Translations under genes and position numbers: made by a program
Shown here: one piece after another, positions 1 through 20,119 of the stretch
Position numbering within the stretch: the stretch's first letter is position 1
Layout of the letters: the number at the start of each line of letters is the position of its first letter
The notes under the pieces: generated by a model
What the model was told of the DNA's origin: nothing
What the model saw: the letters and a program-made list of their open reading frames with translations, nothing else
Database searches by the model: none
Origin: a virus
Virus genome (UHGV): UHGV-0174327
DNA length: 20,119 bases
Direction: 5' to 3' (one strand)

Positions 1-1
1 G

Positions 2-259
2 TTTACTACTAATGGTTTAGCAGAAAAAAACAACATTCAACTCCCAGAAAATACATCTATAAATCATTGGGTGAAAGGGCACTTTCTTTTCTCAGCATCA
101 TTAAGATTTATAACAAACTTTTTGGCATCCATCAATAAAAAAACCTCTATATCCAAGGATAGTTTTTACGCAAACATCTTGTCTGCATTTGAGATTTTTT
201 ATACAGAAGAACATGCTGATTATAGTTATTACAATCAAAAGATAGGGGCCATCACATAA
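2..259 (+). CDS. hypothetical protein, C-terminal fragment (5' end outside window); AT-rich accessory gene convergent with phage gene S
   Basis: Frame 2 is open from the window edge to TAA at 257-259 (...FTTNGLAEKNNIQLPENTSINHWVKGHF...QKIGAIT); ORF-track entry 71..259 is the tail of this frame; strongly AT-rich unlike the phage backbone. Confidence 0.35.
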   Translation, partial: FTTNGLAEKNNIQLPENTSINHWVKGHFLFSASLRFITNFLASINKKTSISKDSFYANILSAFEIFYTEEHADYSYYNQKIGAIT

Positions 260-267
260 AAAATAAA

Positions 268-287
268 GGCTGGCTTTTATGCCAGCC
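268..287. terminator. hairpin GGCTGGC-ttttat-GCCAGCC between convergent genes (overlaps the S stop codon)
   Basis: Perfect 7-bp inverted repeat with 6-nt loop seen directly; A/T-rich flanks on both sides. Confidence 0.35.
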
Positions 288-735
288 AATCCCCAGAAAA
301 TAAATTCATAATGAATATTTTTCGAATTAATTTTTCACATCCATTTAATCCAAGCAATTTTCTCTCTGCGTAACGGATCTCAGGTCCTTTGCGGCTGACG
401 CGATCACGTAGGCCGTAATGGTGAACGCGGGCAATGCGCTGTACCTTACCTTCAAACTGTACGCTGGCAGTATCCGCGCTGGCGGCAGTTTTCAGGTATT
501 TTGTAGTGCGCAGCTTTGTAAACATCTGACGTTTGATCCGCCCCTTTTTACTGCGTGCTGTTACCCGTCGCGGTTCATAGCTGCTGCCGTCAGGGTTGCG
601 CTGCATCCTGATATTATGCTGCTGTGTCCGGCGCAGTTCCTGCGACAGCTGGCGCATCATGCGGCTTCTTGCGGCTGGTTCTAGATTCGCCAGCAAGGCA
701 CTCAGCCAGTCGTCCACCTTCTGCAGTTCAGCCAC
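277..735 (-). CDS. S: tail completion / virion morphogenesis protein (P2 gpS family); GTG start overlapping R stop; last ~25 codons are AT-rich and may be replaced
   Basis: Translation MAELQKVDDWLSAL...QRNPDGSSYEPRRV...RIARVHHYGLRD matches the P2 S family as I recall it; position after R in P2 order. Confidence 0.75.
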   Translation of the reverse strand: MAELQKVDDWLSALLANLEPAARSRMMRQLSQELRRTQQHNIRMQRNPDGSSYEPRRVTARSKKGRIKRQMFTKLRTTKYLKTAASADTASVQFEGKVQRIARVHHYGLRDRVSRKGPEIRYAERKLLGLNGCEKLIRKIFIMNLFSGDWLA

Positions 736-1159
736 GTTTCACCGTCCACATTTCTTCAGGTTCATCGGGTTCTGCTACAGCTTCAACGCTCGACACACTG
801 CCGTCAGTACTGACCAGCACACGTTCCGTCAGTTGCAGGTTAAGGCTGATATCACAGACATCGTTGCGCAAAATATCCACCTCAAAGGTGAATAGCTTTT
901 CCCGTAACGCCGGGTTATTGATGGCATCGGGCTGGTTATCCCGAAGCCACAGTAAAACCGGGGCCATCAGCAGATTCTGGTCGCCGCTGAAATCCTCTAT
1001 CACCACGTTCAGGGTATAGCGGTACTCCCATGACATGGAGCTGGCCCCCGTGGCAACCAGCGAACCGTTATCCACAAACAGATGCAGTTTGTCCGGGTTA
1101 TTGCGGACATAAGGCACCGCTTTATTGAGGGCGTGGCGCAGGGATTGTGGTTTGTTCAC
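728..1159 (-). CDS. R: tail completion protein (P2 gpR family)
   Basis: VNKPQSLRHALNKAVPYVRNNPDKLHLFVDNGS... resembles P2 R; GTG at 1159 preceded by AGGAG (spacing 7); ORF-track start at 1180 is a TTG without SD. Confidence 0.75.
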   Translation of the reverse strand: MNKPQSLRHALNKAVPYVRNNPDKLHLFVDNGSLVATGASSMSWEYRYTLNVVIEDFSGDQNLLMAPVLLWLRDNQPDAINNPALREKLFTFEVDILRNDVCDISLNLQLTERVLVSTDGSVSSVEAVAEPDEPEEMWTVKRG

Positions 1160-1412
1160 TGTTTCGCTCCTGACACGCAATAATCATGTCCACTTTGTCT
1201 GCACAGACCGCCCAGGCGGCCTCCGTTTCATCCAGCAACGCGTTCAGATCACCGTTAGTGCGCGGCGCTGCCTGCCCCAGCCGACACGGCGTCACTCGCG
1301 GACAACCACTGACGGTAAGCTGCACCTCCGGTGAGTGTGGGGCGTTCCCGCAGCCGGATAATGTCAGCAGGCAAAGGAGTATCAGCCCAGCGGCGTAAAT
1401 CCTCGTTCTCAC
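1122..1412 (-). CDS. lysC: o-spanin (Rz1-like lipoprotein, P2 LysC equivalent) embedded in alternative frame of lysB and extending past it
   Basis: N-terminus MRTRIYAAGLILLCLLTLSGC has a lipobox (LSGC); Pro-rich body; nested/overlapping arrangement with LysB typical of Rz/Rz1. Confidence 0.6.
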   Translation of the reverse strand: MRTRIYAAGLILLCLLTLSGCGNAPHSPEVQLTVSGCPRVTPCRLGQAAPRTNGDLNALLDETEAAWAVCADKVDMIIACQERNSEQTTIPAPRPQ

Positions 1413-1683
1413 GTTTCAGTTCCTCAATCCGGTGTTGTCGTTGTCTCAGCAGTACACTGGTCTGTTCTGCTTCGGCATAGAGCCGCGCCTGCTCCCGGTT
1501 ATTGGTTTCAGTCAGAATGGACAGGCTGATAAGCTGGCTGTTGCTCTTTGCCAGTGCATGGCTTTTGCTCCGAAGCTCGTCTGCCTGCGTGCTGATGGTC
1601 TGGCTGGCATCAGCCAGCCGCCACGTCTGCCAGCCCAGCGCCGCCAGTAATAACGCCAGCACAACCAGCAGCAACCGGTTCAT
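1255..1683 (-). CDS. lysB: i-spanin (Rz-like, P2 LysB equivalent)
   Basis: N-terminal TM segment LLLVVLALLLAALGW followed by charged coiled-coil-like region (EELKRENEDLRR); position after lysA. Confidence 0.7.
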   Translation of the reverse strand: MNRLLLVVLALLLAALGWQTWRLADASQTISTQADELRSKSHALAKSNSQLISLSILTETNNREQARLYAEAEQTSVLLRQRQHRIEELKRENEDLRRWADTPLPADIIRLRERPTLTGGAAYRQWLSASDAVSAGAGSAAH

Positions 1684-2057
1684 GCTGCTACCTGTTGCGC
1701 CATCTGATTACGGGTGATCCAGAAGGCAATAACGGTCAGTAGATAAAAGACCAGGGTAATAGCCCACCCCGTCCAGGCGAGACTGACGACAATCAGCAAT
1801 CGCATCATCCAGCTGATAAATACGTTTTCTTTTCGGGTAATTGTCTTCAGCAAAGATGCCCTCAACTCCTGCCAGAGCGGGCCGTTCTTAATTAACGCAG
1901 CCAGTGATACCGGAATTACTGCCCATGTCAGCAGACAGGCTACCCAGACACCAGATGCTGCCAGTACTGGAAAAATCCCCTGCGGATACACCATTGCGGC
2001 GATTAACAGCGCTATCCATAACATCAGAAACAGCCCGCTGATTACTTTCTTTTTCAT
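1680..2057 (-). CDS. lysA: membrane protein, lysis regulator (P2 LysA position)
   Basis: Multi-TM hydrophobic protein starting MKKKVISGLFLMLWIALLIAA; ATG at 2057 directly after endolysin stop; ORF-track start 2129 is an upstream extension. Confidence 0.55.
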   Translation of the reverse strand: MKKKVISGLFLMLWIALLIAAMVYPQGIFPVLAASGVWVACLLTWAVIPVSLAALIKNGPLWQELRASLLKTITRKENVFISWMMRLLIVVSLAWTGWAITLVFYLLTVIAFWITRNQMAQQVAA

Positions 2058-2058
2058 T

Positions 2059-2571
2059 TCAGTTTGCTCCCTGTAAGCACCAGGCCATCTCCCGCGCACG
2101 GCGGTTATCCAGCCCCTGATTAAACACACCTTTTACATACACCCAGCGCGGCAACTGTCGGCACGCATCCGCCCAGCGCCGCTGATTGAGCAATTTCACC
2201 AGCGTGGAACTGCAGGCATTGCCCGTTCCCACGTTGAAGGCAAACGACACCACCGAGTCATACACCTTTTGCGGCGGCTGTTGCTTCACACACCTTTCCA
2301 GCGCCCGCTCCACACGTAGCACGTTGGAGATCAGCCCTTCCGCTGCCTGTCGTTCCGTAATGGTTTTTCCTGGAATGACACCTGATGTATTACCAATGCC
2401 GTCGGTCCAGACACCCGCGCTGCACTGATACGGCTGCAGACGACAGCCTTCGTAATCGGCAATCAGTTTCAGCCCCTCCACGGAGGTGTGAAGTTGCTGA
2501 AAACCCGGTAGCGTGGCAGCAATAGCCAGCACGGCCCCGACAAGGCAGCGTTTAACGATTGATGGATTCAT
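2059..2571 (-). CDS. SAR-type endolysin (T4-lysozyme-like, phage P1 Lyz / phage 21 R-like) with N-terminal signal-anchor-release domain
   Basis: N-terminus MNPSIVKRCLVGAVLAIAATLPG (weakly hydrophobic, Gly/Ala-rich), then EGLKLIADYEGCRLQPYQCSAGVWTDGIGNT, closely resembling P1 Lyz as recalled; SD GGGAGGA before ATG. Confidence 0.8.
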   Translation of the reverse strand: MNPSIVKRCLVGAVLAIAATLPGFQQLHTSVEGLKLIADYEGCRLQPYQCSAGVWTDGIGNTSGVIPGKTITERQAAEGLISNVLRVERALERCVKQQPPQKVYDSVVSFAFNVGTGNACSSTLVKLLNQRRWADACRQLPRWVYVKGVFNQGLDNRRAREMAWCLQGAN

Positions 2572-2767
2572 AGTCCTCCCGCGAGATCTGCCCGTCGCGC
2601 AGAAGCTGGTAGGCTTTGTGTTTGTAGTACCAGTTGATAGCCAGCATCAGCACACCAATCATCAGGCCGCCCAGCGTTGAGGCATCCTTGATGGACAAAT
2701 CGCCCAGCCAGGCCAGCACGACGGCGATGCAATACGTGATAAAGGCGCTGATTCGCTCAAGCGTCAT
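2552..2767 (-). CDS. small two-TM holin (pinholin-like) overlapping endolysin start
   Basis: 71 aa with two hydrophobic helices (ISAFITYCIAVVLAWL; LGGLMIGVLMLAINWYY) and charged C-terminus; located immediately upstream of the SAR endolysin. Confidence 0.6.
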   Translation of the reverse strand: MTLERISAFITYCIAVVLAWLGDLSIKDASTLGGLMIGVLMLAINWYYKHKAYQLLRDGQISREDYESINR

Positions 2768-2770
2768 AAT

Positions 2771-2974
2771 TCAGTCCCATAGCTGGACGGTCTGCACGGT
2801 GGTGGTGGTCGGAATGTCCGGCAGCTCCACCTGCAGCCCGTGAGGTAAAAAGGGGCCGTATTCGGCAAGCCCCGGATTTGCCTTCAGTACCTGCTCCGTG
2901 ACACCCTGCGTGCGCCCGTAATGACGCCAGCAAAGCGCGTCCACCGTGTCATACTGATGCGCACGCACTTTCAT
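2771..2974 (-). CDS. X: tail protein X (P2 gpX family)
   Basis: 67 aa, ...DTVDALCWRHYGRTQGVTEQVLKANPGLAEYGPFLPHGLQVELPD... resembles P2 X; conserved position between L and holin. Confidence 0.8.
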   Translation of the reverse strand: MKVRAHQYDTVDALCWRHYGRTQGVTEQVLKANPGLAEYGPFLPHGLQVELPDIPTTTTVQTVQLWD

Positions 2975-3438
2975 CAGATAAGCTCCACTGTGCAGTGCGG
3001 CGCATCCTGCACCCGGCTGATGGCCCAGCGGGCGTCACGCCACAAATCACCGCTTGCTTCCGCCAGTTCCTCGCCCCGCTTCACACCGGACGCCGTGGCG
3101 TCATAGTCCTGGTAACGTTCGTTGAGCATGGCGCGTGCCCAGCAGTAAACCGCGTTGAAATAGTGCTGAATGCGCTCACTTTTGCCGTCCAGCTGTTCCG
3201 CCGGAACCTCAGCCAGCGACACATACCCCAGCATCTGCTGACATCTGCGAAACTCATACAGCTCTGCGTTGACCTCCGAAATTGCCGACAGCGCAACCTG
3301 CTTTAAACGCGGCTGCGTCACCGTGCCGTCAGTGCGCATCACGCTGCGAAACTCCGACAGGTCCACATCAGGCCAGAACGGCGTATTCCTGATGATTTCC
3401 GCCTGTTCCGGTGCCTGTTCTGGCGCAACAAACTTCAT
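2974..3438 (-). CDS. L: head completion/stabilization protein (P2 gpL family)
   Basis: Start at ATG 3438 preceded by AGGAGAAAG; ORF-track start 3501 lacks SD; position between M and X. Confidence 0.75.
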   Translation of the reverse strand: MKFVAPEQAPEQAEIIRNTPFWPDVDLSEFRSVMRTDGTVTQPRLKQVALSAISEVNAELYEFRRCQQMLGYVSLAEVPAEQLDGKSERIQHYFNAVYCWARAMLNERYQDYDATASGVKRGEELAEASGDLWRDARWAISRVQDAPHCTVELI

Positions 3439-3533
3439 GCTGCTTTCTCCTGAAATAGAGGGCGGTGGACGGGGTTTTGATGTGGCAGTGCCTTTCGCCA
3501 CCCCGTGCCGCCCGTGCGCGGGGGCACGTTCTG

Positions 3534-4184
3534 TCAGCGGCTGTCATTGCGCAGTCTGCGCTCCAGCTGCTGTTTGTCTTTTTTCACGCCACAGCGAGGA
3601 TCGAGCTGTAACGCATGGTTGAGATGATTAAGGGCGGAAGCCGGGTTGCTTTCACTCAGGACAGCGCCAATCGCTTTATGCAGACGCGCCCGTGACTGGT
3701 CCGGCATATCCAGACCGTCTGTCAGCTCCAGCGTCTGCAGCAACAGATCGGCATCAAAGCCGGTGGCGGCAAGCATTGCGCTCTGCGCCGCGTCTGCCAT
3801 TTCCTCTGCCAGCACGGTCTGCACGTTGCGGTTACCCAGCGGCATCACCCAGCCATGACGCAGGGCATGACGCCCGATCTCCAGCGCCCCTGCATAATCT
3901 CCGGCATCAATGCGCCACAGCATCACGTACATCAGCACGTCATCCTGTTGAGCGCCTCCGGCAGCCAGAACGCCCTCCGCCCAGGCGGCATATTTCGGCA
4001 GCAGCTCCACCTTGATTTCTGCTTTTTTGACCGTGGACTGAACGCCCTTGAGACGGCGGCGGTCTTCCGCCAGTTGCAGCAGCATCAGGTCATAGCCCGA
4101 CGCGTGGCGAACACTGCCACCCTCGCGAGCGGCCTGTTCAGCCTGAACGCGCAGGCGATGCTGCCGTGCGGGACTCAGGCTCAT
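3534..4184 (-). CDS. M: terminase small/endonuclease subunit (P2 gpM family)
   Basis: 216 aa; ...QSTVKKAEIKVELLPKYAAWAEGVLAAGGAQQDDVLMYVMLWRIDAGDYAGALEIG... resembles P2 M; synteny N-M-L. Confidence 0.85.
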   Translation of the reverse strand: MSLSPARQHRLRVQAEQAAREGGSVRHASGYDLMLLQLAEDRRRLKGVQSTVKKAEIKVELLPKYAAWAEGVLAAGGAQQDDVLMYVMLWRIDAGDYAGALEIGRHALRHGWVMPLGNRNVQTVLAEEMADAAQSAMLAATGFDADLLLQTLELTDGLDMPDQSRARLHKAIGAVLSESNPASALNHLNHALQLDPRCGVKKDKQQLERRLRNDSR

Positions 4185-4187
4185 GAA

Positions 4188-5246
4188 TTACGCTCCGGTT
4201 TCTGCTGCGGCGGCGCTGAAGTCACCAATCTGGATGTTTTCCACCAGTGCAGCGCAGCGATAGTCCTCAACCACATAGGCTTCGTTAACGGATTCAAAAT
4301 TTTCAATCCGGTCACGTTTCGGGTTGTCGATAACTGAACGGCGGCGGGTATCTTCCTGCCAGTAGATGGACAGGTTATCCAGACGGGTGATCAGCAGCGC
4401 ATTCGGCGGGAAGAACGGCGCACGCACTGCCTGCAGGCCACCCATGCGTTTCTGACTGATGATCATATCGGCAGCCAGTTTTTCACTGTTTTCCTGCTCT
4501 TTGTTGACCAGTGGGAAATACTTGTCAGACAGCAGTTCACGACCGCAAATCACCACCAGATCGTCATCGTCCTGGTAGACCACATCGATAAGCTCATTGA
4601 CGGCATCCATCACTACGGCGTCCAGGTTGGCATATTCGCCACCTTTCCCGACTTTCACCGCGCCCGGAGTGGTTTCACCGCCCGTGGTGGTGCTGCCCAT
4701 GACGTGATCCGGTGCATCTTCACGGATTTTCTGCAGCCAGCCTTTGTTCACATCCTGCAGCAGCGGGTTTTCGCTACGGTTGGAGGTTTTCGCACGCTTC
4801 ACGCCGTTAAAGCCGATCATGATGCGGTCCAGTGCCTGACGTTTTACGATGGCGTCACGGATACGCACCTGGAAATCCTGAAACTTCGCCCACAGGTCCA
4901 GCTTCGCGTAGGTCAACACCGTGTCAAAGTTAGTCTGCTCGCATTTGTATTCCACATCGACCATTAGCGTCGGATCGACAGGCTCACGCTCTTTAGCTGT
5001 GGTATCAGTGGTTCCGGCAATGGTGCTGCCAACACCCAGCCCCAGCAACTGACCAGACTGCTCAGTCACTGGCGTGACGTTAATCAGCGTCAGGAATGCG
5101 GCGGACTGCTGGATCTGATCTTCCAGCGTCTGCTGCACAGACGGCTCTACAGTGAACTTGCTGGACAGTTCTTCAACGGCCACACCGTTCAGACGCGCCA
5201 GCTGCTGCAGGTAAGCGTTAAAAGCAAAGCGGGTATTCTTCTTCAT
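4188..5246 (-). CDS. N: major capsid protein (P2 gpN family)
   Basis: 352 aa; MKKNTRFAFNAYLQQLARLNGV...FTVEPSVQQTLEDQIQQSAAFLTLINV... strongly resembles P2 N. Confidence 0.9.
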   Translation of the reverse strand: MKKNTRFAFNAYLQQLARLNGVAVEELSSKFTVEPSVQQTLEDQIQQSAAFLTLINVTPVTEQSGQLLGLGVGSTIAGTTDTTAKEREPVDPTLMVDVEYKCEQTNFDTVLTYAKLDLWAKFQDFQVRIRDAIVKRQALDRIMIGFNGVKRAKTSNRSENPLLQDVNKGWLQKIREDAPDHVMGSTTTGGETTPGAVKVGKGGEYANLDAVVMDAVNELIDVVYQDDDDLVVICGRELLSDKYFPLVNKEQENSEKLAADMIISQKRMGGLQAVRAPFFPPNALLITRLDNLSIYWQEDTRRRSVIDNPKRDRIENFESVNEAYVVEDYRCAALVENIQIGDFSAAAAETGA

Positions 5247-5262
5247 CGGGTTTTGTGCTCCA

Positions 5263-6096
5263 TCAGCAATTGGTCAGAGTGTCAGCGGGGGCGTTACCGC
5301 CTGTTGCACGCTGGCGGTAGTCCTGGCGGCTGTCTTCATGACTCAGCTTATTCACCAGTTCGTTAAAGGCGGTCTGCTGTGCCTGCAGGGCAGTCTCCAG
5401 CTCAGACAGACGTTCTTCCTGCTCAGACAGGGATTTTTCGGTGCGTGCGCTCAGGTTTTGCTGCTCAGTGGCGACCAGCTCCACGGCCTTATGCACATCA
5501 GAGAACCGGGCATCGTCGGACTGCTCTTTTTTGGTGAACAGTGCCGTGACGCGGGCAAACAGGGACGGCTTGTCCTCCTGGATTTCTTCCAGTTCGATCA
5601 CCGTTTCCTCTGCGGCGGTAAAGAGATTGGCGGGATTCTGCTTGCGGTTTGCCAGCGGGTTATGGGCTGCACTGGCGCTGAATGTCAGCATTTCAGTGCC
5701 CAGACTGGCAGGGTCATCAGTGGCAGCCAGGCCGACCAGGTAGGCTTTGCCCGTATCAGCAAACTTCGGACTGACTTCCATAGATGTGAATAATTTCTGG
5801 CCTTTTTTCACCAGTTTCACCAGGGATTCCGTTGGCTCAACGTCGGCATACAGCGCCATCTTGCCTGCCAACGGACCTTCCGTGATTTCTTCAGCAAACA
5901 GCGCCGTCACCTTGCCGTAGCGGTTAAAGGTGCTGTCCGGCAGATAAGACTTGATGTGCTCAAGGTTAATCAGCGCGGTATACACCGCCGGGTTGTAGCT
6001 GGCTGCCATCTGTTCCAGCCATTCACGCTGGATTTCGCGTCCGTCGGTGGTGGCACCTTCCACCCCGATGCGAAAACGCTTTGCTTTCACTGTCAT
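5263..6096 (-). CDS. O: capsid scaffolding protein/protease (P2 gpO family)
   Basis: 277 aa; ...RFRIGVEGATTDGREI...INLEHIKSYLPDSTFNRYGKV...YLVGLAATDDPASLGTEML...ATGGNAPADTLTNC resembles P2 O. Confidence 0.9.
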   Translation of the reverse strand: MTVKAKRFRIGVEGATTDGREIQREWLEQMAASYNPAVYTALINLEHIKSYLPDSTFNRYGKVTALFAEEITEGPLAGKMALYADVEPTESLVKLVKKGQKLFTSMEVSPKFADTGKAYLVGLAATDDPASLGTEMLTFSASAAHNPLANRKQNPANLFTAAEETVIELEEIQEDKPSLFARVTALFTKKEQSDDARFSDVHKAVELVATEQQNLSARTEKSLSEQEERLSELETALQAQQTAFNELVNKLSHEDSRQDYRQRATGGNAPADTLTNC

Positions 6097-6174
6097 GAGC
6101 CGTGCTCCGTTAGAAAAAACTTACTGGAGCCTTATGGTTGCGGTGATGGGGGCAGTGAAACAATGCGCGGTATT

Positions 6175-6192
6175 TGTACCGACAACCACACA
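6175..6192. promoter_or_regulatory. TGT-N12-ACA dyad in the divergent O/P late promoter region (candidate Ogr/B-type late activator site)
   Basis: TGTaccgacaaccacACA seen at 6175-6192, about 85 bp upstream of the O start codon; P2-family late promoters carry a TGT-N12-ACA activator site. Confidence 0.35.
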
Positions 6193-6238
6193 AACCGCAG
6201 GCGGGGAAAGCCTTCATTCAAGGCTGTAGGTTTGTGCC

Positions 6239-8005
6239 ATGAACACCACACTGACACCCGCAGATCTCGATCCCCGTCGGCAGGCCATGCTGCTGTACTT
6301 TCAGGGATACCGCGTCGCCCGCATTGCTGAAATGCTGGGCGAGAAAGTTGCAACTGTTCACAGCTGGAAAAAACGCGACAAGTGGGGTGACTATGGGCCG
6401 CTGGATCAGATGCAGCTCACCACCGCCGCACGCTACTGCCAGCTCATTATGAAGGAGCACAAAGAAGGGAAAGATTTCAAAGAGATTGACCTGCTGGCGC
6501 GCCAGTCGGAGCGCCACGCGCGGATCGGCAAGTTTAACAATGGCGGCAACGAAGCCGACTTAAACCCTAACGTCGCCAACCGCAACAAAGGCCCACGCCG
6601 TCAGCCGGAAAAGAATGTTTTCACCGATGAACAGATTGAGAAGCTGGAAGAAATCTTCCATTCCTCCATGTTCAACTACCAGCGCCACTGGTGGGAAGCC
6701 GGAAAAACCAACCGCATCCGCAACCTGCTGAAGTCACGCCAGATCGGCGCAACCTTCTATTTTGCCCGTGAAGCCCTGATTGACGCCCTGCTGACCGGAC
6801 GTAACCAGATTTTCCTTTCCGCCAGCAAGGCACAGGCCCACGTCTTTAAGCAGTACATCTTCGACTTCGCCAAAGAAGTGGAGGTGGAGCTGAAAGGTGA
6901 TCCGATGGTGCTTCCTAACGGTGCCACGCTTTACTTCCTCGGCACCAATGCCCGCACTGCCCAGAGTTATCACGGCAACCTGTATCTGGATGAATATTTC
7001 TGGATACCGAAATTTCAGGAGCTGCGTAAAGTGGCTTCCGGTATGGCTATTCACAAAAAATGGCGACAAACCTATTTTTCCACGCCATCAAGCCTGACCC
7101 ACAGTGCTTATCCGTTCTGGTCCGGTGCGCTGTTCAACCGTGGACGCAACAAAGCCGACAAGGTGGACATCGACCTGTCCCACAGCAATCTGGCCCCCGG
7201 CCTGCTGTGCGCAGACGGGCAATACCGCCAGATAGTCACCGTGGAAGATGCGGTGCGCGGCGGCTGCAACCTGTTCGACCTTGACCAGTTGCGCATGGAG
7301 TACAGCCCGGACGAATACCAGAACCTGCTGATGTGCGAGTTTGTGGACGATCTCGCGTCCGTGTTTCCGCTCAGCGAGCTGCAGGCGTGCATGGTGGACA
7401 GTTGGGAAGTCTGGACCGACTTTCATGCACTGGCCCTTCGCCCGTTTGGGTGGCGCGAAGTGTGGATCGGTTATGACCCGGCAAAAGGTACGCAGAACGG
7501 CGACAGCGCCGGATGCGTGGTGGTGGCACCGCCAGCCGTGCCGGGCGGTAAGTTCCGTATTCTTGAGCGCCACCAGTGGCGCGGGATGGACTTCCGCGCC
7601 CAGGCGGACGCCATCAAAAAACTGACCGAACAGTACAACGTGACATATATCGGCATCGACTCGACGGGTGTCGGTCACGGGGTTTACGAGAACGTGAAAG
7701 CGTTTTTTCCTGCCGTCCGGGAGTTTGTCTACAACCCCAACGTTAAAAATGCCCTGGTACTCAAGGCATACGACATTATCAGCCACCGCCGTCTGGAGTT
7801 TGACGCCGGGCACACCGACATTGCGCAGTCATTCATGGCAATCCGTCGCGCCACCACCGCCAGTGGCAACCGCCCGACCTATGAAGCCAGCCGCAGCGAA
7901 GAAGCCAGCCACGCCGATCTGGCCTGGGCAACGATGCACGCACTGTTTAATGAACCGCTGCAGGGCGAGTCCGCCAATACAAGCAATATTGTGGAGATTT
8001 TTTGA
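6239..8005 (+). CDS. P: terminase large (ATPase) subunit (P2 gpP family)
   Basis: 588 aa; family-typical length and sequence; divergent from O as in P2. Confidence 0.9.
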   Translation: MNTTLTPADLDPRRQAMLLYFQGYRVARIAEMLGEKVATVHSWKKRDKWGDYGPLDQMQLTTAARYCQLIMKEHKEGKDFKEIDLLARQSERHARIGKFNNGGNEADLNPNVANRNKGPRRQPEKNVFTDEQIEKLEEIFHSSMFNYQRHWWEAGKTNRIRNLLKSRQIGATFYFAREALIDALLTGRNQIFLSASKAQAHVFKQYIFDFAKEVEVELKGDPMVLPNGATLYFLGTNARTAQSYHGNLYLDEYFWIPKFQELRKVASGMAIHKKWRQTYFSTPSSLTHSAYPFWSGALFNRGRNKADKVDIDLSHSNLAPGLLCADGQYRQIVTVEDAVRGGCNLFDLDQLRMEYSPDEYQNLLMCEFVDDLASVFPLSELQACMVDSWEVWTDFHALALRPFGWREVWIGYDPAKGTQNGDSAGCVVVAPPAVPGGKFRILERHQWRGMDFRAQADAIKKLTEQYNVTYIGIDSTGVGHGVYENVKAFFPAVREFVYNPNVKNALVLKAYDIISHRRLEFDAGHTDIAQSFMAIRRATTASGNRPTYEASRSEEASHADLAWATMHALFNEPLQGESANTSNIVEIF

Positions 8006-9051
8006 TGGGAAAGAGTAAGAAAAACCGCGCTGCGGCGATGAATCACATCCAGCATAAAAGCCAGACTTCAGCCGAAGCATTCAGCTTCGGCGATCCCGTT
8101 CCTGTTCTGGACCGCCGAGAATTACTGGACTATGTGGAATGCGTACAGATGGACCGTTGGTATGAGCCGCCCGTCAGCTTTGACGGACTGGCGCGCACCT
8201 TCCGCGCCGCCGTGCATCACAGTTCCCCGATTGCAGTAAAGTGCAACATTCTGACCAGTACCTATATCCCTCATCCGCTGCTCAGCCAGCAGGCTTTTTC
8301 GCGTTTTGTGCAGGACTATCTGGTATTTGGTAACGCCTACCTGGAGAAACGCACGAACCGCTTCGGTGAAGTTATCGCCCTTGAACCGACCCTGGCAAAA
8401 TACACCCGACGCGGATTAGACCTGGATACCTACTGGTTTGTGCAATACGGCATGACTACGCAGCCGTATCAGTTCACGAAAGGCAGCATTTTTCATCTGA
8501 TGGAACCGGACATCAACCAGGAGATCTACGGCCTGCCCGGTTATCTTTCTGCCATTCCGTCAGCCCTGCTCAACGAGTCCGCCACGCTGTTCCGCCGCAA
8601 GTATTACATTAACGGCAGTCATGCAGGCTTCATCATGTACATGACCGATGCAGCGCAGAACCAGGAGGATGTGAACAACCTCCGCAATGCGATGAAAAGC
8701 GCCAAAGGTCCTGGTAACTTCCGTAACCTGTTTATGTACTCGCCTAACGGTAAAAAGGACGGGCTTCAGATTATCCCGTTGTCAGAAGTGGCGGCGAAGG
8801 ATGAGTTCCTGAATATCAAGAACGTGAGCCGGGACGACATGATGGCGGCGCATCGTGTGCCGCCACAAATGATGGGGATAATGCCTAATAATGTCGGGGG
8901 GTTTGGGGATGTAGAAAAGGCAAGCCGTGTCTTTGTCCGCAACGAGTTGATACCTCTGCAGAAACGCCTACAGGAACTTAACAACTGGCTGGGCGATGAA
9001 GTTATACGTTTCGAGCCGTACACTTTAGATATTCAGAATGAAAAGAAATAA
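8005..9051 (+). CDS. Q: portal protein (P2 gpQ family)
   Basis: ATG at 8005 overlaps P stop (TGATG); 348 aa; sequence and length fit P2 Q. Confidence 0.9.
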   Translation: MGKSKKNRAAAMNHIQHKSQTSAEAFSFGDPVPVLDRRELLDYVECVQMDRWYEPPVSFDGLARTFRAAVHHSSPIAVKCNILTSTYIPHPLLSQQAFSRFVQDYLVFGNAYLEKRTNRFGEVIALEPTLAKYTRRGLDLDTYWFVQYGMTTQPYQFTKGSIFHLMEPDINQEIYGLPGYLSAIPSALLNESATLFRRKYYINGSHAGFIMYMTDAAQNQEDVNNLRNAMKSAKGPGNFRNLFMYSPNGKKDGLQIIPLSEVAAKDEFLNIKNVSRDDMMAAHRVPPQMMGIMPNNVGGFGDVEKASRVFVRNELIPLQKRLQELNNWLGDEVIRFEPYTLDIQNEKK

Positions 9052-9079
9052 AAGTTAGCGAATAAAAATCATTAGCATA

Positions 9080-9098
9080 GGCCGCAAACTGAGCGGCC
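9080..9098. terminator. bidirectional hairpin terminator between portal (+) and the 89-aa gene (-)
   Basis: GGCCGC-aaactga-GCGGCC followed by T-rich tract on + strand and by A/T-rich run on - strand. Confidence 0.45.
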
Positions 9099-9105
9099 TT
9101 ATTCA

Positions 9106-9375
9106 TTACCAATTTCTTTTTTCGGAGTTTAGCCAATCACCGCATGGATAATATCTTGACGCCCATTCACCTTGTAAACGAGCTACAAACAGAATATCGT
9201 TACTATCGACCCTGGCTTGGAGTCCGTCACGCAGTTGAGTTGCGGTCAGCGTTGTATCTACTAACCAAAATGATTCAAGATATTTACAGTATGTAAATTG
9301 CTTTAGATAGTCAAAAACTTCATCGTAGTTTCTTCCCGGAGCCTTCAAGTCATAGGTTATACAATAAATAGCCAT
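9106..9375 (-). CDS. hypothetical 89-aa soluble protein (accessory cassette B, distal gene)
   Basis: MAIYCITYDLKAPGRNYDEVFDYLKQF...DSNDILFVARL; AT-rich; 3 nt downstream of the zinc-ribbon ORF; alternating beta/alpha pattern vaguely reminiscent of VapD/Cas2-like small proteins (unverified). Confidence 0.55.
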   Translation of the reverse strand: MAIYCITYDLKAPGRNYDEVFDYLKQFTYCKYLESFWLVDTTLTATQLRDGLQARVDSNDILFVARLQGEWASRYYPCGDWLNSEKRNW

Positions 9376-9378
9376 TCT

Positions 9379-9561
9379 CTAAGCTCCGCATTTTTTATCA
9401 TTTGGGGAACATCTTAACCTGCGACATTTGCGGCAATACGATTGAGGGATCAGCCGCTCTCCTTCCATAGTTCTAAAACCAAACACTTCTTCAATTTTGT
9501 TCAAATCACCACTTGCAATAACCCCACAGCAGGGGCAGACAGCCTCAATTTGAAATGCCAT
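9379..9561 (-). CDS. hypothetical ~60-aa zinc-ribbon protein (accessory cassette B, proximal gene)
   Basis: MAFQIEAVCPCCGV...CRKCRRLRC with CxxC...CxxC spacing; ATG at 9561 preceded by GGAGA (spacing 5); ORF-track start 9624 is an upstream extension. Confidence 0.5.
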   Translation of the reverse strand: MAFQIEAVCPCCGVIASGDLNKIEEVFGFRTMEGERLIPQSYCRKCRRLRCSPNDKKCGA

Positions 9562-9660
9562 GTCTATCTCCATTCCACATGTTGAATGTAGGGTAATACT
9601 TCCTTTCAAGCAAAAATGAGACAAGGATCTTGAAACCTAATTTAAACTTGCTTGCGCGCG

Positions 9661-9679
9661 CTCGTATCCCCGCCACGCC
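9661..9679 (-). other. cos-like site (cohesive-end sequence) of the prophage
   Basis: Reverse complement reads GGCGTGGCGGGGATACGAG followed by CGCGCGC; the P2/P4 cohesive end as I recall it is GGCGAGGCGGGGAAAGCAC followed by TGCGCGC (14/19 identical); location downstream of portal Q is where P2 has cos. Confidence 0.45.
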
Positions 9680-9714
9680 TGCCCGCTTTTTGTAGCGATT
9701 TTCATGCAGGTGCA

Positions 9715-9748
9715 TGACATAAGCAAAAGCCCACCAGAACTGGCGGGC
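9715..9748 (-). terminator. rho-independent terminator ending the three-gene cassette A
   Basis: Stem GCCCACCAG/CTGGCGGGC (one mismatch) followed on the minus strand by UUUUGCUU. Confidence 0.4.
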
Positions 9749-9796
9749 CTCAGCAAAAACGATCCTCAAACGATCATGCATATTCATGCGGCATAG

Positions 9797-10306
9797 TCAT
9801 GCAGTGACTTTGGTCTGGTCAGGCGTAGAAAAATCTTCGAAAGATTTATAAGTTTCAGTATCAAATATTGAAATACTCTCAACCTGATCCATTGGGATTA
9901 CATGCCTAAAATGATTTAAGTTCAGTGGAGTTGAGTCTGCTGTAATATTTTTACTAAGGTAAAGTTCATAGTAACGATGCTGCTCATGGTATCTGAGCGT
10001 ATCTTTATCACGATAACCACTGATGTATGGTATGAGAGCCAGATGCTGAGTTTCCTGATGCTCCATCCGAGGAGCAGCTACGTAACCAATGTAAACTTTT
10101 CTGGATTTTAGCGTAACAAAGATGAGCTTACCTTCATCTATAGCCTGAACTAACAGTGACTCAATTCCATCTTGAGCTGCCATCTCGCGATATGCAGATT
10201 GACGAATCTCTTCGTTTTCTATTGCTCTTCGCGCATTGTTACCTTGGTCATAAGCAATAAACACCGCAAGCAGCATAGACAACACAAAGAACAATGGGTA
10301 AGACAT
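9797..10306 (-). CDS. hypothetical ~169-aa protein with N-terminal TM helix and soluble C-terminal domain (cassette A, gene 3)
   Basis: MSYPLFFVLSMLLAVFIAY then hydrophilic domain; start at ATG 10306 five nt after the gene-2 stop (ORF-track 10342 is a GTG extension overlapping gene 2); AT-rich. Confidence 0.55.
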   Translation of the reverse strand: MSYPLFFVLSMLLAVFIAYDQGNNARRAIENEEIRQSAYREMAAQDGIESLLVQAIDEGKLIFVTLKSRKVYIGYVAAPRMEHQETQHLALIPYISGYRDKDTLRYHEQHRYYELYLSKNITADSTPLNLNHFRHVIPMDQVESISIFDTETYKSFEDFSTPDQTKVTA

Positions 10307-10311
10307 TATCT

Positions 10312-10578
10312 TTACGTCTGTGAGCCATGAATAAAAGTCCACATGTAACTTAGGCCAAAAATAACCAAAAAATTGATAACTGAGCTTATAACTAGCAAGG
10401 TAACGAATGTAACAGCCATCAGAGTAAACCCCTGAATAGCAAACTTACAACCATGCATAGCTACATAAAAATAGGAATTCCAACCATTACTTCTTGCTTG
10501 CCTGATGCGGGACTGGTAATGATTTTCGGTGTACCAGAACCCGCAAACCAGGACGACCATGATAACTAAGGGTCCCAT
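10312..10578 (-). CDS. hypothetical 88-aa integral membrane protein, two predicted TM segments (cassette A, gene 2)
   Basis: PLVIMVVLVCGFWY and FTLMAVTFVTLLVISSVINFLVIFGLSYMW hydrophobic stretches; start coupled to gene-1 stop (AAGGATGAGGAATG). Confidence 0.55.
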   Translation of the reverse strand: MGPLVIMVVLVCGFWYTENHYQSRIRQARSNGWNSYFYVAMHGCKFAIQGFTLMAVTFVTLLVISSVINFLVIFGLSYMWTFIHGSQT

Positions 10579-10581
10579 TCC

Positions 10582-10782
10582 TCATCCTTGTCGTTTTGCA
10601 GCCAATTCTTCCATTCTGGCACGCATTGATTCACGTACCTGCTTATTGTTCATGTTTAAGGTCGCCGCACCATTAGCATCTGTGATAATTTTACTATTAT
10701 CAGACTGTTGCACATCCTGACGGATGACATCCTGCATAATCTTACCTGGTGCAGAGAGAACTTTGCGCAGAAGTTCAGACAT
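10582..10782 (-). CDS. hypothetical 66-aa hydrophilic protein (cassette A, gene 1)
   Basis: MSELLRKVLSAPGKIMQDVIRQ...; ATG at 10782 preceded by AAGGAGG (spacing 5); ORF-track start 10857 is an upstream extension. Confidence 0.5.
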   Translation of the reverse strand: MSELLRKVLSAPGKIMQDVIRQDVQQSDNSKIITDANGAATLNMNNKQVRESMRARMEELAAKRQG

Positions 10783-10835
10783 ATTTTCCTCCTTATGCCT
10801 CAAACGCCACGGATTGTGGTGCATGGAAGCTGTCA

Positions 10836-10880
10836 TCTTATGATTATAGGACAACAAAAATACGAAACTATTCGAAGAGT
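10836..10880 (-). promoter_or_regulatory. candidate sigma70 promoter for cassette A (perfect TATAAT -10 on minus strand at 10848..10843)
   Basis: Minus strand reads ...ttgttgtccTATAATcataag...; -35 is weak (TAGTTT); about 55-nt leader to the ATG at 10782. Confidence 0.3.
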
Positions 10881-11001
10881 GCTACGTATTAACCTATTTA
10901 CATATCACCCTGCAACCAATTTATCCATAACTAACGCCTCGCACGGCTCGTTGCTCAACCTTGCGAACGGTAAAAACCAGTTTTATCGTCCGCAACGTTC
11001 C

Positions 11002-11232
11002 CTAATGTAACCAGCTGTCGTCTTCCCACACCTTCTGCATAATTTTCATCACTTGCTTCCTTTCTTCGTCCAGTTGCAGTCCGGTCAGTTCCACACCGTT
11101 AGAGCTACCTTTGCGGATACGAATTACCGTTTTGGGATACAGGGGGCGCAGATTGCGGTAAAGCTCGGATTCAAGGGCGTCCAGTGTAGACTGGCTAATC
11201 TTCTGCTCTTTATCGATCATTATTTCAATGCG
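11002..11232 (-). CDS. dinI: DinI-family protein (SOS-regulated RecA modulator homologue)
   Basis: MRIEIMIDKEQKISQSTLDALESELYRNLRPLYPKTVIRIRKGSSNGVELTGLQLDEERKQVMKIMQKVWEDDSWLH parallels E. coli DinI (MRIEVTIAK...WESADDW) as recalled; SD GAGGTGA; downstream of a LexA box. Confidence 0.7.
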   Translation of the reverse strand, partial: RIEIMIDKEQKISQSTLDALESELYRNLRPLYPKTVIRIRKGSSNGVELTGLQLDEERKQVMKIMQKVWEDDSWLH

Positions 11233-11245
11233 CATAAAAGTCACC

Positions 11246-11434
11246 TCAGCTGATGACATCCATTGAGCGGTTGTATTCGTGGGTTCTGATTTTTGCCATG
11301 AGTTCATCTGTTAGTTCAGAAACCCACTGCAAAGCCAGCCCCTTCTCTTCATCACTACACTCACTAGCCGCTACAAGCTTAAGAAAAAAATCAATGCGCT
11401 GGAGCTTCAAAGACTCCAAAAAATAGTCCTGCAT
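11246..11434 (-). CDS. hypothetical 62-aa protein, first gene of the LexA-controlled operon (possible Tum-like antirepressor, speculative)
   Basis: ATG at 11434 preceded by AGGAGGAAAG; about 45 nt downstream of a canonical LexA box; position corresponds to the 186 tum locus. Confidence 0.45.
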   Translation of the reverse strand: MQDYFLESLKLQRIDFFLKLVAASECSDEEKGLALQWVSELTDELMAKIRTHEYNRSMDVIS

Positions 11435-11474
11435 CTTTCCTCCTATGACACCAAAGCAATACTGTATACATAAC

Positions 11475-11494
11475 CACTGTTTATATTTACAGTA
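11475..11494. promoter_or_regulatory. LexA operator (SOS box) overlapping the promoter of the 62-aa/dinI-like operon
   Basis: CTGT-ttatattt-ACAG (11477..11492) fits CTGT-N8-ACAG with AT-rich spacer; a weaker overlapping CTGT-N8-CCAC half-match at 11462..11477; TATACT -10-like hexamer adjacent on minus strand. Confidence 0.6.
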
Positions 11495-11586
11495 TATAAT
11501 AATCTTACTGATGTAAAACGTTTTTTTACGTTCATCAGCCTGATATGCCTGGTATTATTAAGAGCACGAATTGTTAACCCGCGTAA

Positions 11587-11943
11587 TTAATACAGGTTCC
11601 GCCACTTATCATCTTCCTTCAGACGCTGGTTCCGATAGAAGATACGCAGGCCTGCTCCTGACGGAATACTGCCACCGCGAAGGAGTAAATCGACCTCTTT
11701 CTCGCTGCCATCAAATCCTCTGGACTTCAGTTCATAGACGAGCTGCTGTCGTTGATGGTCTGTAATTCGCTGTTTGTAGTCTCTACGCCGTTTCGGTTTC
11801 ACCAGGCGTAACCTTACAGCCAGCTCCCGGCGCTCTTTTTTGTTCATACTGTGCAGAAAATCGTGCAACTCCTTGTCATCCATGCGGGTAATATCCGTTC
11901 TGGTGTCCCCATCAGCTGATTTATCTTTCTCCTGTTGGTTCAA
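11587..11943 (-). CDS. hypothetical basic protein downstream of and overlapping replication gene A; start uncertain (TTG 11943, or ATG 11883)
   Basis: Lys/Arg-rich ([22 protein letters not shown]); no strong SD at any candidate start; conserved position after A in P2-like phages. Confidence 0.4.
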
Positions 11944-14027
11944 ATTTTCAGCAAGGGGACAGTTATTGCCACGAGTCCAAGGGGACAGTTATTGCCACGA
12001 GTCCAAGGGGCGCAAGCGCCCTGGTCGGCTGCCGCCTCCTGAACGTCAACGGCCTTACGAACCATTTTCCACTTCACTGCATGAGTGCAGATCTTGCCCT
12101 CTGCAATGGGTGACCAGATGCCATAAATACGAATACCGTGATCACCATAGGCGGTCGGCTCTTCGTTGATTTCATAAGCGGTTCTGATCAAGTGATATTT
12201 GCGGGGAACCAACACGCCGCCCTGCTTCATAATGTAGGTGGCAAAACAGCCAGCATCAGCAGCAGCCAGAATGGCATCAAGACGCGGATCATCCAGTACC
12301 GGCGCACCTGCTTTTTTGTCACCCTGCTGCCTTGCCGCCTGACCAGCCAGCAATCGCAGTTCACGGTAAGCCTGACGCCCCGGAATGCCAAAGAAGCGGA
12401 ATTGCTGAACACGATGCAGAGACGCCCAGGCATTAACGTATTCAGCGTTATCACGCAGGGATTTACCCGTTTCCTTGCTGATCTCGCCAGCCAGACCACG
12501 CCCGTCAATGTTCTTACTGATGTATTTCGCGATGTAGCTTGTCGGCGTTCCTTTGCGCGGGTTAATCAGCTCAGACTTAAAGCGTGGCCCCGTGTTATTG
12601 CCCAGTTCCTCGCGGTCTTCACGGATGGCAAACTTACGCAGTAATGCAGTGATGGCGCGGCGGTCTTTTTTACGCATGAAGCACATGAGATGCCAGTGCA
12701 CAGTACCGTCATGATGCGGCTCAGCCACCCGCACGCCATACCACCGCAATCCGGCTTTGTGCATCGCCTTACGAAATGCAGCAAACATGCCGACCAGATA
12801 ATCACTGCTTTGTCTTACCGTCGCATTTGTCCAGGTCGGGTTTGGTCTGCCGTTATTGAGCGTGGAATGGAAACGTGACGGACAGGTGATGGTGTAGAAA
12901 ACGGCGCAGTCACCGCGCATTTCCGCGATAAGCTCCAGACCTTTAACGCAGGCCATCATCTCATTGCGGCGATGTGCCGGGTTGCTGCTGCTGGCGTTTA
13001 CCACATCTTCCATATCCAGCGTGTCTCCGTCTTCGTTCACCAGTTCATGAGAACGGAAAAACTCCAGCGACTTGCGGCGCTGCTCACGTTTATGCGTCAC
13101 TGCTTCATAGCTGACATAGGGAGATGCTTTTTTGCTGACCAGACAGACAGCACGCAACTGCTCTTCCCGCCATTCGCAACGCATCTTCCACAATTTTCGA
13201 TACCACCAGTCGGCGCAAAGCATACGTGCCAGCGAACCCGGTATGAGTTCATAGGGCACAGGTTTGCGGCGGTTTCTTTTCCGACGAAGTTTCTCAAACG
13301 CAGGCGGGATAACATCCAGACGCAGGGTTTCCGCAGCCACCTTTTCCCATGTCTTGCGGATTTCTTCTGGCTTAACGTCATCGGTGGCGTACAAATCACC
13401 ACAAGCGGCCTCAAGACACATGCTCATATGCGCTGCTACCAGGGTGGACAGGCGTTTCACCTGATCCTGGCTCATTTCAGGCAGGATCAGCAGCCCCTCC
13501 AGCCCTTGATGGCTTGCCATAAAACGGAAAGAAACAGATAGCTGACTGTCACGTACACAATCCAGTCGCTCCAGACATGGCTTAATCGTCTCACGCAAAT
13601 AGCGGGAATAAGCCTTTGGCCTGCCCAGGCTGCTGAAGTATTCGATACGTTGCATCAGCGGCTTGCTGATATGAGAAGGCTGGGCGCTGACATCTGCCAG
13701 AATGACCATGTCCGGGTTAAAACGCTGCTGCTCATGCGCCAGCTTTGCCCGGCTAATGAGCTTATCCTGCTCCATTTCGCGCTGGACAGGATCACGGGAT
13801 TCATTAAAGAAATAACGCTCCCAGACCTGCTCACTCAGTGCCTCGCGGCGCAGTTGTTCCTGCTCGTTATCGGCAGCGTACAGAGTGATCAGGTTTGAAA
13901 GTGCAGACTCCGGCGCAACTTCCGCCGGATCCAGATAAGGGTTAATGGCCTTTTTCGGGCCGTTCCATGAAAATGCTGCGGCAGCCTCGTTAAAGCCGCT
14001 AGAGTTGCTCATATCGTCATGACTCAT
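11940..14027 (-). CDS. A: replication initiation endonuclease (P2/186 gpA family, rolling-circle initiator)
   Basis: 695 aa, size and sequence consistent with 186/P2 A; ATG at 14027 overlaps dam stop (ATGA). Confidence 0.85.
11952..12010. repeat. tandem direct repeat, 26 bp x 2.3 (CAAGGGGACAGTTATTGCCACGAGTC) inside the 3' end of gene A
   Basis: Copies at 11952..11977 and 11978..12003 are identical; partial third copy CAAGGGG at 12004..12010, followed by palindrome GGGCGCaaGCGCCC. Confidence 0.85.
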
Positions 14028-14881
14028 ACACGCACCTCGTACACAGCAGAACTATCCACGCCACGCGAAGGATCAAATCCCATCCAGCAGCGCGACCCGG
14101 AAACAGCAATGATTTCTGTTGCAGATTTACTCTCGCCAGCTGACACGCCGATGCTGCGTTTTGCCTTGATGTAGTGGTGAGTGAAATTGCGATACAGCGA
14201 ACGGATCAGGGATGTGTCACTGTTAGAAACAATGACCGGATGACCTTCTGATGATCGATATTCAAGAACGGATGCCAGGTGATACTGGTCATCTTCAGTG
14301 AAGCCGTCAGTGTGATAACCGGAAAACGTGCCGTCATACGGCGGATCGCAATACACCACATCCCCCGCCTTCAACATCGCCAGCGTTTCATCAAAGCTGG
14401 CGCAGATAAACGTTGCTCGCTGGGCCTTTTCTGCAAATGCGTGAATTTCTTTTTCAGGGAAATACGGATTTTTATAATTACCGTAGGGAATGTTGAAATG
14501 CCCGCTCTTGTTATAGCGACATAAACCACGGTAACCGTGACGATTGAGATACAGGAAATATACCGCTTTCATGAAATCAGTAATTTCAGTTGAGTAATTA
14601 AACTCCTGCCTTATGTTGTAATAAGCTAGGTCACTGTTTGCTTCCTCAAACAAAGTTCTGGTCCGCGATATAAACGCCTCGCAATCAGCGGCAATCTTTT
14701 TATAGAGGTTGATTAAATCAGGATTAATATCCGCAACCAGATAGCTGGGGTAATCCGTCTCCATCATCACAGCACAGGAACCCGCGAAAGGTTCAACCAG
14801 TCGCGGGCCAGCAGGTAGGTATTTTTTCAGTTCGGACATAATTGCGGTTTTATTTCCCGCCCATTTCAGGATGGTGCTCAT
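14024..14881 (-). CDS. dam: DNA adenine methyltransferase (Dam-family, DPPY motif)
   Basis: [11 protein letters not shown]...EPFAGSCAV...VYCDPPY...; ATG at 14881 overlaps upstream stop; ORF-track start 14941 is an extension. Confidence 0.85.
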
Positions 14882-15105
14882 ACAGCACCTCCGTTGTAAT
14901 GTTTGCCTTTCAGCTCTGCGATTTCCTGACAGGTAATGCAAAGCTGCACTCCAGGAATGGCACGGCGGCGTGCTGGCGGAATTGGTGCTTCACATTCAAT
15001 GCAAAGCACGCGAGACACGCCCGGTGTTTTGGCACGGGCAGCACGGATATGGCGCTGGCGTTCTTCTTCAACGCGCTGCTGTACGAGATCCATTGCATCA
15101 GCCAT
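14878..15105 (-). CDS. TraR/DksA-family C4 zinc-finger protein
   Basis: CIECEAPIPPARRRAIPGVQLCITCQ four-cysteine motif near C-terminus, 75 aa. Confidence 0.65.
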   Translation of the reverse strand: MADAMDLVQQRVEEERQRHIRAARAKTPGVSRVLCIECEAPIPPARRRAIPGVQLCITCQEIAELKGKHYNGGAV

Positions 15106-15344
15106 TAGTGGATCTCCTGCGCTTCGTTCTGGATTGCTTCAGCGGTCACACGCAGCAGTTCTGCTGCTTCGACGTGGTTTAGCTGGCGGGATGTGATATG
15201 ACACGCCAGGCTATCAAGGCGGGCAGCCATTGCCTCAGCCCTTGCCCGACGTTCTTCAAGTCGGGCCTCTGTCAGTAAAAGATTAAGACCTGCATCATCC
15301 GGTCCGGTTTTAGTCGTGAGGGTTTCAATATTACGCATAATCAA
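15105..15344 (-). CDS. hypothetical early-operon protein (P2-like conserved small ORF)
   Basis: 79 aa, tightly packed in operon; no recognisable motif. Confidence 0.5.
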   Translation of the reverse strand: MIMRNIETLTTKTGPDDAGLNLLLTEARLEERRARAEAMAARLDSLACHITSRQLNHVEAAELLRVTAEAIQNEAQEIH

Positions 15345-15405
15345 TTCTCCTGAATTTAGATAAAGGGATGCCCGGCGGGTTTACGCCATGAATTTTATTT
15401 ATTGG

Positions 15406-15747
15406 TTAATTCGGCATGGTTAGCCGTCTGGGAAATAAGCTCACCACTGCACGAAAATGATTCATTGCTTTAATCAACTCCCGCTTTTCGTCAGTGGTCA
15501 GCTCATTAATGCTGATGCTATGACGTTCAGCTGGAATTTTTGCCATAAAGAATATGGCAGCCAGTGCTCGTTTATTTTGTTCGTTATTGATATCCCGTGG
15601 ATCACGCATATCTTTAATAAACCGCTCAAGCTCTGACTCAATATTCAGGCCAAATACTTTCGCCCTTAACTCCGCAATGTGATTAAGTCCATTCAGGCGT
15701 TCACCGGGGCTTAATGGAACAGTCGCCGCAGCGCCATTAATTGCCAT
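15406..15747 (-). CDS. hypothetical early-operon protein
   Basis: 113-aa ORF in operon context between cII/fil and A. Confidence 0.5.
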   Translation of the reverse strand: MAINGAAATVPLSPGERLNGLNHIAELRAKVFGLNIESELERFIKDMRDPRDINNEQNKRALAAIFFMAKIPAERHSISINELTTDEKRELIKAMNHFRAVVSLFPRRLTMPN

Positions 15748-15769
15748 AATTCATATCCCCAAAACGCAA

Positions 15770-15994
15770 CTATCGTTCTTTGTTCTTACGGTAACGTTCA
15801 AGAGGAGATACATTTTTTCGTATCGTTTCTTTAACCTGCTCTCCCCGTAAAAACGTCCCATCCCTTAGCGTGAAAAAGTAACTGCCATCGCCCGACAACG
15901 ACGGATAACAACAGAGCAAATCATCTTCAGGTACTGAATAACTCTCCCCTCTGTAACGAAACTGATAAACCACTTCACTTTCCGCTGCATACAT
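15770..15994 (-). CDS. hypothetical acidic 74-aa protein (overlaps the 3' part of the Fil-like frame)
   Basis: ATG at 15994 preceded by GGAGAAAG; protein-like composition. Confidence 0.45.
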   Translation of the reverse strand: MYAAESEVVYQFRYRGESYSVPEDDLLCCYPSLSGDGSYFFTLRDGTFLRGEQVKETIRKNVSPLERYRKNKER

Positions 15995-16161
15995 TTTGAC
16001 TTTCTCCGTTTCCTCGTGGTCAATTCAGACAGCAATTCATCTTGTGAATGACATGGATGCCAGCGTTTACCATCCTCACCCATGATCCAGCCGTGACCGT
16101 AGTGCATTGCCGGGCTTTGTTTTACCAGCAGCGATGCAAATGATGGTTCTTTCGTCAGCAT
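15865..16161 (-). CDS. fil: Fil-like protein (186 fil position, immediately after cII); C-terminal extent uncertain
   Basis: MLTKEPSFASLLVKQSPAMHYGHGWIMGEDGKRWHPC... N-terminal part looks genuine; ATG at 16161 with SD GAGGTG, 7 nt after cII stop; C-terminal half is Arg/Cys-rich and overlaps the next ORF. Confidence 0.4.
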   Translation of the reverse strand: MLTKEPSFASLLVKQSPAMHYGHGWIMGEDGKRWHPCHSQDELLSELTTRKRRKSKCMQRKVKWFISFVTEGRVIQYLKMICSVVIRRCRAMAVTFSR

Positions 16162-16168
16162 AAGCACC

Positions 16169-16678
16169 TCACAGCAAACCGAATGAAGCACCGAGGCCAG
16201 TCACGGTATCAACTGCACTCGCCATCGCAGGATTAGCCTGTAAACGGGCCTGCAATGAAACAGCAGCCAACGCCATCAGTCGTGTAACAGAGTTAATGCT
16301 GCTGATCGCATCACGACGGCCTGCACTGGTTTTTACATCGCCAGATACCGCACCTGCAGCAACACGCCCGATCTCTGCGGTTGCACTCATGACGTAATGT
16401 GGCAGTTTCTCTTTTGCCACCTCATTAATCGGTACACATGGCAGACAATGAATCTGTGCCAGAAAACCATCTACCAGCGTTGAATCTTCAGTCAGATCGG
16501 TAAGCAGCCAGATTTCTGGTGCGGTTAATAAATGAGGTTGAGCTGGGTTCAGCTTGTTCCGCAGAATCTGCACATTCATGCCAGCACGTTCTGCCAGTTG
16601 CACCAGGTTGTGGCGCAATGCGAATGCACGACAGGCTTCATCAAAATGTGGATGTTTGGAAACTTGGTAATCAAACAT
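16169..16678 (-). CDS. cII: CII-like transcriptional activator for lysogeny establishment (phage 186 CII family)
   Basis: 169 aa from ATG 16678 ([45 protein letters not shown]...) matches my recollection of 186 CII in sequence and length; ORF-track start is an upstream TTG. Confidence 0.7.
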
Positions 16679-16710
16679 GGTCAATGCCTCTGATGTATCT
16701 CAGAATCGAA

Positions 16711-16932
16711 CTAATTAAGGTTTAGATTGCATTCTGAAAGCGCATCAACGGTCATTGCTGCTATGTTGATCATCACTTTTTCGCGTTTTTTATCTTTGCG
16801 CAGACGGTGACGGATAAGGCGTCCATCAGCCAACATGTCATTGATGGTATCGATGGATAGCCCTGTCAGCTCGCTATAGCGTTCAATAGTCACATGAGGC
16901 GTGGTAAGAGTGATTGAAATGTTAGGTCTCAT
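16711..16932 (-). CDS. apl: Apl/Cox-like excisionase and lytic-switch regulator (AlpA-type HTH)
   Basis: 73 aa with HTH-like [23 protein letters not shown]; first gene of the lytic operon, divergent from cI. Confidence 0.55.
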
Positions 16933-17057
16933 GATGCAACATTCCTCGTTTAATGATGATTAATCAGGACGAATACGGATCGTTTGTATTTTGTGAACAC
17001 CATAAACATACGATCGCACAGTGAAATCGTCAAGATAAAAGTTCACTTGGAGTGACC
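16933..17057. promoter_or_regulatory. immunity switch region between apl (-) and cI (+): promoters and operators
   Basis: 125-bp intergenic region with repeated GTGAA/TTCAC half-sites (16993..16998, 17021..17025, 17042..17046) and AT-rich -10-like hexamers; exact promoter positions not resolved. Confidence 0.4.
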
Positions 17058-17627
17058 ATGAATTTGGAGAAAGGCGGACGAGGCGCTATAGAGCGCATGG
17101 TAGAAGCTTATGGATTCAAGACTCGACAGGCGTTGTGCGATCATTTAGGAATCTCTAAAAGTACACTCGCCACACGCTACATGCGTGACTCATTCCCAGC
17201 AGAATGGGTAATCCAGTGCGCCCTTGAAACAGGCACCTCGCTTAATTGGCTCACAACCGGGCATGGTTCAAAGCAAACTTCAGGTAATACAAATACTATG
17301 GAAGTTGCTAAATATGTATTATCTGATGGGGCCTTGTGTGAAGACGGTTTTTATATTTTCGATAGAGAATTTCTACCGTCGGCATTCAAGAATCTTTTTG
17401 TAATCACAGATAATAATTCTGAATTTATTTGTGATAAGGAATTTGATGATATACGTGATGGTAAATGGGTAATAAGTATTGATGGCGAAATAACGATCCG
17501 TGACATTACTCGTTTACCCGGTGGAAGAATCTTCGTCGAGGGTGGAAACAGAGCCTTCGAATGCAAGATAGAAGATATTGAAATAATTGGTAAAATTATA
17601 AGTTTAACAGTCAAGTATGTTAAATAG
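17058..17627 (+). CDS. cI: CI immunity repressor (186-type; N-terminal HTH domain plus AT-rich C-terminal domain)
   Basis: MNLEKGGRGAIERMVEAYGFKTRQALCDHLGISKSTLATRYMRDSFPAEWVIQCALETGTSLNWLTTGHG N-terminal HTH; ATG 17058 preceded by GGAG; about 189 aa. Confidence 0.7.
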   Translation: MNLEKGGRGAIERMVEAYGFKTRQALCDHLGISKSTLATRYMRDSFPAEWVIQCALETGTSLNWLTTGHGSKQTSGNTNTMEVAKYVLSDGALCEDGFYIFDREFLPSAFKNLFVITDNNSEFICDKEFDDIRDGKWVISIDGEITIRDITRLPGGRIFVEGGNRAFECKIEDIEIIGKIISLTVKYVK

Positions 17628-17642
17628 TACCGGGAGGAAATT

Positions 17643-17834
17643 ATGCTTGGTAAGGTATTTTTTGTGGTTTTGTCATGTTCTTTGTTATTAAACCCACTAG
17701 CTACCTATGCTAGAAATTATCCCTGCTCAGGGAAAAAGGGAGGTGTTTCTCACTGTACCTCTGATGGCAAATTCGTTTGCAATGATGGAACTATTAGTAA
17801 ATCCAAAAAAATCTGTACTAAAAACTCACGATAA
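17643..17834 (+). CDS. small secreted cysteine-rich protein (signal peptide plus ~40-aa Lys/Cys-rich mature part) co-transcribed with cI
   Basis: [23 protein letters not shown] signal-peptide-like N-terminus; 4 Cys in mature region; strong SD GGGAGG 6 nt upstream; AT-rich. Confidence 0.5.
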
Positions 17835-18022
17835 CTTTTGCTTTTATATCTGCGCCTAAAATAAAAATGAGCCACAGGTTAACCGCAAAAGTTACATGCT
17901 CACATAGCAAAAAGAATAGCCTACTTCATTATGGCTTCAGTGAGATGTATGGTCGCAGGATTTCATACATTGACACTGGTTATACATACAGTAAAAATGC
18001 TCTCTATTGGAGGGCATTTTTT

Positions 18023-19054
18023 ATGGCTGTACGAAAACTCACCACAGGAAAATGGCTTTGCGAATGTTACCCCGCCGGACGTAGTGGGCGTCGTGTGCGT
18101 AAACAATTCGCCACCAAAGGCGAAGCACTGGCTTTTGAGCGTCACACGATGGAAGAAACCGAAGCAAAGCCCTGGCTGGGTGAATCAGTGGATCGTCGAA
18201 CACTGAAAGACGTGGTTGAGCTATGGTTCAAACTACATGGTAAATCACTGACTGCTGGGCAGCATGTCTATGACAAATTGCTGCTGATGGTTGACGCTCT
18301 GGGCAATCCCCTTGCAACTGATCTCACATCTAAAATGTTTGCCCACTATCGAGATAAACGCCTGACAGGTGAGATCTACTTCAGCGAGAAATGGAAGAAA
18401 GGAGCAAGCCCGGTCACCATTAACCTGGAGCAAAGCTATCTAAGTAGTGTTTTTAGCGAACTATCCCGCCTGGGCGAATGGTCGTATCCGAACCCACTGG
18501 AGAACATGCGAAAATTCACCATCGCAGAAAAAGAGATGGCATGGCTTACCCATGAGCAGATTGTTGAATTGCTGGCTGATTGCAAACGTCAGGACCCAAT
18601 TCTGGCACTGGTAGTTAAGATATGCTTAAGCACAGGCGCACGTTGGCGTGAAGCCGTAAATCTTACCCGCTCACAGGTGACCAAATACCGAATTACCTTT
18701 GTAAGAACGAAGGGGAAGAAAAACAGAAGCATCCCTATCAGTAAAGAGCTTTACGAAGAGATCATGGCGCTTGATGGGTTCAATTTCTTTACAGACTGCT
18801 ATTTTCAATTTTTATCCGTGATGGAAAAAACGTCTATCGTGCTCCCTCGCGGTCAACTGACACACGTTCTGCGCCATACGTTTGCGGCGCACTTCATGAT
18901 GTCGGGTGGAAATATCCTGGCCTTACAAAAAATTCTCGGGCATCACGATATAAAAATGACTATGCGTTACGCACATCTGGCACCGGATCACCTGGAAACT
19001 GCATTACGGTTTAATCCGCTGGCAACACTACCAACATCAATAGCAAGTTTTTGA
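18023..19054 (+). CDS. int: tyrosine integrase (P2/186 Int family)
   Basis: MAVRKLTTGKWLCECYPAGRSGRRVRKQF... start with SD GGAGGG; C-terminal HxxR...Y catalytic region (VLRHTFAAHF...MTMRYAHL); ORF-track 17867 start is an extension. Confidence 0.85.
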   Translation: MAVRKLTTGKWLCECYPAGRSGRRVRKQFATKGEALAFERHTMEETEAKPWLGESVDRRTLKDVVELWFKLHGKSLTAGQHVYDKLLLMVDALGNPLATDLTSKMFAHYRDKRLTGEIYFSEKWKKGASPVTINLEQSYLSSVFSELSRLGEWSYPNPLENMRKFTIAEKEMAWLTHEQIVELLADCKRQDPILALVVKICLSTGARWREAVNLTRSQVTKYRITFVRTKGKKNRSIPISKELYEEIMALDGFNFFTDCYFQFLSVMEKTSIVLPRGQLTHVLRHTFAAHFMMSGGNILALQKILGHHDIKMTMRYAHLAPDHLETALRFNPLATLPTSIASF

Positions 19055-19112
19055 AAATGCGTATTTTGCCCTGTTGAGCTAATATTCTTTTTTTTCACAT
19101 GGAGCACTATCA

Positions 19113-19382
19113 ATGAATAAGTTTCAGCATCAGGGAGCGGAATTGCGCAACAGAGCCAAAGAATTGGCTTTATCCGTACTTAAAACTCACCCAGATGCCC
19201 AAAAAAACGGCAACGGCGTTAAGCAAGCTGAGGTATTTCGTCTAAGCGGCCTCGATTGGGGAGAAAAACGGAAAGCAACAAGTTCGAACCAACAATATTG
19301 GGTTGTTGCACTATTGCGTGAACTAGAAGAGGAGGGGTTAGTCGAACAGATTGAAGATAGAGGCCCCTGGCGTCTAAGGTAA
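19113..19382 (+). CDS. hypothetical 89-aa protein between int and the host junction
   Basis: ORF with moderately biased composition, possible winged-helix-like C-terminus; origin (phage or host) unresolved. Confidence 0.4.
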   Translation: MNKFQHQGAELRNRAKELALSVLKTHPDAQKNGNGVKQAEVFRLSGLDWGEKRKATSSNQQYWVVALLRELEEEGLVEQIEDRGPWRLR

Positions 19383-19451
19383 AACAAGTGGCGACAAAGT
19401 GGCGGCAGCGGTTGGCATTACCCCGTAATAACCACCACTGACCACCAACCC

Positions 19452-19483
19452 AACTTATTGTTTTTACTCTAACTTATTGTTTT
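19452..19483. repeat. 13-bp direct repeat AACTTATTGTTTT (two copies, 19 bp apart) in the int-distal junction region
   Basis: Copies at 19452..19464 and 19471..19483 seen directly. Confidence 0.6.
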
Positions 19484-19487
19484 CATT

Positions 19488-19516
19488 AACCCATTTACAT
19501 AAATGGGTTTTTTGTT
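19488..19516 (+). terminator. rho-independent terminator (perfect 10-bp stem AACCCATTTA/TAAATGGGTT followed by TTTTTGTT)
   Basis: Inverted repeat and T-tract seen directly. Confidence 0.5.
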
Positions 19517-19532
19517 ATCTAAAACTTATCTA

Positions 19533-20069
19533 CTACCCTGCAACCCTCTCAACCATCCTCAAAATCTCCTCGCGCGATAGCGGCTTACGGTCGGTGACAA
19601 AATGCAGCGTCATCCCCTCAATAAACGCATCAAGCGCGCGGGCGGTTCCGGGTTCAAACCATTGTTCGAGCGTTTGCTGACTGCGCTGCATCCAGTTTTG
19701 CATTACCGTTTTTAATAGCGGTTTTCGGCTAGCCAGCGCGTAGAGCTGGTACATCAGCTCCATATTATCCGGCGTTGCAACCTGTGAGCTGTAGATCATA
19801 TCGGTGATAGCCTGGCATGCGCCTTGAGCATCACTAACATCGCTAAAAAATGCCTGATATTGCCGGGACATAATCTCAGTAAAACTGCTGAACGCCTCCA
19901 GCAACAACTCATCAATTCCTGAAAAATAGTAGGTCATCGATCCCAACGGTACCCCGGCAAGGGTAGCAATTTTGCGGTGCGTAACAGCATGTATTCCGTA
20001 AAGTTTCACCGCCTCCAGCGTGGCCTGGATAATTTTTTCTCGCCGTTGCGGATCGTTAGCGCGACGCAT
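19533..20069 (-). CDS. TetR/AcrR-family transcriptional regulator (probable host gene)
   Basis: N-terminal HTH region [41 protein letters not shown] typical of TetR family; ATG at 20069 chosen over extended ORF-track start. Confidence 0.7.
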
Positions 20070-20119
20070 GTCATTTCCTCTCTCTGCAATTGTGTACAAA
20101 TGTACACAACCTTGCTAAT

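Follow-up and report, generated by a model that had tools for sequence, protein, structure and literature searches.

A low-GC cargo module, probably carrying a PARIS-type operon, at the S/V junction of a P2/186-like prophage

The window (the whole stretch of DNA analysed, 20,119 nucleotides) was a stretch of P2/186-like prophage with two convergent genes at its left edge. On the plus strand, positions 2-259 held the 3' end of a DUF4435/Toprim gene (ariB-like), comprising residues 201-285 of the product and a TAA stop codon at 257-259. Facing it on the minus strand, S (277-735) encoded a tail completion/virion morphogenesis protein of 152 amino acids (Pfam Phage_tail_S, 1.8e-37; RefSeq WP_001580541.1 in strains S56 and EC596). 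[quoted passage not shown] The GC content of positions 1-350 was 0.306, the minimum over all 350-nt intervals of the 20 kb, and the late genes adjoining this AT-rich edge ranged from 0.51 to 0.62. The drop from ~0.55 to 0.31 fell at positions ~350-362, within the 3' end of S, so that residues 1-129 had a GC content of 0.56 and the 23 codons past LLG (280-348) one of 0.28. Megablast matches to ~1000 Escherichia coli records began at positions 343-364, which is also where DNA homology to cassette-free relatives ended, and in a megablast search with window positions 1-800 the AT-rich part was covered by no phage-collection record. The first-pass annotation had seen phage-like GC stop near 360, an AT-rich left edge that took in the 3' end of S, an S translation ending in ...LLGLNGCEKLIRKIFIMNLFSGDWLA, an open frame convergent to S that ended at 259 and a hairpin between the two genes. 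Each of these observations held: the translation was correct, the frame ran on the plus strand from base 2, and the hairpin was located at 268-287.

This hairpin formed part of an intrinsic terminator of the late (O...S) operon at 258-287 on the minus strand, with the stem at 268-287 and a T-tract, read on the minus strand, at 258-267. The stem (GGCTGGC-N6-GCCAGCC; 7 pairs, 6 of them GC) folded at -15.8 kcal/mol (z = -4.2, a stability that none of 200 plus-strand shuffles matched). Read on the minus strand, the stem was followed by TTTATTTTTT, and a terminator scan scored it as an intrinsic terminator for the S transcript. The terminator filled the 17-bp gap between the convergent stop codons and overlapped the final codons of S, whose stop codon (277-279) sat in the hairpin loop. 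No T-tract followed the stem on the plus strand, and a bidirectional terminator was therefore unsupported. A scan of the whole window against Rfam at gathering thresholds identified no known RNA family, and the hairpin is not an Rfam family. We conclude that the S (late) transcript is terminated at this hairpin.

What lies beyond the left edge was read from close relatives. Window positions 1-800 were present in three complete E. coli genomes, S56 and EC596 (both 99.8%) and 2014C-3075 (95.5%), and the window differed from S56 at 2 positions across the first 3 kb. The left flank of these relatives was a 2.2-kb operon of 31% GC, convergent to S, in which an ariA-like gene ('AAA family ATPase', 418 aa) and an ariB-like gene ('DUF4435 domain-containing protein', 285 aa) overlapped by 14 nt. 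All 85 ariB-like codons visible in the window were open, and the encoded fragment (residues 201-285) agreed at 84 of 85 positions with the 285-aa protein found in EC596, 2014C-3075 and others, the one private change in the window being F214L. The fragment included the family-invariant motif GHFLFS (encoded at ~77-94), in which G226, H227, F228, L229 and S231 were invariant across 36 AriB homologues. Directly after the cassette in S56, 2014C-3075 and EC596 came V, W, J, I, H, the tail-fibre assembly genes and the sheath gene. A look-up of the exact S protein, which was found in 26 contigs, gave the order S, DUF4435, AAA, V-W-J in all seven places displayed. The cassette was present in 3 of 5426 complete E. 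coli genomes.

The first-pass annotation had offered two explanations for this edge, a moron inserted at the S/V junction or a truncation of the prophage, and had proposed extending the sequence leftward to recover the full ORF and see whether V, W and J followed; in the relatives this extension recovered the complete frame, with V, W and J beyond the cassette. The truncation reading, in which position ~360 would be a deletion point of a decaying prophage whose tail genes are gone and the AT-rich DNA would be host or unrelated sequence, could draw on the absence of V, W and J from view in the window and on a rearrangement of the EC596 prophage on the other side of R/lysC, but it is refuted by the presence of V, W, J, I, H and the sheath gene after the 2.2-kb cassette in every relative that shares the AT-rich DNA, as well as by boundaries that fall precisely at the S-tail codons on one side and at the V start codon on the other, and is now barely conceivable. 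Since V, W, J, I and H are intact beyond the cassette, we read the left flank as cargo at the P2 orf30 slot.

The moron reading was borne out by comparison of occupied and empty sites. The closest prophage overall, that of strain a7, was 98.4% identical over window positions 364-20119, and its slot was empty, with a gap of 68 bp between S and V. Between GCA_958337565.1 (hereafter L100), in which the slot is occupied, and a7, homology ended just past the V start codon and resumed at window position ~362. Together with the megablast starts at 343-364, this alignment placed the right boundary of the exchangeable module at 349-362, in the LLG / K-L-L codons of S; sequence to the left of the boundary was cassette-specific, and sequence to the right belonged to the common P2/186-like backbone. 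Among 80 relatives surveyed in IMG/VR, 58 had an empty slot (68-bp gap) and 20 an occupied one, the remaining two being unscored because the sequence available past S showed no V. The 20 occupied slots measured 748-2229 bp with a GC content of 0.31-0.36, and a TGT-N12-ACA element (the Ogr/activator site) stood at -64/-65 from the V start in all surveyed cases. Cargo included three PARIS alleles, an ApeA-like protein, a PDC-S15/FRG protein, DUF6216 proteins and several unknowns. The orf30, TO and Z/fun regions are the three moron sites of P2-like phages (PMC6823313, PMC3091744), and the cassette has the marks of an orf30-region moron: a position between the S stop and pV, the Ogr-dependent late promoter of V, presence or absence among similar phages, and low GC (0.31 vs ~0.55). 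The left 360 bases of the window are thus very probably the right-hand end of a mobile cargo module of ~2.3 kb and 31% GC that sits in the orf30 slot and carries a PARIS-type operon.

The first-pass annotation had also noted that P2 itself carries the low-GC orf30 at the S/V junction, which proved correct. As in the present locus, orf30 of P2 is convergent to S; an annotated late-operon terminator separates the two, and the pV activator site flanks orf30 on its other side. The two differ in content and in detail: P2 Orf30 is a single protein of 261 aa that matches nothing in Pfam or PADLOC and has no relationship to the present cassette, and the P2 terminator lies 30 bp past the S stop, whereas that of the window overlaps it. 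An insertion sequence was considered as the cause of the junction and rejected, as the cassette contains no transposase. In STIN_95, an IS1 element was present at the S/V slot besides a cargo gene.

The cargo-linked, AT-rich 3' end of S spanned 277-348 on the minus strand and comprised residues 130-152 (LNGCEKLIRKIFIMNLFSGDWLA) plus the stop codon at 277-279. All S proteins compared were alike up to LLG(129) and diverged after it, and the Pfam Phage_tail_S match stopped at residue 132. At empty sites the tail was always VNDDVEAMTRDMILQWLAG or a one-residue variant of it, with a GC content of ~0.5, and each of eleven cargo types had its own S tail, of 18-25 residues and a GC content of 0.16-0.39. 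The exception was L095, in which a cargo of 1420 bp stood beside an S tail of the empty type. The window allele ran 4 codons (DWLA) further than that of the PARIS-b cassette, into the hairpin, whose stem was identical in both alleles.

One explanation for such a tail is accidental: an illegitimate insertion in the 3' end of S would leave the gene reading into unrelated DNA until the first stop. The tail is indeed as AT-rich as the cargo (0.28 vs 0.31), it exceeds the usual length by 4 residues, its end falls within the terminator loop, and the Pfam model covers nothing beyond residue 132. However, when aligned in register from LLG, the window tail scored against the PARIS-b tail higher than any of 5000 shuffles, and against the empty-site tail it scored above shuffles at p ~0.001. 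The pattern I-[KR]-x-[IM]-[LIF]-[IL]-x-x-[LW]-[LF] was kept in all S tail variants, preserving the hydrophobic pattern of the C-terminal helix. Tails of nearly equal length across eleven cargo types, and the existence of phage records with such tails (vB_EcoM-813R9), also argue against accident, which we consider quite improbable. As the window tail scores above shuffles and retains the hydrophobic pattern, it is therefore best understood as a diverged S C-terminus and not as foreign sequence read by chance. The first-pass suggestion that the C-terminus had been replaced needs refining in this respect: the tail is AT-rich and cassette-specific, but it is a diverged S tail rather than unrelated sequence. 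Judged from these sequence comparisons, the exchangeable module takes in the last 23 codons of S, which travel with the cargo.

The 85-aa fragment in the window, searched alone, matched no family in Pfam or PADLOC, and the identity of the cassette was therefore taken from the relatives. In the full cassette of 2014C-3075, the ATPase matched AAA_15 at 79.2 bits and AAA_21 at 70.9 bits, and the complete upstream protein, for which the first-pass annotation had suggested a domain search, matched DUF4435 at 93.9 bits. PARIS has been detected by adjacency of a protein matching AAA_15 (>=32 bits) or AAA_21 (>=27 bits) to one matching DUF4435 (>=27 bits) (Rousset et al. 2022, PMC9122126). Applied to the full cassette of close relatives, of which the window holds AriB residues 201-285 only, this rule identified the overlapping neighbour genes of 2014C-3075 as PARIS. 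The top PADLOC matches were AriA (2e-38) and AriB (2e-21), and the best PDB sequence match of the ATPase was the solved AriA (8ux9, E = 1e-20), with an alignment that was significant only over the C-terminal third and the Walker A region. The AriA-like protein had a Walker A motif (GRNGTGKT, 31-38), a signature motif (LSSGE, 336-340), a Walker B motif (IFLTDE, 359-364) and an H-loop (THS, 394-396). In the AriB-like protein, the acidic residues E34, D38, D84, D86 and E109 were invariant in 36 homologues and corresponded to E26, D30, D88, E90 and E122 of B185 AriB (PMC11464382) by order, spacing and fold rather than by residue-level sequence alignment. Searches of the PDB by sequence (phmmer, and hmmsearch with a profile of the 36 sequences) gave no hit to any protein, the solved AriB included, at E <= 1, and so the link to AriB was made by fold comparison only. 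An AlphaFold model of the DUF4435 protein (pLDDT 91.9) had the AriB chains 8ux9_A and 8v46_D as its sole significant PDB fold matches (probability 1.0, TM 0.53-0.58), which extended over the full length (~320 aligned columns) at 13-15% identity; the next structural matches were Toprim regions of the OLD family (E ~0.02, TM ~0.25). Neither cassette protein reached the cut-off of any NCBIfam model, which explains their generic RefSeq names. Homologues were found across Enterobacterales, Vibrio, Aeromonas, Shewanella and beyond. On the domain content, the database matches and the AriB fold match, the cassette was therefore filed as a divergent PARIS-type system.

It may be asked whether the pair is merely PARIS-like, that is, an OLD- or Gabija-like DNA nuclease, or a toxin-antitoxin pair that stabilises the prophage, instead of a trigger-released tRNA nuclease. 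The low identity to B185 AriB, the missing sequence-level match to the solved structure and the lack of a named NCBIfam model for either protein leave room for this, as do matches of the ATPase to the PtuA (~1e-23), MADS3 and GajA models of PADLOC and the position of OLD-family Toprim regions as next structural matches. These signals are nevertheless outranked: AriA and AriB were the top PADLOC models, with PtuA weaker than AriA, and full-length AriB chains were the only significant fold matches, OLD being far weaker. Gene organisation points the same way, the partner being a DUF4435 protein and not an HNH PtuB, and the two genes being separate and overlapping as in PARIS, unfused unlike OLD and GajA. 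We therefore consider a merely PARIS-like pair unlikely. Two specific assignments were rejected. Membership of OLD or Gabija GajA does not fit an ATPase and a Toprim domain on separate overlapping genes with weak GajA/OLD matches, and membership of Septu or retron PtuAB does not fit a DUF4435 partner that has only AriB/AriAB matches, with no HNH PtuB.

Assignment to PARIS invites comparison with the studied system, which is carried by a P4-like satellite of E. coli B185 (Rousset et al. 2022, PMC9122126; Burman et al. 2024, PMC11464382; PDB 8ux9, 8v46). Both are two-gene operons in which an ABC-type ATPase of the AAA_15/AAA_21 type precedes a DUF4435 Toprim protein, both conserve the ATPase motifs and the Toprim acidic residues, the solved AriB being the best fold match, and each occupies a small, variable hotspot within a temperate element. 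The B185 proteins are longer (AriA 464 aa vs 418 here; AriB 306 vs 285 here), and the B185 operon lies next to cos on a P4-like satellite, whereas the present cassette lies in the S/V slot of a helper-type phage. Closer counterparts occur in the same slot. In vB_EcoM-813R9 (ON470620.1) and other P2-like phages of E. coli, an ATPase of ~418 aa is paired with a DUF4435 protein of 283-285 aa; these cassettes lie between V and S, oriented as here, and all are accompanied by an AT-rich S tail. They differ from the present cassette in their AriB alleles (72% or 44% identical) and their S tails (FNENNDCIKNILIMSLFNT; IHDKEYYQIKDTLFEWLSK), and the 72% allele has this hairpin stem outside S, paired with a T-tract on the opposite strand. 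P2 Old and Gabija GajA likewise combine an ABC-type ATPase with a Toprim nuclease, are prophage-borne and exclude other phages, but carry both domains on one polypeptide where the cassette has two proteins; P2 old is, moreover, in the cos-adjacent hotspot rather than at S/V.

In the genome of the window itself, the cassette might be a pseudogene remnant, now without function. The window is near-identical over 3 kb to S56 (the 2 differences given above), in which the cassette is disrupted by deletions of 52 bp and 1 bp in ariA and of 1 bp in ariB; ariA is also split in CP184825, and the window's AriB carries the private F214L. These two were the only displayed places with a broken ariA (2 of 7), and the cassette was intact in the other five. 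L100 is as close to the window as S56: across 4.2 kb it departs from the window at those two positions and in a gap where the alignment ends. Both of its genes are intact, as they are at four other places. All relatives compared differ from the window at position 41, and all except CP184825 also differ at the A-run at 257. With the 85 visible codons open and the invariant motif kept, decay to a remnant is a reading that we take seriously but think probably wrong.

The distribution of differences indicated exchange between phages. Between 2014C-3075 and the S56/EC596 lineage, the cassette differed at 12 of 2231 positions (0.5%; 99.5% identical), while the flanks of the same pair differed by ~4-5% on the V side and ~8% on the S side; the near-identical tract ran from ~50 bp inside V to window position 441 inside S. 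Window and 2014C-3075 accordingly differed at 3 positions within 1-441 and at 7-11 of every 100 bases from 442 onward. This places a crossover interval at 257-442, where one cassette has been joined to two backbones, the window/S56 type and the 2014C-3075 type. AriB alleles of 72% and 44% identity were found at the S/V slot of other E. coli P2-like prophages as well as in vB_EcoM-813R9, and a 65% homologue from Serratia marcescens occupied another P2 hotspot, between the portal gene and gpA. The module is very probably swapped among related phages by homologous recombination where S and V are conserved. It consists of the ariA-like/ariB-like operon, its own last 23 codons of S and the late-operon terminator, and also brings a diverged copy of the pV promoter region, in which TGT-N12-ACA is retained at -64 relative to the V start.

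The cassette is a real and fairly ordinary prophage moron, and both PARIS and the orf30 slot are already known; automated defence finders would call it. It adds a divergent, phage-borne clade to PARIS and shows that recognisable defence systems are among the cargo of the orf30 moron slot in P2-like phages. In the literature surveyed, the S/V slot was absent as a defence hotspot, the loci named there being the cos-adjacent Q/A (old/tin), Z/fun and tail/CI loci. We tentatively raise the possibility, which we consider less likely than not, that the S/V (orf30) slot is a third, uncharted anti-phage hotspot of P2/186-like phages whose exchange unit includes coding sequence of an essential gene. It is this inclusion of S coding sequence that would make the unit unusual: each cargo would bring its own S tail (~20 codons), terminator and pV region, so that a swap of defence genes would also swap the C-terminus of the tail-completion protein. 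If S tails are co-adapted or functionally distinct, turnover of defence genes would be coupled to virion assembly. The cargo-specific tails also offer a simple marker for finding and typing slot cargo, even on short contigs. Apart from this marker and the defence cargo of the slot, the locus displays standard prophage mosaicism.

In the B185 system, a hexamer of AriA sequesters AriB until the phage trigger Ocr, an anti-restriction protein, releases it, whereupon AriB cleaves tRNA-Lys, tRNA-Thr and tRNA-Asn and infection is aborted (PMC11464382, PMC12409363). By analogy, we infer that the cassette would be expressed in the lysogen and would have anti-phage activity, set off by a phage trigger and directed at tRNA. 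The lysogen would make an AriA scaffold that keeps AriB inactive, until an infecting phage supplied a protein whose ATP-dependent binding to AriA would set AriB free. Freed AriB might then dimerise and cut the anticodon stem-loops of host tRNAs, and the resulting halt of translation would abort the infection, protecting the lysogen population and with it the prophage. Given the low identity of AriB to its B185 counterpart (13-15%), the cassette may have a different trigger and a different tRNA specificity. A promoter-like sequence, TTGAAA-17-CATAAT, recognised by consensus match only, is found 66 bp upstream of ariA in a back-to-back arrangement with pV.

For nearly every type of cargo found in the slot between tail genes S and V, the final 18-25 codons of S took an AT-rich form specific to that cargo, with a GC content of 0.16-0.39. 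The comparison covered the S tail (the codons following LLG(129)) in the window, at 277-348 on the minus strand, and in loci L005-L008, L010, L016 and L018-L097 of relatives. At empty sites the tail was always VNDDVEAMTRDMILQWLAG or a one-residue variant of it, with a GC content of about 0.5; at occupied slots it was as AT-rich as the cargo itself, even though S is an essential gene. The sole exception to this linkage was L095 (5447-6868), where a 1420-bp insert with a GC content of 0.35 lay beside an S tail of the empty type. This insert encoded a 442-aa protein without a match in Pfam or NCBIfam, and may represent a recent insertion exactly at the stop codon of S.

Further cargo was read from the S-V gaps of L018, L021, L023, L034, L049, L055, L065, L082 and L093, and included an ApeA-like protein of 584 aa (PADLOC, 1e-13), a PDC-S15/FRG-domain protein (8e-32) and two DUF6216 proteins. 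Five other proteins (228-503 aa) matched no family significantly, and the only match of one, to DUF3112, was below threshold. We regard these other cargo genes as candidates for new defence genes.

The cassette of the window type, a PARIS-type operon of ariA (ATPase) and ariB (DUF4435 Toprim), was pseudogenised in Escherichia coli S56 (L001, 7213-9259), where ariA carried deletions of 52 bp and 1 bp and ariB a 1-bp deletion, and in CP184825 (L104, 4821-6076), where ariA was split. Sequencing error may account for the disruptions in these two genomes; in five others the cassette was intact. The EC596 prophage was rearranged (L009, 4577-5231; L103, 1-3114), with a truncated gene for the replication endonuclease (gpA) adjoining lysC/R, and the lysis and head genes are therefore absent there. 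Despite this rearrangement, its S-ariBA-V segment was intact.

A hairpin stem, GGCTGGC/GCCAGCC, was common to the window allele (260-290) and the 72% PARIS allele (L010, 4858-4915). In the latter the stem lay outside S and the T-rich run accompanying it was on the ariB-sense side. For the window allele it is the S transcript that the T-tract serves, and the S reading frame enters the hairpin. On the other side of the cassette, a promoter-like site (TTGAAA-17-CATAAT; L002, 7065-7093) was located 66 bp upstream of ariA, identified by consensus match only (10/12). This putative ariA promoter shares a 112-bp space with the divergent late promoter of gene V, pV, and its TGT-N12-ACA activator site.

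An AriA/AriB pair with 65% identity was also encoded in Serratia marcescens (L013-L015, 2758-4858), between the portal gene and gpA. As this is the other P2 hotspot, the same system family uses both it and the S/V slot.

Elsewhere in the window, the cos-adjacent hotspot (Q/A, 'TO'; 9052-11940) was AT-rich, with a GC content of 0.39-0.47. It contained a DinI-like (Tum-type) gene (11002-11307) and ORFs without Pfam matches, such as one of 181 aa at 9797-10342; in related prophages the same hotspot carried AIPR, TIR or HNH proteins. The second-lowest GC content of the window (0.35) was found at 17326-18025, between the genes for the CI repressor (17052-17627) and the integrase, and in strain a7, which carries a near-identical prophage, an ISKpn26 element was inserted in the corresponding region.

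What the first reader, a model, noticed from the sequence alone, without database searches (positions are those of the whole stretch)
9106..9624. Two-gene cassette (zinc-ribbon protein + 89-aa protein) wedged between the portal gene and cos: second candidate accessory/defense or toxin-antitoxin module
In P2 the portal gene ends about 170 bp from the left cohesive end, with no gene in between as far as I recall. Here about 610 bp separate portal from the cos-like site and hold two tightly linked minus-strand genes (3-nt spacing): a ~60-aa CxxC...CxxC zinc-ribbon protein (9379..9561, SD GGAGA) and an 89-aa alpha/beta-looking protein (9106..9375). A plausible promoter lies at 9580..9650 (TTGCTT-N17-TACATT on the minus strand) and a bidirectional terminator at 9080..9098. 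The cassette is AT-rich. A small zinc-binding protein with a small partner is typical of toxin-antitoxin or compact defense modules; the 89-aa protein has an N-terminal IYCITYDL strand loosely reminiscent of VapD/Cas2-like folds, but I cannot verify this. The insertion point at the extreme genome end is itself unusual.
Basis: partly seen in the sequence, partly recalled or inferred. Interest (0 to 1): 0.75.

Follow-up and report, generated by a model that had tools for sequence, protein, structure and literature searches.

The report
Solo Cas2-like gene beside phage cos
A P2-like prophage carries, between its portal gene and its DNA-packaging site, a rare two-gene accessory operon made of a small zinc-ribbon protein and a stand-alone relative of the CRISPR protein Cas2; it sits in a known hotspot for anti-phage genes, but its function is untested.

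Summary
Two minus-strand genes (zinc ribbon 9379-9561, 89 aa 9106-9375) lie between portal Q (stop 9051) and the cos core (9661-9679). [quoted passage not shown] Its wider family overlaps Pfam CRISPR_Cas2.

Two claims fail. The Q-cos slot is not unusual: Fels-2 and three other Peduoviridae carry cargo there, including TIR and RloB/ATPase genes, and it lies inside the published gpA-gpQ hotspot. The two genes are also not an obligate pair. The zinc-ribbon gene occurs alone in P2-like phages and on plasmids, and beside a methylase gene in Vibrio. The Cas2-like family is large and usually solo. It appears as opposite-strand morons in temperate phages, or beside CBASS, Menshen-like, KAP, OLD-like and Thoeris genes.

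Best reading: a lysogen-expressed accessory operon, probably an anti-phage nuclease with a nucleic-acid-binding partner (inferred). A toxin-antitoxin pair and counter-defence remain possible. The cassette is rare: 8 of 1249 E. coli genomes that carry such a portal gene. Moderate interest; a new variant of a known kind.

The parts
9379..9561 (-). 60-aa zinc-ribbon protein gene. Core motif is C9-P-C-C12 ... FGFR ... QSYC43-R-x-C46-R, with a basic C-terminus and no histidine.
9106..9375 (-). 89-aa stand-alone Cas2/VapD-superfamily protein gene. Near-invariant residues are Y8, D9, L10, Y17, S35, W37, D57, D60, W71 and W81.
9079..9099 (.). Hairpin terminator shared by the convergent portal gene and the cassette.
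   Evidence: Found by the scan. The GGCCGC/GCGGCC stem is conserved and the loop varies in relatives. It corresponds in position to P2 tQ.
9562..9660 (-). Upstream region of the cassette, between the cos core and the zinc-ribbon ATG. It holds conserved blocks TTTCAAGA, GTCTCATTTT, TTACCCTAC and the SD GGAGA. It is presumed to be a promoter or operator, but this is not demonstrated.
   Evidence: The blocks travel with the zinc-ribbon gene in all P2-like loci, including L104 and L106. There is no sigma-70 match of 9/12 or better and no Ogr-type TGT-N12-ACA dyad.
9661..9679 (-). cos core (cohesive-end site) of the P2-like prophage.
   Evidence: Aligned to the P2 cos junction. It lies inside the 152-bp block 9652-9803 that is conserved across Peduoviridae.
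8002..9051 (+). Portal gene (gpQ homologue), convergent with the cassette. It forms the left boundary of the cargo slot.
   Evidence: ORF. Annotated as phage portal protein in E. coli S56 at 100% identity.

Best explanation
The cassette is a bicistronic accessory (moron) operon in the cos-proximal gpQ-gpA cargo hotspot of a P2-like prophage. It was assembled from two small genes that also circulate separately.

The first gene encodes a 60-aa Cys4 zinc-ribbon protein. It brings its own upstream control region and is probably a nucleic-acid-binding regulator or adaptor. The second gene sits between the zinc-ribbon stop codon and the terminator. It encodes a stand-alone member of the Cas2/VapD superfamily that keeps the acidic residues of the Cas2 active site.

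The most likely function is inferred, not shown. The Cas2-like protein would act as a homodimeric small nuclease expressed from the prophage. It would exclude or abort infection by competing phages, as other cargo of this hotspot does. The zinc-ribbon protein would be co-translated with it and would tune or target it.

Shown here: gene reality, fold, family membership at superfamily level, accessory status, hotspot location, and independent distribution of the two genes. Inferred: nuclease activity, expression in the lysogen, anti-phage role, and any physical interaction between the two proteins.
For: Fold and homology:
- The AF2 model has pLDDT 90.
- PADLOC Cas2 models match weakly.
- 62 of 135 relatives hit Pfam CRISPR_Cas2, best E 1.7e-9.
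- The family profile aligns its YD, SxW and DxxD motifs onto B. halodurans Cas2.
- A tandem two-domain fusion, P0061, fits a dimeric working unit.

Accessory status and hotspot:
- 8 of 5426 E. coli genomes carry the cassette, against 1249 with a related portal gene.
- An identical cassette is combined with different A-side cargo in strain S56.
- The slot lies within the gpA-gpQ hotspot of Rousset et al. 2022. Three of eight further systems cloned from that hotspot, plus old-tin, gave defence (PMC9122126).
- WP_001580536 is listed there only as 'hypothetical'.
- The same Q-cos slot holds TIR-domain and RloB/ATPase genes in related phages.

Family context:
- Distant homologues are the first gene before CBASS Cap5 plus CD-NTase, before NsnB plus NsnC without NsnA, before a KAP NTPase (PDC-S20) and before an OLD-like ATPase.
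- One homologue lies beside Thoeris genes.
- In temperate phages the gene lies antisense to lytic or structural operons, often on the cI strand.
- Only 45% of neighbours are co-oriented with it, against 63% background, p = 1e-4.

Operon structure: a 2-3 nt junction conserved across relatives, with an SD inside the end of the upstream gene.
Against: - No experiment exists, and no known defence-system model matches either protein beyond weak Cas2 hits.
- No convincing promoter was found, so expression in the lysogen is assumed.
- Only about one in eight distant loci has a strong defence gene as an immediate neighbour. Some neighbours are counter-defence genes: one neighbour hits Pfam Acb1, and one looks DUF2829/Tad2-like from its sequence, judged by eye and not tested.
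- The window protein itself does not reach any Pfam Cas2 threshold.
- The role of the zinc-ribbon protein is a guess from composition and gene position.
- Gene calls used in the context statistics were crude ORF calls.
Confidence: 0.42

Rival explanations
1. Type II toxin-antitoxin module. The Cas2/VapD-like protein is an endoribonuclease toxin. The upstream zinc-ribbon protein is its DNA-binding, autoregulating antitoxin. The pair would stabilise the prophage or trigger abortive infection.
For: - Antitoxin-first order, small sizes and a 2-3 nt coupling between the genes.
- The decay pattern is asymmetric. L101 and L102 lost most of the Cas2-like gene but keep an intact zinc-ribbon gene. No P2-like locus has the Cas2-like gene without the zinc-ribbon gene.
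Against: - The Cas2-like family is large: 1269 clusters at E<=1e-10, and 4196 at E<=1e-3, the looser count possibly including true Cas2. It has no conserved partner.
- It is often flanked on both sides by opposite-strand genes. That is hard to reconcile with a constitutively toxic protein.
- The zinc-ribbon family lives alone on plasmids and in P2-like phages, and beside a methyltransferase in Vibrio cassettes with its own terminator.
- The asymmetry is also expected simply because the upstream gene carries the promoter.
Confidence: 0.2
2. Counter-defence. One or both proteins help the phage against host immunity. Examples would be a Cas2 decoy that poisons Cas1-Cas2 spacer acquisition, or a small nuclease or binder that removes an immune signal.
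For: - The proteins are small and sit at the extreme end of the packaged genome.
- Some relatives neighbour counter-defence genes. One neighbour hits Pfam Acb1. One looks like a DUF2829/Tad2 protein, judged by eye from its sequence and not tested.
Against: - In temperate phages the gene is typically antisense to the lytic operons, which points to expression in the lysogen rather than early in infection.
- Relatives are tightly coupled first genes of bacterial defence operons.
- From general knowledge, not tested here, E. coli type I-E Cas2 belongs to a different Cas2 family, so a decoy role in this host is unlikely.
Confidence: 0.12
3. Two functionally unrelated small morons that merely share a transcript. 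The role would be something other than immunity, for example modulation of lysogeny, RNA turnover or host physiology.
For: - Each gene is found without the other in many elements.
- In Firmicutes phages the Cas2-like gene sits right at the cI/cro switch.
- About 87% of PHROG families, including both of these, have no known function.
Against: - The tight junction has been kept across relatives that differ at many synonymous sites.
- Defence-gene neighbourhoods recur for the Cas2-like family.
- The locus lies in a slot that otherwise holds defence genes.
Confidence: 0.2
4. Conserved core genes with a packaging or virion role at cos.
For: The cassette lies immediately next to cos. The zinc-ribbon gene keeps this position in several P2-like lineages.
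Against: - The cassette is absent from P2 and from more than 99% of E. coli P2-like prophages.
- The slot holds unrelated genes in other members.
- The zinc-ribbon family also occurs in integron-like cassettes and on plasmids.
Confidence: 0.02

Closest known systems
CRISPR-associated Cas2 (Pfam PF09827)
   Same: [quoted passage not shown] The aspartate at the end of beta1 (D9 here) is kept, as are the SxW/SVF and DxxD motifs. Many family members give weak but repeated profile matches.
   Different: There is no cas1, no CRISPR array and no other cas gene in the window or in related loci. The window protein itself is below every Pfam threshold. The family has its own tryptophans (W37, W71, W81) and a C-terminal helix. 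It lives in phages and defence islands as a solo gene.
VapD/VapX toxin-antitoxin system, and the solo Cas2-like proteins on mobile elements noted by Makarova et al. 2012 and Anantharaman et al. 2013
   Same: It belongs to the same superfamily and has a small upstream partner gene. Those authors recorded solo Cas2-like genes near recombinases and in integron cassettes as an unpublished or brief observation. One relative here follows three integrase genes (L006).
   Different: The partner is a zinc ribbon unrelated to VapX. No toxicity is known. Most family members have no partner at all.
BPSL1038 of Burkholderia pseudomallei (Cas2/VapD nuclease sub-family, PMC10491678)
Cargo of the P2 gpA-gpQ cos-proximal hotspot (old, tin and others; Rousset et al. 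2022)
   Same: It occupies the same interval, shows the same presence/absence polymorphism, and has the same orientation as cargo in the Q-cos slot of related phages. The 89-aa protein appears in their supplementary table as 'hypothetical'.
   Different: It was not among the systems they curated or tested. It is much smaller than the validated systems. It lies on the portal side of cos, whereas old and tin lie on the A side.
Menshen (NsnABC) and CBASS operons
   Same: Distant homologues of the 89-aa protein are the first gene of NsnB-NsnC operons and of a Cap5 plus CD-NTase operon.
   Different: None of those partner genes is present in the window. In the Menshen-like loci the Cas2-like gene stands where NsnA (ParB-DUF262) normally is (PMC12065111).

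Membership tests
Cas2 (PF09827 CRISPR_Cas2) | [quoted passage not shown] | tested here: met
Cas2 (PF09827 CRISPR_Cas2) | Conserved aspartate at the end of beta1 | tested here: met
   D9 is invariant or nearly invariant. It aligns with the YD of B. halodurans Cas2 in the profile alignment.
Cas2 (PF09827 CRISPR_Cas2) | Sequence match to the family model above the curated threshold | tested here: not met
   The window protein has no Cas2 hit in Pfam at E<=1 and only PADLOC Cas2b at E 5e-4. Relatives do match: 62 of 135 at E<=0.1, best 1.7e-9.
Cas2 (PF09827 CRISPR_Cas2) | Genomic association with cas1 and a CRISPR array | tested here: not met
   No Cas family other than Cas2 appears among the neighbour families returned. 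No cas1 shows up in the neighbour clustering. Arrays were not scanned for directly.
Type II toxin-antitoxin module (VapXD-like) | Two small adjacent co-oriented genes with overlapping or abutting reading frames | tested here: met
   The spacer is 3 nt here and 2-3 nt in relatives.
Type II toxin-antitoxin module (VapXD-like) | The two genes co-occur as an obligate pair across genomes | tested here: not met
   Among the 93 loci scanned, the zinc-ribbon gene was found only in 14 enterobacterial P2-like loci. The zinc-ribbon gene also occurs alone or with other genes.
Type II toxin-antitoxin module (VapXD-like) | Toxicity of one product, neutralised by the other | not testable with these tools
   This needs expression experiments.
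P2 gpA-gpQ cos-proximal hotspot cargo (Rousset et al. 2022) | Located between gpQ and gpA of a P2-like prophage and variably present among related phages | tested here: met
   Q ends at 9051, cos is at 9661-9679 and gpA is at 11940-14027. 8 of 1249 genomes with a related portal gene carry the cassette. The protein is listed in their supplementary table.
P2 gpA-gpQ cos-proximal hotspot cargo (Rousset et al. 2022) | Anti-phage activity | not testable with these tools
   It is not among the systems reported as tested.
Known defence systems in PADLOC-DB v2 | Match of the proteins to a system's models | tested here: not met
   Only weak Cas2 and Cas2b hits for the 89-aa protein, and none for the zinc ribbon.
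beta-beta-alpha-Me / HNH nucleases (for the zinc-ribbon protein) | Catalytic histidine in the beta-beta-alpha-metal motif | tested here: not met

The most novel reading that the evidence does not exclude
Stand-alone Cas2-like proteins of this family (phrog_1090, with no Pfam model) would be a widespread, so far unrecognised class of single-gene or plug-in immune modules. Temperate phages carry them as lysogen-expressed morons. Bacteria use them as the first, nucleic-acid-handling component of diverse defence operons, for example in the place of NsnA in Menshen-like systems. They would be free-living cousins of the CRISPR adaptation protein and would show what Cas2 did before CRISPR.
Probability: 0.22. 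Interest if true: 0.75.

Novelty: new variant of a known kind. Interest (0 to 1): 0.5.

Why it matters
Cas2 is universal in CRISPR systems, yet its own biochemical role and its origin are still debated. A large, compact family of solo Cas2-like proteins would give a tractable entry point to what this fold does outside CRISPR. This family keeps the catalytic residues and rides in prophage hotspots and defence islands.

For phage biology, the analysis shows that the portal side of cos in P2-like phages is a cargo slot in its own right. It also shows how small independent genes are stitched into operons there. The cassette is under 500 bp and easy to clone, so a defence, toxicity or nuclease phenotype can be tested directly.

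Tried and rejected
- Pfam, NCBIfam and PADLOC scans of both proteins gave no family beyond weak Cas2 hits.
- Sequence searches against solved structures gave nothing with the 11-sequence profile. The 135-sequence profile gave only marginal Cas2 hits, E 0.03-0.2.
- The BFVD viral fold library gave no informative match. The AFDB library was not available.
- The zinc-ribbon model matched only Hpy99I weakly. A mini-HNH nuclease reading was rejected because the protein has no histidine.
The sigma-70 scan found nothing of 9/12 or better in 9562-9660, and there is no Ogr-type late-promoter dyad.
- Rfam gave no RNA family in 8900-10000; the only match was a chance Trp_leader hit at E 0.45.
- Read-through fusion of the two in-frame ORFs was rejected. 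The junction differs in frame in L068, L070 and L001.
- No upstream DNA motif is shared between the enterobacterial, Vibrio and Providencia zinc-ribbon genes.
- Literature searches found no characterisation of either family.
- Multi-domain proteins that contain the Cas2-like domain (P0188, P0190, P0192) match no PADLOC system.

Full report
**Setting**

The window is a P2-like (Peduoviridae) prophage segment.
- The terminase ATPase gene is at 6239-8005 and the portal gene at 8002-9051, both on the plus strand.
- Alignment to the circularised ends of P2 places the cos core at 9661-9679 on the minus strand: GGCGTGGCGGGGATACGAG against P2 GGCGAGGCGGGGAAAGCAC.
- A 152-bp block, 9652-9803, is conserved in Fels-2, SopEPhi and many Klebsiella, Salmonella and Escherichia P2-like phages.
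- Beyond cos lie minus-strand accessory genes, including a DinI homologue, and then the replication gene gpA at 11940-14027.
In the packaged linear genome the cassette would begin 100 nt from the left cohesive end.

**The observation**

Both ORFs exist at the stated coordinates.
- The junction is TAG-AGA-ATG, and GGAG-type ribosome-binding sites precede both start codons.
- The hairpin at 9079-9099 is the only terminator-like site in the region. Its stem is conserved and its loop varies in relatives.
- GC content falls to 0.38-0.41.
- Against diverged relatives the zinc-ribbon gene has dN/dS 0.01-0.08 and the 89-aa gene 0.09-0.43, with dS up to more than 1. Both are real, constrained genes.

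The proposed promoter matches only 7 of 12 consensus positions. It was not found by the scan at 9/12, and its -10 element is not conserved. What is conserved upstream of the zinc-ribbon gene are other short blocks: TTTCAAGA, GTCTCATTTT and TTACCCTAC. They travel with that gene, and their role is unknown. There is no Ogr-type late-promoter dyad and no Rfam family.

**The 89-aa protein**

It matches no Pfam or NCBIfam family but matches phrog_1090, of unknown function.
- At sequence level the protein hits PADLOC Cas2b at E 5e-4.
- An exhaustive profile search found 4196 clusters (50% identity) at E<=1e-3 and 1269 at E<=1e-10. Almost all are about 90 aa. The looser count may include true Cas2 proteins.
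- Of 135 diverse members, 62 hit Pfam CRISPR_Cas2, best E 1.7e-9.
- The 135-member profile aligns its YD, SxW and DxxD motifs to B. halodurans Cas2, E 0.03.
- Nearly invariant residues are Y8, D9, L10, Y17, S35, W37, D57, D60, V64, W71 and W81.

D9 corresponds to the Asp at the end of beta1 that is the metal-binding catalytic residue in Cas2 nucleases. That link rests on established knowledge, and the same conserved Asp pair is described for BPSL1038 in PMC10491678. One family member is a tandem fusion of two such domains, which fits a dimeric working unit. The protein is therefore a divergent, stand-alone member of the Cas2/VapD superfamily. It is not a CRISPR Cas2, because no cas1 or other cas gene accompanies it here or in related loci.

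**The zinc-ribbon protein**

It matches phrog_19700.
- Its family has an invariant core, C-P-x-C ... FGFR ... QSYCRxCR. This is a classical two-knuckle Cys4 ribbon with conserved Arg, Gln and Tyr and a basic tail.
- Some NCBI records call it 'hemagglutinin'. Nothing here supports that name.

**Are the two genes a pair?**

In 14 enterobacterial P2-like loci they occur together with the same 2-3 nt junction. Otherwise they are independent.
- L106 has cos, the zinc-ribbon gene, a terminator and then the portal gene.
- L101 and L102 have the same layout but retain the last 35 nt or so of the Cas2-like gene. They are deletion derivatives.
- In Vibrio parahaemolyticus the zinc-ribbon gene has its own terminator and sits next to an N6/N4 methyltransferase gene, in what looks like an integron cassette.
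- On Providencia plasmids it stands alone.
- None of about 75 more distant Cas2-like loci has the zinc-ribbon gene, and no other neighbour family is conserved.

The simplest history is that a self-contained zinc-ribbon gene sat next to cos, and the Cas2-like ORF was inserted between its stop codon and its terminator.

**The slot and its rarity**

- The cassette is in 8 of 5426 complete E. coli genomes, whereas 1249 carry a related portal gene.
- Strain S56 has an identical cassette but different cargo on the gpA side of cos, so the two sides assort independently.
- The portal side of cos is a cargo slot in other Peduoviridae. It holds a 565-aa gene in Fels-2, a TIR-domain gene plus a small gene in phage 500465-1, a 477-aa TIR-domain gene in ST15-OXA48phi14.1, and an RloB-family plus ATP-binding pair in ST13-OXA48phi12.1. 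All have the cassette's orientation.
- Rousset et al. (PMC9122126) defined the P2 hotspot as the whole gpA-gpQ interval around cos and found anti-phage systems there.
- WP_001580536, the 89-aa protein, appears in their supplementary arrangement table only as 'hypothetical'.
- The location is therefore ordinary for this phage family and points to accessory, often defensive, cargo.

**What the wider Cas2-like family suggests**

In temperate phages the gene typically lies antisense to its neighbours.
- In Enterococcus phiFL phages and other Firmicutes prophages it sits at the cI/cro/antirepressor switch, on the cI strand.
- In others it lies between portal, terminase or head genes on the opposite strand.
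- With crude ORF calls, 45% of its neighbours are co-oriented with it, against 63% for other adjacent pairs in the same loci (p = 1e-4). In 7 of 14 viral loci both neighbours are on the other strand.
- This is the architecture of a moron expressed from the prophage.

In bacterial genomes several homologues are the first, tightly coupled gene of defence operons.
- One precedes Cap5 (SAVED-HNH) plus CD-NTase/E2 (L042).
- Two precede NsnB plus NsnC with no NsnA (L050, L053).
- One precedes a KAP NTPase, PDC-S20 (L007), and one an OLD-like ATPase (L020).
- A 64%-identical homologue sits beside Thoeris genes.
- One follows three integrase genes (L006). This echoes the brief remarks by Makarova et al. 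2012 and Anantharaman et al. 2013 on solo Cas2-like genes near recombinases and in integron cassettes.

The association is not universal. Only about one locus in eight has a strong defence neighbour. One neighbour hits Pfam Acb1, and one resembles DUF2829/Tad2 by eye; both are counter-defence families.

**Most likely mechanism and its rivals**

I favour a prophage-expressed accessory operon (confidence about 0.4). In this reading the Cas2-like protein acts as a small dimeric nuclease against competing phages, and the zinc-ribbon protein acts as a nucleic-acid-binding regulator or adaptor. This rests on fold, retained acidic residues, slot, orientation and neighbourhoods. Activity, expression and any interaction are inferred.

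A type II toxin-antitoxin pair (about 0.2) fits the gene order, the coupling, the VapD homology and the pattern that the toxin is lost while the antitoxin is kept. It clashes with the independent lives of both genes. Counter-defence (about 0.12) and two unrelated morons with a non-immune role (about 0.2) cannot be excluded. A core packaging role is contradicted by the distribution.

**Novelty**

Solo Cas2/VapD-like proteins on mobile elements have been noted before but not characterised. This family has no Pfam model, no published function that I could find and a new operon partner. I rate it a new variant of a known kind, of moderate interest.

Noticed in passing
window 11940-11990 (gpA, minus strand): The replication gene gpA is split by a frameshift. 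tblastn with the intact S56 gpA switches from frame -3 to -2 at about 11976-11988, next to a 12-nt direct repeat (AAGGGGACAGTT twice). This leaves ORFs of 695 and 118 aa. The prophage may be replication-defective, or this is an assembly error.
   Followed up: partly
window 9797-10578 (minus strand): A phrog_3630-like gene (profile length 274) is split into two overlapping ORFs: 10312-10578 matches profile positions 1-70 and 9797-10342 matches positions 74-260. This is a second apparent frameshift in the accessory region on the gpA side of cos.
   Followed up: partly
L104 2700-3900 (IMGVR_UViG_3300009036_000513): Here the zinc-ribbon gene is preceded by a degenerate copy of cos and followed by an intact cos block. 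A 104-aa gene then occupies the Q-cos slot. This suggests cos duplication or recombination as a way cargo moves between the two sides of cos.
   Followed up: partly
L101 and L102 3184-3270: P2-like loci with only the zinc-ribbon gene still carry the last 35 nt or so of the Cas2-like gene (GATTGGCTAAAC...TTGGTAA) before the terminator. The Cas2-like gene was lost by an internal deletion while the zinc-ribbon gene stayed intact.
   Followed up: yes
L050 4983-7329 and L053 1319-3676 (Flavobacterium aquatile, Psychroserpens sp.): The operon is Cas2-like, then NsnB, then NsnC, with no NsnA (ParB-DUF262) detected upstream. The solo Cas2-like gene stands where the Menshen sensor normally is. This may be an undescribed Menshen variant.
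   Followed up: partly
L042 5001-8093 (Pedobacter sp. ok626): A Cas2-like gene lies 5 nt upstream of a CBASS operon made of the Cap5 SAVED-HNH effector and a CD-NTase fused to E2.
   Followed up: no
L114-L117 4001-4904 (Vibrio parahaemolyticus): A zinc-ribbon homologue with its own terminator is always followed by a 220-aa N6/N4 DNA methyltransferase gene. Both sit among same-strand small cassettes flanked by attC-like repeats, so this is probably a chromosomal integron cassette.
   Followed up: partly
window 9705-9740 (minus strand): A conserved hairpin, GCCCGCCAG-nn-CTGGYGGGC, followed by TTTTGC lies inside the conserved cos block just upstream of the cos core. The loop varies, and a G-T pair becomes G-C in relatives. 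It could terminate transcription from the gpA-side accessory genes or be part of the terminase recognition site.
   Followed up: no
P0061 (184 aa): This protein consists of two tandem Cas2-like domains of this family, which fits a dimer as the functional unit.
   Followed up: partly
L122-L125 (marine metagenome contigs, P0008): A 64%-identical solo Cas2-like gene sits in an island with Thoeris ThsA (SIR2-STALD) and ThsB (TIR) genes and a Tae4 amidase gene, next to clpS and clpA.
   Followed up: no
L101 1546-2700: The P2-like phage that carries only the zinc-ribbon gene has an NsnA/PD-T4-2-like DUF262 gene as cargo on the gpA side of cos (PADLOC NsnA, E 2.5e-55).
   Followed up: no

Follow-up and report, generated by a model that had tools for sequence, protein, structure and literature searches.

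A predicted P2-family cohesive-end site between two accessory gene slots of an Escherichia coli prophage

Genes and features around the conserved block

The locus lies in a 20,119-nucleotide stretch of the viral genome UHGV-0174327, referred to here as the window. A conserved block of 151 bp sits between the portal gene, a homolog of P2 Q, and the replication gene A, and cargo genes occupy the space on both of its sides (Table 1). At least 80% of the window is matched in 720 of 5,426 complete E. coli genomes, which identifies it as a common E. coli prophage. The right end of the window matches almost every E. coli chromosome.

Both terminase subunits are encoded at full length. The large subunit is 63% identical to P2 gpP and to 186 Orf12 and is predicted to be the ATPase/nuclease that cuts cos, while the small subunit, 49% identical to P2 gpM and to 186 R, is the predicted cos-recognition protein. 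On the right-arm side, the DinI/Tum-like gene suggests an SOS-inducible induction switch of the 186 type rather than the P2 type. On the left-arm side, the portal gene is followed by a hairpin at the position equivalent to that at which tQ is annotated in P2 and tW in 186.

The left-arm cargo consists of two short genes. The 60-aa protein carries a CxxC...CxxC pattern and belongs to phrog_19700, and the 89-aa protein belongs to phrog_1090. Neither matched an entry in Pfam, NCBIfam or PDB sequence searches, and the sole PADLOC result was a weak Cas2/Cas2b hit of the 89-aa protein (E = 5e-4). The pair may represent a small uncharacterised two-gene module, in a slot that in relatives holds TIR, AIPR and TIGR02391 genes. 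The genes found at this slot in relatives are unrelated to those of the window and also include nuclease genes.

The main right-arm cargo gene, of family phrog_3630, is split into two overlapping ORFs (9797-10342 and 10312-10578) by a 1-nt deletion in an A-run near position 10371; E. coli 13TMH22 has the intact gene, encoding 260 aa. Homology of this cargo to orf97, the right-arm cargo of phage 186, was considered and dismissed, as the two show no similarity.

Table 1. Positions in the window of the conserved block, its elements and the neighbouring genes
Feature	Coordinates	Strand	Remarks
Small terminase subunit, homolog of P2 gpM and 186 R	3534..4184	-	phrog_74, E = 1.4e-88
Large terminase subunit, homolog of P2 gpP	6239..8005	+	terminase large subunit PHROG families
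Portal, homolog of P2 gpQ	8002..9051	+	first conserved left-arm gene; Pfam Phage_portal, E = 1.8e-18
Hairpin 3' of portal gene, in place of P2 tQ/186 tW	9079..9099	+	inner boundary of left cargo slot
Left-arm cargo, cos to Q	9106..9561	-	60-aa protein, 9379-9561; 89-aa protein, 9106-9375
Conserved block, predicted cos, 151 bp	9654..9804	-	125 bp of right arm, 19-nt overhang, 7 bp of left arm
Equivalent of 55-bp P2/P4 core	9654..9708	-	TGCATGAAAATCGCTACAAAAAGCGGGCA, 19-mer, CGCGCGC
CGCGCGC, directly after 19-mer	9660-9654	-	sole conserved sequence on left-arm side of predicted cut
Predicted 19-nt cohesive end, GGCGTGGCGGGGATACGAG	9661..9679	-	from alignment to annotated P2 and 186 ends
Perfect palindrome TCATGCA-nn-TGCATGA	9702..9717		distal edge of core; conserved in relatives
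GC-rich hairpin, GCCCGCCA-GUUC-UGGUGGGC, then UUUUGCUU (U-tract)	9721..9751	-	
Two AAACGATC direct repeats, 11 bp apart	9757..9775		Fels-2-like lineage only, in the alignment
Three direct GCATGA/TGCAT repeats	9774..9803	-	far edge of block; first bases 9802, 9789 and 9779
Right-arm cargo, DinI/Tum to cos	9797..10857	-	split phrog_3630 gene; small ORF within 10582-10857
DinI/Tum-like gene	11002-11307	-	near right end, as in 186
Replication gene A	11940-14027 (gene span 11587-14027)	-	

The cohesive-end sequence and the block around it

A preliminary description of this DNA had read the reverse complement of positions 9661-9679 as GGCGTGGCGGGGATACGAG followed by CGCGCGC and compared it with the cohesive end of P2/P4. 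Re-extraction from the window returned exactly this sequence. The P2 end used for that comparison was also right, with bases 1-19 of cosL in the P2 record (NC_001895) reading GGCGAGGCGGGGAAAGCAC and continuing as TGCGCGC, and the identity between the two, when recomputed, was again 14/19, the remaining 5 of the 19 overhang positions differing from P2. As evidence, the count stands but its significance on its own does not: shuffled windows contained an average of 0.57 sites matching at 14/19 or better, so that a match at this level, taken alone, is not above chance.

Comparison with phage 186 gave a closer match. Bases 1-19 of cos in the 186 record (NC_001317) read GGCGTGGCGGGGAAAGCAT, followed by TGCGCGC, and agree with the window at 15/19 positions, the first 13 nt being identical. 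The 13-mer GGCGWGGCGGGGA is present once in the window against an expectation of 0.03 copies. For the 26-mer formed by the 19-mer and the 7 bp after it, the match was 20/26, with 17 at the next-best site. Over the 55-bp core, aligned without gaps, the window matches P2 at 41/55 positions and P4 and 186 at 43/55 each, whereas the next-best 55-mer of the window reaches 29. All invariant columns of the family consensus, GGCG.GGCGGGGA.A..A. then GCGCGC, are present in the window 19-mer. Alignment with the cos regions of P2, P4 and 186 had been suggested as a check; all three align here, and the multiple alignment is ungapped and in register with the end-joined termini. A 13-mer search and a core scan found no second cos-like site in the window.

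The same sequence occurs widely in related phages. BLAST of the surrounding 500 bp recovered a single block, 9652-9803, with E values down to 1e-53, common to dozens of P2-like phages of Klebsiella, Salmonella, Escherichia and Yersinia. The 19-mer together with CGCGCGC is identical in Fels-2, SopEPhi, 813R9 (E. coli), MLG42 (Yersinia), SEN8 and Cartapus. The record of the Salmonella phage SEN8 begins exactly at the identical 19-mer, which it labels 'putative cos site', and the SEN8 genome announcement gives the same sequence as cos, the site having been identified during annotation (PMC5427200). In the record of the E. coli phage Cartapus, the sequence falls within bases 1-59, labelled 'putative cos site, homologous to the cos of P2 phage'; virions of Cartapus, produced by strain LF82, have been reported (PMC9928086). 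The Cartapus paper and the Yersinia Eganvirus paper do not address cos. No experimental determination of the virion ends for this cos subtype, marked by ATACGAG, turned up in a literature search, and the sequence itself was found only in the SEN8 announcement.

Genomic context agrees with these matches. The preliminary description placed the site downstream of portal gene Q and before the right-end genes, and it does lie between Q and gene A, and its overhang sequence runs in the direction of Q, like those of P2 and 186. The exact 26-mer was found in at least 120 IMG/VR viral contigs. Portal and/or gpA homologs are present at 113 of 128 26-mer loci and lie in the expected arms wherever they were found. 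P4-like satellites share the cos of their helper and also carry cos-adjacent hotspots (PMC9122126), and the site could in principle be that of such a satellite, or a stray copy, and not the prophage's own. Such an origin is at odds with the neighbouring genes, the portal and terminase genes of P2 type to one side of the site and DinI with gpA to the other, and with the lack of homologs of P4 psu, sid and delta at any of the 128 26-mer loci listed. In the window itself, no genes of the psu, sid, delta or alpha type are contiguous with this cos. We rejected it on these grounds and regard it as extremely improbable.

One metagenomic IMG/VR contig, L077 (IMGVR_UViG_3300011853_000021), has two inverted copies of the 26-mer, at 3440-3465 on the minus strand and 6704-6729 on the plus strand. 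The copies lie 3.2 kb apart and enclose an ISL3 transposase gene and a DinI gene, and each is bordered on its outside by a portal gene. The arrangement probably reflects either chimeric assembly or a rearrangement, associated with the IS, of two related prophages.

A chance match, the level at which 14/19 alone would stand, is rejected only on the combined weight of the 55-bp core, the perfect agreement with sites annotated as cos and the surrounding genes. The matching sequence, its place, direction and conservation, and the presence in the same element of its cognate genes were all observed directly, and we consider it very probable that 9654-9804 is the cos of a P2-family (186/Fels-2-like, Peduoviridae) E. 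coli prophage. The original observation is confirmed and its interpretation as cos is supported. The site is an ordinary cos of an already known type, and its main use is as an annotation anchor.

The extent of the block was defined from a conservation profile of 126 distinct carriers aligned on the 26-mer as anchor. Counting from the first G of the overhang, conservation is mostly above 0.9 between -125 and +25 (9804 down to 9654), and outside the block both flanks lie at about 0.35, the random level. At the left edge the profile falls from 1.00 to about 0.45 after +25. The sequence (Y)GCGCGC does not vary across P2, P4, 186 and the Fels-2-like relatives, without exception, and homology to the relatives stops at 9653/9652.

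Several elements can be distinguished within the right-arm part of the block. At the distal edge of the core, the TGCAT half of the palindrome is invariant in P2, P4 and 186, and the palindrome is a candidate terminase-binding element. The block holds five copies of TGCAT/ATGCA, against 0.33 expected (Poisson P ~3e-5). Among the three direct repeats at the far edge, the GCAT cores of repeats 2 and 3 are invariant in 10/10 aligned sequences, and repeat 1 is kept in all of them except P2, in which it is displaced by one base. The spacer between these repeats and the core is unrelated in P2, P4 and 186. Because the repeats are conserved while the spacer diverges, we propose them as recognition elements, and on this pattern of conservation they form a candidate recognition array for the small terminase subunit.

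The spacer of the window contains the GC-rich hairpin, with a fold energy of -22.8 kcal/mol (z = -3.3). It was missed by a simple terminator scan, and was instead characterised by folding and conservation. Its stem is kept in the 121 distinct carrier sequences examined, while the loop varies. Stem changes are mostly C-to-T on the strand in P2 orientation, and G-U pairing is kept on the minus-strand transcript. This pattern fits a terminator, and the hairpin looks like an intrinsic one for minus-strand transcripts of the right-arm cargo and DinI genes running toward cos.

In the 121 carriers the loop region (9729-9748) occurs as CAGAACTG or as CAGTTCTG, two mirror forms that are each the reverse complement of the other.

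A terminator-like hairpin that is itself conserved could mean that the whole block of about 150 bp is maintained for another reason, as a terminator, regulatory site, small RNA or small ORF, in which case the likeness of the 19-mer would be incidental and the true cos would lie elsewhere. Several database records do annotate a 'hypothetical protein' over the block, and the chance level of the 14/19 match taken alone would fit such a coincidence. The conservation profile, however, peaks at the 19-mer and its immediate flanks and not at the hairpin, and the block aligns without gaps to the annotated ends of P2, P4 and 186 in the same place and orientation. A coding role was rejected: ORF 9545-9787 crosses the conservation edge at 9653 and so is not itself conserved, and, as it also has no family hit, we treat it as spurious. 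For an RNA, Rfam returned no match at the gathering threshold in the whole window, with only a sub-threshold hit (E = 0.43) in 9500-9900. With no second cos-like site in the window to take its place, we judge a function other than cos to be very improbable.

Proposed packaging and the state of the prophage copy

Homology with P2 and 186 suggests how the site would be used. After induction and replication, the terminase formed by the products of 3534-4184 and 6239-8005 would bind the recognition region of about 125 bp on the future right end, including the GCATGA repeats (9774-9803) and the palindrome (9702-9717). It would then nick the minus strand at 9680/9679 and the plus strand, 19 nt away, at 9661/9660, which would leave complementary 19-nt 5' overhangs with GGCGTGGCGGGGATACGAG at the left end. 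Nick positions, overhang polarity and repeat function are all carried over from P2 and 186 by homology, and the scheme of the cuts follows our reading of the 186 record ('top strand cut at 5' end and bottom strand cut at 3' end').

One genome length would be packaged, starting at 9679 and proceeding to lower coordinates through the small cargo genes (9561-9106), Q and P, and ending at 9680, reached from higher coordinates through A, DinI, the cargo at 9797-10857 and the cos block. After injection, annealing of the overhangs would recircularise the genome. The preliminary description made its cassette B the leftmost and its cassette A the rightmost DNA of the packaged genome; by homology this agrees with the direction proposed here, provided that B is the cassette adjoining Q.

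In this particular copy, gene A contains, at 11952-12010, a perfect 26-bp tandem duplication, CAAGGGGACAGTTATTGCCACGAGTC, in 2.3 copies, which is not found in the two relatives compared, the E. coli 13TMH22 and CFT073 copies. The duplication shifts the reading frame and yields ORFs of 695 aa and 118 aa, the latter matching the C-terminal part of the nickase family. With gene A frameshifted, this copy may never replicate or package, and the duplication may reflect either a replication-defective prophage or an assembly error.

Should the indels be real, the prophage may be defective, in which case the cos, itself intact, may serve only in trans, if at all. The phage would then make no use of its own site, which at most could be cut by a P2-like phage resident in the same cell and sharing its packaging specificity. 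The split of gene A and the second frameshift, in the cargo gene at about 10371, both point in this direction. Against it, the cos block is matched at 100% identity in other E. coli prophages, and the terminase, portal and DinI genes are full length. Both indels could also be assembly or sequencing errors, and truncation of the gpA C-terminus might be tolerated. On balance we think it rather unlikely that the site lies in a defective prophage and goes unused by its own phage.

Probable cargo exchange at the block and comparison with known systems

Prophages that are otherwise similar differ greatly in the genes they carry between gpA and gpQ, beside cos, which marks the region as a hotspot. 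Across carriers, 168 to 3551 bp separate cos from Q and 205 to 3444 bp separate DinI from cos, so both slots occur empty as well as filled. When the 113 loci with complete flanks were clustered, they fell into 58 right-flank and 85 left-flank clusters in 104 distinct combinations, and the largest right-flank cluster, with 16 members, was joined to 12 different left partners. The left and right cargo assort nearly independently.

The window itself is a mosaic with respect to relatives. Positions 9652-11500 are 99.9% identical to E. coli 13TMH22, and the two are unrelated to the left of 9652. The joint with both 13TMH22 and CFT073 falls at 9651/9652; beyond it, the left slot holds a TIR-domain gene and a hypothetical gene in 13TMH22 and a TIGR02391 gene in CFT073. 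Conversely, 8180-9808 of the window is 98.6% identical to another IMG/VR locus, L086, with unrelated sequence beyond 9808. The preliminary description had suggested that the modules beside cos can be exchanged around it, and the two mosaic joints, at 9652 and 9808, together with the near-independent assortment of the flanks, bear this out; because of them, we regard exchange of cargo around cos as well supported. As the only conserved DNA between the two variable slots, the 151-bp block would serve as a homology patch for cargo reassortment.

These findings can be brought together in one model, which we put forward tentatively, at slightly less than an even chance. The 125 bp of the right end, comprising the three GCATGA repeats, a lineage-specific spacer with the hairpin and the palindrome, would constitute a complete recognition array for the small terminase subunit, with only 7 bp of the left end needed. 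The block would be the sole patch of homology between two independently exchangeable slots, and the combination found in the window would have arisen by a crossover inside it, joining a left half like that of L086 to a right half like that of 13TMH22.

The literature already covers both the hotspots adjoining cos and recombination at cos. Rousset et al. 2022 (PMC9122126) described accessory and anti-phage genes in hotspots beside cos in P2-like phages, and speculate in their discussion that cohesive ends promote recombination at cos. Dodd and Egan 1996, as cited in PMC5694545, had already recognised a hotspot for insertions in the slot between cos and the terminator that follows the portal gene. 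The region in the window is the same in kind as the Rousset hotspot, with variable cargo between gpA and gpQ beside cos; unlike the anti-phage cargo of that hotspot, its own genes are without known defence function. Our analysis adds only resolution, in the form of two slots, a block of 151 bp with exact edges, the repeat architecture of that block and the near-independent assortment of the cargo.

Locating cos fixes the ends and the orientation of the packaged genome, and places the accessory genes beside it at the two extremities of the virion chromosome, as its first and last DNA. This is of use in annotating the neighbouring cassettes, in predicting packageable satellites or cosmids and in interpreting cargo exchange. 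Current understanding is unchanged, since the site, its sequence subtype and the hotspots flanking cos have already been documented in P2-like phages.

The closest known counterparts are the sites of SEN8, Fels-2, SopEPhi and Cartapus (Felsduovirus/Elveevirus, Peduoviridae). These phages have the right-arm block of about 125 bp in common with the window at 86-91% identity, with few substitutions (AAAATCGC versus AAAACCAC, and G-U wobble in the hairpin). Their cos has the same position as in the window, between DinI/gpA and the portal gene, and is likewise only 'putative'. They carry other cargo genes on both sides of it.

Phage 186 resembles the window in its gene order, including a Tum/DinI gene near the right end, and in having both the TGCAT repeats and the TCATGCA-nn-TGCAT element. 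It differs in the last six positions of the overhang, AAAGCAT in 186 and ATACGAG in the window, and its spacer between repeats and core is unrelated.

For P2 and P4, a shared cos core of 55 bp was described by Ziermann and Calendar 1990, as cited in PMC5694545. Within it, GGCG.GGCGGGGA, AAG.GGGC, TGCAT.AAAA and GCGCGC are invariant among P2, P4 and the window. As in the window, the P2 cos adjoins Q. With only 49% and 63% identity between the terminase subunits, cross-packaging is uncertain. No P4-like element with the exact 26-mer of the window was present among the 128 loci listed.

The cohesive ends of lambda are 12 nt long, against the 19 nt predicted here by homology with P2 and 186, and the two sites have no sequence similarity. 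In the description given in PMC4669245, the lambda cos (cosQ-cosN-cosB) is likewise composite, with a nicking site between terminase recognition elements, and generates 5' cohesive ends. Unlike the lambda site, that of the window has its extended conserved region on the right-end side of the predicted cut, with only 7 bp conserved on the left-end side.

Follow-up and report, generated by a model that had tools for sequence, protein, structure and literature searches.

A two-gene cassette beside cos in a P2/186-like prophage: a small soluble protein and a frameshifted membrane protein with a predicted Sm-like barrel

Described relatives of the locus

The gpA-gpQ hotspot of P2-like prophages was defined by Rousset et al. 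(2022, PMC9122126). The catalogue given there includes System #43 (Table S5B), which was found at 93 of 18,150 loci, has no Pfam assignment and is noted as '2 TM'; the locus of strain CFT073 is listed in Table S5A. System #43 was catalogued only and stands outside the systems that were cloned and tested, and its 66-aa partner was lost to a filter on proteins under 120 aa (Rousset et al. 2022, PMC9122126). The protein of System #43 is 260 aa long, lies at the same gpA-gpQ locus and is essentially identical to the large protein described here, being 1-2 residues off the intact E. coli copy. In the window, which is the whole stretch of viral DNA analysed (UHGV-0174327, 20,119 nucleotides), the gene is instead frameshifted.

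Both proteins of the locus also belong to PHROGs, where families 3630 and 23864 match the large protein (E 1e-60 and 7e-79) and family 22451 matches the small one (E 1e-43), all annotated 'unknown function'. The original prediction had regarded the system as undescribed. This holds in that it was catalogued without a test, and fails in that the large protein is already System #43 and both proteins are in PHROGs. Some members of the family give near-threshold matches to DUF6338 (PF19865) over the TM region: P0258 reaches 25.1 bits against a gathering cut-off of 26.5 bits, P0236 has an E value of 0.022 and two A1 members have 0.05. The window protein itself has no such match, and DUF6338 is annotated without a function. 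The family may be distantly related to this domain. The literature on DUF6338 and on Sm-like TM proteins in superinfection exclusion provided no functional lead.

Among the cargo of the P2 hotspot, the validated system Rst_2TM_1TM_TIR of phage AC1 likewise contains TM proteins. These have no similarity to the cassette proteins (blastp E >= 0.05 over 17-31 residues), and the system has a TIR gene, which the cassette lacks, so that the cassette is not a member of it. The 'hp+hp+hp' (3HP) and AC1 2TM+1TM+TIR systems tested in Table S2 of Rousset et al. were also considered, and they consist of different proteins.

The barrel predicted for the large protein resembles those of the Sm/LSm/Hfq proteins in fold, and perhaps those of WYL proteins. 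At the sequence level the Pfam models LSM, Hfq and WYL all fail to match, and a search with 48 members returned no LSM or Hfq assignment. The barrel is moreover fused to TM helices, a fusion that characterised Sm and WYL proteins do not have. MscS-type channels are heptamers in which three TM helices are joined to a cytoplasmic Sm-like beta domain, and the predicted topology of the large protein has a similar overall layout. An MscS-like channel was nonetheless rejected, as neither a Pfam MS_channel match nor a structural match to TM3 plus the beta domain was obtained. CBASS Cap15 is a TM-anchored effector with a small cytoplasmic ligand-binding domain, and TisB and DinQ are SOS-induced membrane toxins. 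The likeness to these proteins is conceptual only (a membrane part with a small cytosolic barrel, and LexA boxes in part of the clade); there is no homology, and the cassette has no signal-producing enzyme.

PADLOC-DB v2, whose models include Old, PARIS, retrons, Gabija, Thoeris, PD-T4/PD-Lambda and PDC candidates, was searched with the large protein in its split, intact and ETEC-variant forms, with the small protein and with 10 distant relatives, and gave no significant match, the best being a chance-level SIR2 hit (E 0.034). Neither cassette protein, in split or intact form, matches any family in Pfam or NCBIfam. With all three resources negative, the earlier impression that the proteins do not match the Old, Tin, PARIS, retron or Gabija-type families is confirmed. 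Pfam searches over 48 homologues gave no consistent family, the profile built from these homologues found nothing among PDB sequences, and Foldseek against BFVD gave zero matches at E <= 1e-3. No earlier description of an architecture composed of TM helices, an Sm-like barrel and a small partner was found.

Position and structure of the cassette

The cassette is a two-gene accessory unit (moron), self-contained and with its own promoter. It encodes a soluble protein of 66 aa and, translationally coupled to this, an inner-membrane protein of 260 aa. It is an AT-rich insert of 1.13 kb between a LexA-controlled DinI/Tum-like module and cos in a P2/186-like prophage. Its features and landmarks, in window coordinates, are the following.

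9661..9679, no strand assigned: cos-like 19-mer CTCGTATCCCCGCCACGCC, marking the right end of the packaged genome
~9718..9751, minus strand: intrinsic terminator common to the phage backbone (RNA fold)
9797..10578, minus strand: gene 2, for a 260-aa membrane protein with a predicted Sm-like barrel (WP_039023285 / WP_000529102 family), a pseudogene
9797..10342, minus strand: downstream native-frame ORF, with the last TM helix and the Sm-like domain (phrog_3630 positions 85-260, phrog_23864)
9804..10930, no strand assigned: the cassette in full, 1,127 bp that a P2-like prophage with an 'empty' site lacks
10312..10578, minus strand: the '88-aa' ORF, 70 native N-terminal residues (phrog_3630 positions 1-70) followed by 18 out-of-frame residues
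10367..10372, minus strand: frameshift site, T6 where intact relatives have T7 (read from the sequence)
10582..10782, minus strand: gene 1, intact, for a soluble 66-aa protein (WP_001292590, phrog_22451), an ORF with the Shine-Dalgarno (SD) sequence AAGGAGG
10829..10855, minus strand: inverted repeat GTTGTC...GACAGC around the -10 element, a possible operator (read from the sequence)
10843..10848, minus strand: -10 element TATAAT of the cassette promoter, inside the inserted segment (read from the sequence)

The boundaries of the insertion are given by the prophage of E. coli L3Cip3 (L107), an empty site in which window positions 8902..9803 and 10931..11577 align only 8 nt apart. In ETEC4091 the same slot is occupied by a diverged variant of the cassette with 73% identity. 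The cassette is thus present, absent or replaced among related prophages, and it occurs in 16 of the approximately 1,250 E. coli genomes that have the flanks. The site is on the A side of cos and within the gpA-gpQ hotspot (Rousset et al. 2022, PMC9122126), with gene A at 11940..14027, Q at 8002..9051 and the cos-like site between them, so the cos-proximal P2 accessory position proposed from the sequence is correct. The GC content of the cassette is 0.407 (GC3 0.34-0.45), as compared to 0.563 in the structural genes and 0.536 in gene A, and the AT-richness that had been noted by eye is therefore real. The cos-like 19-mer was likewise properly recognized, since it aligns with the P2 cos region as given in Rousset Table S2. 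Fels-2, SopEPhi and Klebsiella P2-like phages share the conserved block around it (9652..9803).

The expected hairpin/U-tract terminator consists of a GC-rich 11-bp stem followed by UUUUGCUU at about 9751..9718 (z = -2.85 over a 111-nt stretch), and it falls within the cos-proximal block conserved among P2-like phages. At the other end, the TATAAT predicted as the cassette's own -10 is present at 10848..10843. The promoter was not called in a simple sigma-70 consensus scan because its -35 is weak, and it was retained on the strength of a -10 motif shared with orthologous cassettes: GCTGTCCTATA(A/G)T stands in the corresponding upstream position of copies L027-L030 from Erwinia and Pantoea. In these copies the inverted repeat is kept as GCTGTC...GCAGC, and it is possibly an operator. 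The neighbouring SOS-regulated dinI-like module was also correctly identified, a perfect LexA box being located at 11477..11492, upstream of a 62-aa gene and the DinI-like gene. The junction between this LexA-controlled operon and the cassette has no canonical terminator in the window.

Three minus-strand ORFs of 66, 88 and 169 aa are indeed open in the window, but the last two are fragments of one gene. In the first, a spacing of 7 nt separates the SD AAGGAGG, as had been described, from the start codon (ATG at 10782), and the stop of this ORF is only 3 nt from the next ATG. Across 9652..11000 a single difference separates the window from E. coli 13TMH22: one A/T of a 7-base run is missing. 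PHROG 3630 (274 positions) covers both the 88-aa and the 169-aa fragments, complete E. coli genomes that have the cassette (16 of 16) show a single CDS of 783 nt in RefSeq, and about 150 homologues of gene 2 are 255-273 aa long. Gene 2 is thus a single gene for 260 aa, and the 88-aa and 169-aa ORFs are its halves. An intact pair is present in CFT073 (C_RS04475-C_RS04480). The downstream half is 181 aa long from a GTG (10342) and 169 aa from the ATG at 10306, which is an internal Met (M93) without a good SD.

The original prediction of a three-gene operon, in which intact hydrophilic, 2-TM and 1-TM plus soluble-domain proteins form a new anti-phage system, is extremely improbable in view of this single homopolymer base, by which the window departs from 16 intact E. 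coli copies. The open state of the three ORFs speaks for it, together with the spacing from TAA (10314..10312) to ATG 10306, which could permit re-initiation, and with a similarly placed split in Xenorhabdus vietnamensis (L074), giving 90 + 163 aa. Against it, about 2,600 clusters of the family have full-length proteins, the tail of the 88-aa ORF is out of frame and the ATG at 10306 has no proper SD. Split large genes occur at three of 80 species loci (L041, L044 and L074) and look like sporadic decay. Gene A, the replication gene of the same prophage, is also disrupted and inactivated. A programmed frameshift at the T-run, or phase variation through it, was considered and rejected, since the run is not conserved; it is interrupted in CFT073, and other residues stand there in other homologues. 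The three-gene annotation of the locus is wrong, and the window carries a decaying copy, probably inactive, within a decaying prophage.

The intact product of gene 2 is predicted to be a membrane protein with 2-3 TM helices, a helical linker and a small Sm/LSm/WYL-like beta-barrel. Hydrophobic windows at residues 43-76 and 88-113 agree with the membrane component that had been anticipated. The charge of loop 1 is +4, and by the positive-inside rule the barrel faces the cytoplasm. The predicted barrel has the N-terminal helix and the five-stranded, strongly bent form of the Sm/LSm/Hfq fold, on which it can be superposed, and its loops hold the invariant residues K158, S159, R160, Y163, G165, P184, S187, G188, Y189 and R190. 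In the small protein, P12, D35, G38, N43 and L60 are kept across the alignment. Its AF2 model is confident for a C-terminal beta-hairpin plus helix (pLDDT 88-95) and not for the N-terminal helices, and neither an antitoxin DNA-binding fold (RHH, HTH, AbrB) nor another known antitoxin fold was recognized in it.

Distribution of the gene pair

The family of the large protein comprises 2,666 clusters at 50% identity, and a homologous small ORF adjoins the large gene at 74 of 80 species loci. The pair is found in P2-like (the window, L009, L017), lambdoid (L005, L008, L011-13) and Mu-like (L004) phages, on plasmids (L029, L041) and in chromosomes, where it has several independent insertion sites and a genome may contain more than one copy. 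It is therefore a unit transferred among chromosomes, plasmids and three kinds of temperate phage. Its adjacent, co-oriented and tightly coupled genes, together with its mobility, multiple copies and presence in mobile elements, correspond to the layout of Type II toxin-antitoxin systems.

The phage copies raise the question of an accessory role in the lytic cycle (lysis timing, anti-holin activity or exclusion upon induction), with early or late lytic expression rather than expression in the lysogen. In lambdoid phages the pair is located between the Q antiterminator/NinG and the holin, in Mu-like L004 between Mor/C and the endolysin, and in 186-like prophages downstream of the SOS-induced Tum/DinI module in constant orientation. 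Between the pair and the holin of L005 stand a promoter-like site and two terminator-like hairpins, which suggest that the pair is part of the delayed-early transcript. Such a role is nevertheless improbable: most members are solitary chromosomal pairs without phage genes nearby, the lysis genes of P2-like phages are distant and most P2-like prophages lack the cassette. No Pfam match to holin, lysis accessory, SieB, Sie or Imm-type exclusion proteins was obtained, and the pair of Pseudoalteromonas phage C5a adjoins the repressor/integrase module.

The majority of copies are chromosomal, belong to Erwiniaceae and are syntenic. Phage neighbours are absent at 63 of the 80 species-level loci. Two syntenic groups, one of 14 Pantoea species and one of 12 Erwiniaceae genomes (Erwinia, Pantoea, Kalamiella), comprise 26 loci together. 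Conservation of the pair in these groups is 0.91 as compared to 0.93-0.96, and 0.84 as compared to 0.80-0.90, for the pitA, yhiN or MFS neighbours. Such housekeeping-level conservation and synteny are easier to reconcile with an ordinary cellular role than with a module for defence or addiction. Most of the neighbours encode transporters or metabolic functions, with an occasional HipA or other toxin-antitoxin or defence gene.

These observations give weight to a membrane module of host physiology, such as a channel or regulator of the inner membrane with a link to stress or SOS, which phages would occasionally carry as a fitness moron and which would have no anti-phage or addiction role. Its SOS link would draw on LexA-like boxes upstream of copies of the closest clade (perfect in L031 and L090, with one mismatch in L035-38) and on the unterminated junction with the LexA operon in the window. 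It is also known that the cargo of the P2 hotspot is partly non-defence, with partition systems and the CDT toxin among it (Rousset et al. 2022, PMC9122126). Conversely, lineage-specific insertion sites, variable copy number, plasmids and three phage types are typical of a selfish or defence module and not of a core function. In E. coli the cassette is rare (16-18 of 5,426 genomes) and found in P2-like prophages only, and the chromosomal neighbourhoods share no functional link. SOS regulation of the whole family was rejected, as 11 of 74 loci have LexA-like boxes where the background is 10%; the enrichment is suggestive in the closest clade only. On balance, a purely physiological module is possible, though somewhat unlikely.

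Defence context and proposed mode of action

The original prediction proposed a candidate anti-phage or exclusion system. The hotspot position agrees with this, but the family-wide context does not, and known defence genes swap elsewhere in this prophage lineage, in a slot on the opposite side of cos that adjoins the portal gene. The cargo of that slot includes TIR, TIGR02391, AIPR and RloB+AAA. In a small sample of 24 other chromosomal copies with 131 neighbours, the only strong defence matches (PADLOC E <= 1e-20) are JukA, PD-Lambda-2 and mad2, and six more families are weak and single. Judged by guilt by association, defence genes are not enriched in this small sample, and the 26 syntenic loci do not show a patchy, fast-turnover distribution. 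Position is the sole footing of the defence reading. An anti-phage role of the family is possible, and the family-wide context gives it no support.

We tentatively propose that the two-gene cassette is a putative toxin-antitoxin-like or exclusion-type module acting at the inner membrane, the copy in the window being broken. The large protein would form a ring by oligomerising through its Sm-like barrel, and would perturb or gate the inner membrane. The beta-hairpin-plus-helix half of the small protein may bind the cytoplasmic domain of the large one, restraining or triggering it. The pair would then act in a toxin-antitoxin-like manner, and in a prophage the outcome could be exclusion, abortive infection or stabilisation of the element. 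A bolder version, in which the intact pair represents a new anti-phage or abortive-infection family, with a ring-pore Sm/WYL-like sensor-effector controlled by the small partner, possibly wired to SOS and repeatedly captured by prophages, appears unlikely.

If the intact pair proves to be phage-related or toxin-like, a large family of thousands of clusters would join the prophage-borne membrane effectors. System #43 of the P2 hotspot and the DUF6338 relatives would thereby gain a function, and the stable chromosomal copies of Pantoea and Erwinia would be a rare vertically kept module of this kind. For the window locus itself the message is more modest, that of a decaying copy.

Two further observations concern the pair and its surroundings. 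Its charge is not conserved, being basic in the window (pI 9.8) and visibly acidic in chromosomal copies, and this counts against the proposed mode of action. TIR or SEFIR genes near L001, L004 and L017 are separate cargo.

Gene content of the cassette

The cassette consists of two genes and not of the three-gene membrane-protein operon put forward by the original prediction, since its 88-aa and 169-aa ORFs are one gene split by the loss of a single base.

10582..10782, minus strand: gene of the 66-aa soluble protein (small gene)
9797..10578, minus strand: gene of the 260-aa membrane protein (large gene)
10312..10578 and 9797..10306, minus strand: the 88-aa and 169-aa ORFs, pieces of the large gene

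Of the 274 positions of PHROG 3630, 1-70 align with the 88-aa ORF and 85-260 with the 169-aa ORF. The cassette occurs at 99.6% identity or more in 16 of 5,426 complete E. coli genomes, CFT073 among them, and in each inspected carrier genome RefSeq annotates one 783-nt CDS together with a 201-nt CDS. Across 9652..11000, the window differs from E. coli 13TMH22 by one base in total, the T run on the coding strand at the frameshift site (10367..10372) counting six in the window and seven in 13TMH22. Given this T loss, the 88-aa ORF is composed of 70 native and 18 out-of-frame residues, and the 169-aa ORF starts at the internal Met93 without an SD. Close homologues, about 150 in number, reach the full length of the large protein (240-290 aa), as do the distant ones, in about 2,600 clusters. 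The T run is not conserved among homologues, which rules out a programmed frameshift at this position and leaves a lesion or a sequencing error in the homopolymer as the origin of the split. An intact three-gene arrangement is essentially excluded, and the copy of the large gene in the window is broken. A broken large gene is also seen in three of 80 species loci, L074 (6001..6807), L044, and L041; in L074, from Xenorhabdus vietnamensis, it is divided into 90 and 163 aa, approximately in the loop where the window copy breaks.

The remaining features claimed for the locus were recovered. They are AAGGAGG ahead of the start codon at 10782, a spacing of 3 nt from the 66-aa stop to the next ATG, TATAAT at 10848..10843, a strong hairpin and U-tract terminator (about 9751..9718), and an AT-rich composition, with a cassette GC of 0.407 (GC3 0.34-0.45) versus 0.563 in the structural genes and 0.536 in gene A. 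The system had also been proposed to be undescribed. Neither the small nor the large protein has a match in PADLOC, Pfam, or NCBIfam, yet the 260-aa protein is already catalogued as System #43 (93 of 18,150 loci, no Pfam, "2 TM") in Table S5B of Rousset et al. 2022 (PMC9122126), who defined the gpA-gpQ hotspot and whose Table S5A includes the CFT073 locus. System #43 is absent from the systems cloned in that study, and the filter on proteins <120 aa dropped the 66-aa partner (PMC9122126). The proteins of the "hp+hp+hp" and AC1 "2TM+1TM+TIR" systems of the same survey are unrelated to those of the cassette.

Prophage setting, boundaries, and expression signals

The window is a P2/186-like prophage, in which the minus-strand genes run in the order A, 62-aa gene, DinI-like gene, and cassette ORFs.

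Plus strand, same strand as portal: terminase genes
8002..9051, plus strand: portal Q
9106..9375 and 9379..9561, minus strand: small cargo genes between portal and cos
9661..9679, plus strand: cos-like 19-mer
10829..10855: inverted repeat GTTGTC...GACAGC bracketing TATAAT
11002..11235, minus strand: DinI-like gene
11246..11434, minus strand: 62-aa gene
11477..11492: perfect LexA box, CTGTTTATATTTACAG
11940..14027, minus strand: replication endonuclease A ORF

The LexA box ahead of the 62-aa and DinI-like genes gives an arrangement like the 186 Tum-type SOS module. Gene A (11587..14027, minus strand) contains a 26-bp tandem duplication at 11952..11977 (two copies of the unit CAAGGGGACAGTTATTGCCACGAGTC), which shifts the frame and leaves ORFs of 695 aa and 118 aa in place of the single CDS of about 790 aa seen in relatives. 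Replication of the prophage is probably defective and, because such a duplication is not a typical sequencing artefact, the element is decaying. Further AT-rich stretches (GC 0.33-0.44) at window 1..400, 14400..14800, 15400..16000, and 17200..18000 are possible additional accessory or regulatory regions.

A related prophage, that of E. coli L3Cip3, has its matches to window 8902..9803 and 10931..11577 just 8 nt apart. This spacing defines the cassette as an insertion of 1,127 bp (9804..10930), which comprises the promoter region and the two genes, the terminator being supplied by the backbone. Orthologous cassettes of Erwinia and Pantoea (L027-L030) also have the -10 motif and its flanking inverted repeat upstream, in the form GCTGTCCTATA(A/G)T...GCAGC, and the repeat may be an operator. 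A small 5′-UTR hairpin precedes the SD. DinI and the cassette are separated only by a hairpin 3′ of the DinI-like gene (about 10995..10961); as it lacks a U-tract, SOS-driven read-through into the cassette is possible. LexA-like boxes occur upstream of the small gene in other loci, perfect in L031 and L090 and with one mismatch in L035-38; L033 has one as well. Most of these chromosomal copies belong to the clade closest to the window cassette, and no enrichment was found across the wider family.

Among near-identical cassette-bearing E. coli prophages, the segment that changes lies on the opposite side of cos, adjoining the portal gene. This Q-side slot, the portal-to-cos segment equivalent to window 9052..9650, was compared in L001, L002, L003, L014, L015, and L016; its swapped cargo is mostly defence-type and includes, in different prophages, TIR with a hypothetical protein, TIGR02391, AIPR, or ParA. 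RloB and an AAA protein occupy it in the more divergent prophage of ETEC4091, which has a 73%-identity cassette variant. In the window and COL60J, it holds a DUF6953-like 89-aa gene and a 60-aa Cys-rich gene. The 89-aa protein, whose COL60J orthologue is named "DUF6953 family", matches phrog_1090 and, weakly, Cas2/Cas2b in PADLOC (E 5e-4); the 60-aa protein is zinc-ribbon-like (phrog_19700). The 66+260 cassette keeps its linkage to the DinI module while the Q-side cargo swaps.

Properties of the two proteins

The AlphaFold2 model of the intact large protein, built with 47 homologues (pLDDT 85.6), displays long helices at 2-29, 33-72, and 96-121, helices within 123-149, and a barrel at 152-239. 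Hydrophobicity indicates two clear TM segments and a short N-terminal one, and the Phobius call in the Rousset table is 2 TM (PMC9122126). With either count, the C-terminal domain is placed in the cytoplasm by the +4 charge of loop 1. Invariant residues gather in the barrel loops (LKSRKVYIG, IPxISGYRD), and distant relatives graze Pfam DUF6338, itself without known function. The large protein is membrane-bound, and its Sm-like barrel lies in the cytoplasm. The model of the small protein is confident for the beta-hairpin-plus-helix half (pLDDT 88-95) but not for the N-terminal half; no meaningful structural neighbour of this model was found, nor any antitoxin-like fold for the cassette.

Distribution and possible role of the pair

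The small and large genes always occur as a pair, abutting or overlapping, and 74 of 80 species-representative loci contain a homologous small ORF. The pair occupies several settings.

P2-like prophages (window, Salmonella L009, Klebsiella phage L017): in the interval from A to cos or to the portal gene
Lambdoid prophages (L005, L008, L011-13): between Q/NinG and holin
Mu-like prophage (L004): between Mor/C and endolysin
Pseudoalteromonas phage C5a: beside the repressor
Plasmids: L029, L041
Aeromonas and Pantoea: solitary pair amid housekeeping genes

A lytic-cycle accessory, considered beside the holin and endolysin positions, is improbable; 63 of the 80 GTDB species loci have no phage-marker neighbour and only four are clearly prophage. 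The cassette is a self-contained, mobile, AT-rich two-gene unit with an obligate small partner. Tentatively, it is read as a membrane-acting module in which the partner would gate the action of the large protein on the membrane, with a toxin-antitoxin-like, exclusion, or abortive-infection role when phage-borne. The likeness to toxin-antitoxin and abortive-infection systems lies in the movement of the pair as a unit between phages, plasmids, and several sites in chromosomes, in its tight gene coupling, in the several copies per genome, and in the hotspot position.

Against a canonical defence system stand the long vertical retention at housekeeping-level conservation, the low association with known defence genes, and the lack of an antitoxin-like fold. 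One syntenic site is common to 14 Pantoea species (pitA-yhiN-AKR-pair-lacI-SDR-MFS-queH) and a second to 12 genomes of Erwiniaceae (Erwinia, Pantoea, Kalamiella; MFS-pair-crcB), and conservation of the large protein is similar to that of its neighbours in both groups (0.91 versus 0.93-0.96 and 0.84 versus 0.80-0.90). Around 24 other chromosomal copies (131 nearest neighbours in all), PADLOC gives strong matches to JukA, PD-Lambda-2 A/B, and mad2 alone and weak single matches to six other families, and in Pfam transporters and metabolic enzymes predominate, with one HipA. An ordinary function in membrane physiology, possibly SOS-linked, is favoured by these chromosomal settings and disfavoured by the mobility of the pair, and is considered only slightly less probable than the membrane-acting module.

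TIR, TIR_2, or SEFIR genes lie a few kb from the pair in three unrelated prophages, an E. coli P2-like (L001, gene at 1509..2857), an Aeromonas Mu-like (L004, gene at 3826..4617), and a Klebsiella P2-like one (L017, gene at 4559..5992); this closeness is probably a hotspot coincidence.

Follow-up and report, generated by a model that had tools for sequence, protein, structure and literature searches.

Tum in two cistrons: the likely SOS-induction switch of a Fels-2-type prophage of Escherichia coli

Phage 186 carries, just after replication gene A, an SOS operon in which the LexA-controlled promoter p95 drives tum. The Tum protein is a single polypeptide of 146 aa, with additional DinI-only products arising from internal starts. 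Full-length 186 Tum binds the immunity repressor CI and prevents it from binding to its operators, according to the summary of Shearwin et al. (1998) given in PMC3121763. Tum resembles an antirepressor fused to DinI, and its coding region is split in two in phages Fels-2 and PSP3 (Lemire et al. 2011, PMC3121763). The upstream gene of PSP3 is credited with antirepressor activity in a passage of PMC3121763 that cites Bunny et al. (2002) and a personal communication. The PSP3 record describes tumA as "similar to 5' end 186 tum; UV induction of prophage" and tumB as "similar to dinI and 3' end of 186 tum", and the Fels-2 record refers to PSP3 TumB. A search of the literature on the names TumA, TumB and PSP3 returned no match. 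In the dinI-gfoA and dinI-gftA operons, a DinI homologue and a small repressor-binding antirepressor are likewise under joint LexA control, but the gene order is reversed, with dinI first, and these operons reside in the lambdoid Gifsy prophages (PMC3121763).

The nearest studied relative of the locus described here is prophage DuoHS of E. coli HS. The "tum" deletion of the Phollow study removed ECHS_RS04495 (PMC12055606; preprint PMC11195241), a 189-bp "hypothetical protein" gene directly upstream of a DinI-like gene, ECHS_RS04500. After treatment with mitomycin C, the DuoHS Δtum strain shows neither lysis nor viral foci, and the host SOS reporter still responds; lexA(Ind-) likewise blocks DuoHS induction, indicating that cleavable LexA is required (PMC12055606, PMC11195241). 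The published deletion primers, named NHR24 and NHR28, carry the junctions GTGGTGTCATAGGAGGAAAGATG followed by TGA and ATAGGAGGAAAGATG followed by TGAGGTGACTTTTATGCGCATTG (PMC12055606, PMC11195241). These sequences indicate that Δtum is a precise ATG-TGA fusion of the tumA ORF that leaves the DinI-like gene intact. In principle, the deletion could also reduce translation of this downstream gene.

The window, a 20,119-nt stretch of viral DNA (UHGV-0174327), is a P2/186-like prophage (Peduoviridae, Fels-2-type) of E. coli inserted beside rcdA. It carries the 186-type switch genes cI, cII and fil together with an Apl-like gene, and its gene order and rcdA-side attachment region are the same as in DuoHS. 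The module between gene A and the downstream cargo genes (Table 1) is very probably the SOS-induction switch of this Fels-2/DuoHS-type prophage, with Tum encoded as two cistrons, tumA and tumB. The 750 bp around the SOS operon are 100% identical to several E. coli chromosomes and 97.5% identical to Salmonella phage Fels-2. Of 5426 complete E. coli genomes, 1125 (about 21%) contain the module at a DNA identity of at least 80%.

Table 1 Features of the SOS operon and the immunity repressor gene in the window
Feature	Position	Strand	Basis
-35 hexamer TTTACA of the p95-like SOS promoter	11512..11517	-	read from sequence
-10 hexamer TACTGT, doubling as left half of the LexA box	11489..11494	-	sequence
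LexA operator (SOS box) TACTGTAAATATAAACAGTG	11475..11494	.	17/20 to consensus; overlaps -10
Shine-Dalgarno sequence AGGAGG of tumA	11439..11444	-	sequence
tumA, predicted 62-aa antirepressor, homologue of the N-terminal half of Tum	11246..11434	-	profile homology
tumB, 77-aa DinI-like protein, homologue of the C-terminal half of Tum	11002..11235	-	Pfam, identity to Tum
cI, 186-type immunity repressor, presumed target of TumA	17058..17627	+	identity to 186 CI

The SOS promoter and its LexA operator

The CTGT-N8-ACAG core of a LexA operator occurs only once in the window, at 11477..11492. Because at least one match to this pattern is also found in 22 of 100 shuffled sequences, the core alone is weak evidence for an operator. 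When the full 20-mer TACTGTAAATATAAACAGTG is scored against the 20-bp LexA (SOS) operator consensus of gamma-proteobacteria, it matches at 17 positions, a score that none of the 100 shuffled sequences reaches. The operator overlaps the -10 hexamer, so that an earlier note made from the sequence, which had placed a LexA operator over a promoter at this site, is borne out. The -10 hexamer is the same as the annotated one of 186 p95 and is invariant across four divergent promoters. The -35 hexamer is unchanged in Fels-2 and E. coli HS and lies 17 nt from the -10 hexamer in the window. The annotated design of 186 p95, TTCACA-18-TACTGT with the LexA site over the -10 hexamer, is alike, and the promoter of the window was identified by comparison with it. 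A generic promoter scan reported no promoter at the SOS operon because TACTGT fits TATAAT at just three of six positions.

In seven loci, drawn from six different prophages or phages, a conserved LexA box precedes the tumA homologue. Its position relative to this gene is the same in Fels-2, E. coli HS, 186, ESSI2_ev015 and Yersinia phage YenM_06.16-2, despite protein identities of only 16-44%. The window, DuoHS and Fels-2 agree in every base of the LexA box and of the -35 and -10 hexamers; elsewhere the leader shows a few base differences. About 45 nt of leader separate the operator from the AGGAGG sequence of tumA. This leader contains a second LexA-like right half-site, TACAGTA (11460..11466, minus strand), 10 bp downstream of the LexA box. 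The half-site is retained in HS and Fels-2, with varying bases before it, and the corresponding 20-mer of the window, CAGTGGTTATGTATACAGTA, matches the consensus at 15 of 20 positions by manual count, its left half being damaged. It could be a weak second operator or merely part of the transcribed leader.

By this architecture, LexA bound to the operator would keep the p95-like promoter off in the lysogen. Upon DNA damage, RecA would be activated, LexA would cleave itself and the promoter would fire. The effect of lexA(Ind-) in DuoHS, where the operator is identical, points indirectly to such SOS-dependent derepression at the operator of the window. The proposal that this module is the counterpart of the LexA-controlled p95/tum operon of 186 holds, given the same promoter architecture and the homologies of the two proteins described below.

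TumA and TumB as counterparts of the two halves of Tum

The tumA gene is the first gene behind the LexA-box promoter and lies just after replication gene A, a layout common to 186, Fels-2, HS and PSP3. The ORF and its strong Shine-Dalgarno sequence were correctly placed in the earlier note, which regarded the 62-aa product as unrecognisable. The protein looked so because Pfam and NCBIfam searches return no model for it and because its alignment with 186 Tum, proposed at that time, yields nothing by plain BLASTP. The same comparison by hhalign is positive: a profile of the TumA family, built from 29 diverse sequences, aligns with residues 5-44 of 186 Tum with a probability of 95.3% and an E-value of 2.2e-8. 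Furthermore, the 62-aa protein and the N-terminal part of 186 Tum match the same three PHROG families, namely phrog_698 (E-values of 3.6e-38 and 2.7e-5, respectively), phrog_8554 (2.4e-8 and 1.4e-11) and phrog_1993 (2e-3 and 1.4e-22). Intermediates bridge TumA and Tum in the alignment, among them a 60-aa protein of Yersinia phage YenM_06.16-2 named "tum protein". The homology between TumA and the N-terminal region of Tum thus rests on profile methods, since plain BLASTP is negative. TumA of the window is identical to the DuoHS tum product at 61 of 62 residues, the exception being T51, which is S in HS, and is 98% identical to the small protein of Fels-2 (gene pair STM2728/STM2726.1). TumA of PSP3 is very divergent, with 14% identity to TumA of the window, and its hhalign comparison with the window family gives a probability of 8.6%, which is not significant.

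Members of the TumA family are 55-75 aa long and well conserved. Conservation of the 62-aa ORF, on which the earlier note had made its reading depend, was checked, and the ORF is intact across Escherichia, Salmonella, Klebsiella, Yersinia, Pectobacterium and others. The AlphaFold2 model of TumA is a helical hairpin consisting of helices 2-23 and 28-61, with a mean pLDDT of 88. A sequence search of the PDB with the TumA family profile gave no match, and a Foldseek search of the PDB with the model retrieved generic helical hairpins only, all with E-values above 0.8. It is conceivable, though rather unlikely, that the helical-hairpin family inhibits CI in a way not yet described. All three PHROG families are labelled "unknown function", and the RefSeq name of tumA is "hypothetical protein" in the E. 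coli records examined. Some phage records and one UniRef entry label tumA as "levan regulatory (domain) protein", an apparent misannotation.

The downstream gene had been assigned to the DinI family with a start at 11232. The family assignment stands, with a match of the product to Pfam PF06183 (DinI) over positions 1-63 of the 63-position profile (E-value of 6.6e-23; 81.3 bits against a cut-off of 24.2), and the start is corrected to an ATG at 11235..11233, which gives 77 aa. TumB also matches phrog_189, "RecA filament binding protein DinI" (E-value of 1.5e-29), and is 41% identical to residues 71-145 of 186 Tum (E-value of 3e-24). Its score against NCBIfam NF007893, the equivalog model of host DinI, is 42.7 bits. 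Because this is far under the cut-off of 111, TumB is a phage DinI-like paralogue and not the chromosomal DinI. The DNA of strain 13TMH22 is 100% identical to the window across tumB, and the encoded protein, WP_001217575.1, is shared with E. coli HS; the DinI-like protein of DuoHS is accordingly the same RefSeq protein as that of the window.

Because the 62-aa ORF corresponds to the N-terminal half of Tum and the DinI gene to its C-terminal half, the module of the window is Tum split in two. A single full-length Tum of 146 aa is absent, as the earlier note had stated: the two ORFs do not share a frame and are set apart by a stop codon and a 10-nt spacer. Behind the A gene, PSP3 and Fels-2 likewise encode a small protein followed by a DinI-like one, although in PSP3 the two genes are in frame and one stop codon separates them. 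With 186 the window shares the LexA box over the TACTGT hexamer, the position after gene A and a CI of the 186 type.

Firing of the promoter would then yield two separate small proteins. TumA, by analogy with 186 Tum, would bind the 186-type CI and block its binding to the operators, thereby releasing the early lytic promoter. CI of the window is 33% identical to 186 CI (E-value of 8e-38) and identical to DuoHS CI at all 189 residues. In the light of the biochemistry of 186, CI is presumably the target of TumA, and TumA probably binds it directly in the phage of the window as well. The need for tumA in SOS induction, published for the DuoHS gene, is expected to extend to the nearly identical copy of the window. 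The earlier note had considered that the prophage may use a different, compact antirepressor. It is indeed compact, and the same ORF is required for induction in DuoHS. It is not of a different kind, being the counterpart of the N-terminal half of Tum. TumA-like genes also stand behind a LexA box with no adjacent DinI gene in ESSI-2-like and Yersinia phages, and the 77-aa ORF downstream in YenM_06.16-2 is not DinI-like. Such phages fit TumA being an active and self-sufficient antirepressor module.

TumB is the counterpart of the C-terminal half of Tum and of the short internal 186 Tum products annotated as modulating SOS induction. One of the latter, a 76-aa product in the 186 record, covers the same region as TumB and is annotated as a modulator of SOS induction. 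TumB most probably targets RecA filaments, not CI, and modulates the SOS signal, with membership of the DinI family suggesting that it binds these filaments. It is rather unlikely, though conceivable, that TumB does more than this, either forming a non-covalent two-piece Tum together with TumA or setting the threshold and duration of induction. If it does, splitting of the gene would let the phage tune the ratio of the two activities.

Since the two ORFs together span both halves of Tum and two other genes of the window do carry frameshifts, the pair might be thought a dead remnant of a full-length 186-type tum, a pseudogene split by mutation. This is very improbable. The split form, with neither ORF broken, recurs in 68 phage records and, by DNA comparison, in about 1100 E. 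coli genomes. The DinI cistron is equipped with a separate ATG and a separate GAGG ribosome-binding site, the latter inside the spacer after tumA. Family members that are 35-73% identical share their length and helix pattern with the 62-aa protein, and the Δtum phenotype contradicts a dead gene, as the DuoHS copy is functional.

The earlier note had also raised another SOS-linked function for the module, such as modulation of RecA. There is scarcely any likelihood that the module merely modulates SOS or RecA through the DinI-like protein and that the 62-aa ORF is unrelated to prophage induction. The DinI family assignment is well supported and the 62-aa protein has no Pfam or NCBIfam model, as such a role would have it, but the homology of this protein to the antirepressor half of Tum speaks against it, as does the loss of induction by mitomycin C, with the SOS reporter still responding, when the 62-aa ORF alone is deleted in DuoHS.

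Least credible of all is programmed recoding, by frameshifting or stop read-through, into a Tum-like fusion as the real antirepressor. In its favour, about 24 open codons precede the DinI ATG in the same frame and extend back to an ATG at 11307, which gives a +1-frame overlap with the end of tumA, and a stop codon is all that parts the PSP3 genes. Against it, the frame offset differs among relatives (+1 in the window, HS and Fels-2; +2 in ST512-KPC3phi13.6 and SEN8; 0 in MLG42 and PSP3), so that no single recoding route is conserved, the tumA/DinI overlap shows no canonical slippery site when read by eye, the local hairpin is no more stable than shuffled sequence (z of -0.69), and phages with TumA alone exist. 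This hairpin (11240..11257), which covers the stop codon of tumA and the ribosome-binding site of tumB, was also considered as an element of translational coupling or a terminator and was dropped in view of the same z-score.

The prophage copy and the meaning of the split operon

Besides the one residue of TumA, the window differs from DuoHS in having a frameshifted replication gene A and different downstream cargo genes. Gene A, on the minus strand, is frameshifted by a perfect 26-bp tandem duplication (2.3 copies, 100% match) at 11952..12010. It consists of a 695-aa ORF (11940..14027) and an out-of-frame 118-aa ORF (11587..11943), compared with a single protein of 790-809 aa in E. coli HS, 13TMH22 and Fels-2. 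A likeness of the 695-aa product to the 694-aa A protein of 186 was ruled out, as 186 A aligns beyond the frameshift point. Because even 186 A retains the C-terminal part that the frameshift removes, the prophage copy in the window may be replication-defective; judged from its sequence, it perhaps yields no phage even with an intact SOS switch.

The spot between the SOS operon and gene Q is variable, and its cargo differs among relatives. It encodes a TIR-domain protein in 13TMH22, a Hypoth_Ymh-domain protein in vB_EcoM-813R9 and a 243-aa hypothetical protein in Fels-2. The last equals 186 orf97 in length; orf97 belongs to the SOS operon of 186 and is absent from the window. The cargo ORFs of the window (9379..10857), between tumB and the portal gene (8002..9051), have no match in Pfam or PADLOC. 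One 260-aa cargo ORF is split there by a one-base homopolymer difference into pieces of 88 aa and 181 aa (10312..10578 and 9797..10342, minus strand), where a run of six T on the minus strand at about 10367..10372 corresponds to seven in 13TMH22. Either a genuine mutation or a sequencing error in the homopolymer could account for the six-T run. The interval between cI and int (17627..17867) contains only a 63-aa ORF (17643..17834) in the window and E. coli HS, and 13TMH22 carries a pair of an AAA-ATPase gene and a DUF4276 gene at this spot (L007 2782..4515). This differing content suggests a second variable cargo site of Fels-2-type prophages.

The split tumA/tumB SOS operon of Fels-2/PSP3-type phages is already known, and its presence in the window is a real but ordinary finding. 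It brings little new biology, as the split operon has been described before and work on E. coli HS has established that induction depends on the same ORF. Its practical value is in annotation: about one-fifth of complete E. coli genomes carry a module whose antirepressor is covered by neither Pfam nor NCBIfam. With a family model named TumA, it would be possible to predict the SOS-inducibility of P2-like prophages from sequence.

Follow-up and report, generated by a model that had tools for sequence, protein, structure and literature searches.

Gene A of the Window and Its Interrupted Frame

The window, i.e., the whole stretch of 20,119 nucleotides analyzed here (UHGV virus genome UHGV-0174327), carries a P2-like (Peduoviridae) prophage in which the replication gene A, on the minus strand, is divided between two reading frames; the remaining prophage genes in the window are intact. 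The features of the locus are as follows.

12690..12719, minus strand: HUH-type metal-binding motif, kept in the truncated protein, alignment columns invariant with respect to P2 and 186 gpA
12501..12536, minus strand: two-tyrosine motif, kept in the truncated protein, columns likewise invariant
11940..14027, minus strand: truncated gpA ORF of 695 aa, made of native residues 1-684 and an 11-residue out-of-frame tail
12008..12021, minus strand: palindrome GGGCGC-TT-GCGCCC (coding strand), whose end is 4 nt away from the predicted nick, on its 5' side
12004..12010, minus strand: CCCCTTG (coding strand), which naturally flanks the predicted nick on its 5' side and aligns with GCCTCG in P2 and CTCTCG in 186
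12003..12004, minus strand: first origin nick as predicted by homology, CCCCTTG^GACTCG, at the bond 12004/12003, where the duplication has its left boundary too
11978..12003, minus strand: first copy of the 26-bp unit, in coding order GACTCGTGGCAATAACTGTCCCCTTG, containing the conserved origin core CAATAACTGT
11952..11977, minus strand: second copy of the unit, the extra 26 bp; exactly these are absent from single-copy relatives
11587..11943, minus strand: C-terminal remainder of gpA (native residues ~687-804), orphaned, out of frame, and listed as a 118-aa ORF starting at TTG

The Pfam family Phage_GPA (PF05840) was recovered at residues 188-510 with an E-value of 2.5e-128 (428 bits for a cut-off of 31.4). 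The active-site tyrosines of P2 gpA are located in motif C (PMC3986222). Judging from its sequence, the product of gene A in the window is a rolling-circle initiator of the P2 gpA type (HUH superfamily) whose frame is interrupted. A sequence search of the PDB yielded no relative of gpA, its C-terminal module had no Pfam family, and AlphaFold, run on the single sequence of the 118-aa piece, gave an uninformative model (pLDDT 51).

Intact gpA has 804 aa in single-copy relatives, among them the phage Cartapus and more than 1200 E. coli prophages. In the window, the +26 insertion interrupts this full-length frame behind residue 684, the 695-aa ORF ends at a TGA codon (11940-11942), and the conserved C-terminal 120 residues are lost through the frameshift. 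With tblastn, residues 1-683 of the GpA of phage 813R9 matched 14027..11976 and residues 671-803 matched 11988..11590. The orphan part was continuous with the rest of gpA in the alignment to the 804-aa Cartapus protein and matched positions 660-758 of phrog_91, “nicking at origin of replication”. These alignments indicate that the 118-aa TTG ORF is a piece of gpA and no separate gene. The earlier note had read it as a basic protein translationally coupled to gene A. Since this “protein” is the out-of-frame C-terminus of gpA, as seen with both Cartapus and 813R9, the apparent coupling is an effect of the frameshift, and the “small basic protein” should receive no gene annotation. The repeat does not lie at the natural 3' end of gene A either, as had been assumed: this gene is encoded by the minus strand, with the repeat ~360 nt upstream of its natural stop. 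The proposals that the insertion is recent and that it altered the C-terminus of gpA are supported.

The two-copy gene A was marked as “frameshifted” by PGAP in the seven E. coli genomes inspected (S88 and six other strains). For the C-terminal region we obtained a pN/pS of 0.16 over 58 single-copy alleles, a sample of close alleles from which diverged lineages with indels were left out; this ratio indicates that the region is under purifying selection. A programmed ribosomal frameshift site of the form X XXY YYZ was absent from the 0 frame, where the sequence reads CTG AAA ATT TGA, and programmed frameshifting or transcriptional slippage was rejected as a rescue of the frame for want of a suitable slippery site; single-copy relatives need no frameshift to read the whole gpA. 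The gpA of the window prophage would be defective or impaired.

The Repeated Unit and the Origin of Replication

Tandem Repeats Finder reported CAAGGGGACAGTTATTGCCACGAGTC in perfect tandem at 11952-12010 (period 26, 2.3 copies, 100% matches, score 118), and a repeat search of the window returned two perfect 26-bp copies at 11952-11977 and 11978-12003. We thus recovered the previously noted tandem duplication at the same coordinates, together with the palindrome beside it (GGGCGCaaGCGCCC at 12008-12021), and translation of the ORF confirmed that the two copies are read in different frames. The supposed partial third copy is present as 7 nt, CAAGGGG at 12004-12010, directly after the copy at 11978-12003 on the plus strand, but it only looks like a further copy on that strand, being the natural flank of the nick. 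Two perfect 7-bp CCCCTTG repeats, 19 bp apart, flank the +26 event. With the second copy the frame is shifted by +26, and another potential nick site arises at 11978|11977, 26 bp from the first.

The 26-bp unit could be aligned base for base with the nick sites annotated inside gene A of P2 (29892) and 186 (28576), taken from the rep_origin features of NC_001895 and NC_001317. A common core, CTYG^GA(N10-11)CAATAACTGT, is shared by P2, 186, and the window lineage. It encodes at CAATAACTGT the invariant NNC of gpA (N679, N680, and C681 in the alignment), and at the DNA level CCGACCAGGGCGCTTGCGCCCCTTGGACTCGTGGCAATAACTGTCCCC is near-invariant across IMG/VR relatives while its flanks diverge. This alignment makes the repeated unit homologous to the P2/186 origin nick site, at the matching position of gene A. 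The nick bond of the window lineage is predicted from the two GenBank annotations, which mark the G 5' of this bond in P2 and the G 3' of it in 186.

A stem-loop was present at the same position in P2 (GCGGC-ATC-GCCGC), 186 (GGGCGC-TTCT-GCGCCC), and, among other gpA lineages, E92 (GGGCGGC-CCT-GCCGCCC) and OkiPb01677 (TGCGGC-TTT-GCCGCA), with stems that differ in sequence and length. Folding of the single-stranded DNA predicted a small hairpin with an energy no better than that of shuffled sequences (z of -0.3 and +0.2). We accepted the stem-loop because the palindrome recurs at one position with differing sequences; the energetics lend nothing to it.

The origin of the window lineage therefore resembles those of P2 and 186 in its place in a homologous gene A, its core, the encoded NNC, and the GC-rich stem-loop 5' of the nick. 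Unlike the two phages, which have one site each and lack the CCCCTTG repeat, the window has a doubled site and a frameshifted gene A. The gpA of the window lineage (804 aa) also has a longer C-terminal region than that of 186.

Copy Number among Relatives

The two-copy junction was present in 8 of the ~1261 E. coli genomes carrying the region (about 0.6%), and in about 98% of relatives the unit is single. The comparison with the A genes of relatives, proposed in the earlier note, gave a single copy nearly everywhere, with an 804-aa gpA. That note had suggested an iteron-like origin element; an origin is indeed involved, as seen from the alignment to the P2 and 186 nick sites, but the unit is not an iteron, since about 98% of relatives are single-copy. 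In the collection of phage records that we searched, the junction was found in none of the 85 records carrying the region. The 80 IMG/VR loci of the related-locus search were biased toward intact genes and were kept out of these frequency estimates.

An assembly or sequencing artifact in the source genome has a negligible probability in our view. Assemblers can miscount short tandem repeats, and the window is known as assembled sequence; against this, the identical two-copy junction occurs in eight independently sequenced complete E. coli genomes, including S88, as well as in IMG/VR and metagenome contigs, on differing haplotype backgrounds.

At least 11 independent events, on differing sequence backgrounds, gave rise to the +26 allele. 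Almost every +26 or +52 allele was closest to a single-copy allele (a single difference over 1260 sites between 19KM1863 and L066); the window allele was tied between a two-copy and a single-copy neighbor, with 38 and 39 differences, respectively. The S88 clone group comprised four members with identical flanks, and outside this group the multi-copy alleles differed from each other at 14-193 sites; two-copy alleles formed no clade deeper than one host clone. Each +26-type allele is probably short-lived. Considered as a candidate simple-sequence contingency (phase-variable) locus, the region varied in copy number, which ranged from one to three for the 26-bp unit and from one to five for a hexamer, the frame being changed only by the 26-bp unit, and the three-copy allele was likewise frameshifted. 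The locus L018, from another lineage, had two origin cores in frame and an intact gpA. A scan of GTDB species representatives gave two matches, an 11-bp microsatellite in Shewanella and an intergenic pair of sites in a Woeseiaceae MAG, and we set both aside as having no bearing on the +26 allele.

Insertions at the Predicted Nick

Every insertion found in the region started at the predicted nick (+6, +12, +18, +24, +21, +26, and +52). The E. coli length variants were all duplications at one bond, the +21 without microhomology. A +6 duplication in a 186-type origin (GAGTTC|GAGTTC) was located exactly at the annotated nick, and +6 duplications were also found in lineages without the 7-bp repeat. 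In the +21 allele, as in the +6 allele of the 186 type, the duplication boundary falls unambiguously on exactly the predicted nick bond.

A position-unbiased scan for insertions of 1-31 nt, covering one interval of 148 nt, placed them at the nick in 10/10 loci. Deletions in this interval numbered two (-3 and -9), neither at the nick, and the junction of a reciprocal -26 deletion was looked for and absent. The 1363 bp of coding flank contained no other indels in 64 relatives. As a control for slippage we used one other 7-bp repeat of the same gene (period 33, in frame), which gave 0 duplications vs. 8 at the origin in E. coli and 6 in IMG/VR. The natural variation shows that duplications are strongly biased toward the origin, which is a hot spot for them. 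Searches of literature text and of sequence strings recovered no account of origin duplications in P2-like phages.

Possible Formation of the Duplication

We infer an involvement of gpA. The reading that we favor, and consider rather probable, is that the nick-site duplication, which frameshifts gpA and would leave that of the prophage defective or impaired, was formed by gpA itself through nicking, short extension, and rejoining. The gpA of P2 acts in cis. In such a scheme, gpA would nick the origin and remain covalently bound to the 5' end, and the 3'-OH would be extended briefly, either in an abortive initiation or by overshoot at termination. After that, gpA would join its bound 5' end to the lengthened 3' end in place of the original, and the first N nucleotides past the nick would be duplicated. 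An N of 26 would be favored because the extended end would finish in CCCCTTG-3'OH, identical over these 7 nt to the natural one, and could serve as a pseudo-termination site. Pseudo-termination cannot cover every N, because the extended ends of the +21 and 186-type +6 alleles are unlike the natural end. Hexamer arrays could grow by slippage after a first duplication, and the insertions that persist may have been filtered by selection, those in frame being probably tolerated only in the linker at the predicted nick. If the truncated gpA still nicks, starting at one site and terminating at the other would restore the single copy.

The main rival is slippage of the host replisome between the CCCCTTG repeats, perhaps helped by the hairpin, with gpA uninvolved and the common boundary due to sequence and selection; we regard it as possible, although on the unlikely side. 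The 7-bp direct repeat that bounds the duplicated segment on either side is perfect and a classic substrate, no duplication was found in lineages where the second repeat is CCCCCTG, hexamer copy numbers of 2-5 resemble the behavior of microsatellites, and the palindrome adjoins the site. As in slipped-strand duplications elsewhere, there is a 7-bp microhomology, a perfect and young duplication, a frameshift, and a pseudogene annotation. However, the +21 and 186-type +6 duplications share the start bond without microhomology, and +6 occurs where the 7-bp repeat is lacking. Slippage should also yield the -26 deletion, which was not seen, the control repeat was silent, and all 10 insertions of the unbiased 148-nt scan fell at the nick. 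The recent slippage suggested in the earlier note can be retained as far as a recent insertion is concerned, whereas slippage alone fails on the shared left boundary, the absent deletion, and the silent control.

A selected two-site (iteron-like) origin, a split gpA whose C-terminal module is made by translational coupling, or both, were also considered. The 118-aa ORF overlaps, with its TTG, the TGA of the 695-aa ORF, the 186 gpA (694 aa) is naturally without the distal C-terminal module, the locus L018 has an intact gpA alongside its two in-frame cores, and PHROGs has a 118-aa family matching the orphan ORF. Direct repeats at an origin also recall the iterons of theta-type replicons and plasmids; in contrast to these, the copy number is here unconserved, the repeat holds the nick site itself and is no separate array of binding sites, and the initiator gene is disrupted. 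The distribution among relatives largely refutes a functional arrangement, to which we give very little credence: single-copy relatives make up about 98%, two-copy alleles make no clade beyond one host clone, and none of the 85 phage records has the junction. Furthermore, no Shine-Dalgarno sequence precedes the TTG on the coding strand, PGAP calls the two-copy alleles pseudogenes, and the frame is lost in the three-copy allele too.

The proposed gpA-mediated duplication has precedents among rolling-circle initiators. According to Khan (2005), as quoted in PMC5037232, termination of plasmid rolling-circle replication overshoots the nick by ~10 nt, and nicking by AAV Rep leads to a partial duplication of its target in the account of Henckaerts (2009) cited in PMC5714925. 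The likeness to initiator errors lies in rearrangement end-points exactly at the nick, in termination that overshoots it, and in pseudo-sites sharing nucleotides 5' of the nick that can serve as termination sites. Illegitimate recombination or aberrant termination mediated by the initiator has reportedly been described at the rolling-circle origins of pC194, pUB110, and M13/f1 (gene II). The classic cases are mostly laboratory deletions or plasmid fusions, whereas we observed short tandem duplications, as a natural prophage polymorphism, in the initiator's own gene. The duplication lies inside the coding sequence of the initiator, which would therefore be inactivated.

Implications for P2-Like Prophages

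In the window, a replication gene is broken in a prophage otherwise intact there. More generally, natural variation over thousands of genomes appears to pin the gpA nick of one entire group of P2-like phages to a single bond. If gpA is causal, these alleles would document errors of rolling-circle initiators on the scale of populations, whereas such errors have until now been known mainly from plasmid and M13 systems in the laboratory. The alleles would then also represent a recurrent route to the loss of replication in P2-like prophages.

The in-gene origin might even act as a self-inflicted and possibly reversible off-switch, the chemistry of gpA duplicating the nick site and frameshifting gpA in a way that could later be resolved. 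We consider this rather improbable. In P2-type phages, replication is required for late gene expression and for lysis, and two-copy lysogens would for this reason survive induction and could be favored by the host. If such a switch exists, resolution of the two tandem nick sites to one would give a viable phage again, and the +6n, +21, +26, and +52 alleles would record aborted initiations at single-nucleotide resolution.

A 26-bp duplication breaks gene A

The only strong tandem array that Tandem Repeats Finder reported in the window lies at 11952-12010 (period 26, 2.3 copies, 100% identity, score 118), and a repeat search of the window resolved it into two perfect copies of a 26-bp unit. Both the perfect duplication with its adjoining palindrome and the C-terminal translation given in the earlier note were confirmed.

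Features of the array and of the gene that it interrupts
11952-11977 and 11978-12003, two perfect copies of the 26-bp unit
12004-12010, 7-nt CAAGGGG directly after the copies
12008-12021, palindrome GGGCGCAAGCGCCC following the copies
11940..14027, minus strand, repeat-containing ORF of 695 aa (ORF list)
11587..11943, 118-aa TTG ORF, orphaned gpA C-terminus (match to gpA relatives)

We searched with 601 bp of sequence having the repeat at its center. Matches came from 85 phage records and about 1260 complete E. coli genomes, and nearly all of these matches spanned 575 bp, exactly 26 bp fewer than the query; in the alignment, the relatives lacked exactly one unit. Phage Cartapus and one single-copy E. 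coli prophage carry an unbroken 2415-nt gene whose 804-aa product is a "replication endonuclease gpA." In the window, the frame is displaced after residue 684 by the additional unit, and the native frame runs 120 residues beyond this break point, so that the repeat does not mark the 3' end of A as had been assumed. Likewise, the "downstream basic protein" taken for the next gene is the orphaned C-terminus of gpA, as indicated by the gpA alignment and by the match of the 118-aa ORF to phrog_91, "nicking at origin of replication" (positions 660-758). For S88, EC261, M8, 19KM1863, MS7163, N53, and Res13, PGAP lists gene A, with the same two copies, as a "frameshifted" pseudogene.

The truncated gpA keeps the Phage_GPA domain, the HUH motif and the two-tyrosine motif, all of which precede the break. 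Among 58 single-copy alleles, pN/pS was 0.16 for the C-terminal 118 codons vs. 0.03 for the upstream core; the former value indicates that the lost part is a constrained, functional piece of gpA. Two PHROGs families were noted with the orphan ORF, phrog_14885 (246 aa) and phrog_23581 (118 aa). The latter matches it end to end (2-118 of 118), and the product of a split gene therefore seems to have entered the database as a separate family of "unknown function."

The duplicated unit carries the predicted origin nick site

The nick sites of P2 (29892) and 186 (28576, annotated by similarity with P2) are both located within A in the GenBank annotations. Of the two Gs in a G^G pair, the 5' one is marked for P2 and the 3' one for 186, and the annotations therefore bracket a single bond, which corresponds in the window to the predicted nick at 12003/12004.

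Sequences around the nick bond (^)
P2: GCGGCATCGCCGCGCCTCG^GAGTCCTGTCAATAACTGT
186: GGGCGCTTCTGCGCCCTCTCG^GAGTTCTGTCAATAACTGT
Single-copy relatives of the window (predicted nick): GGGCGCTTGCGCCCCTTG^GACTCGTGGCAATAACTGT

AATAACTGT encodes NNC, which is invariant in the gpA alignment, and the stretch from CCGACCAGGGCGC to TGTCCCC was near-invariant in about 85 relatives from IMG/VR, including those with the following 30 nt rewritten; a cis-acting site would be expected to behave in this way. Every lineage compared has a GC-rich palindrome at a distance of 4-6 nt on the 5' side of the bond, with different stems (GCGGC/GCCGC, GGGCGC/GCGCCC, GGGCGGC/GCCGCCC, and TGCGGC/GCCGCA). The window origin thus belongs to the P2/186 type. 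The suggestion of an iteron-like origin element was right as to the origin and wrong as to the iteron, the repeat being a duplicated putative nick site whose copy number is one in nearly all relatives. Nor did homologous phages share the two-copy arrangement, a possibility raised earlier: its junction occurred in 8 of about 1261 E. coli genomes having the region and in none of the 85 phage records of the collection.

Tandem duplications recur at the predicted nick

The other length classes in E. coli corresponded to 575 bp plus multiples of 3, and on alignment each proved to be a tandem duplication, always at one and the same position. The complete E. coli genomes yielded eight +26 alleles, one +21 allele and 14 hexamer alleles.

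Insertion alleles relative to single-copy relatives
+6, +12, +18, +24: CCCCTTG then (GACTCG) x2, x3, x4, x5; GZ2408P, 17MR471, 120899, ETEC-2265
+21: (GACTCGTGGCAATAACTGTCC) x2; RM10809-3
+26: 26-bp unit x2; window, S88, others
+52: 26-bp unit x3; IMG/VR contig L015

Since flanking microhomology is absent from the +21 allele, its boundary is unambiguous and coincides with the TTG^GAC bond. The same holds for an IMG/VR locus with a 186-type origin (L168), in which GAGTTC|GAGTTC starts unambiguously and exactly at CTCG^GAGTTC. Hexamer duplications were also present in diverged gpA lineages (E92, VL40, and OkiPb01677, with three copies in Ecol_224) and in lineages without a second CCCCTTG.

For recurrence, we compared flanks of 900 + 360 bp. 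An identical allele was present in S88, MS7163, N53, and one gut-metagenome contig, which were counted as one clone; the other +26/+52 alleles (EC261, M8, 19KM1863, Res13, L011, L015, L044, L049, L161, L170, and the window) each stood on their own background. Outside the S88 clone, the nearest allele was single-copy in almost every case, with 1 difference between 19KM1863 and single-copy L066 and 7 between L044 and Cartapus; for the window allele, two-copy EC261 (38 differences) and single-copy L004 (39) were tied as nearest neighbors. Multi-copy alleles differed pairwise at 14-193 sites, and two different downstream haplotypes were found within 20 bp of the repeat. From these distinct backgrounds, mostly single-copy neighbors and two haplotypes, we conclude that at least about 11 separate events gave rise to the duplication. 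All multi-copy alleles except L161 still have identical copies, indicating that each event is young.

The L161 allele (IMGVR_UViG_3300010260_000008, 2830-2878) is a +26 with a G-to-A change in the conserved core of the first copy (CAATAACTAT); it was the only one among the observed two-copy alleles whose copies differed, and may for that reason be older or "locked." In another P2-like lineage, L018 (IMGVR_UViG_2531839591_000017, ~650-720), gpA contains two in-frame 186-type origin cores with a 33-nt period (SSVNNCTEGAWSSVNNCTEGG), imperfectly tandem with a differing 7-nt spacer, so that an intact gpA is compatible with two nick-site cores. Intergenic pairs of core-like sites were also observed in L065 (Woeseiaceae MAG CAZZKW010000064.1, 4508-4545), L036/L052, and L053, for example GAGTTCTGTCAATAACTGTACGTTC twice with a 25-nt period, and every frame around them is interrupted by stop codons. 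Such pairs could represent P2-type nick sites that do not belong to a gene A, perhaps those of satellites or other elements.

Origin of the duplications

A position-unbiased scan, allowing any 1-31 nt insertion between two exact anchors 148 nt apart, recovered five metagenome and five IMG/VR loci, with all 10 insertions at the predicted nick (+6, n = 4; +26, n = 6). The corresponding deletion scan (1-30 nt) recovered two loci, -3 and -9, both away from the nick; the reciprocal -26 was absent from it, and the -26 junction was also absent from the E. coli genomes. These in-frame deletions near the origin (L181, IMGVR_UViG_2534681657_000021, and L180) lie just upstream of the hairpin (-3) or remove its 3' arm (CTTGCGCCC) between CTTG microhomologies (-9). 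No indels were present in 1363 bp of A-coding flanks among 64 close relatives.

The earlier note was right in supposing a recent event that changed the C-terminus, given the frameshift and the near-constant identity of the copies; slippage, its proposed cause, is retained only as a rival. Plain polymerase slippage is possible for the +26 event and for the expansion of hexamer arrays, though we consider it rather unlikely. Five 7-bp direct-repeat pairs with a period of 45 or less occur in the intact gene. Of these, GTCAGGC (period 33) is the best-conserved control and is in frame, so that its duplication would do less harm. It showed no duplication in E. coli genomes or IMG/VR, vs. 8 and 6, respectively, for the origin pair. 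This silent control, the left boundary that two lineages of differing sequence share at the predicted nick, the variable right ends, the lack of reciprocal deletion and the microhomology independence of some cases point to a duplication-only process that begins at the nick.

In the simplest such process, gpA would cut the origin and remain linked to the 5' end, as in known rolling-circle chemistry, and the 3'-OH would be extended by N nucleotides, through an abortive start or overshoot at termination (~10 nt in plasmids; Khan, 2005, as quoted in PMC5037232). Joining of the enzyme-linked 5' end to the extended 3' end would tandemly duplicate the first N nucleotides after the nick. With N = 26, the new end (...CCCCTTG-3'OH) would have the same 7 nt as the natural end, which would explain the recurrence of +26; with N = 6 in the window lineage, it would be ...ACTCG-3'OH, like the P2/186 end ...CTCG. 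End similarity would not be the whole story, since the 186-type +6 and the +21 ends have no such resemblance.

Probable consequences for the prophage

Since the constrained C-terminal module is lost and P2 gpA acts in cis, the prophage is probably replication-defective or impaired, which fits with alleles that are rare, young and never in deep clades. Residual nicking by the truncated gpA is possible, as 186 gpA naturally lacks the distal module in the alignment. The frameshift could even be self-correcting, because initiation at the downstream nick and termination at the upstream one would yield a one-copy circle, as two-origin constructs do in f1, phiX174, pT181, and pC194.

The origin is of the P2/186 type, the frameshift already bears a PGAP pseudogene flag in other genomes, and illegitimate recombination by rolling-circle initiators at nick sites is known in plasmids, M13, and AAV. 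In a limited literature search, we found no description of natural recurrent nick-anchored tandem duplications inside a P2-like initiator gene. What is specific to the window is an ordinary inactivating mutation; the interest lies in the wider duplication pattern.

Gene A is the only broken gene in this window: with phage 813R9 as the reference, the 26 other phage genes are all full length, the sole exceptions being GpS and the integrase, whose C-terminal ends are variable. The prophage adjoins an E. coli-type rcdA gene. Its cI repressor (17052-17612, plus strand) and Cox are 54 and 85% identical to those of 813R9, vs. 93-100% elsewhere, which points to a conserved backbone carrying another immunity type. 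The interval that separates the end of A from the small orf62/DinI-like operon (11435-11586, minus strand) contains a LexA-like box, TACTGTAAATATAAACAGTG (~11476-11495), which is a good match to CTGT-N8-ACAG and stands where phage 186 has its SOS-controlled p95-tum promoter. Together with the Pfam DinI match of ORF 11002-11307 (E 1.3e-22), this box suggests an SOS-inducible prophage.

Five small ORFs (89, 81, 181, 88, and 91 aa) lie at 9106-10857 (minus strand), between portal gpQ and the DinI-like gene; they had no significant Pfam match, one match being far under the family cut-off. Rousset et al. (2022; PMC9122126) described this region in P2-like phages as the variable gpA-gpQ "defence hotspot"; the window has a different cargo here from the two-copy relatives examined, which carry TIR, HEPN, and other genes.

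Follow-up and report, generated by a model that had tools for sequence, protein, structure and literature searches.

A YdcA-family gene for a small, putatively periplasmic cysteine-rich protein lies directly behind the cI repressor of a 186-like Escherichia coli prophage

The open reading frame (ORF) located between the repressor gene cI and the integrase gene int of this prophage, which is of the 186-like type and integrated beside rcdA in E. coli, encodes a member of the YdcA family, a group of proteins that is already catalogued but uncharacterized. The reading that we prefer, and hold with moderate confidence, is that the gene is a prophage moron whose product is a periplasmic protein of the lysogen and provides an envelope-level benefit, possibly exclusion. 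The protein itself is not new; the link of its family to Dis2 of Legionella pneumophila and the fusions of the family domain to nucleases are new leads. The family represents a widespread and very strongly conserved domain that includes a gene of E. coli K-12 and, it appears, one of the structural subunits of the Dot/Icm machine. Its function, once found, would establish a new type of periplasmic factor encoded by prophages and annotate hundreds of genes now labeled hypothetical, while a gene that just duplicates a host stress protein would be an ordinary fitness moron. All positions given below are those of the window, i.e., the whole stretch of 20,119 nucleotides analyzed from the viral genome UHGV-0174327, and the features of the locus are collected in Table 1.

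The first-pass annotation had described an ORF of 63 amino acids (aa) beginning 15 nt after the cI stop codon (TAG, 17625 to 17627) and preceded by a strong Shine-Dalgarno (SD) site, and this was confirmed in the sequence, with GGGAGG at 17632 to 17637 and 5 nt separating it from the ATG at 17643. Diverged prophage copies have a similar layout (AAGGA or AGGAG in a gap of 15 to 23 nt), and the same spacing with an SD site is found in Escherichia, Hafnia, and Klebsiella. The product of the upstream gene, for which the ORF list also offers an alternative start at GTG 17052, matched Pfam Phage_CI_repr (2.8e-33) and Phage_CI_C (2.7e-27), is named "phage repressor protein CI" in RefSeq, and is 32% identical to the CI of phage 186 and 38% identical to that of phage HP2. 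The integrase encoded downstream is 99% identical to Int of phage vB_EcoM-813R9 and 56% identical to that of 186. The proposed location within the lysogenic cI-int transcription unit was also borne out, given the 15-nt gap, the SD site proper to the ORF, and the lack of any terminator-like site between cI and the ORF in a simple terminator scan. From the short gap, the missing terminator, and the GenBank records of phages 186 and K139, which annotate pL operons running through cI and int, we infer that a lysogenic promoter upstream of cI would give a single transcript over cI and the ydcA gene in the lysogen. Coexpression with cI is in our opinion very probable, and the protein is probably produced throughout dormancy of the phage. 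No plus-strand promoter was called between apl and cI by a simple promoter scan, so the position of pL is taken from the analogy with 186; the same scan called a pR-like site on the minus strand (17033 to 17005).

Table 1. Coordinates of the features identified in the cI-int region of the window
Feature	Position	Strand	Basis or remarks
cI repressor gene, phage 186 type	17058..17627	+	189 aa from ATG 17058 (PGAP-style start); first gene of the lysogenic operon
cI-ydcA spacer, 15 nt	17628..17642	+	TACCGGGAGGAAATT; sequence
YdcA-family gene	17643..17834	+	63 codons plus stop codon, read from the sequence; NF007463, phrog_6000, PF27300 on an identical protein, purifying selection
Predicted Sec/SPase I signal peptide	17643..17711	+	Heuristic n/h/c analysis; cleavage after A23 predicted
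Mature 40-aa peptide with four Cys	17712..17831	+	Family alignment, AF2 model
ydcA-int spacer	17835..18022	+	AT-rich to about 17963
13-bp hairpin	17993..18022	+	Arms 17993-18005 and 18009-18021, loop ATT, T6 run at the end; RNA fold and sequence
int, tyrosine integrase	18023..19054	+	Last conserved gene of the lysogenic operon; Pfam Int_N 3e-32, Phage_integrase 6.8e-22

The spacer between ydcA and int gave an RNA fold with z = -4.7, and from about 17964 onward it is homologous to int modules found in other phages (phage matches with 96% identity). One arm of the hairpin at its end sequesters the int SD site (GGAGGG, 18009 to 18014), just 5' of the int ATG. The hairpin was not called as a terminator by the simple terminator scan; judging from its sequence, it could be a candidate terminator or attenuator of transcription, and cI-ydcA could then be the chief lysogenic transcript. 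No Rfam family was matched anywhere in the window. As for composition, the ORF is indeed AT-rich, as originally noted (GC of 0.36 versus 0.50 for the whole window), but the feature is not specific to it. The AT-rich tract extends from 17300 to 17963 and takes in the C-terminal half of cI (GC of 0.34) and the downstream spacer, so that the ORF shares a mosaic block with part of cI rather than being a lone outlier.

Neither the YdcA family nor the chromosomal paralog in K-12 had been recognized in the first-pass annotation. The assignment comes from a full-length match to NCBIfam NF007463 (114.6 bits against a curated cutoff of 93, E value of 1.3e-33), in which residues 5 to 63 of the protein align with positions 1 to 58 of the 58-position model, together with a match to PHROG 6000 (phrog_6000; E value of 3.1e-34) and the precomputed Pfam assignment PF27300 ("YdcA") borne by an identical protein (P0001). 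A Pfam profile search with a copy that predates PF27300 returned just a spurious sub-threshold match. In RefSeq, the protein is called either "YdcA family protein" or "hypothetical protein." The core motif of the family, P-C-S-G-x-K-G-G-[VI]-x-x-C...F-[VI]-C-x-D-G-[ST]-x-S-x-S-K-x-x-C, is present after the predicted signal peptide. Nearly all of the 63 database homologs carry PF27300, and the family amounts to 445 representatives of clusters at 50% identity. Among complete E. coli genomes, the gene was found in 595 of 5,426 (ca. 11%), including those of the laboratory strains HS and C43(DE3), a derivative of BL21(DE3). The C43(DE3) copy (WP_001321204.1) is identical at 61 of 63 residues, and BL21(DE3) and REL606 should have the gene by descent. 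In the literature, the name ydcA is also applied to unrelated genes, namely a DNA methylase gene of F-like plasmids, a rhomboid gene of Bacillus, and a gene of the gonococcal genetic island. Weak phmmer matches to potato type II proteinase inhibitors and lectins (E values of 0.2 to 2) were treated as reflecting Cys/Gly composition.

The precursor is composed of a predicted signal peptide of 23 residues, with K4, then 19 uncharged residues in a row, and T-Y-A occupying positions -3 to -1, and a mature peptide of 40 residues (RNYPC...NSR; 4.29 kDa, pI of 9.7, net charge of about +7) that contains 7 Lys, 2 Arg, and 4 Cys residues (C28, C38, C46, and C58 in precursor numbering). A -3/-1 cleavage site lies directly ahead of the conserved domain in 44 of the 45 family members, with a median signal peptide length of 22 aa across the family, and comparison within the family showed a variable signal peptide sequence and a nearly invariant mature part. 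In an alignment of 46 sequences (A1), P27, K32, C38, F44, C46, G49, S52, S54, K55, and C58 are invariant, and C28 is conserved in at least 90%. The AF2 model has a helix at residues 3 to 15 and a small beta hairpin, with pLDDT values of 85 to 92 over the mature part. We are highly confident that the ORF is a real gene for an exported protein. The original description of a small exported cysteine-rich protein is supported.

The more specific candidates put forward with that description, an entericidin-like peptide or other lipoprotein and a bacteriocin-like toxin, fared worse, and we consider them extremely improbable. The product is small, cationic, and Cys-containing, and the cysteine within its signal peptide, C12, is preceded by V-L-S. 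However, this VLSC (residues 9 to 12) is not a usable lipobox ([LVI][ASTVI][GAS]C), with Leu at -2 and just 7 hydrophobic residues before C12, and K4 falls in the stretch that must be uncharged under PROSITE PS51257 as we interpret the rule. C12 is also missing in many homologs, and where it is kept, its neighbors are not those of a lipobox (LLFCAF, LLICLF). No export, immunity, or processing genes flank the ORF between cI and int, and no lipoprotein or toxin family of this kind was matched in Pfam, NCBIfam, or PHROGs.

The ORF is under strong purifying selection. In comparisons with three diverged prophage copies over a 32-codon core, pS was 0.85 to 0.96 and pN was 0.03 to 0.05, the mature core being 88 to 97% identical while synonymous sites were saturated. 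For E. coli alleles separated by 13 nucleotide differences, 10 or 11 codon changes are synonymous and 2 or 3 are nonsynonymous, the latter all located in the signal peptide or at the junction and none in the mature peptide. This pattern of substitution effectively refutes a nonfunctional ORF, untranslated or hitchhiking with cI, to which we give virtually no credence. Such an ORF might explain why IS5-family elements interrupt the gene in a few genomes (strains EA7 and MB50) in which the prophage region has been retained, but the SD site is kept in diverged copies, the family spans three proteobacterial classes (Alpha-, Beta-, and Gammaproteobacteria), and contiguous alignments covering 80% or more of the 301-nt query were obtained for 589 of the 595 E. 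coli copies.

As had been proposed, the gene is accessory (a moron) in the 186-like prophage, since in phage 186 the cI stop and the int start abut (position 22433) with no gene between them; phage 813R9 carries PD-Lambda-1 at the cI-int junction instead of ydcA, and both phages are otherwise syntenic. The IS5-family interruptions in EA7 and MB50, where the prophage region persists, likewise fit a gene that the phage can do without. The term "inserted," implying a recent event, is less apt. The pairing of cI and ydcA, as judged from the loci compared, is old and recurrent, being seen with cI proteins just 38 to 71% identical to that of the prophage. These include the cI protein of Haemophilus phage HP2, in which the ATG of the ydcA-like gene overlaps the cI stop as TAATG. 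The order cI, ydcA, int is also found in Yersinia and in Enterobacter, with 3 nt separating the stop of ydcA from the start of int in the latter. In Oceanisphaera, Comamonas, and Moraxella, relatives are located in operons downstream of lambda-type repressors (HTH_3 plus Peptidase_S24). The fact that unrelated temperate phages (186-like, HP2-like, and lambda-repressor types) repeatedly place the gene directly behind the repressor argues for a usefulness specifically in lysogens.

Most members of the family, however, are chromosomal and found in housekeeping neighborhoods, and only about 15 of 80 species-level loci adjoin phage repressors or integrases, which indicates that the ancestral function was probably not antiphage. 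The chromosomal YdcA of K-12 (b1419), described in the literature as having a signal sequence and as predicted to be periplasmic, is 57% identical to the prophage protein over 53 aa, and both have a signal peptide of ca. 20 aa and a core of ca. 35 aa with four Cys residues. They differ in that the K-12 gene stands alone on the chromosome between rydC and hokB, whereas the prophage gene is part of a cI-int operon. In addition, the prophage protein fits the equivalog NF007463 and not the K-12 model NF007462 (68.5 bits versus a cutoff of 118; both are NCBIfam PRK10040 models) and is more lysine-rich, with a net charge of +7 versus +5. The identity and common architecture, like the housekeeping setting of the family, would suit a host-fitness moron, that is, an extra constitutive copy of a housekeeping envelope-stress protein that does the job of chromosomal YdcA, namely tolerance of organic acids or low pH in the gut, and has nothing to do with other phages. 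Deletion of ydcA has been reported to sensitize E. coli W to 300 mM 3-hydroxypropionate, ydcA has been reported as acid induced under YdcI, and the prophage gene is still intact in the degraded prophage remnants of C43(DE3) and P276M. We nevertheless find this explanation rather doubtful. Since ydcA is already present in E. coli hosts, the prophage copy could improve fitness only through dosage or regulation; the 3-hydroxypropionate phenotype is a single report without a mechanism; and a role in stress alone would not lead one to expect a recurrent slot behind phage repressors of two unrelated kinds.

The best match in the PDB, albeit a weak one, was L. pneumophila Dis2 (Lpg0823; PDB 7MUC/7MUD), with E values of 3.2e-5 by phmmer and 3.1e-4 by profile and rank 1 in Foldseek; a Foldseek search against the BFVD viral structure library gave no meaningful match. 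[quoted passage not shown] On the basis of these comparisons, both lobes of Dis2 appear to be YdcA domains, which is a new lead; the papers on Dis2 term it species specific, and YdcA is unmentioned there. As a stoichiometric component, Dis2 forms part of the Dot/Icm outer-membrane cap, in which its two disulfide-pinned lobes lie near the outer membrane and contact DotK, DotC, and DotD, outer-membrane lipoproteins that are packed against it. It makes no contact with the central secretion channel, and its loss has subtle effects only. The two proteins also differ clearly, Dis2 having two tandem lobes and five disulfides in 124 aa and being part of a type IVB secretion machine, whereas the ydcA product is one free 40-aa domain. 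The closest apparent relative of solved structure being a stoichiometric subunit of this kind, the prophage protein might modulate, or be an accessory part of, a machine that spans the envelope (type IV or VI secretion, conjugation) and so alter conjugation or T6SS activity of the lysogen. A 133-aa YdcA-domain protein encoded within a T6SS cluster on a Citrobacter plasmid, a family member fused to VasL, and the UniRef name of the identical protein ("Conjugal transfer protein") point the same way. Yet this seems very unlikely to us, considering that neither the window nor the related prophage loci contain secretion-system genes, that most family members lack such neighbors, that the UniRef name has no traceable source, and that the effects of losing Dis2 are so slight.

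Among the 31 long family members, 5 have the YdcA domain fused right behind the signal peptide to one of three unrelated nuclease folds (three to Endonuclease_NS and one each to SNase and PLDc_2), and SNase and Metallophos genes directly adjoin family genes in other species. Together with the high charge of the mature peptide, the conserved G-x-K-G-G loop with invariant K32 and K55, and the presence of phage-borne copies in the naturally competent genera Haemophilus, Moraxella, and Acinetobacter, these associations could point to a periplasmic nucleic acid-binding module, the repressor-linked phage copy of which would trap or divert incoming DNA in the periplasm. However, such fusions are rare (few of the 445 representatives) and metagenome derived, and a surface-retention or partner-binding domain would fit them equally well. 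Distant members, the P0078 repeats among them, do not conserve the high positive charge, Dis2 makes no contact with the central secretion channel, and no DNA-binding fold was recognized in the structure and profile comparisons. We therefore regard this possibility as unlikely. A broader version, in which the YdcA domain is an extracytoplasmic DNA or polyanion binder and its repressor-linked copies are an unrecognized class of periplasmic factors catching DNA that enters from superinfecting phages or by transformation or conjugation, is quite unlikely as well, but if true, it would give a function to Dis2 and to E. coli YdcA.

Returning to our preferred reading of a periplasmic protein that benefits the lysogen, translation would start from the GGGAGG site of the gene itself, and the precursor would be exported via Sec and cut by signal peptidase I, as predicted, after Ala23. 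The 40-residue product would then fold in the periplasm as a small hairpin-containing knot with two disulfides, as suggested by the four conserved cysteines and the disulfide-pinned lobes of Dis2. Since the Dis2 domain packs against DotC, DotD, and DotK, the molecular role may be that of a small binding module in the periplasm near the outer membrane. The lysogen would gain an envelope-level benefit, and lysogeny itself would not depend on the gene. Of the possible benefits, we consider interference with the entry of foreign phages or DNA the most likely, parallel to that of Glo in phage K139, although an exclusion-type function, suggested by this analogy, is a tentative and somewhat doubtful proposition. 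PADLOC-DB 2.0 gave no defense-protein match for the ORF (E values up to 0.01), the family is mostly chromosomal, K-12 ydcA has been tied instead to acid and 3-hydroxypropionate tolerance, and in phages of Moraxella and Acinetobacter the gene is found amid tail genes, away from the repressor.

Vibrio phage K139, a related member of the Peduoviridae, follows the same order logic, with PL, cI, the gene for the small Sec-exported periplasmic protein Glo, and int; like Glo, the ydcA product is encoded between cI and int and has a predicted export signal. Glo is reported in the literature to be soluble and periplasmic and to take part in superinfection exclusion, and its GenBank annotation likewise names a periplasmic protein of phage exclusion. 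The two differ in that Glo has 137 aa and is not Cys-rich, and K139 has an additional gene, orf2, between cI and glo. Homology was rejected, with an hhalign probability of 1.5% in which the signal peptides alone were aligned, and tblastn of the protein against phages gave no Vibrio match. As Glo is not homologous, the exclusion idea derives solely from genomic position. A second parallel is found in lambda, where the exclusion genes rexA-rexB are cotranscribed with cI and their products made in every lysogen. The slot that they occupy, directly 3' of the immunity repressor, is that of the YdcA relatives in the Oceanisphaera, Comamonas, and Moraxella prophages. Unrelated in sequence to YdcA, the Rex proteins reside in the cytoplasm or inner membrane and act by abortive infection. 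Lastly, the interval between cI and int has been described as a hotspot in K139-like phages, with a minor one from int to the primase gene in P2-like phages (Rousset et al. 2022, PMC9122126; NAR 2026, PMC13586616). The cI-int junction is a cargo site in relatives too, which bear PDC-S20 (KAP NTPase) or PD-Lambda-1 there. Where loci with ydcA have cargo at this junction, it is located downstream of ydcA and never between cI and ydcA, so that, in contrast to the defense cargo of P2-like phages, ydcA is the constant element and the cargo is what is swapped.

The short ORF between cI and int is a real gene, and a non-coding reading is essentially excluded. Its product scored 114.6 bits against NCBIfam NF007463 (PRK10040.1-2; curated cut-off of 93), matched PHROG 6000 end to end and is identical to a database protein, P0001, that carries the Pfam family PF27300 "YdcA"; the Pfam release searched is older than this family, so the ORF was unmatched there. 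The 90%-identity cluster represented by P0001 has 355 members and was seen on at least 1000 contigs; searching with a profile built from 46 homologues recovered 445 representatives of 50%-identity clusters (E ≤ 1e-3). UniRef labels P0001 "Conjugal transfer protein" (A0A0J2AJ46), a label whose basis was not found. Comparison of a 32-codon core with three diverged prophage copies gave pN values of 0.03 to 0.05 and pS values of 0.85 to 0.96 (saturated), and in one such pair 31 of 32 residues were shared with synonymous differences at nearly every codon. E. coli alleles differing at 13 of 192 nt had 10 to 11 synonymous codon changes and two to three replacements; these (N17S, A20T, R24K) fall in the signal peptide or its junction, leaving the other mature residues unaltered. 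Of 5426 complete E. coli genomes, 595 carried the ORF, and 589 of these copies matched at least 80% of the 301-nt query in one contiguous alignment. The ORF protein is 57% identical to K-12 YdcA (b1419, 57 aa). The first-pass annotation had presented it as a novel moron; since RefSeq (by name), NCBIfam (as an equivalog), Pfam and PHROG already hold the gene, it is instead a member of a catalogued family of unknown function.

The window belongs to a P2/186-like E. coli prophage integrated beside rcdA (ybjK). Several complete E. coli chromosomes are 100% identical to positions 17000-19600, where the RefSeq order is phage repressor protein CI, a hypothetical or "YdcA family" protein, phage integrase, a hypothetical protein and rcdA. 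The coordinates, spacing and Shine-Dalgarno (SD) sequence first assigned to the ORF were confirmed. Its AT richness also held, but the tract involved (GC 0.36, ~17300-17963) reaches beyond the ORF, into the C-terminal half of CI on one side and the downstream spacer on the other. The region 17058-17963 is mosaic, with int-module homology to Klebsiella and E. coli phages starting at ~17964, and the first 62 residues of CI (HTH domain) are shared without change by a prophage whose full CI is only 71% identical.

Features of the cI-ydcA-int region, insertion sites, junction cargo in related loci, and fusion proteins (window coordinates unless a locus is named)
Feature	Position	Strand	Remarks
cI	ends TAG 17625-17627		phage 186 type; Pfam Phage_CI_repr + Phage_CI_C
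cI-ORF spacer	15 nt		TACCGGGAGGAAATT; GGGAGG 5 nt upstream of ATG 17643
YdcA-family ORF	17643 to stop 17832-17834	+	63 codons
Hairpin, 13 bp + T6	17993-18022	+	stem ends 18021; buries int SD GGAGGG 18009-18014, just 5' of int ATG
int	ATG 18023		most plausible start (MAVRKL...)
ORF after int	19113-19382	+	89 aa, at position of 186 orf69; no significant family match in Pfam, NCBIfam and PHROG searches
Terminator-like hairpin	19488-19509		3' of 89-aa ORF, just before rcdA side of attachment site
Insertion site	17710-17713		IS5-family insertion in another E. coli copy
Insertion site	17739-17743		IS5-family insertion in another E. coli copy
Junction cargo, L003/L010	5198-6529		locus coordinates
Junction cargo, L008	4247-5290		locus coordinates
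Junction cargo, L020	1804-3480		locus coordinates
Fusion proteins P0194, P0173, P0125, P0199			metagenomic family members, N-terminal YdcA domain joined to secreted nuclease folds

The terminator scan called no terminator-like site between cI and the ORF. Downstream, the spacer 17825-18030 folds significantly (z = -4.7), and the hairpin overlapping the int SD could terminate or attenuate transcription between cI-ydcA and int, although the simple scan for terminators passed over it. If so, cI-ydcA would be the main lysogenic message and int would be kept low. A near-consensus promoter-like site at 17623-17595 on the minus strand (TTAACA-17-TATAAT, 11/12 match) lies antisense to the cI 3' end, where the DNA is AT-rich and such a match may well arise by chance.

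Export was judged from family-wide evidence in 46 homologues, in which ~22 hydrophobic and highly variable residues precede ~35 nearly invariant ones. K or R occurs within the first eight residues in 41 of 45, and a small residue at -1 with an allowed residue at -3 lies directly N-terminal of the conserved domain in 44 of 45. Cleavage of the ORF protein is predicted between the A and R of T-Y-A-R, giving a mature product of 40 aa (4.3 kDa, pI 9.7, net charge of ~+7) with four cysteines; the AF2 model has a helix at residues 3-15 and a small beta hairpin in the mature part (pLDDT 85-92). The signal-peptide-like N terminus, four cysteines and lysine richness noted at first pass were all correct, while the lipoprotein and bacteriocin readings are essentially excluded; Cys12 was rejected as a lipobox cysteine, its context being poor and the residue not conserved in the family. 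In the literature, K-12 YdcA is a small protein of unknown function; it has a signal sequence and a predicted periplasmic location.

At cI, ydcA is more than a sporadic insert: in 186-like prophages from five genera (Escherichia, Hafnia, Klebsiella, Enterobacter and Yersinia) it follows cI after a short SD-bearing gap. YdcA and cI of a second Escherichia prophage are 67% and 71% identical to those of the window, respectively, and in an Enterobacter prophage 3 nt separate the ydcA stop from the int start. Haemophilus phages HP2 and S2 have an unannotated 59-codon homologue whose ATG overlaps the cI stop (TAATG), suggesting translational coupling. In a survey of one genome per species, 80 loci were retained, spread over Alpha-, Beta- and Gammaproteobacteria: about 10 adjoin a 186/HP-type cI or int, four (Oceanisphaera, two Comamonas species and Moraxella) form tight same-strand operons 3' of λ-type HTH_3 + Peptidase_S24 repressors, one (Iodobacter) follows an HTH_3-only regulator, and the rest are chromosomal. 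Moraxella Mcat and Acinetobacter Vieuvirus phages have a YdcA-family gene among their tail genes. In Mcat17 (L018) and the Vieuvirus loci L035/L036 it lies upstream of a large tail gene, and the Vieuvirus records leave it unannotated. The family is thus at base chromosomal and has been captured repeatedly by temperate phages, which preferentially site it within the immunity-repressor transcription unit.

In phage 186 the cI stop abuts the int start (annotated lysogenic operon pL-cI-int-orf69), and phage vB_EcoM-813R9, whose Int is 99% identical, lacks ydcA and has PD-Lambda-1, a defence protein of 558 aa, at the cI-int junction. Therefore, ydcA is accessory and the junction is a cargo site, in agreement with published defence hotspots (one at cI-int in K139-like phages, a minor one at int-primase in P2-like phages; PMC9122126, PMC13586616). 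Cargo in related prophages includes PDC-S20 (KAP NTPase), an unknown 347-aa protein and PD-Lambda-1; where PDC-S20 or the 347-aa protein accompanies YdcA, it lies 3' of ydcA, never between cI and ydcA. Two independent IS5-family insertions, in E. coli EA7 and MB50 (L021 and L022; ISKpn26 at CTAG, duplicating 4 bp, and ISKpn13, duplicating 5 bp), break the ORF and leave cI and int intact. Heavily degraded prophage remnants in E. coli C43(DE3) and P276M (L023 and L025), with replication and cII genes pseudogenised or large deletions, retain intact cI, YdcA-family gene and int; the laboratory B-strain lineage therefore carries the gene.

Fusions to three unrelated secreted nuclease folds occur among the 31 longer family members (Endonuclease_NS in three, SNase in one and PLDc_2 in one), the YdcA domain always coming directly after the signal peptide. 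A further member has the T6SS protein VasL as its fusion partner. SNase and Metallophos genes adjoin YdcA-family genes in other species (L105, L047 and L050), and a Citrobacter plasmid (L017, NZ_CP053574, 4926-5327) encodes, right after tssE in a T6SS cluster, a protein of 133 aa whose N-terminal part is a YdcA domain. These fusions and neighbours point to a putative small extracytoplasmic binding module for nucleic acid or an envelope partner; a DNA-binding variant of this role seems unlikely. K-12 ydcA has been linked in the literature to 3-hydroxypropionate tolerance and acid induction, and a host-like role in stress tolerance is conceivable for the phage copy, if rather doubtful. Our preferred proposal is that the gene would encode a Sec-exported, disulfide-bonded periplasmic mini-protein, co-produced with cI in the lysogen and acting as a binding module close to the outer membrane, which temperate phages would keep because of a benefit to the lysogen at its envelope.

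Both lobes of Dis2 (Lpg0823, a Legionella Dot/Icm subunit; PDB 7MUC/7MUD chain AN) appear to match the YdcA domain (window 17712-17831) with weak similarity. Two papers describe Dis2 as species-specific and without structural neighbours, and no mention of YdcA was found in them. Modulation of a secretion machine is quite improbable as the role of the phage protein. Within reach of our literature search, the recurrent linkage of ydcA to two unrelated types of phage repressor, the apparent Dis2 relationship and the nuclease fusions all seem undescribed, and they leave a long-standing "y-gene" more open to testing. Tentatively, the first-ranked role for the putative periplasmic protein is to exclude incoming phage or DNA, because Glo of phage K139 is the closest functional precedent. 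Glo, reported to be soluble, periplasmic and involved in exclusion, has its gene between cI and int, as does the YdcA-family protein, although the two are unrelated in sequence.
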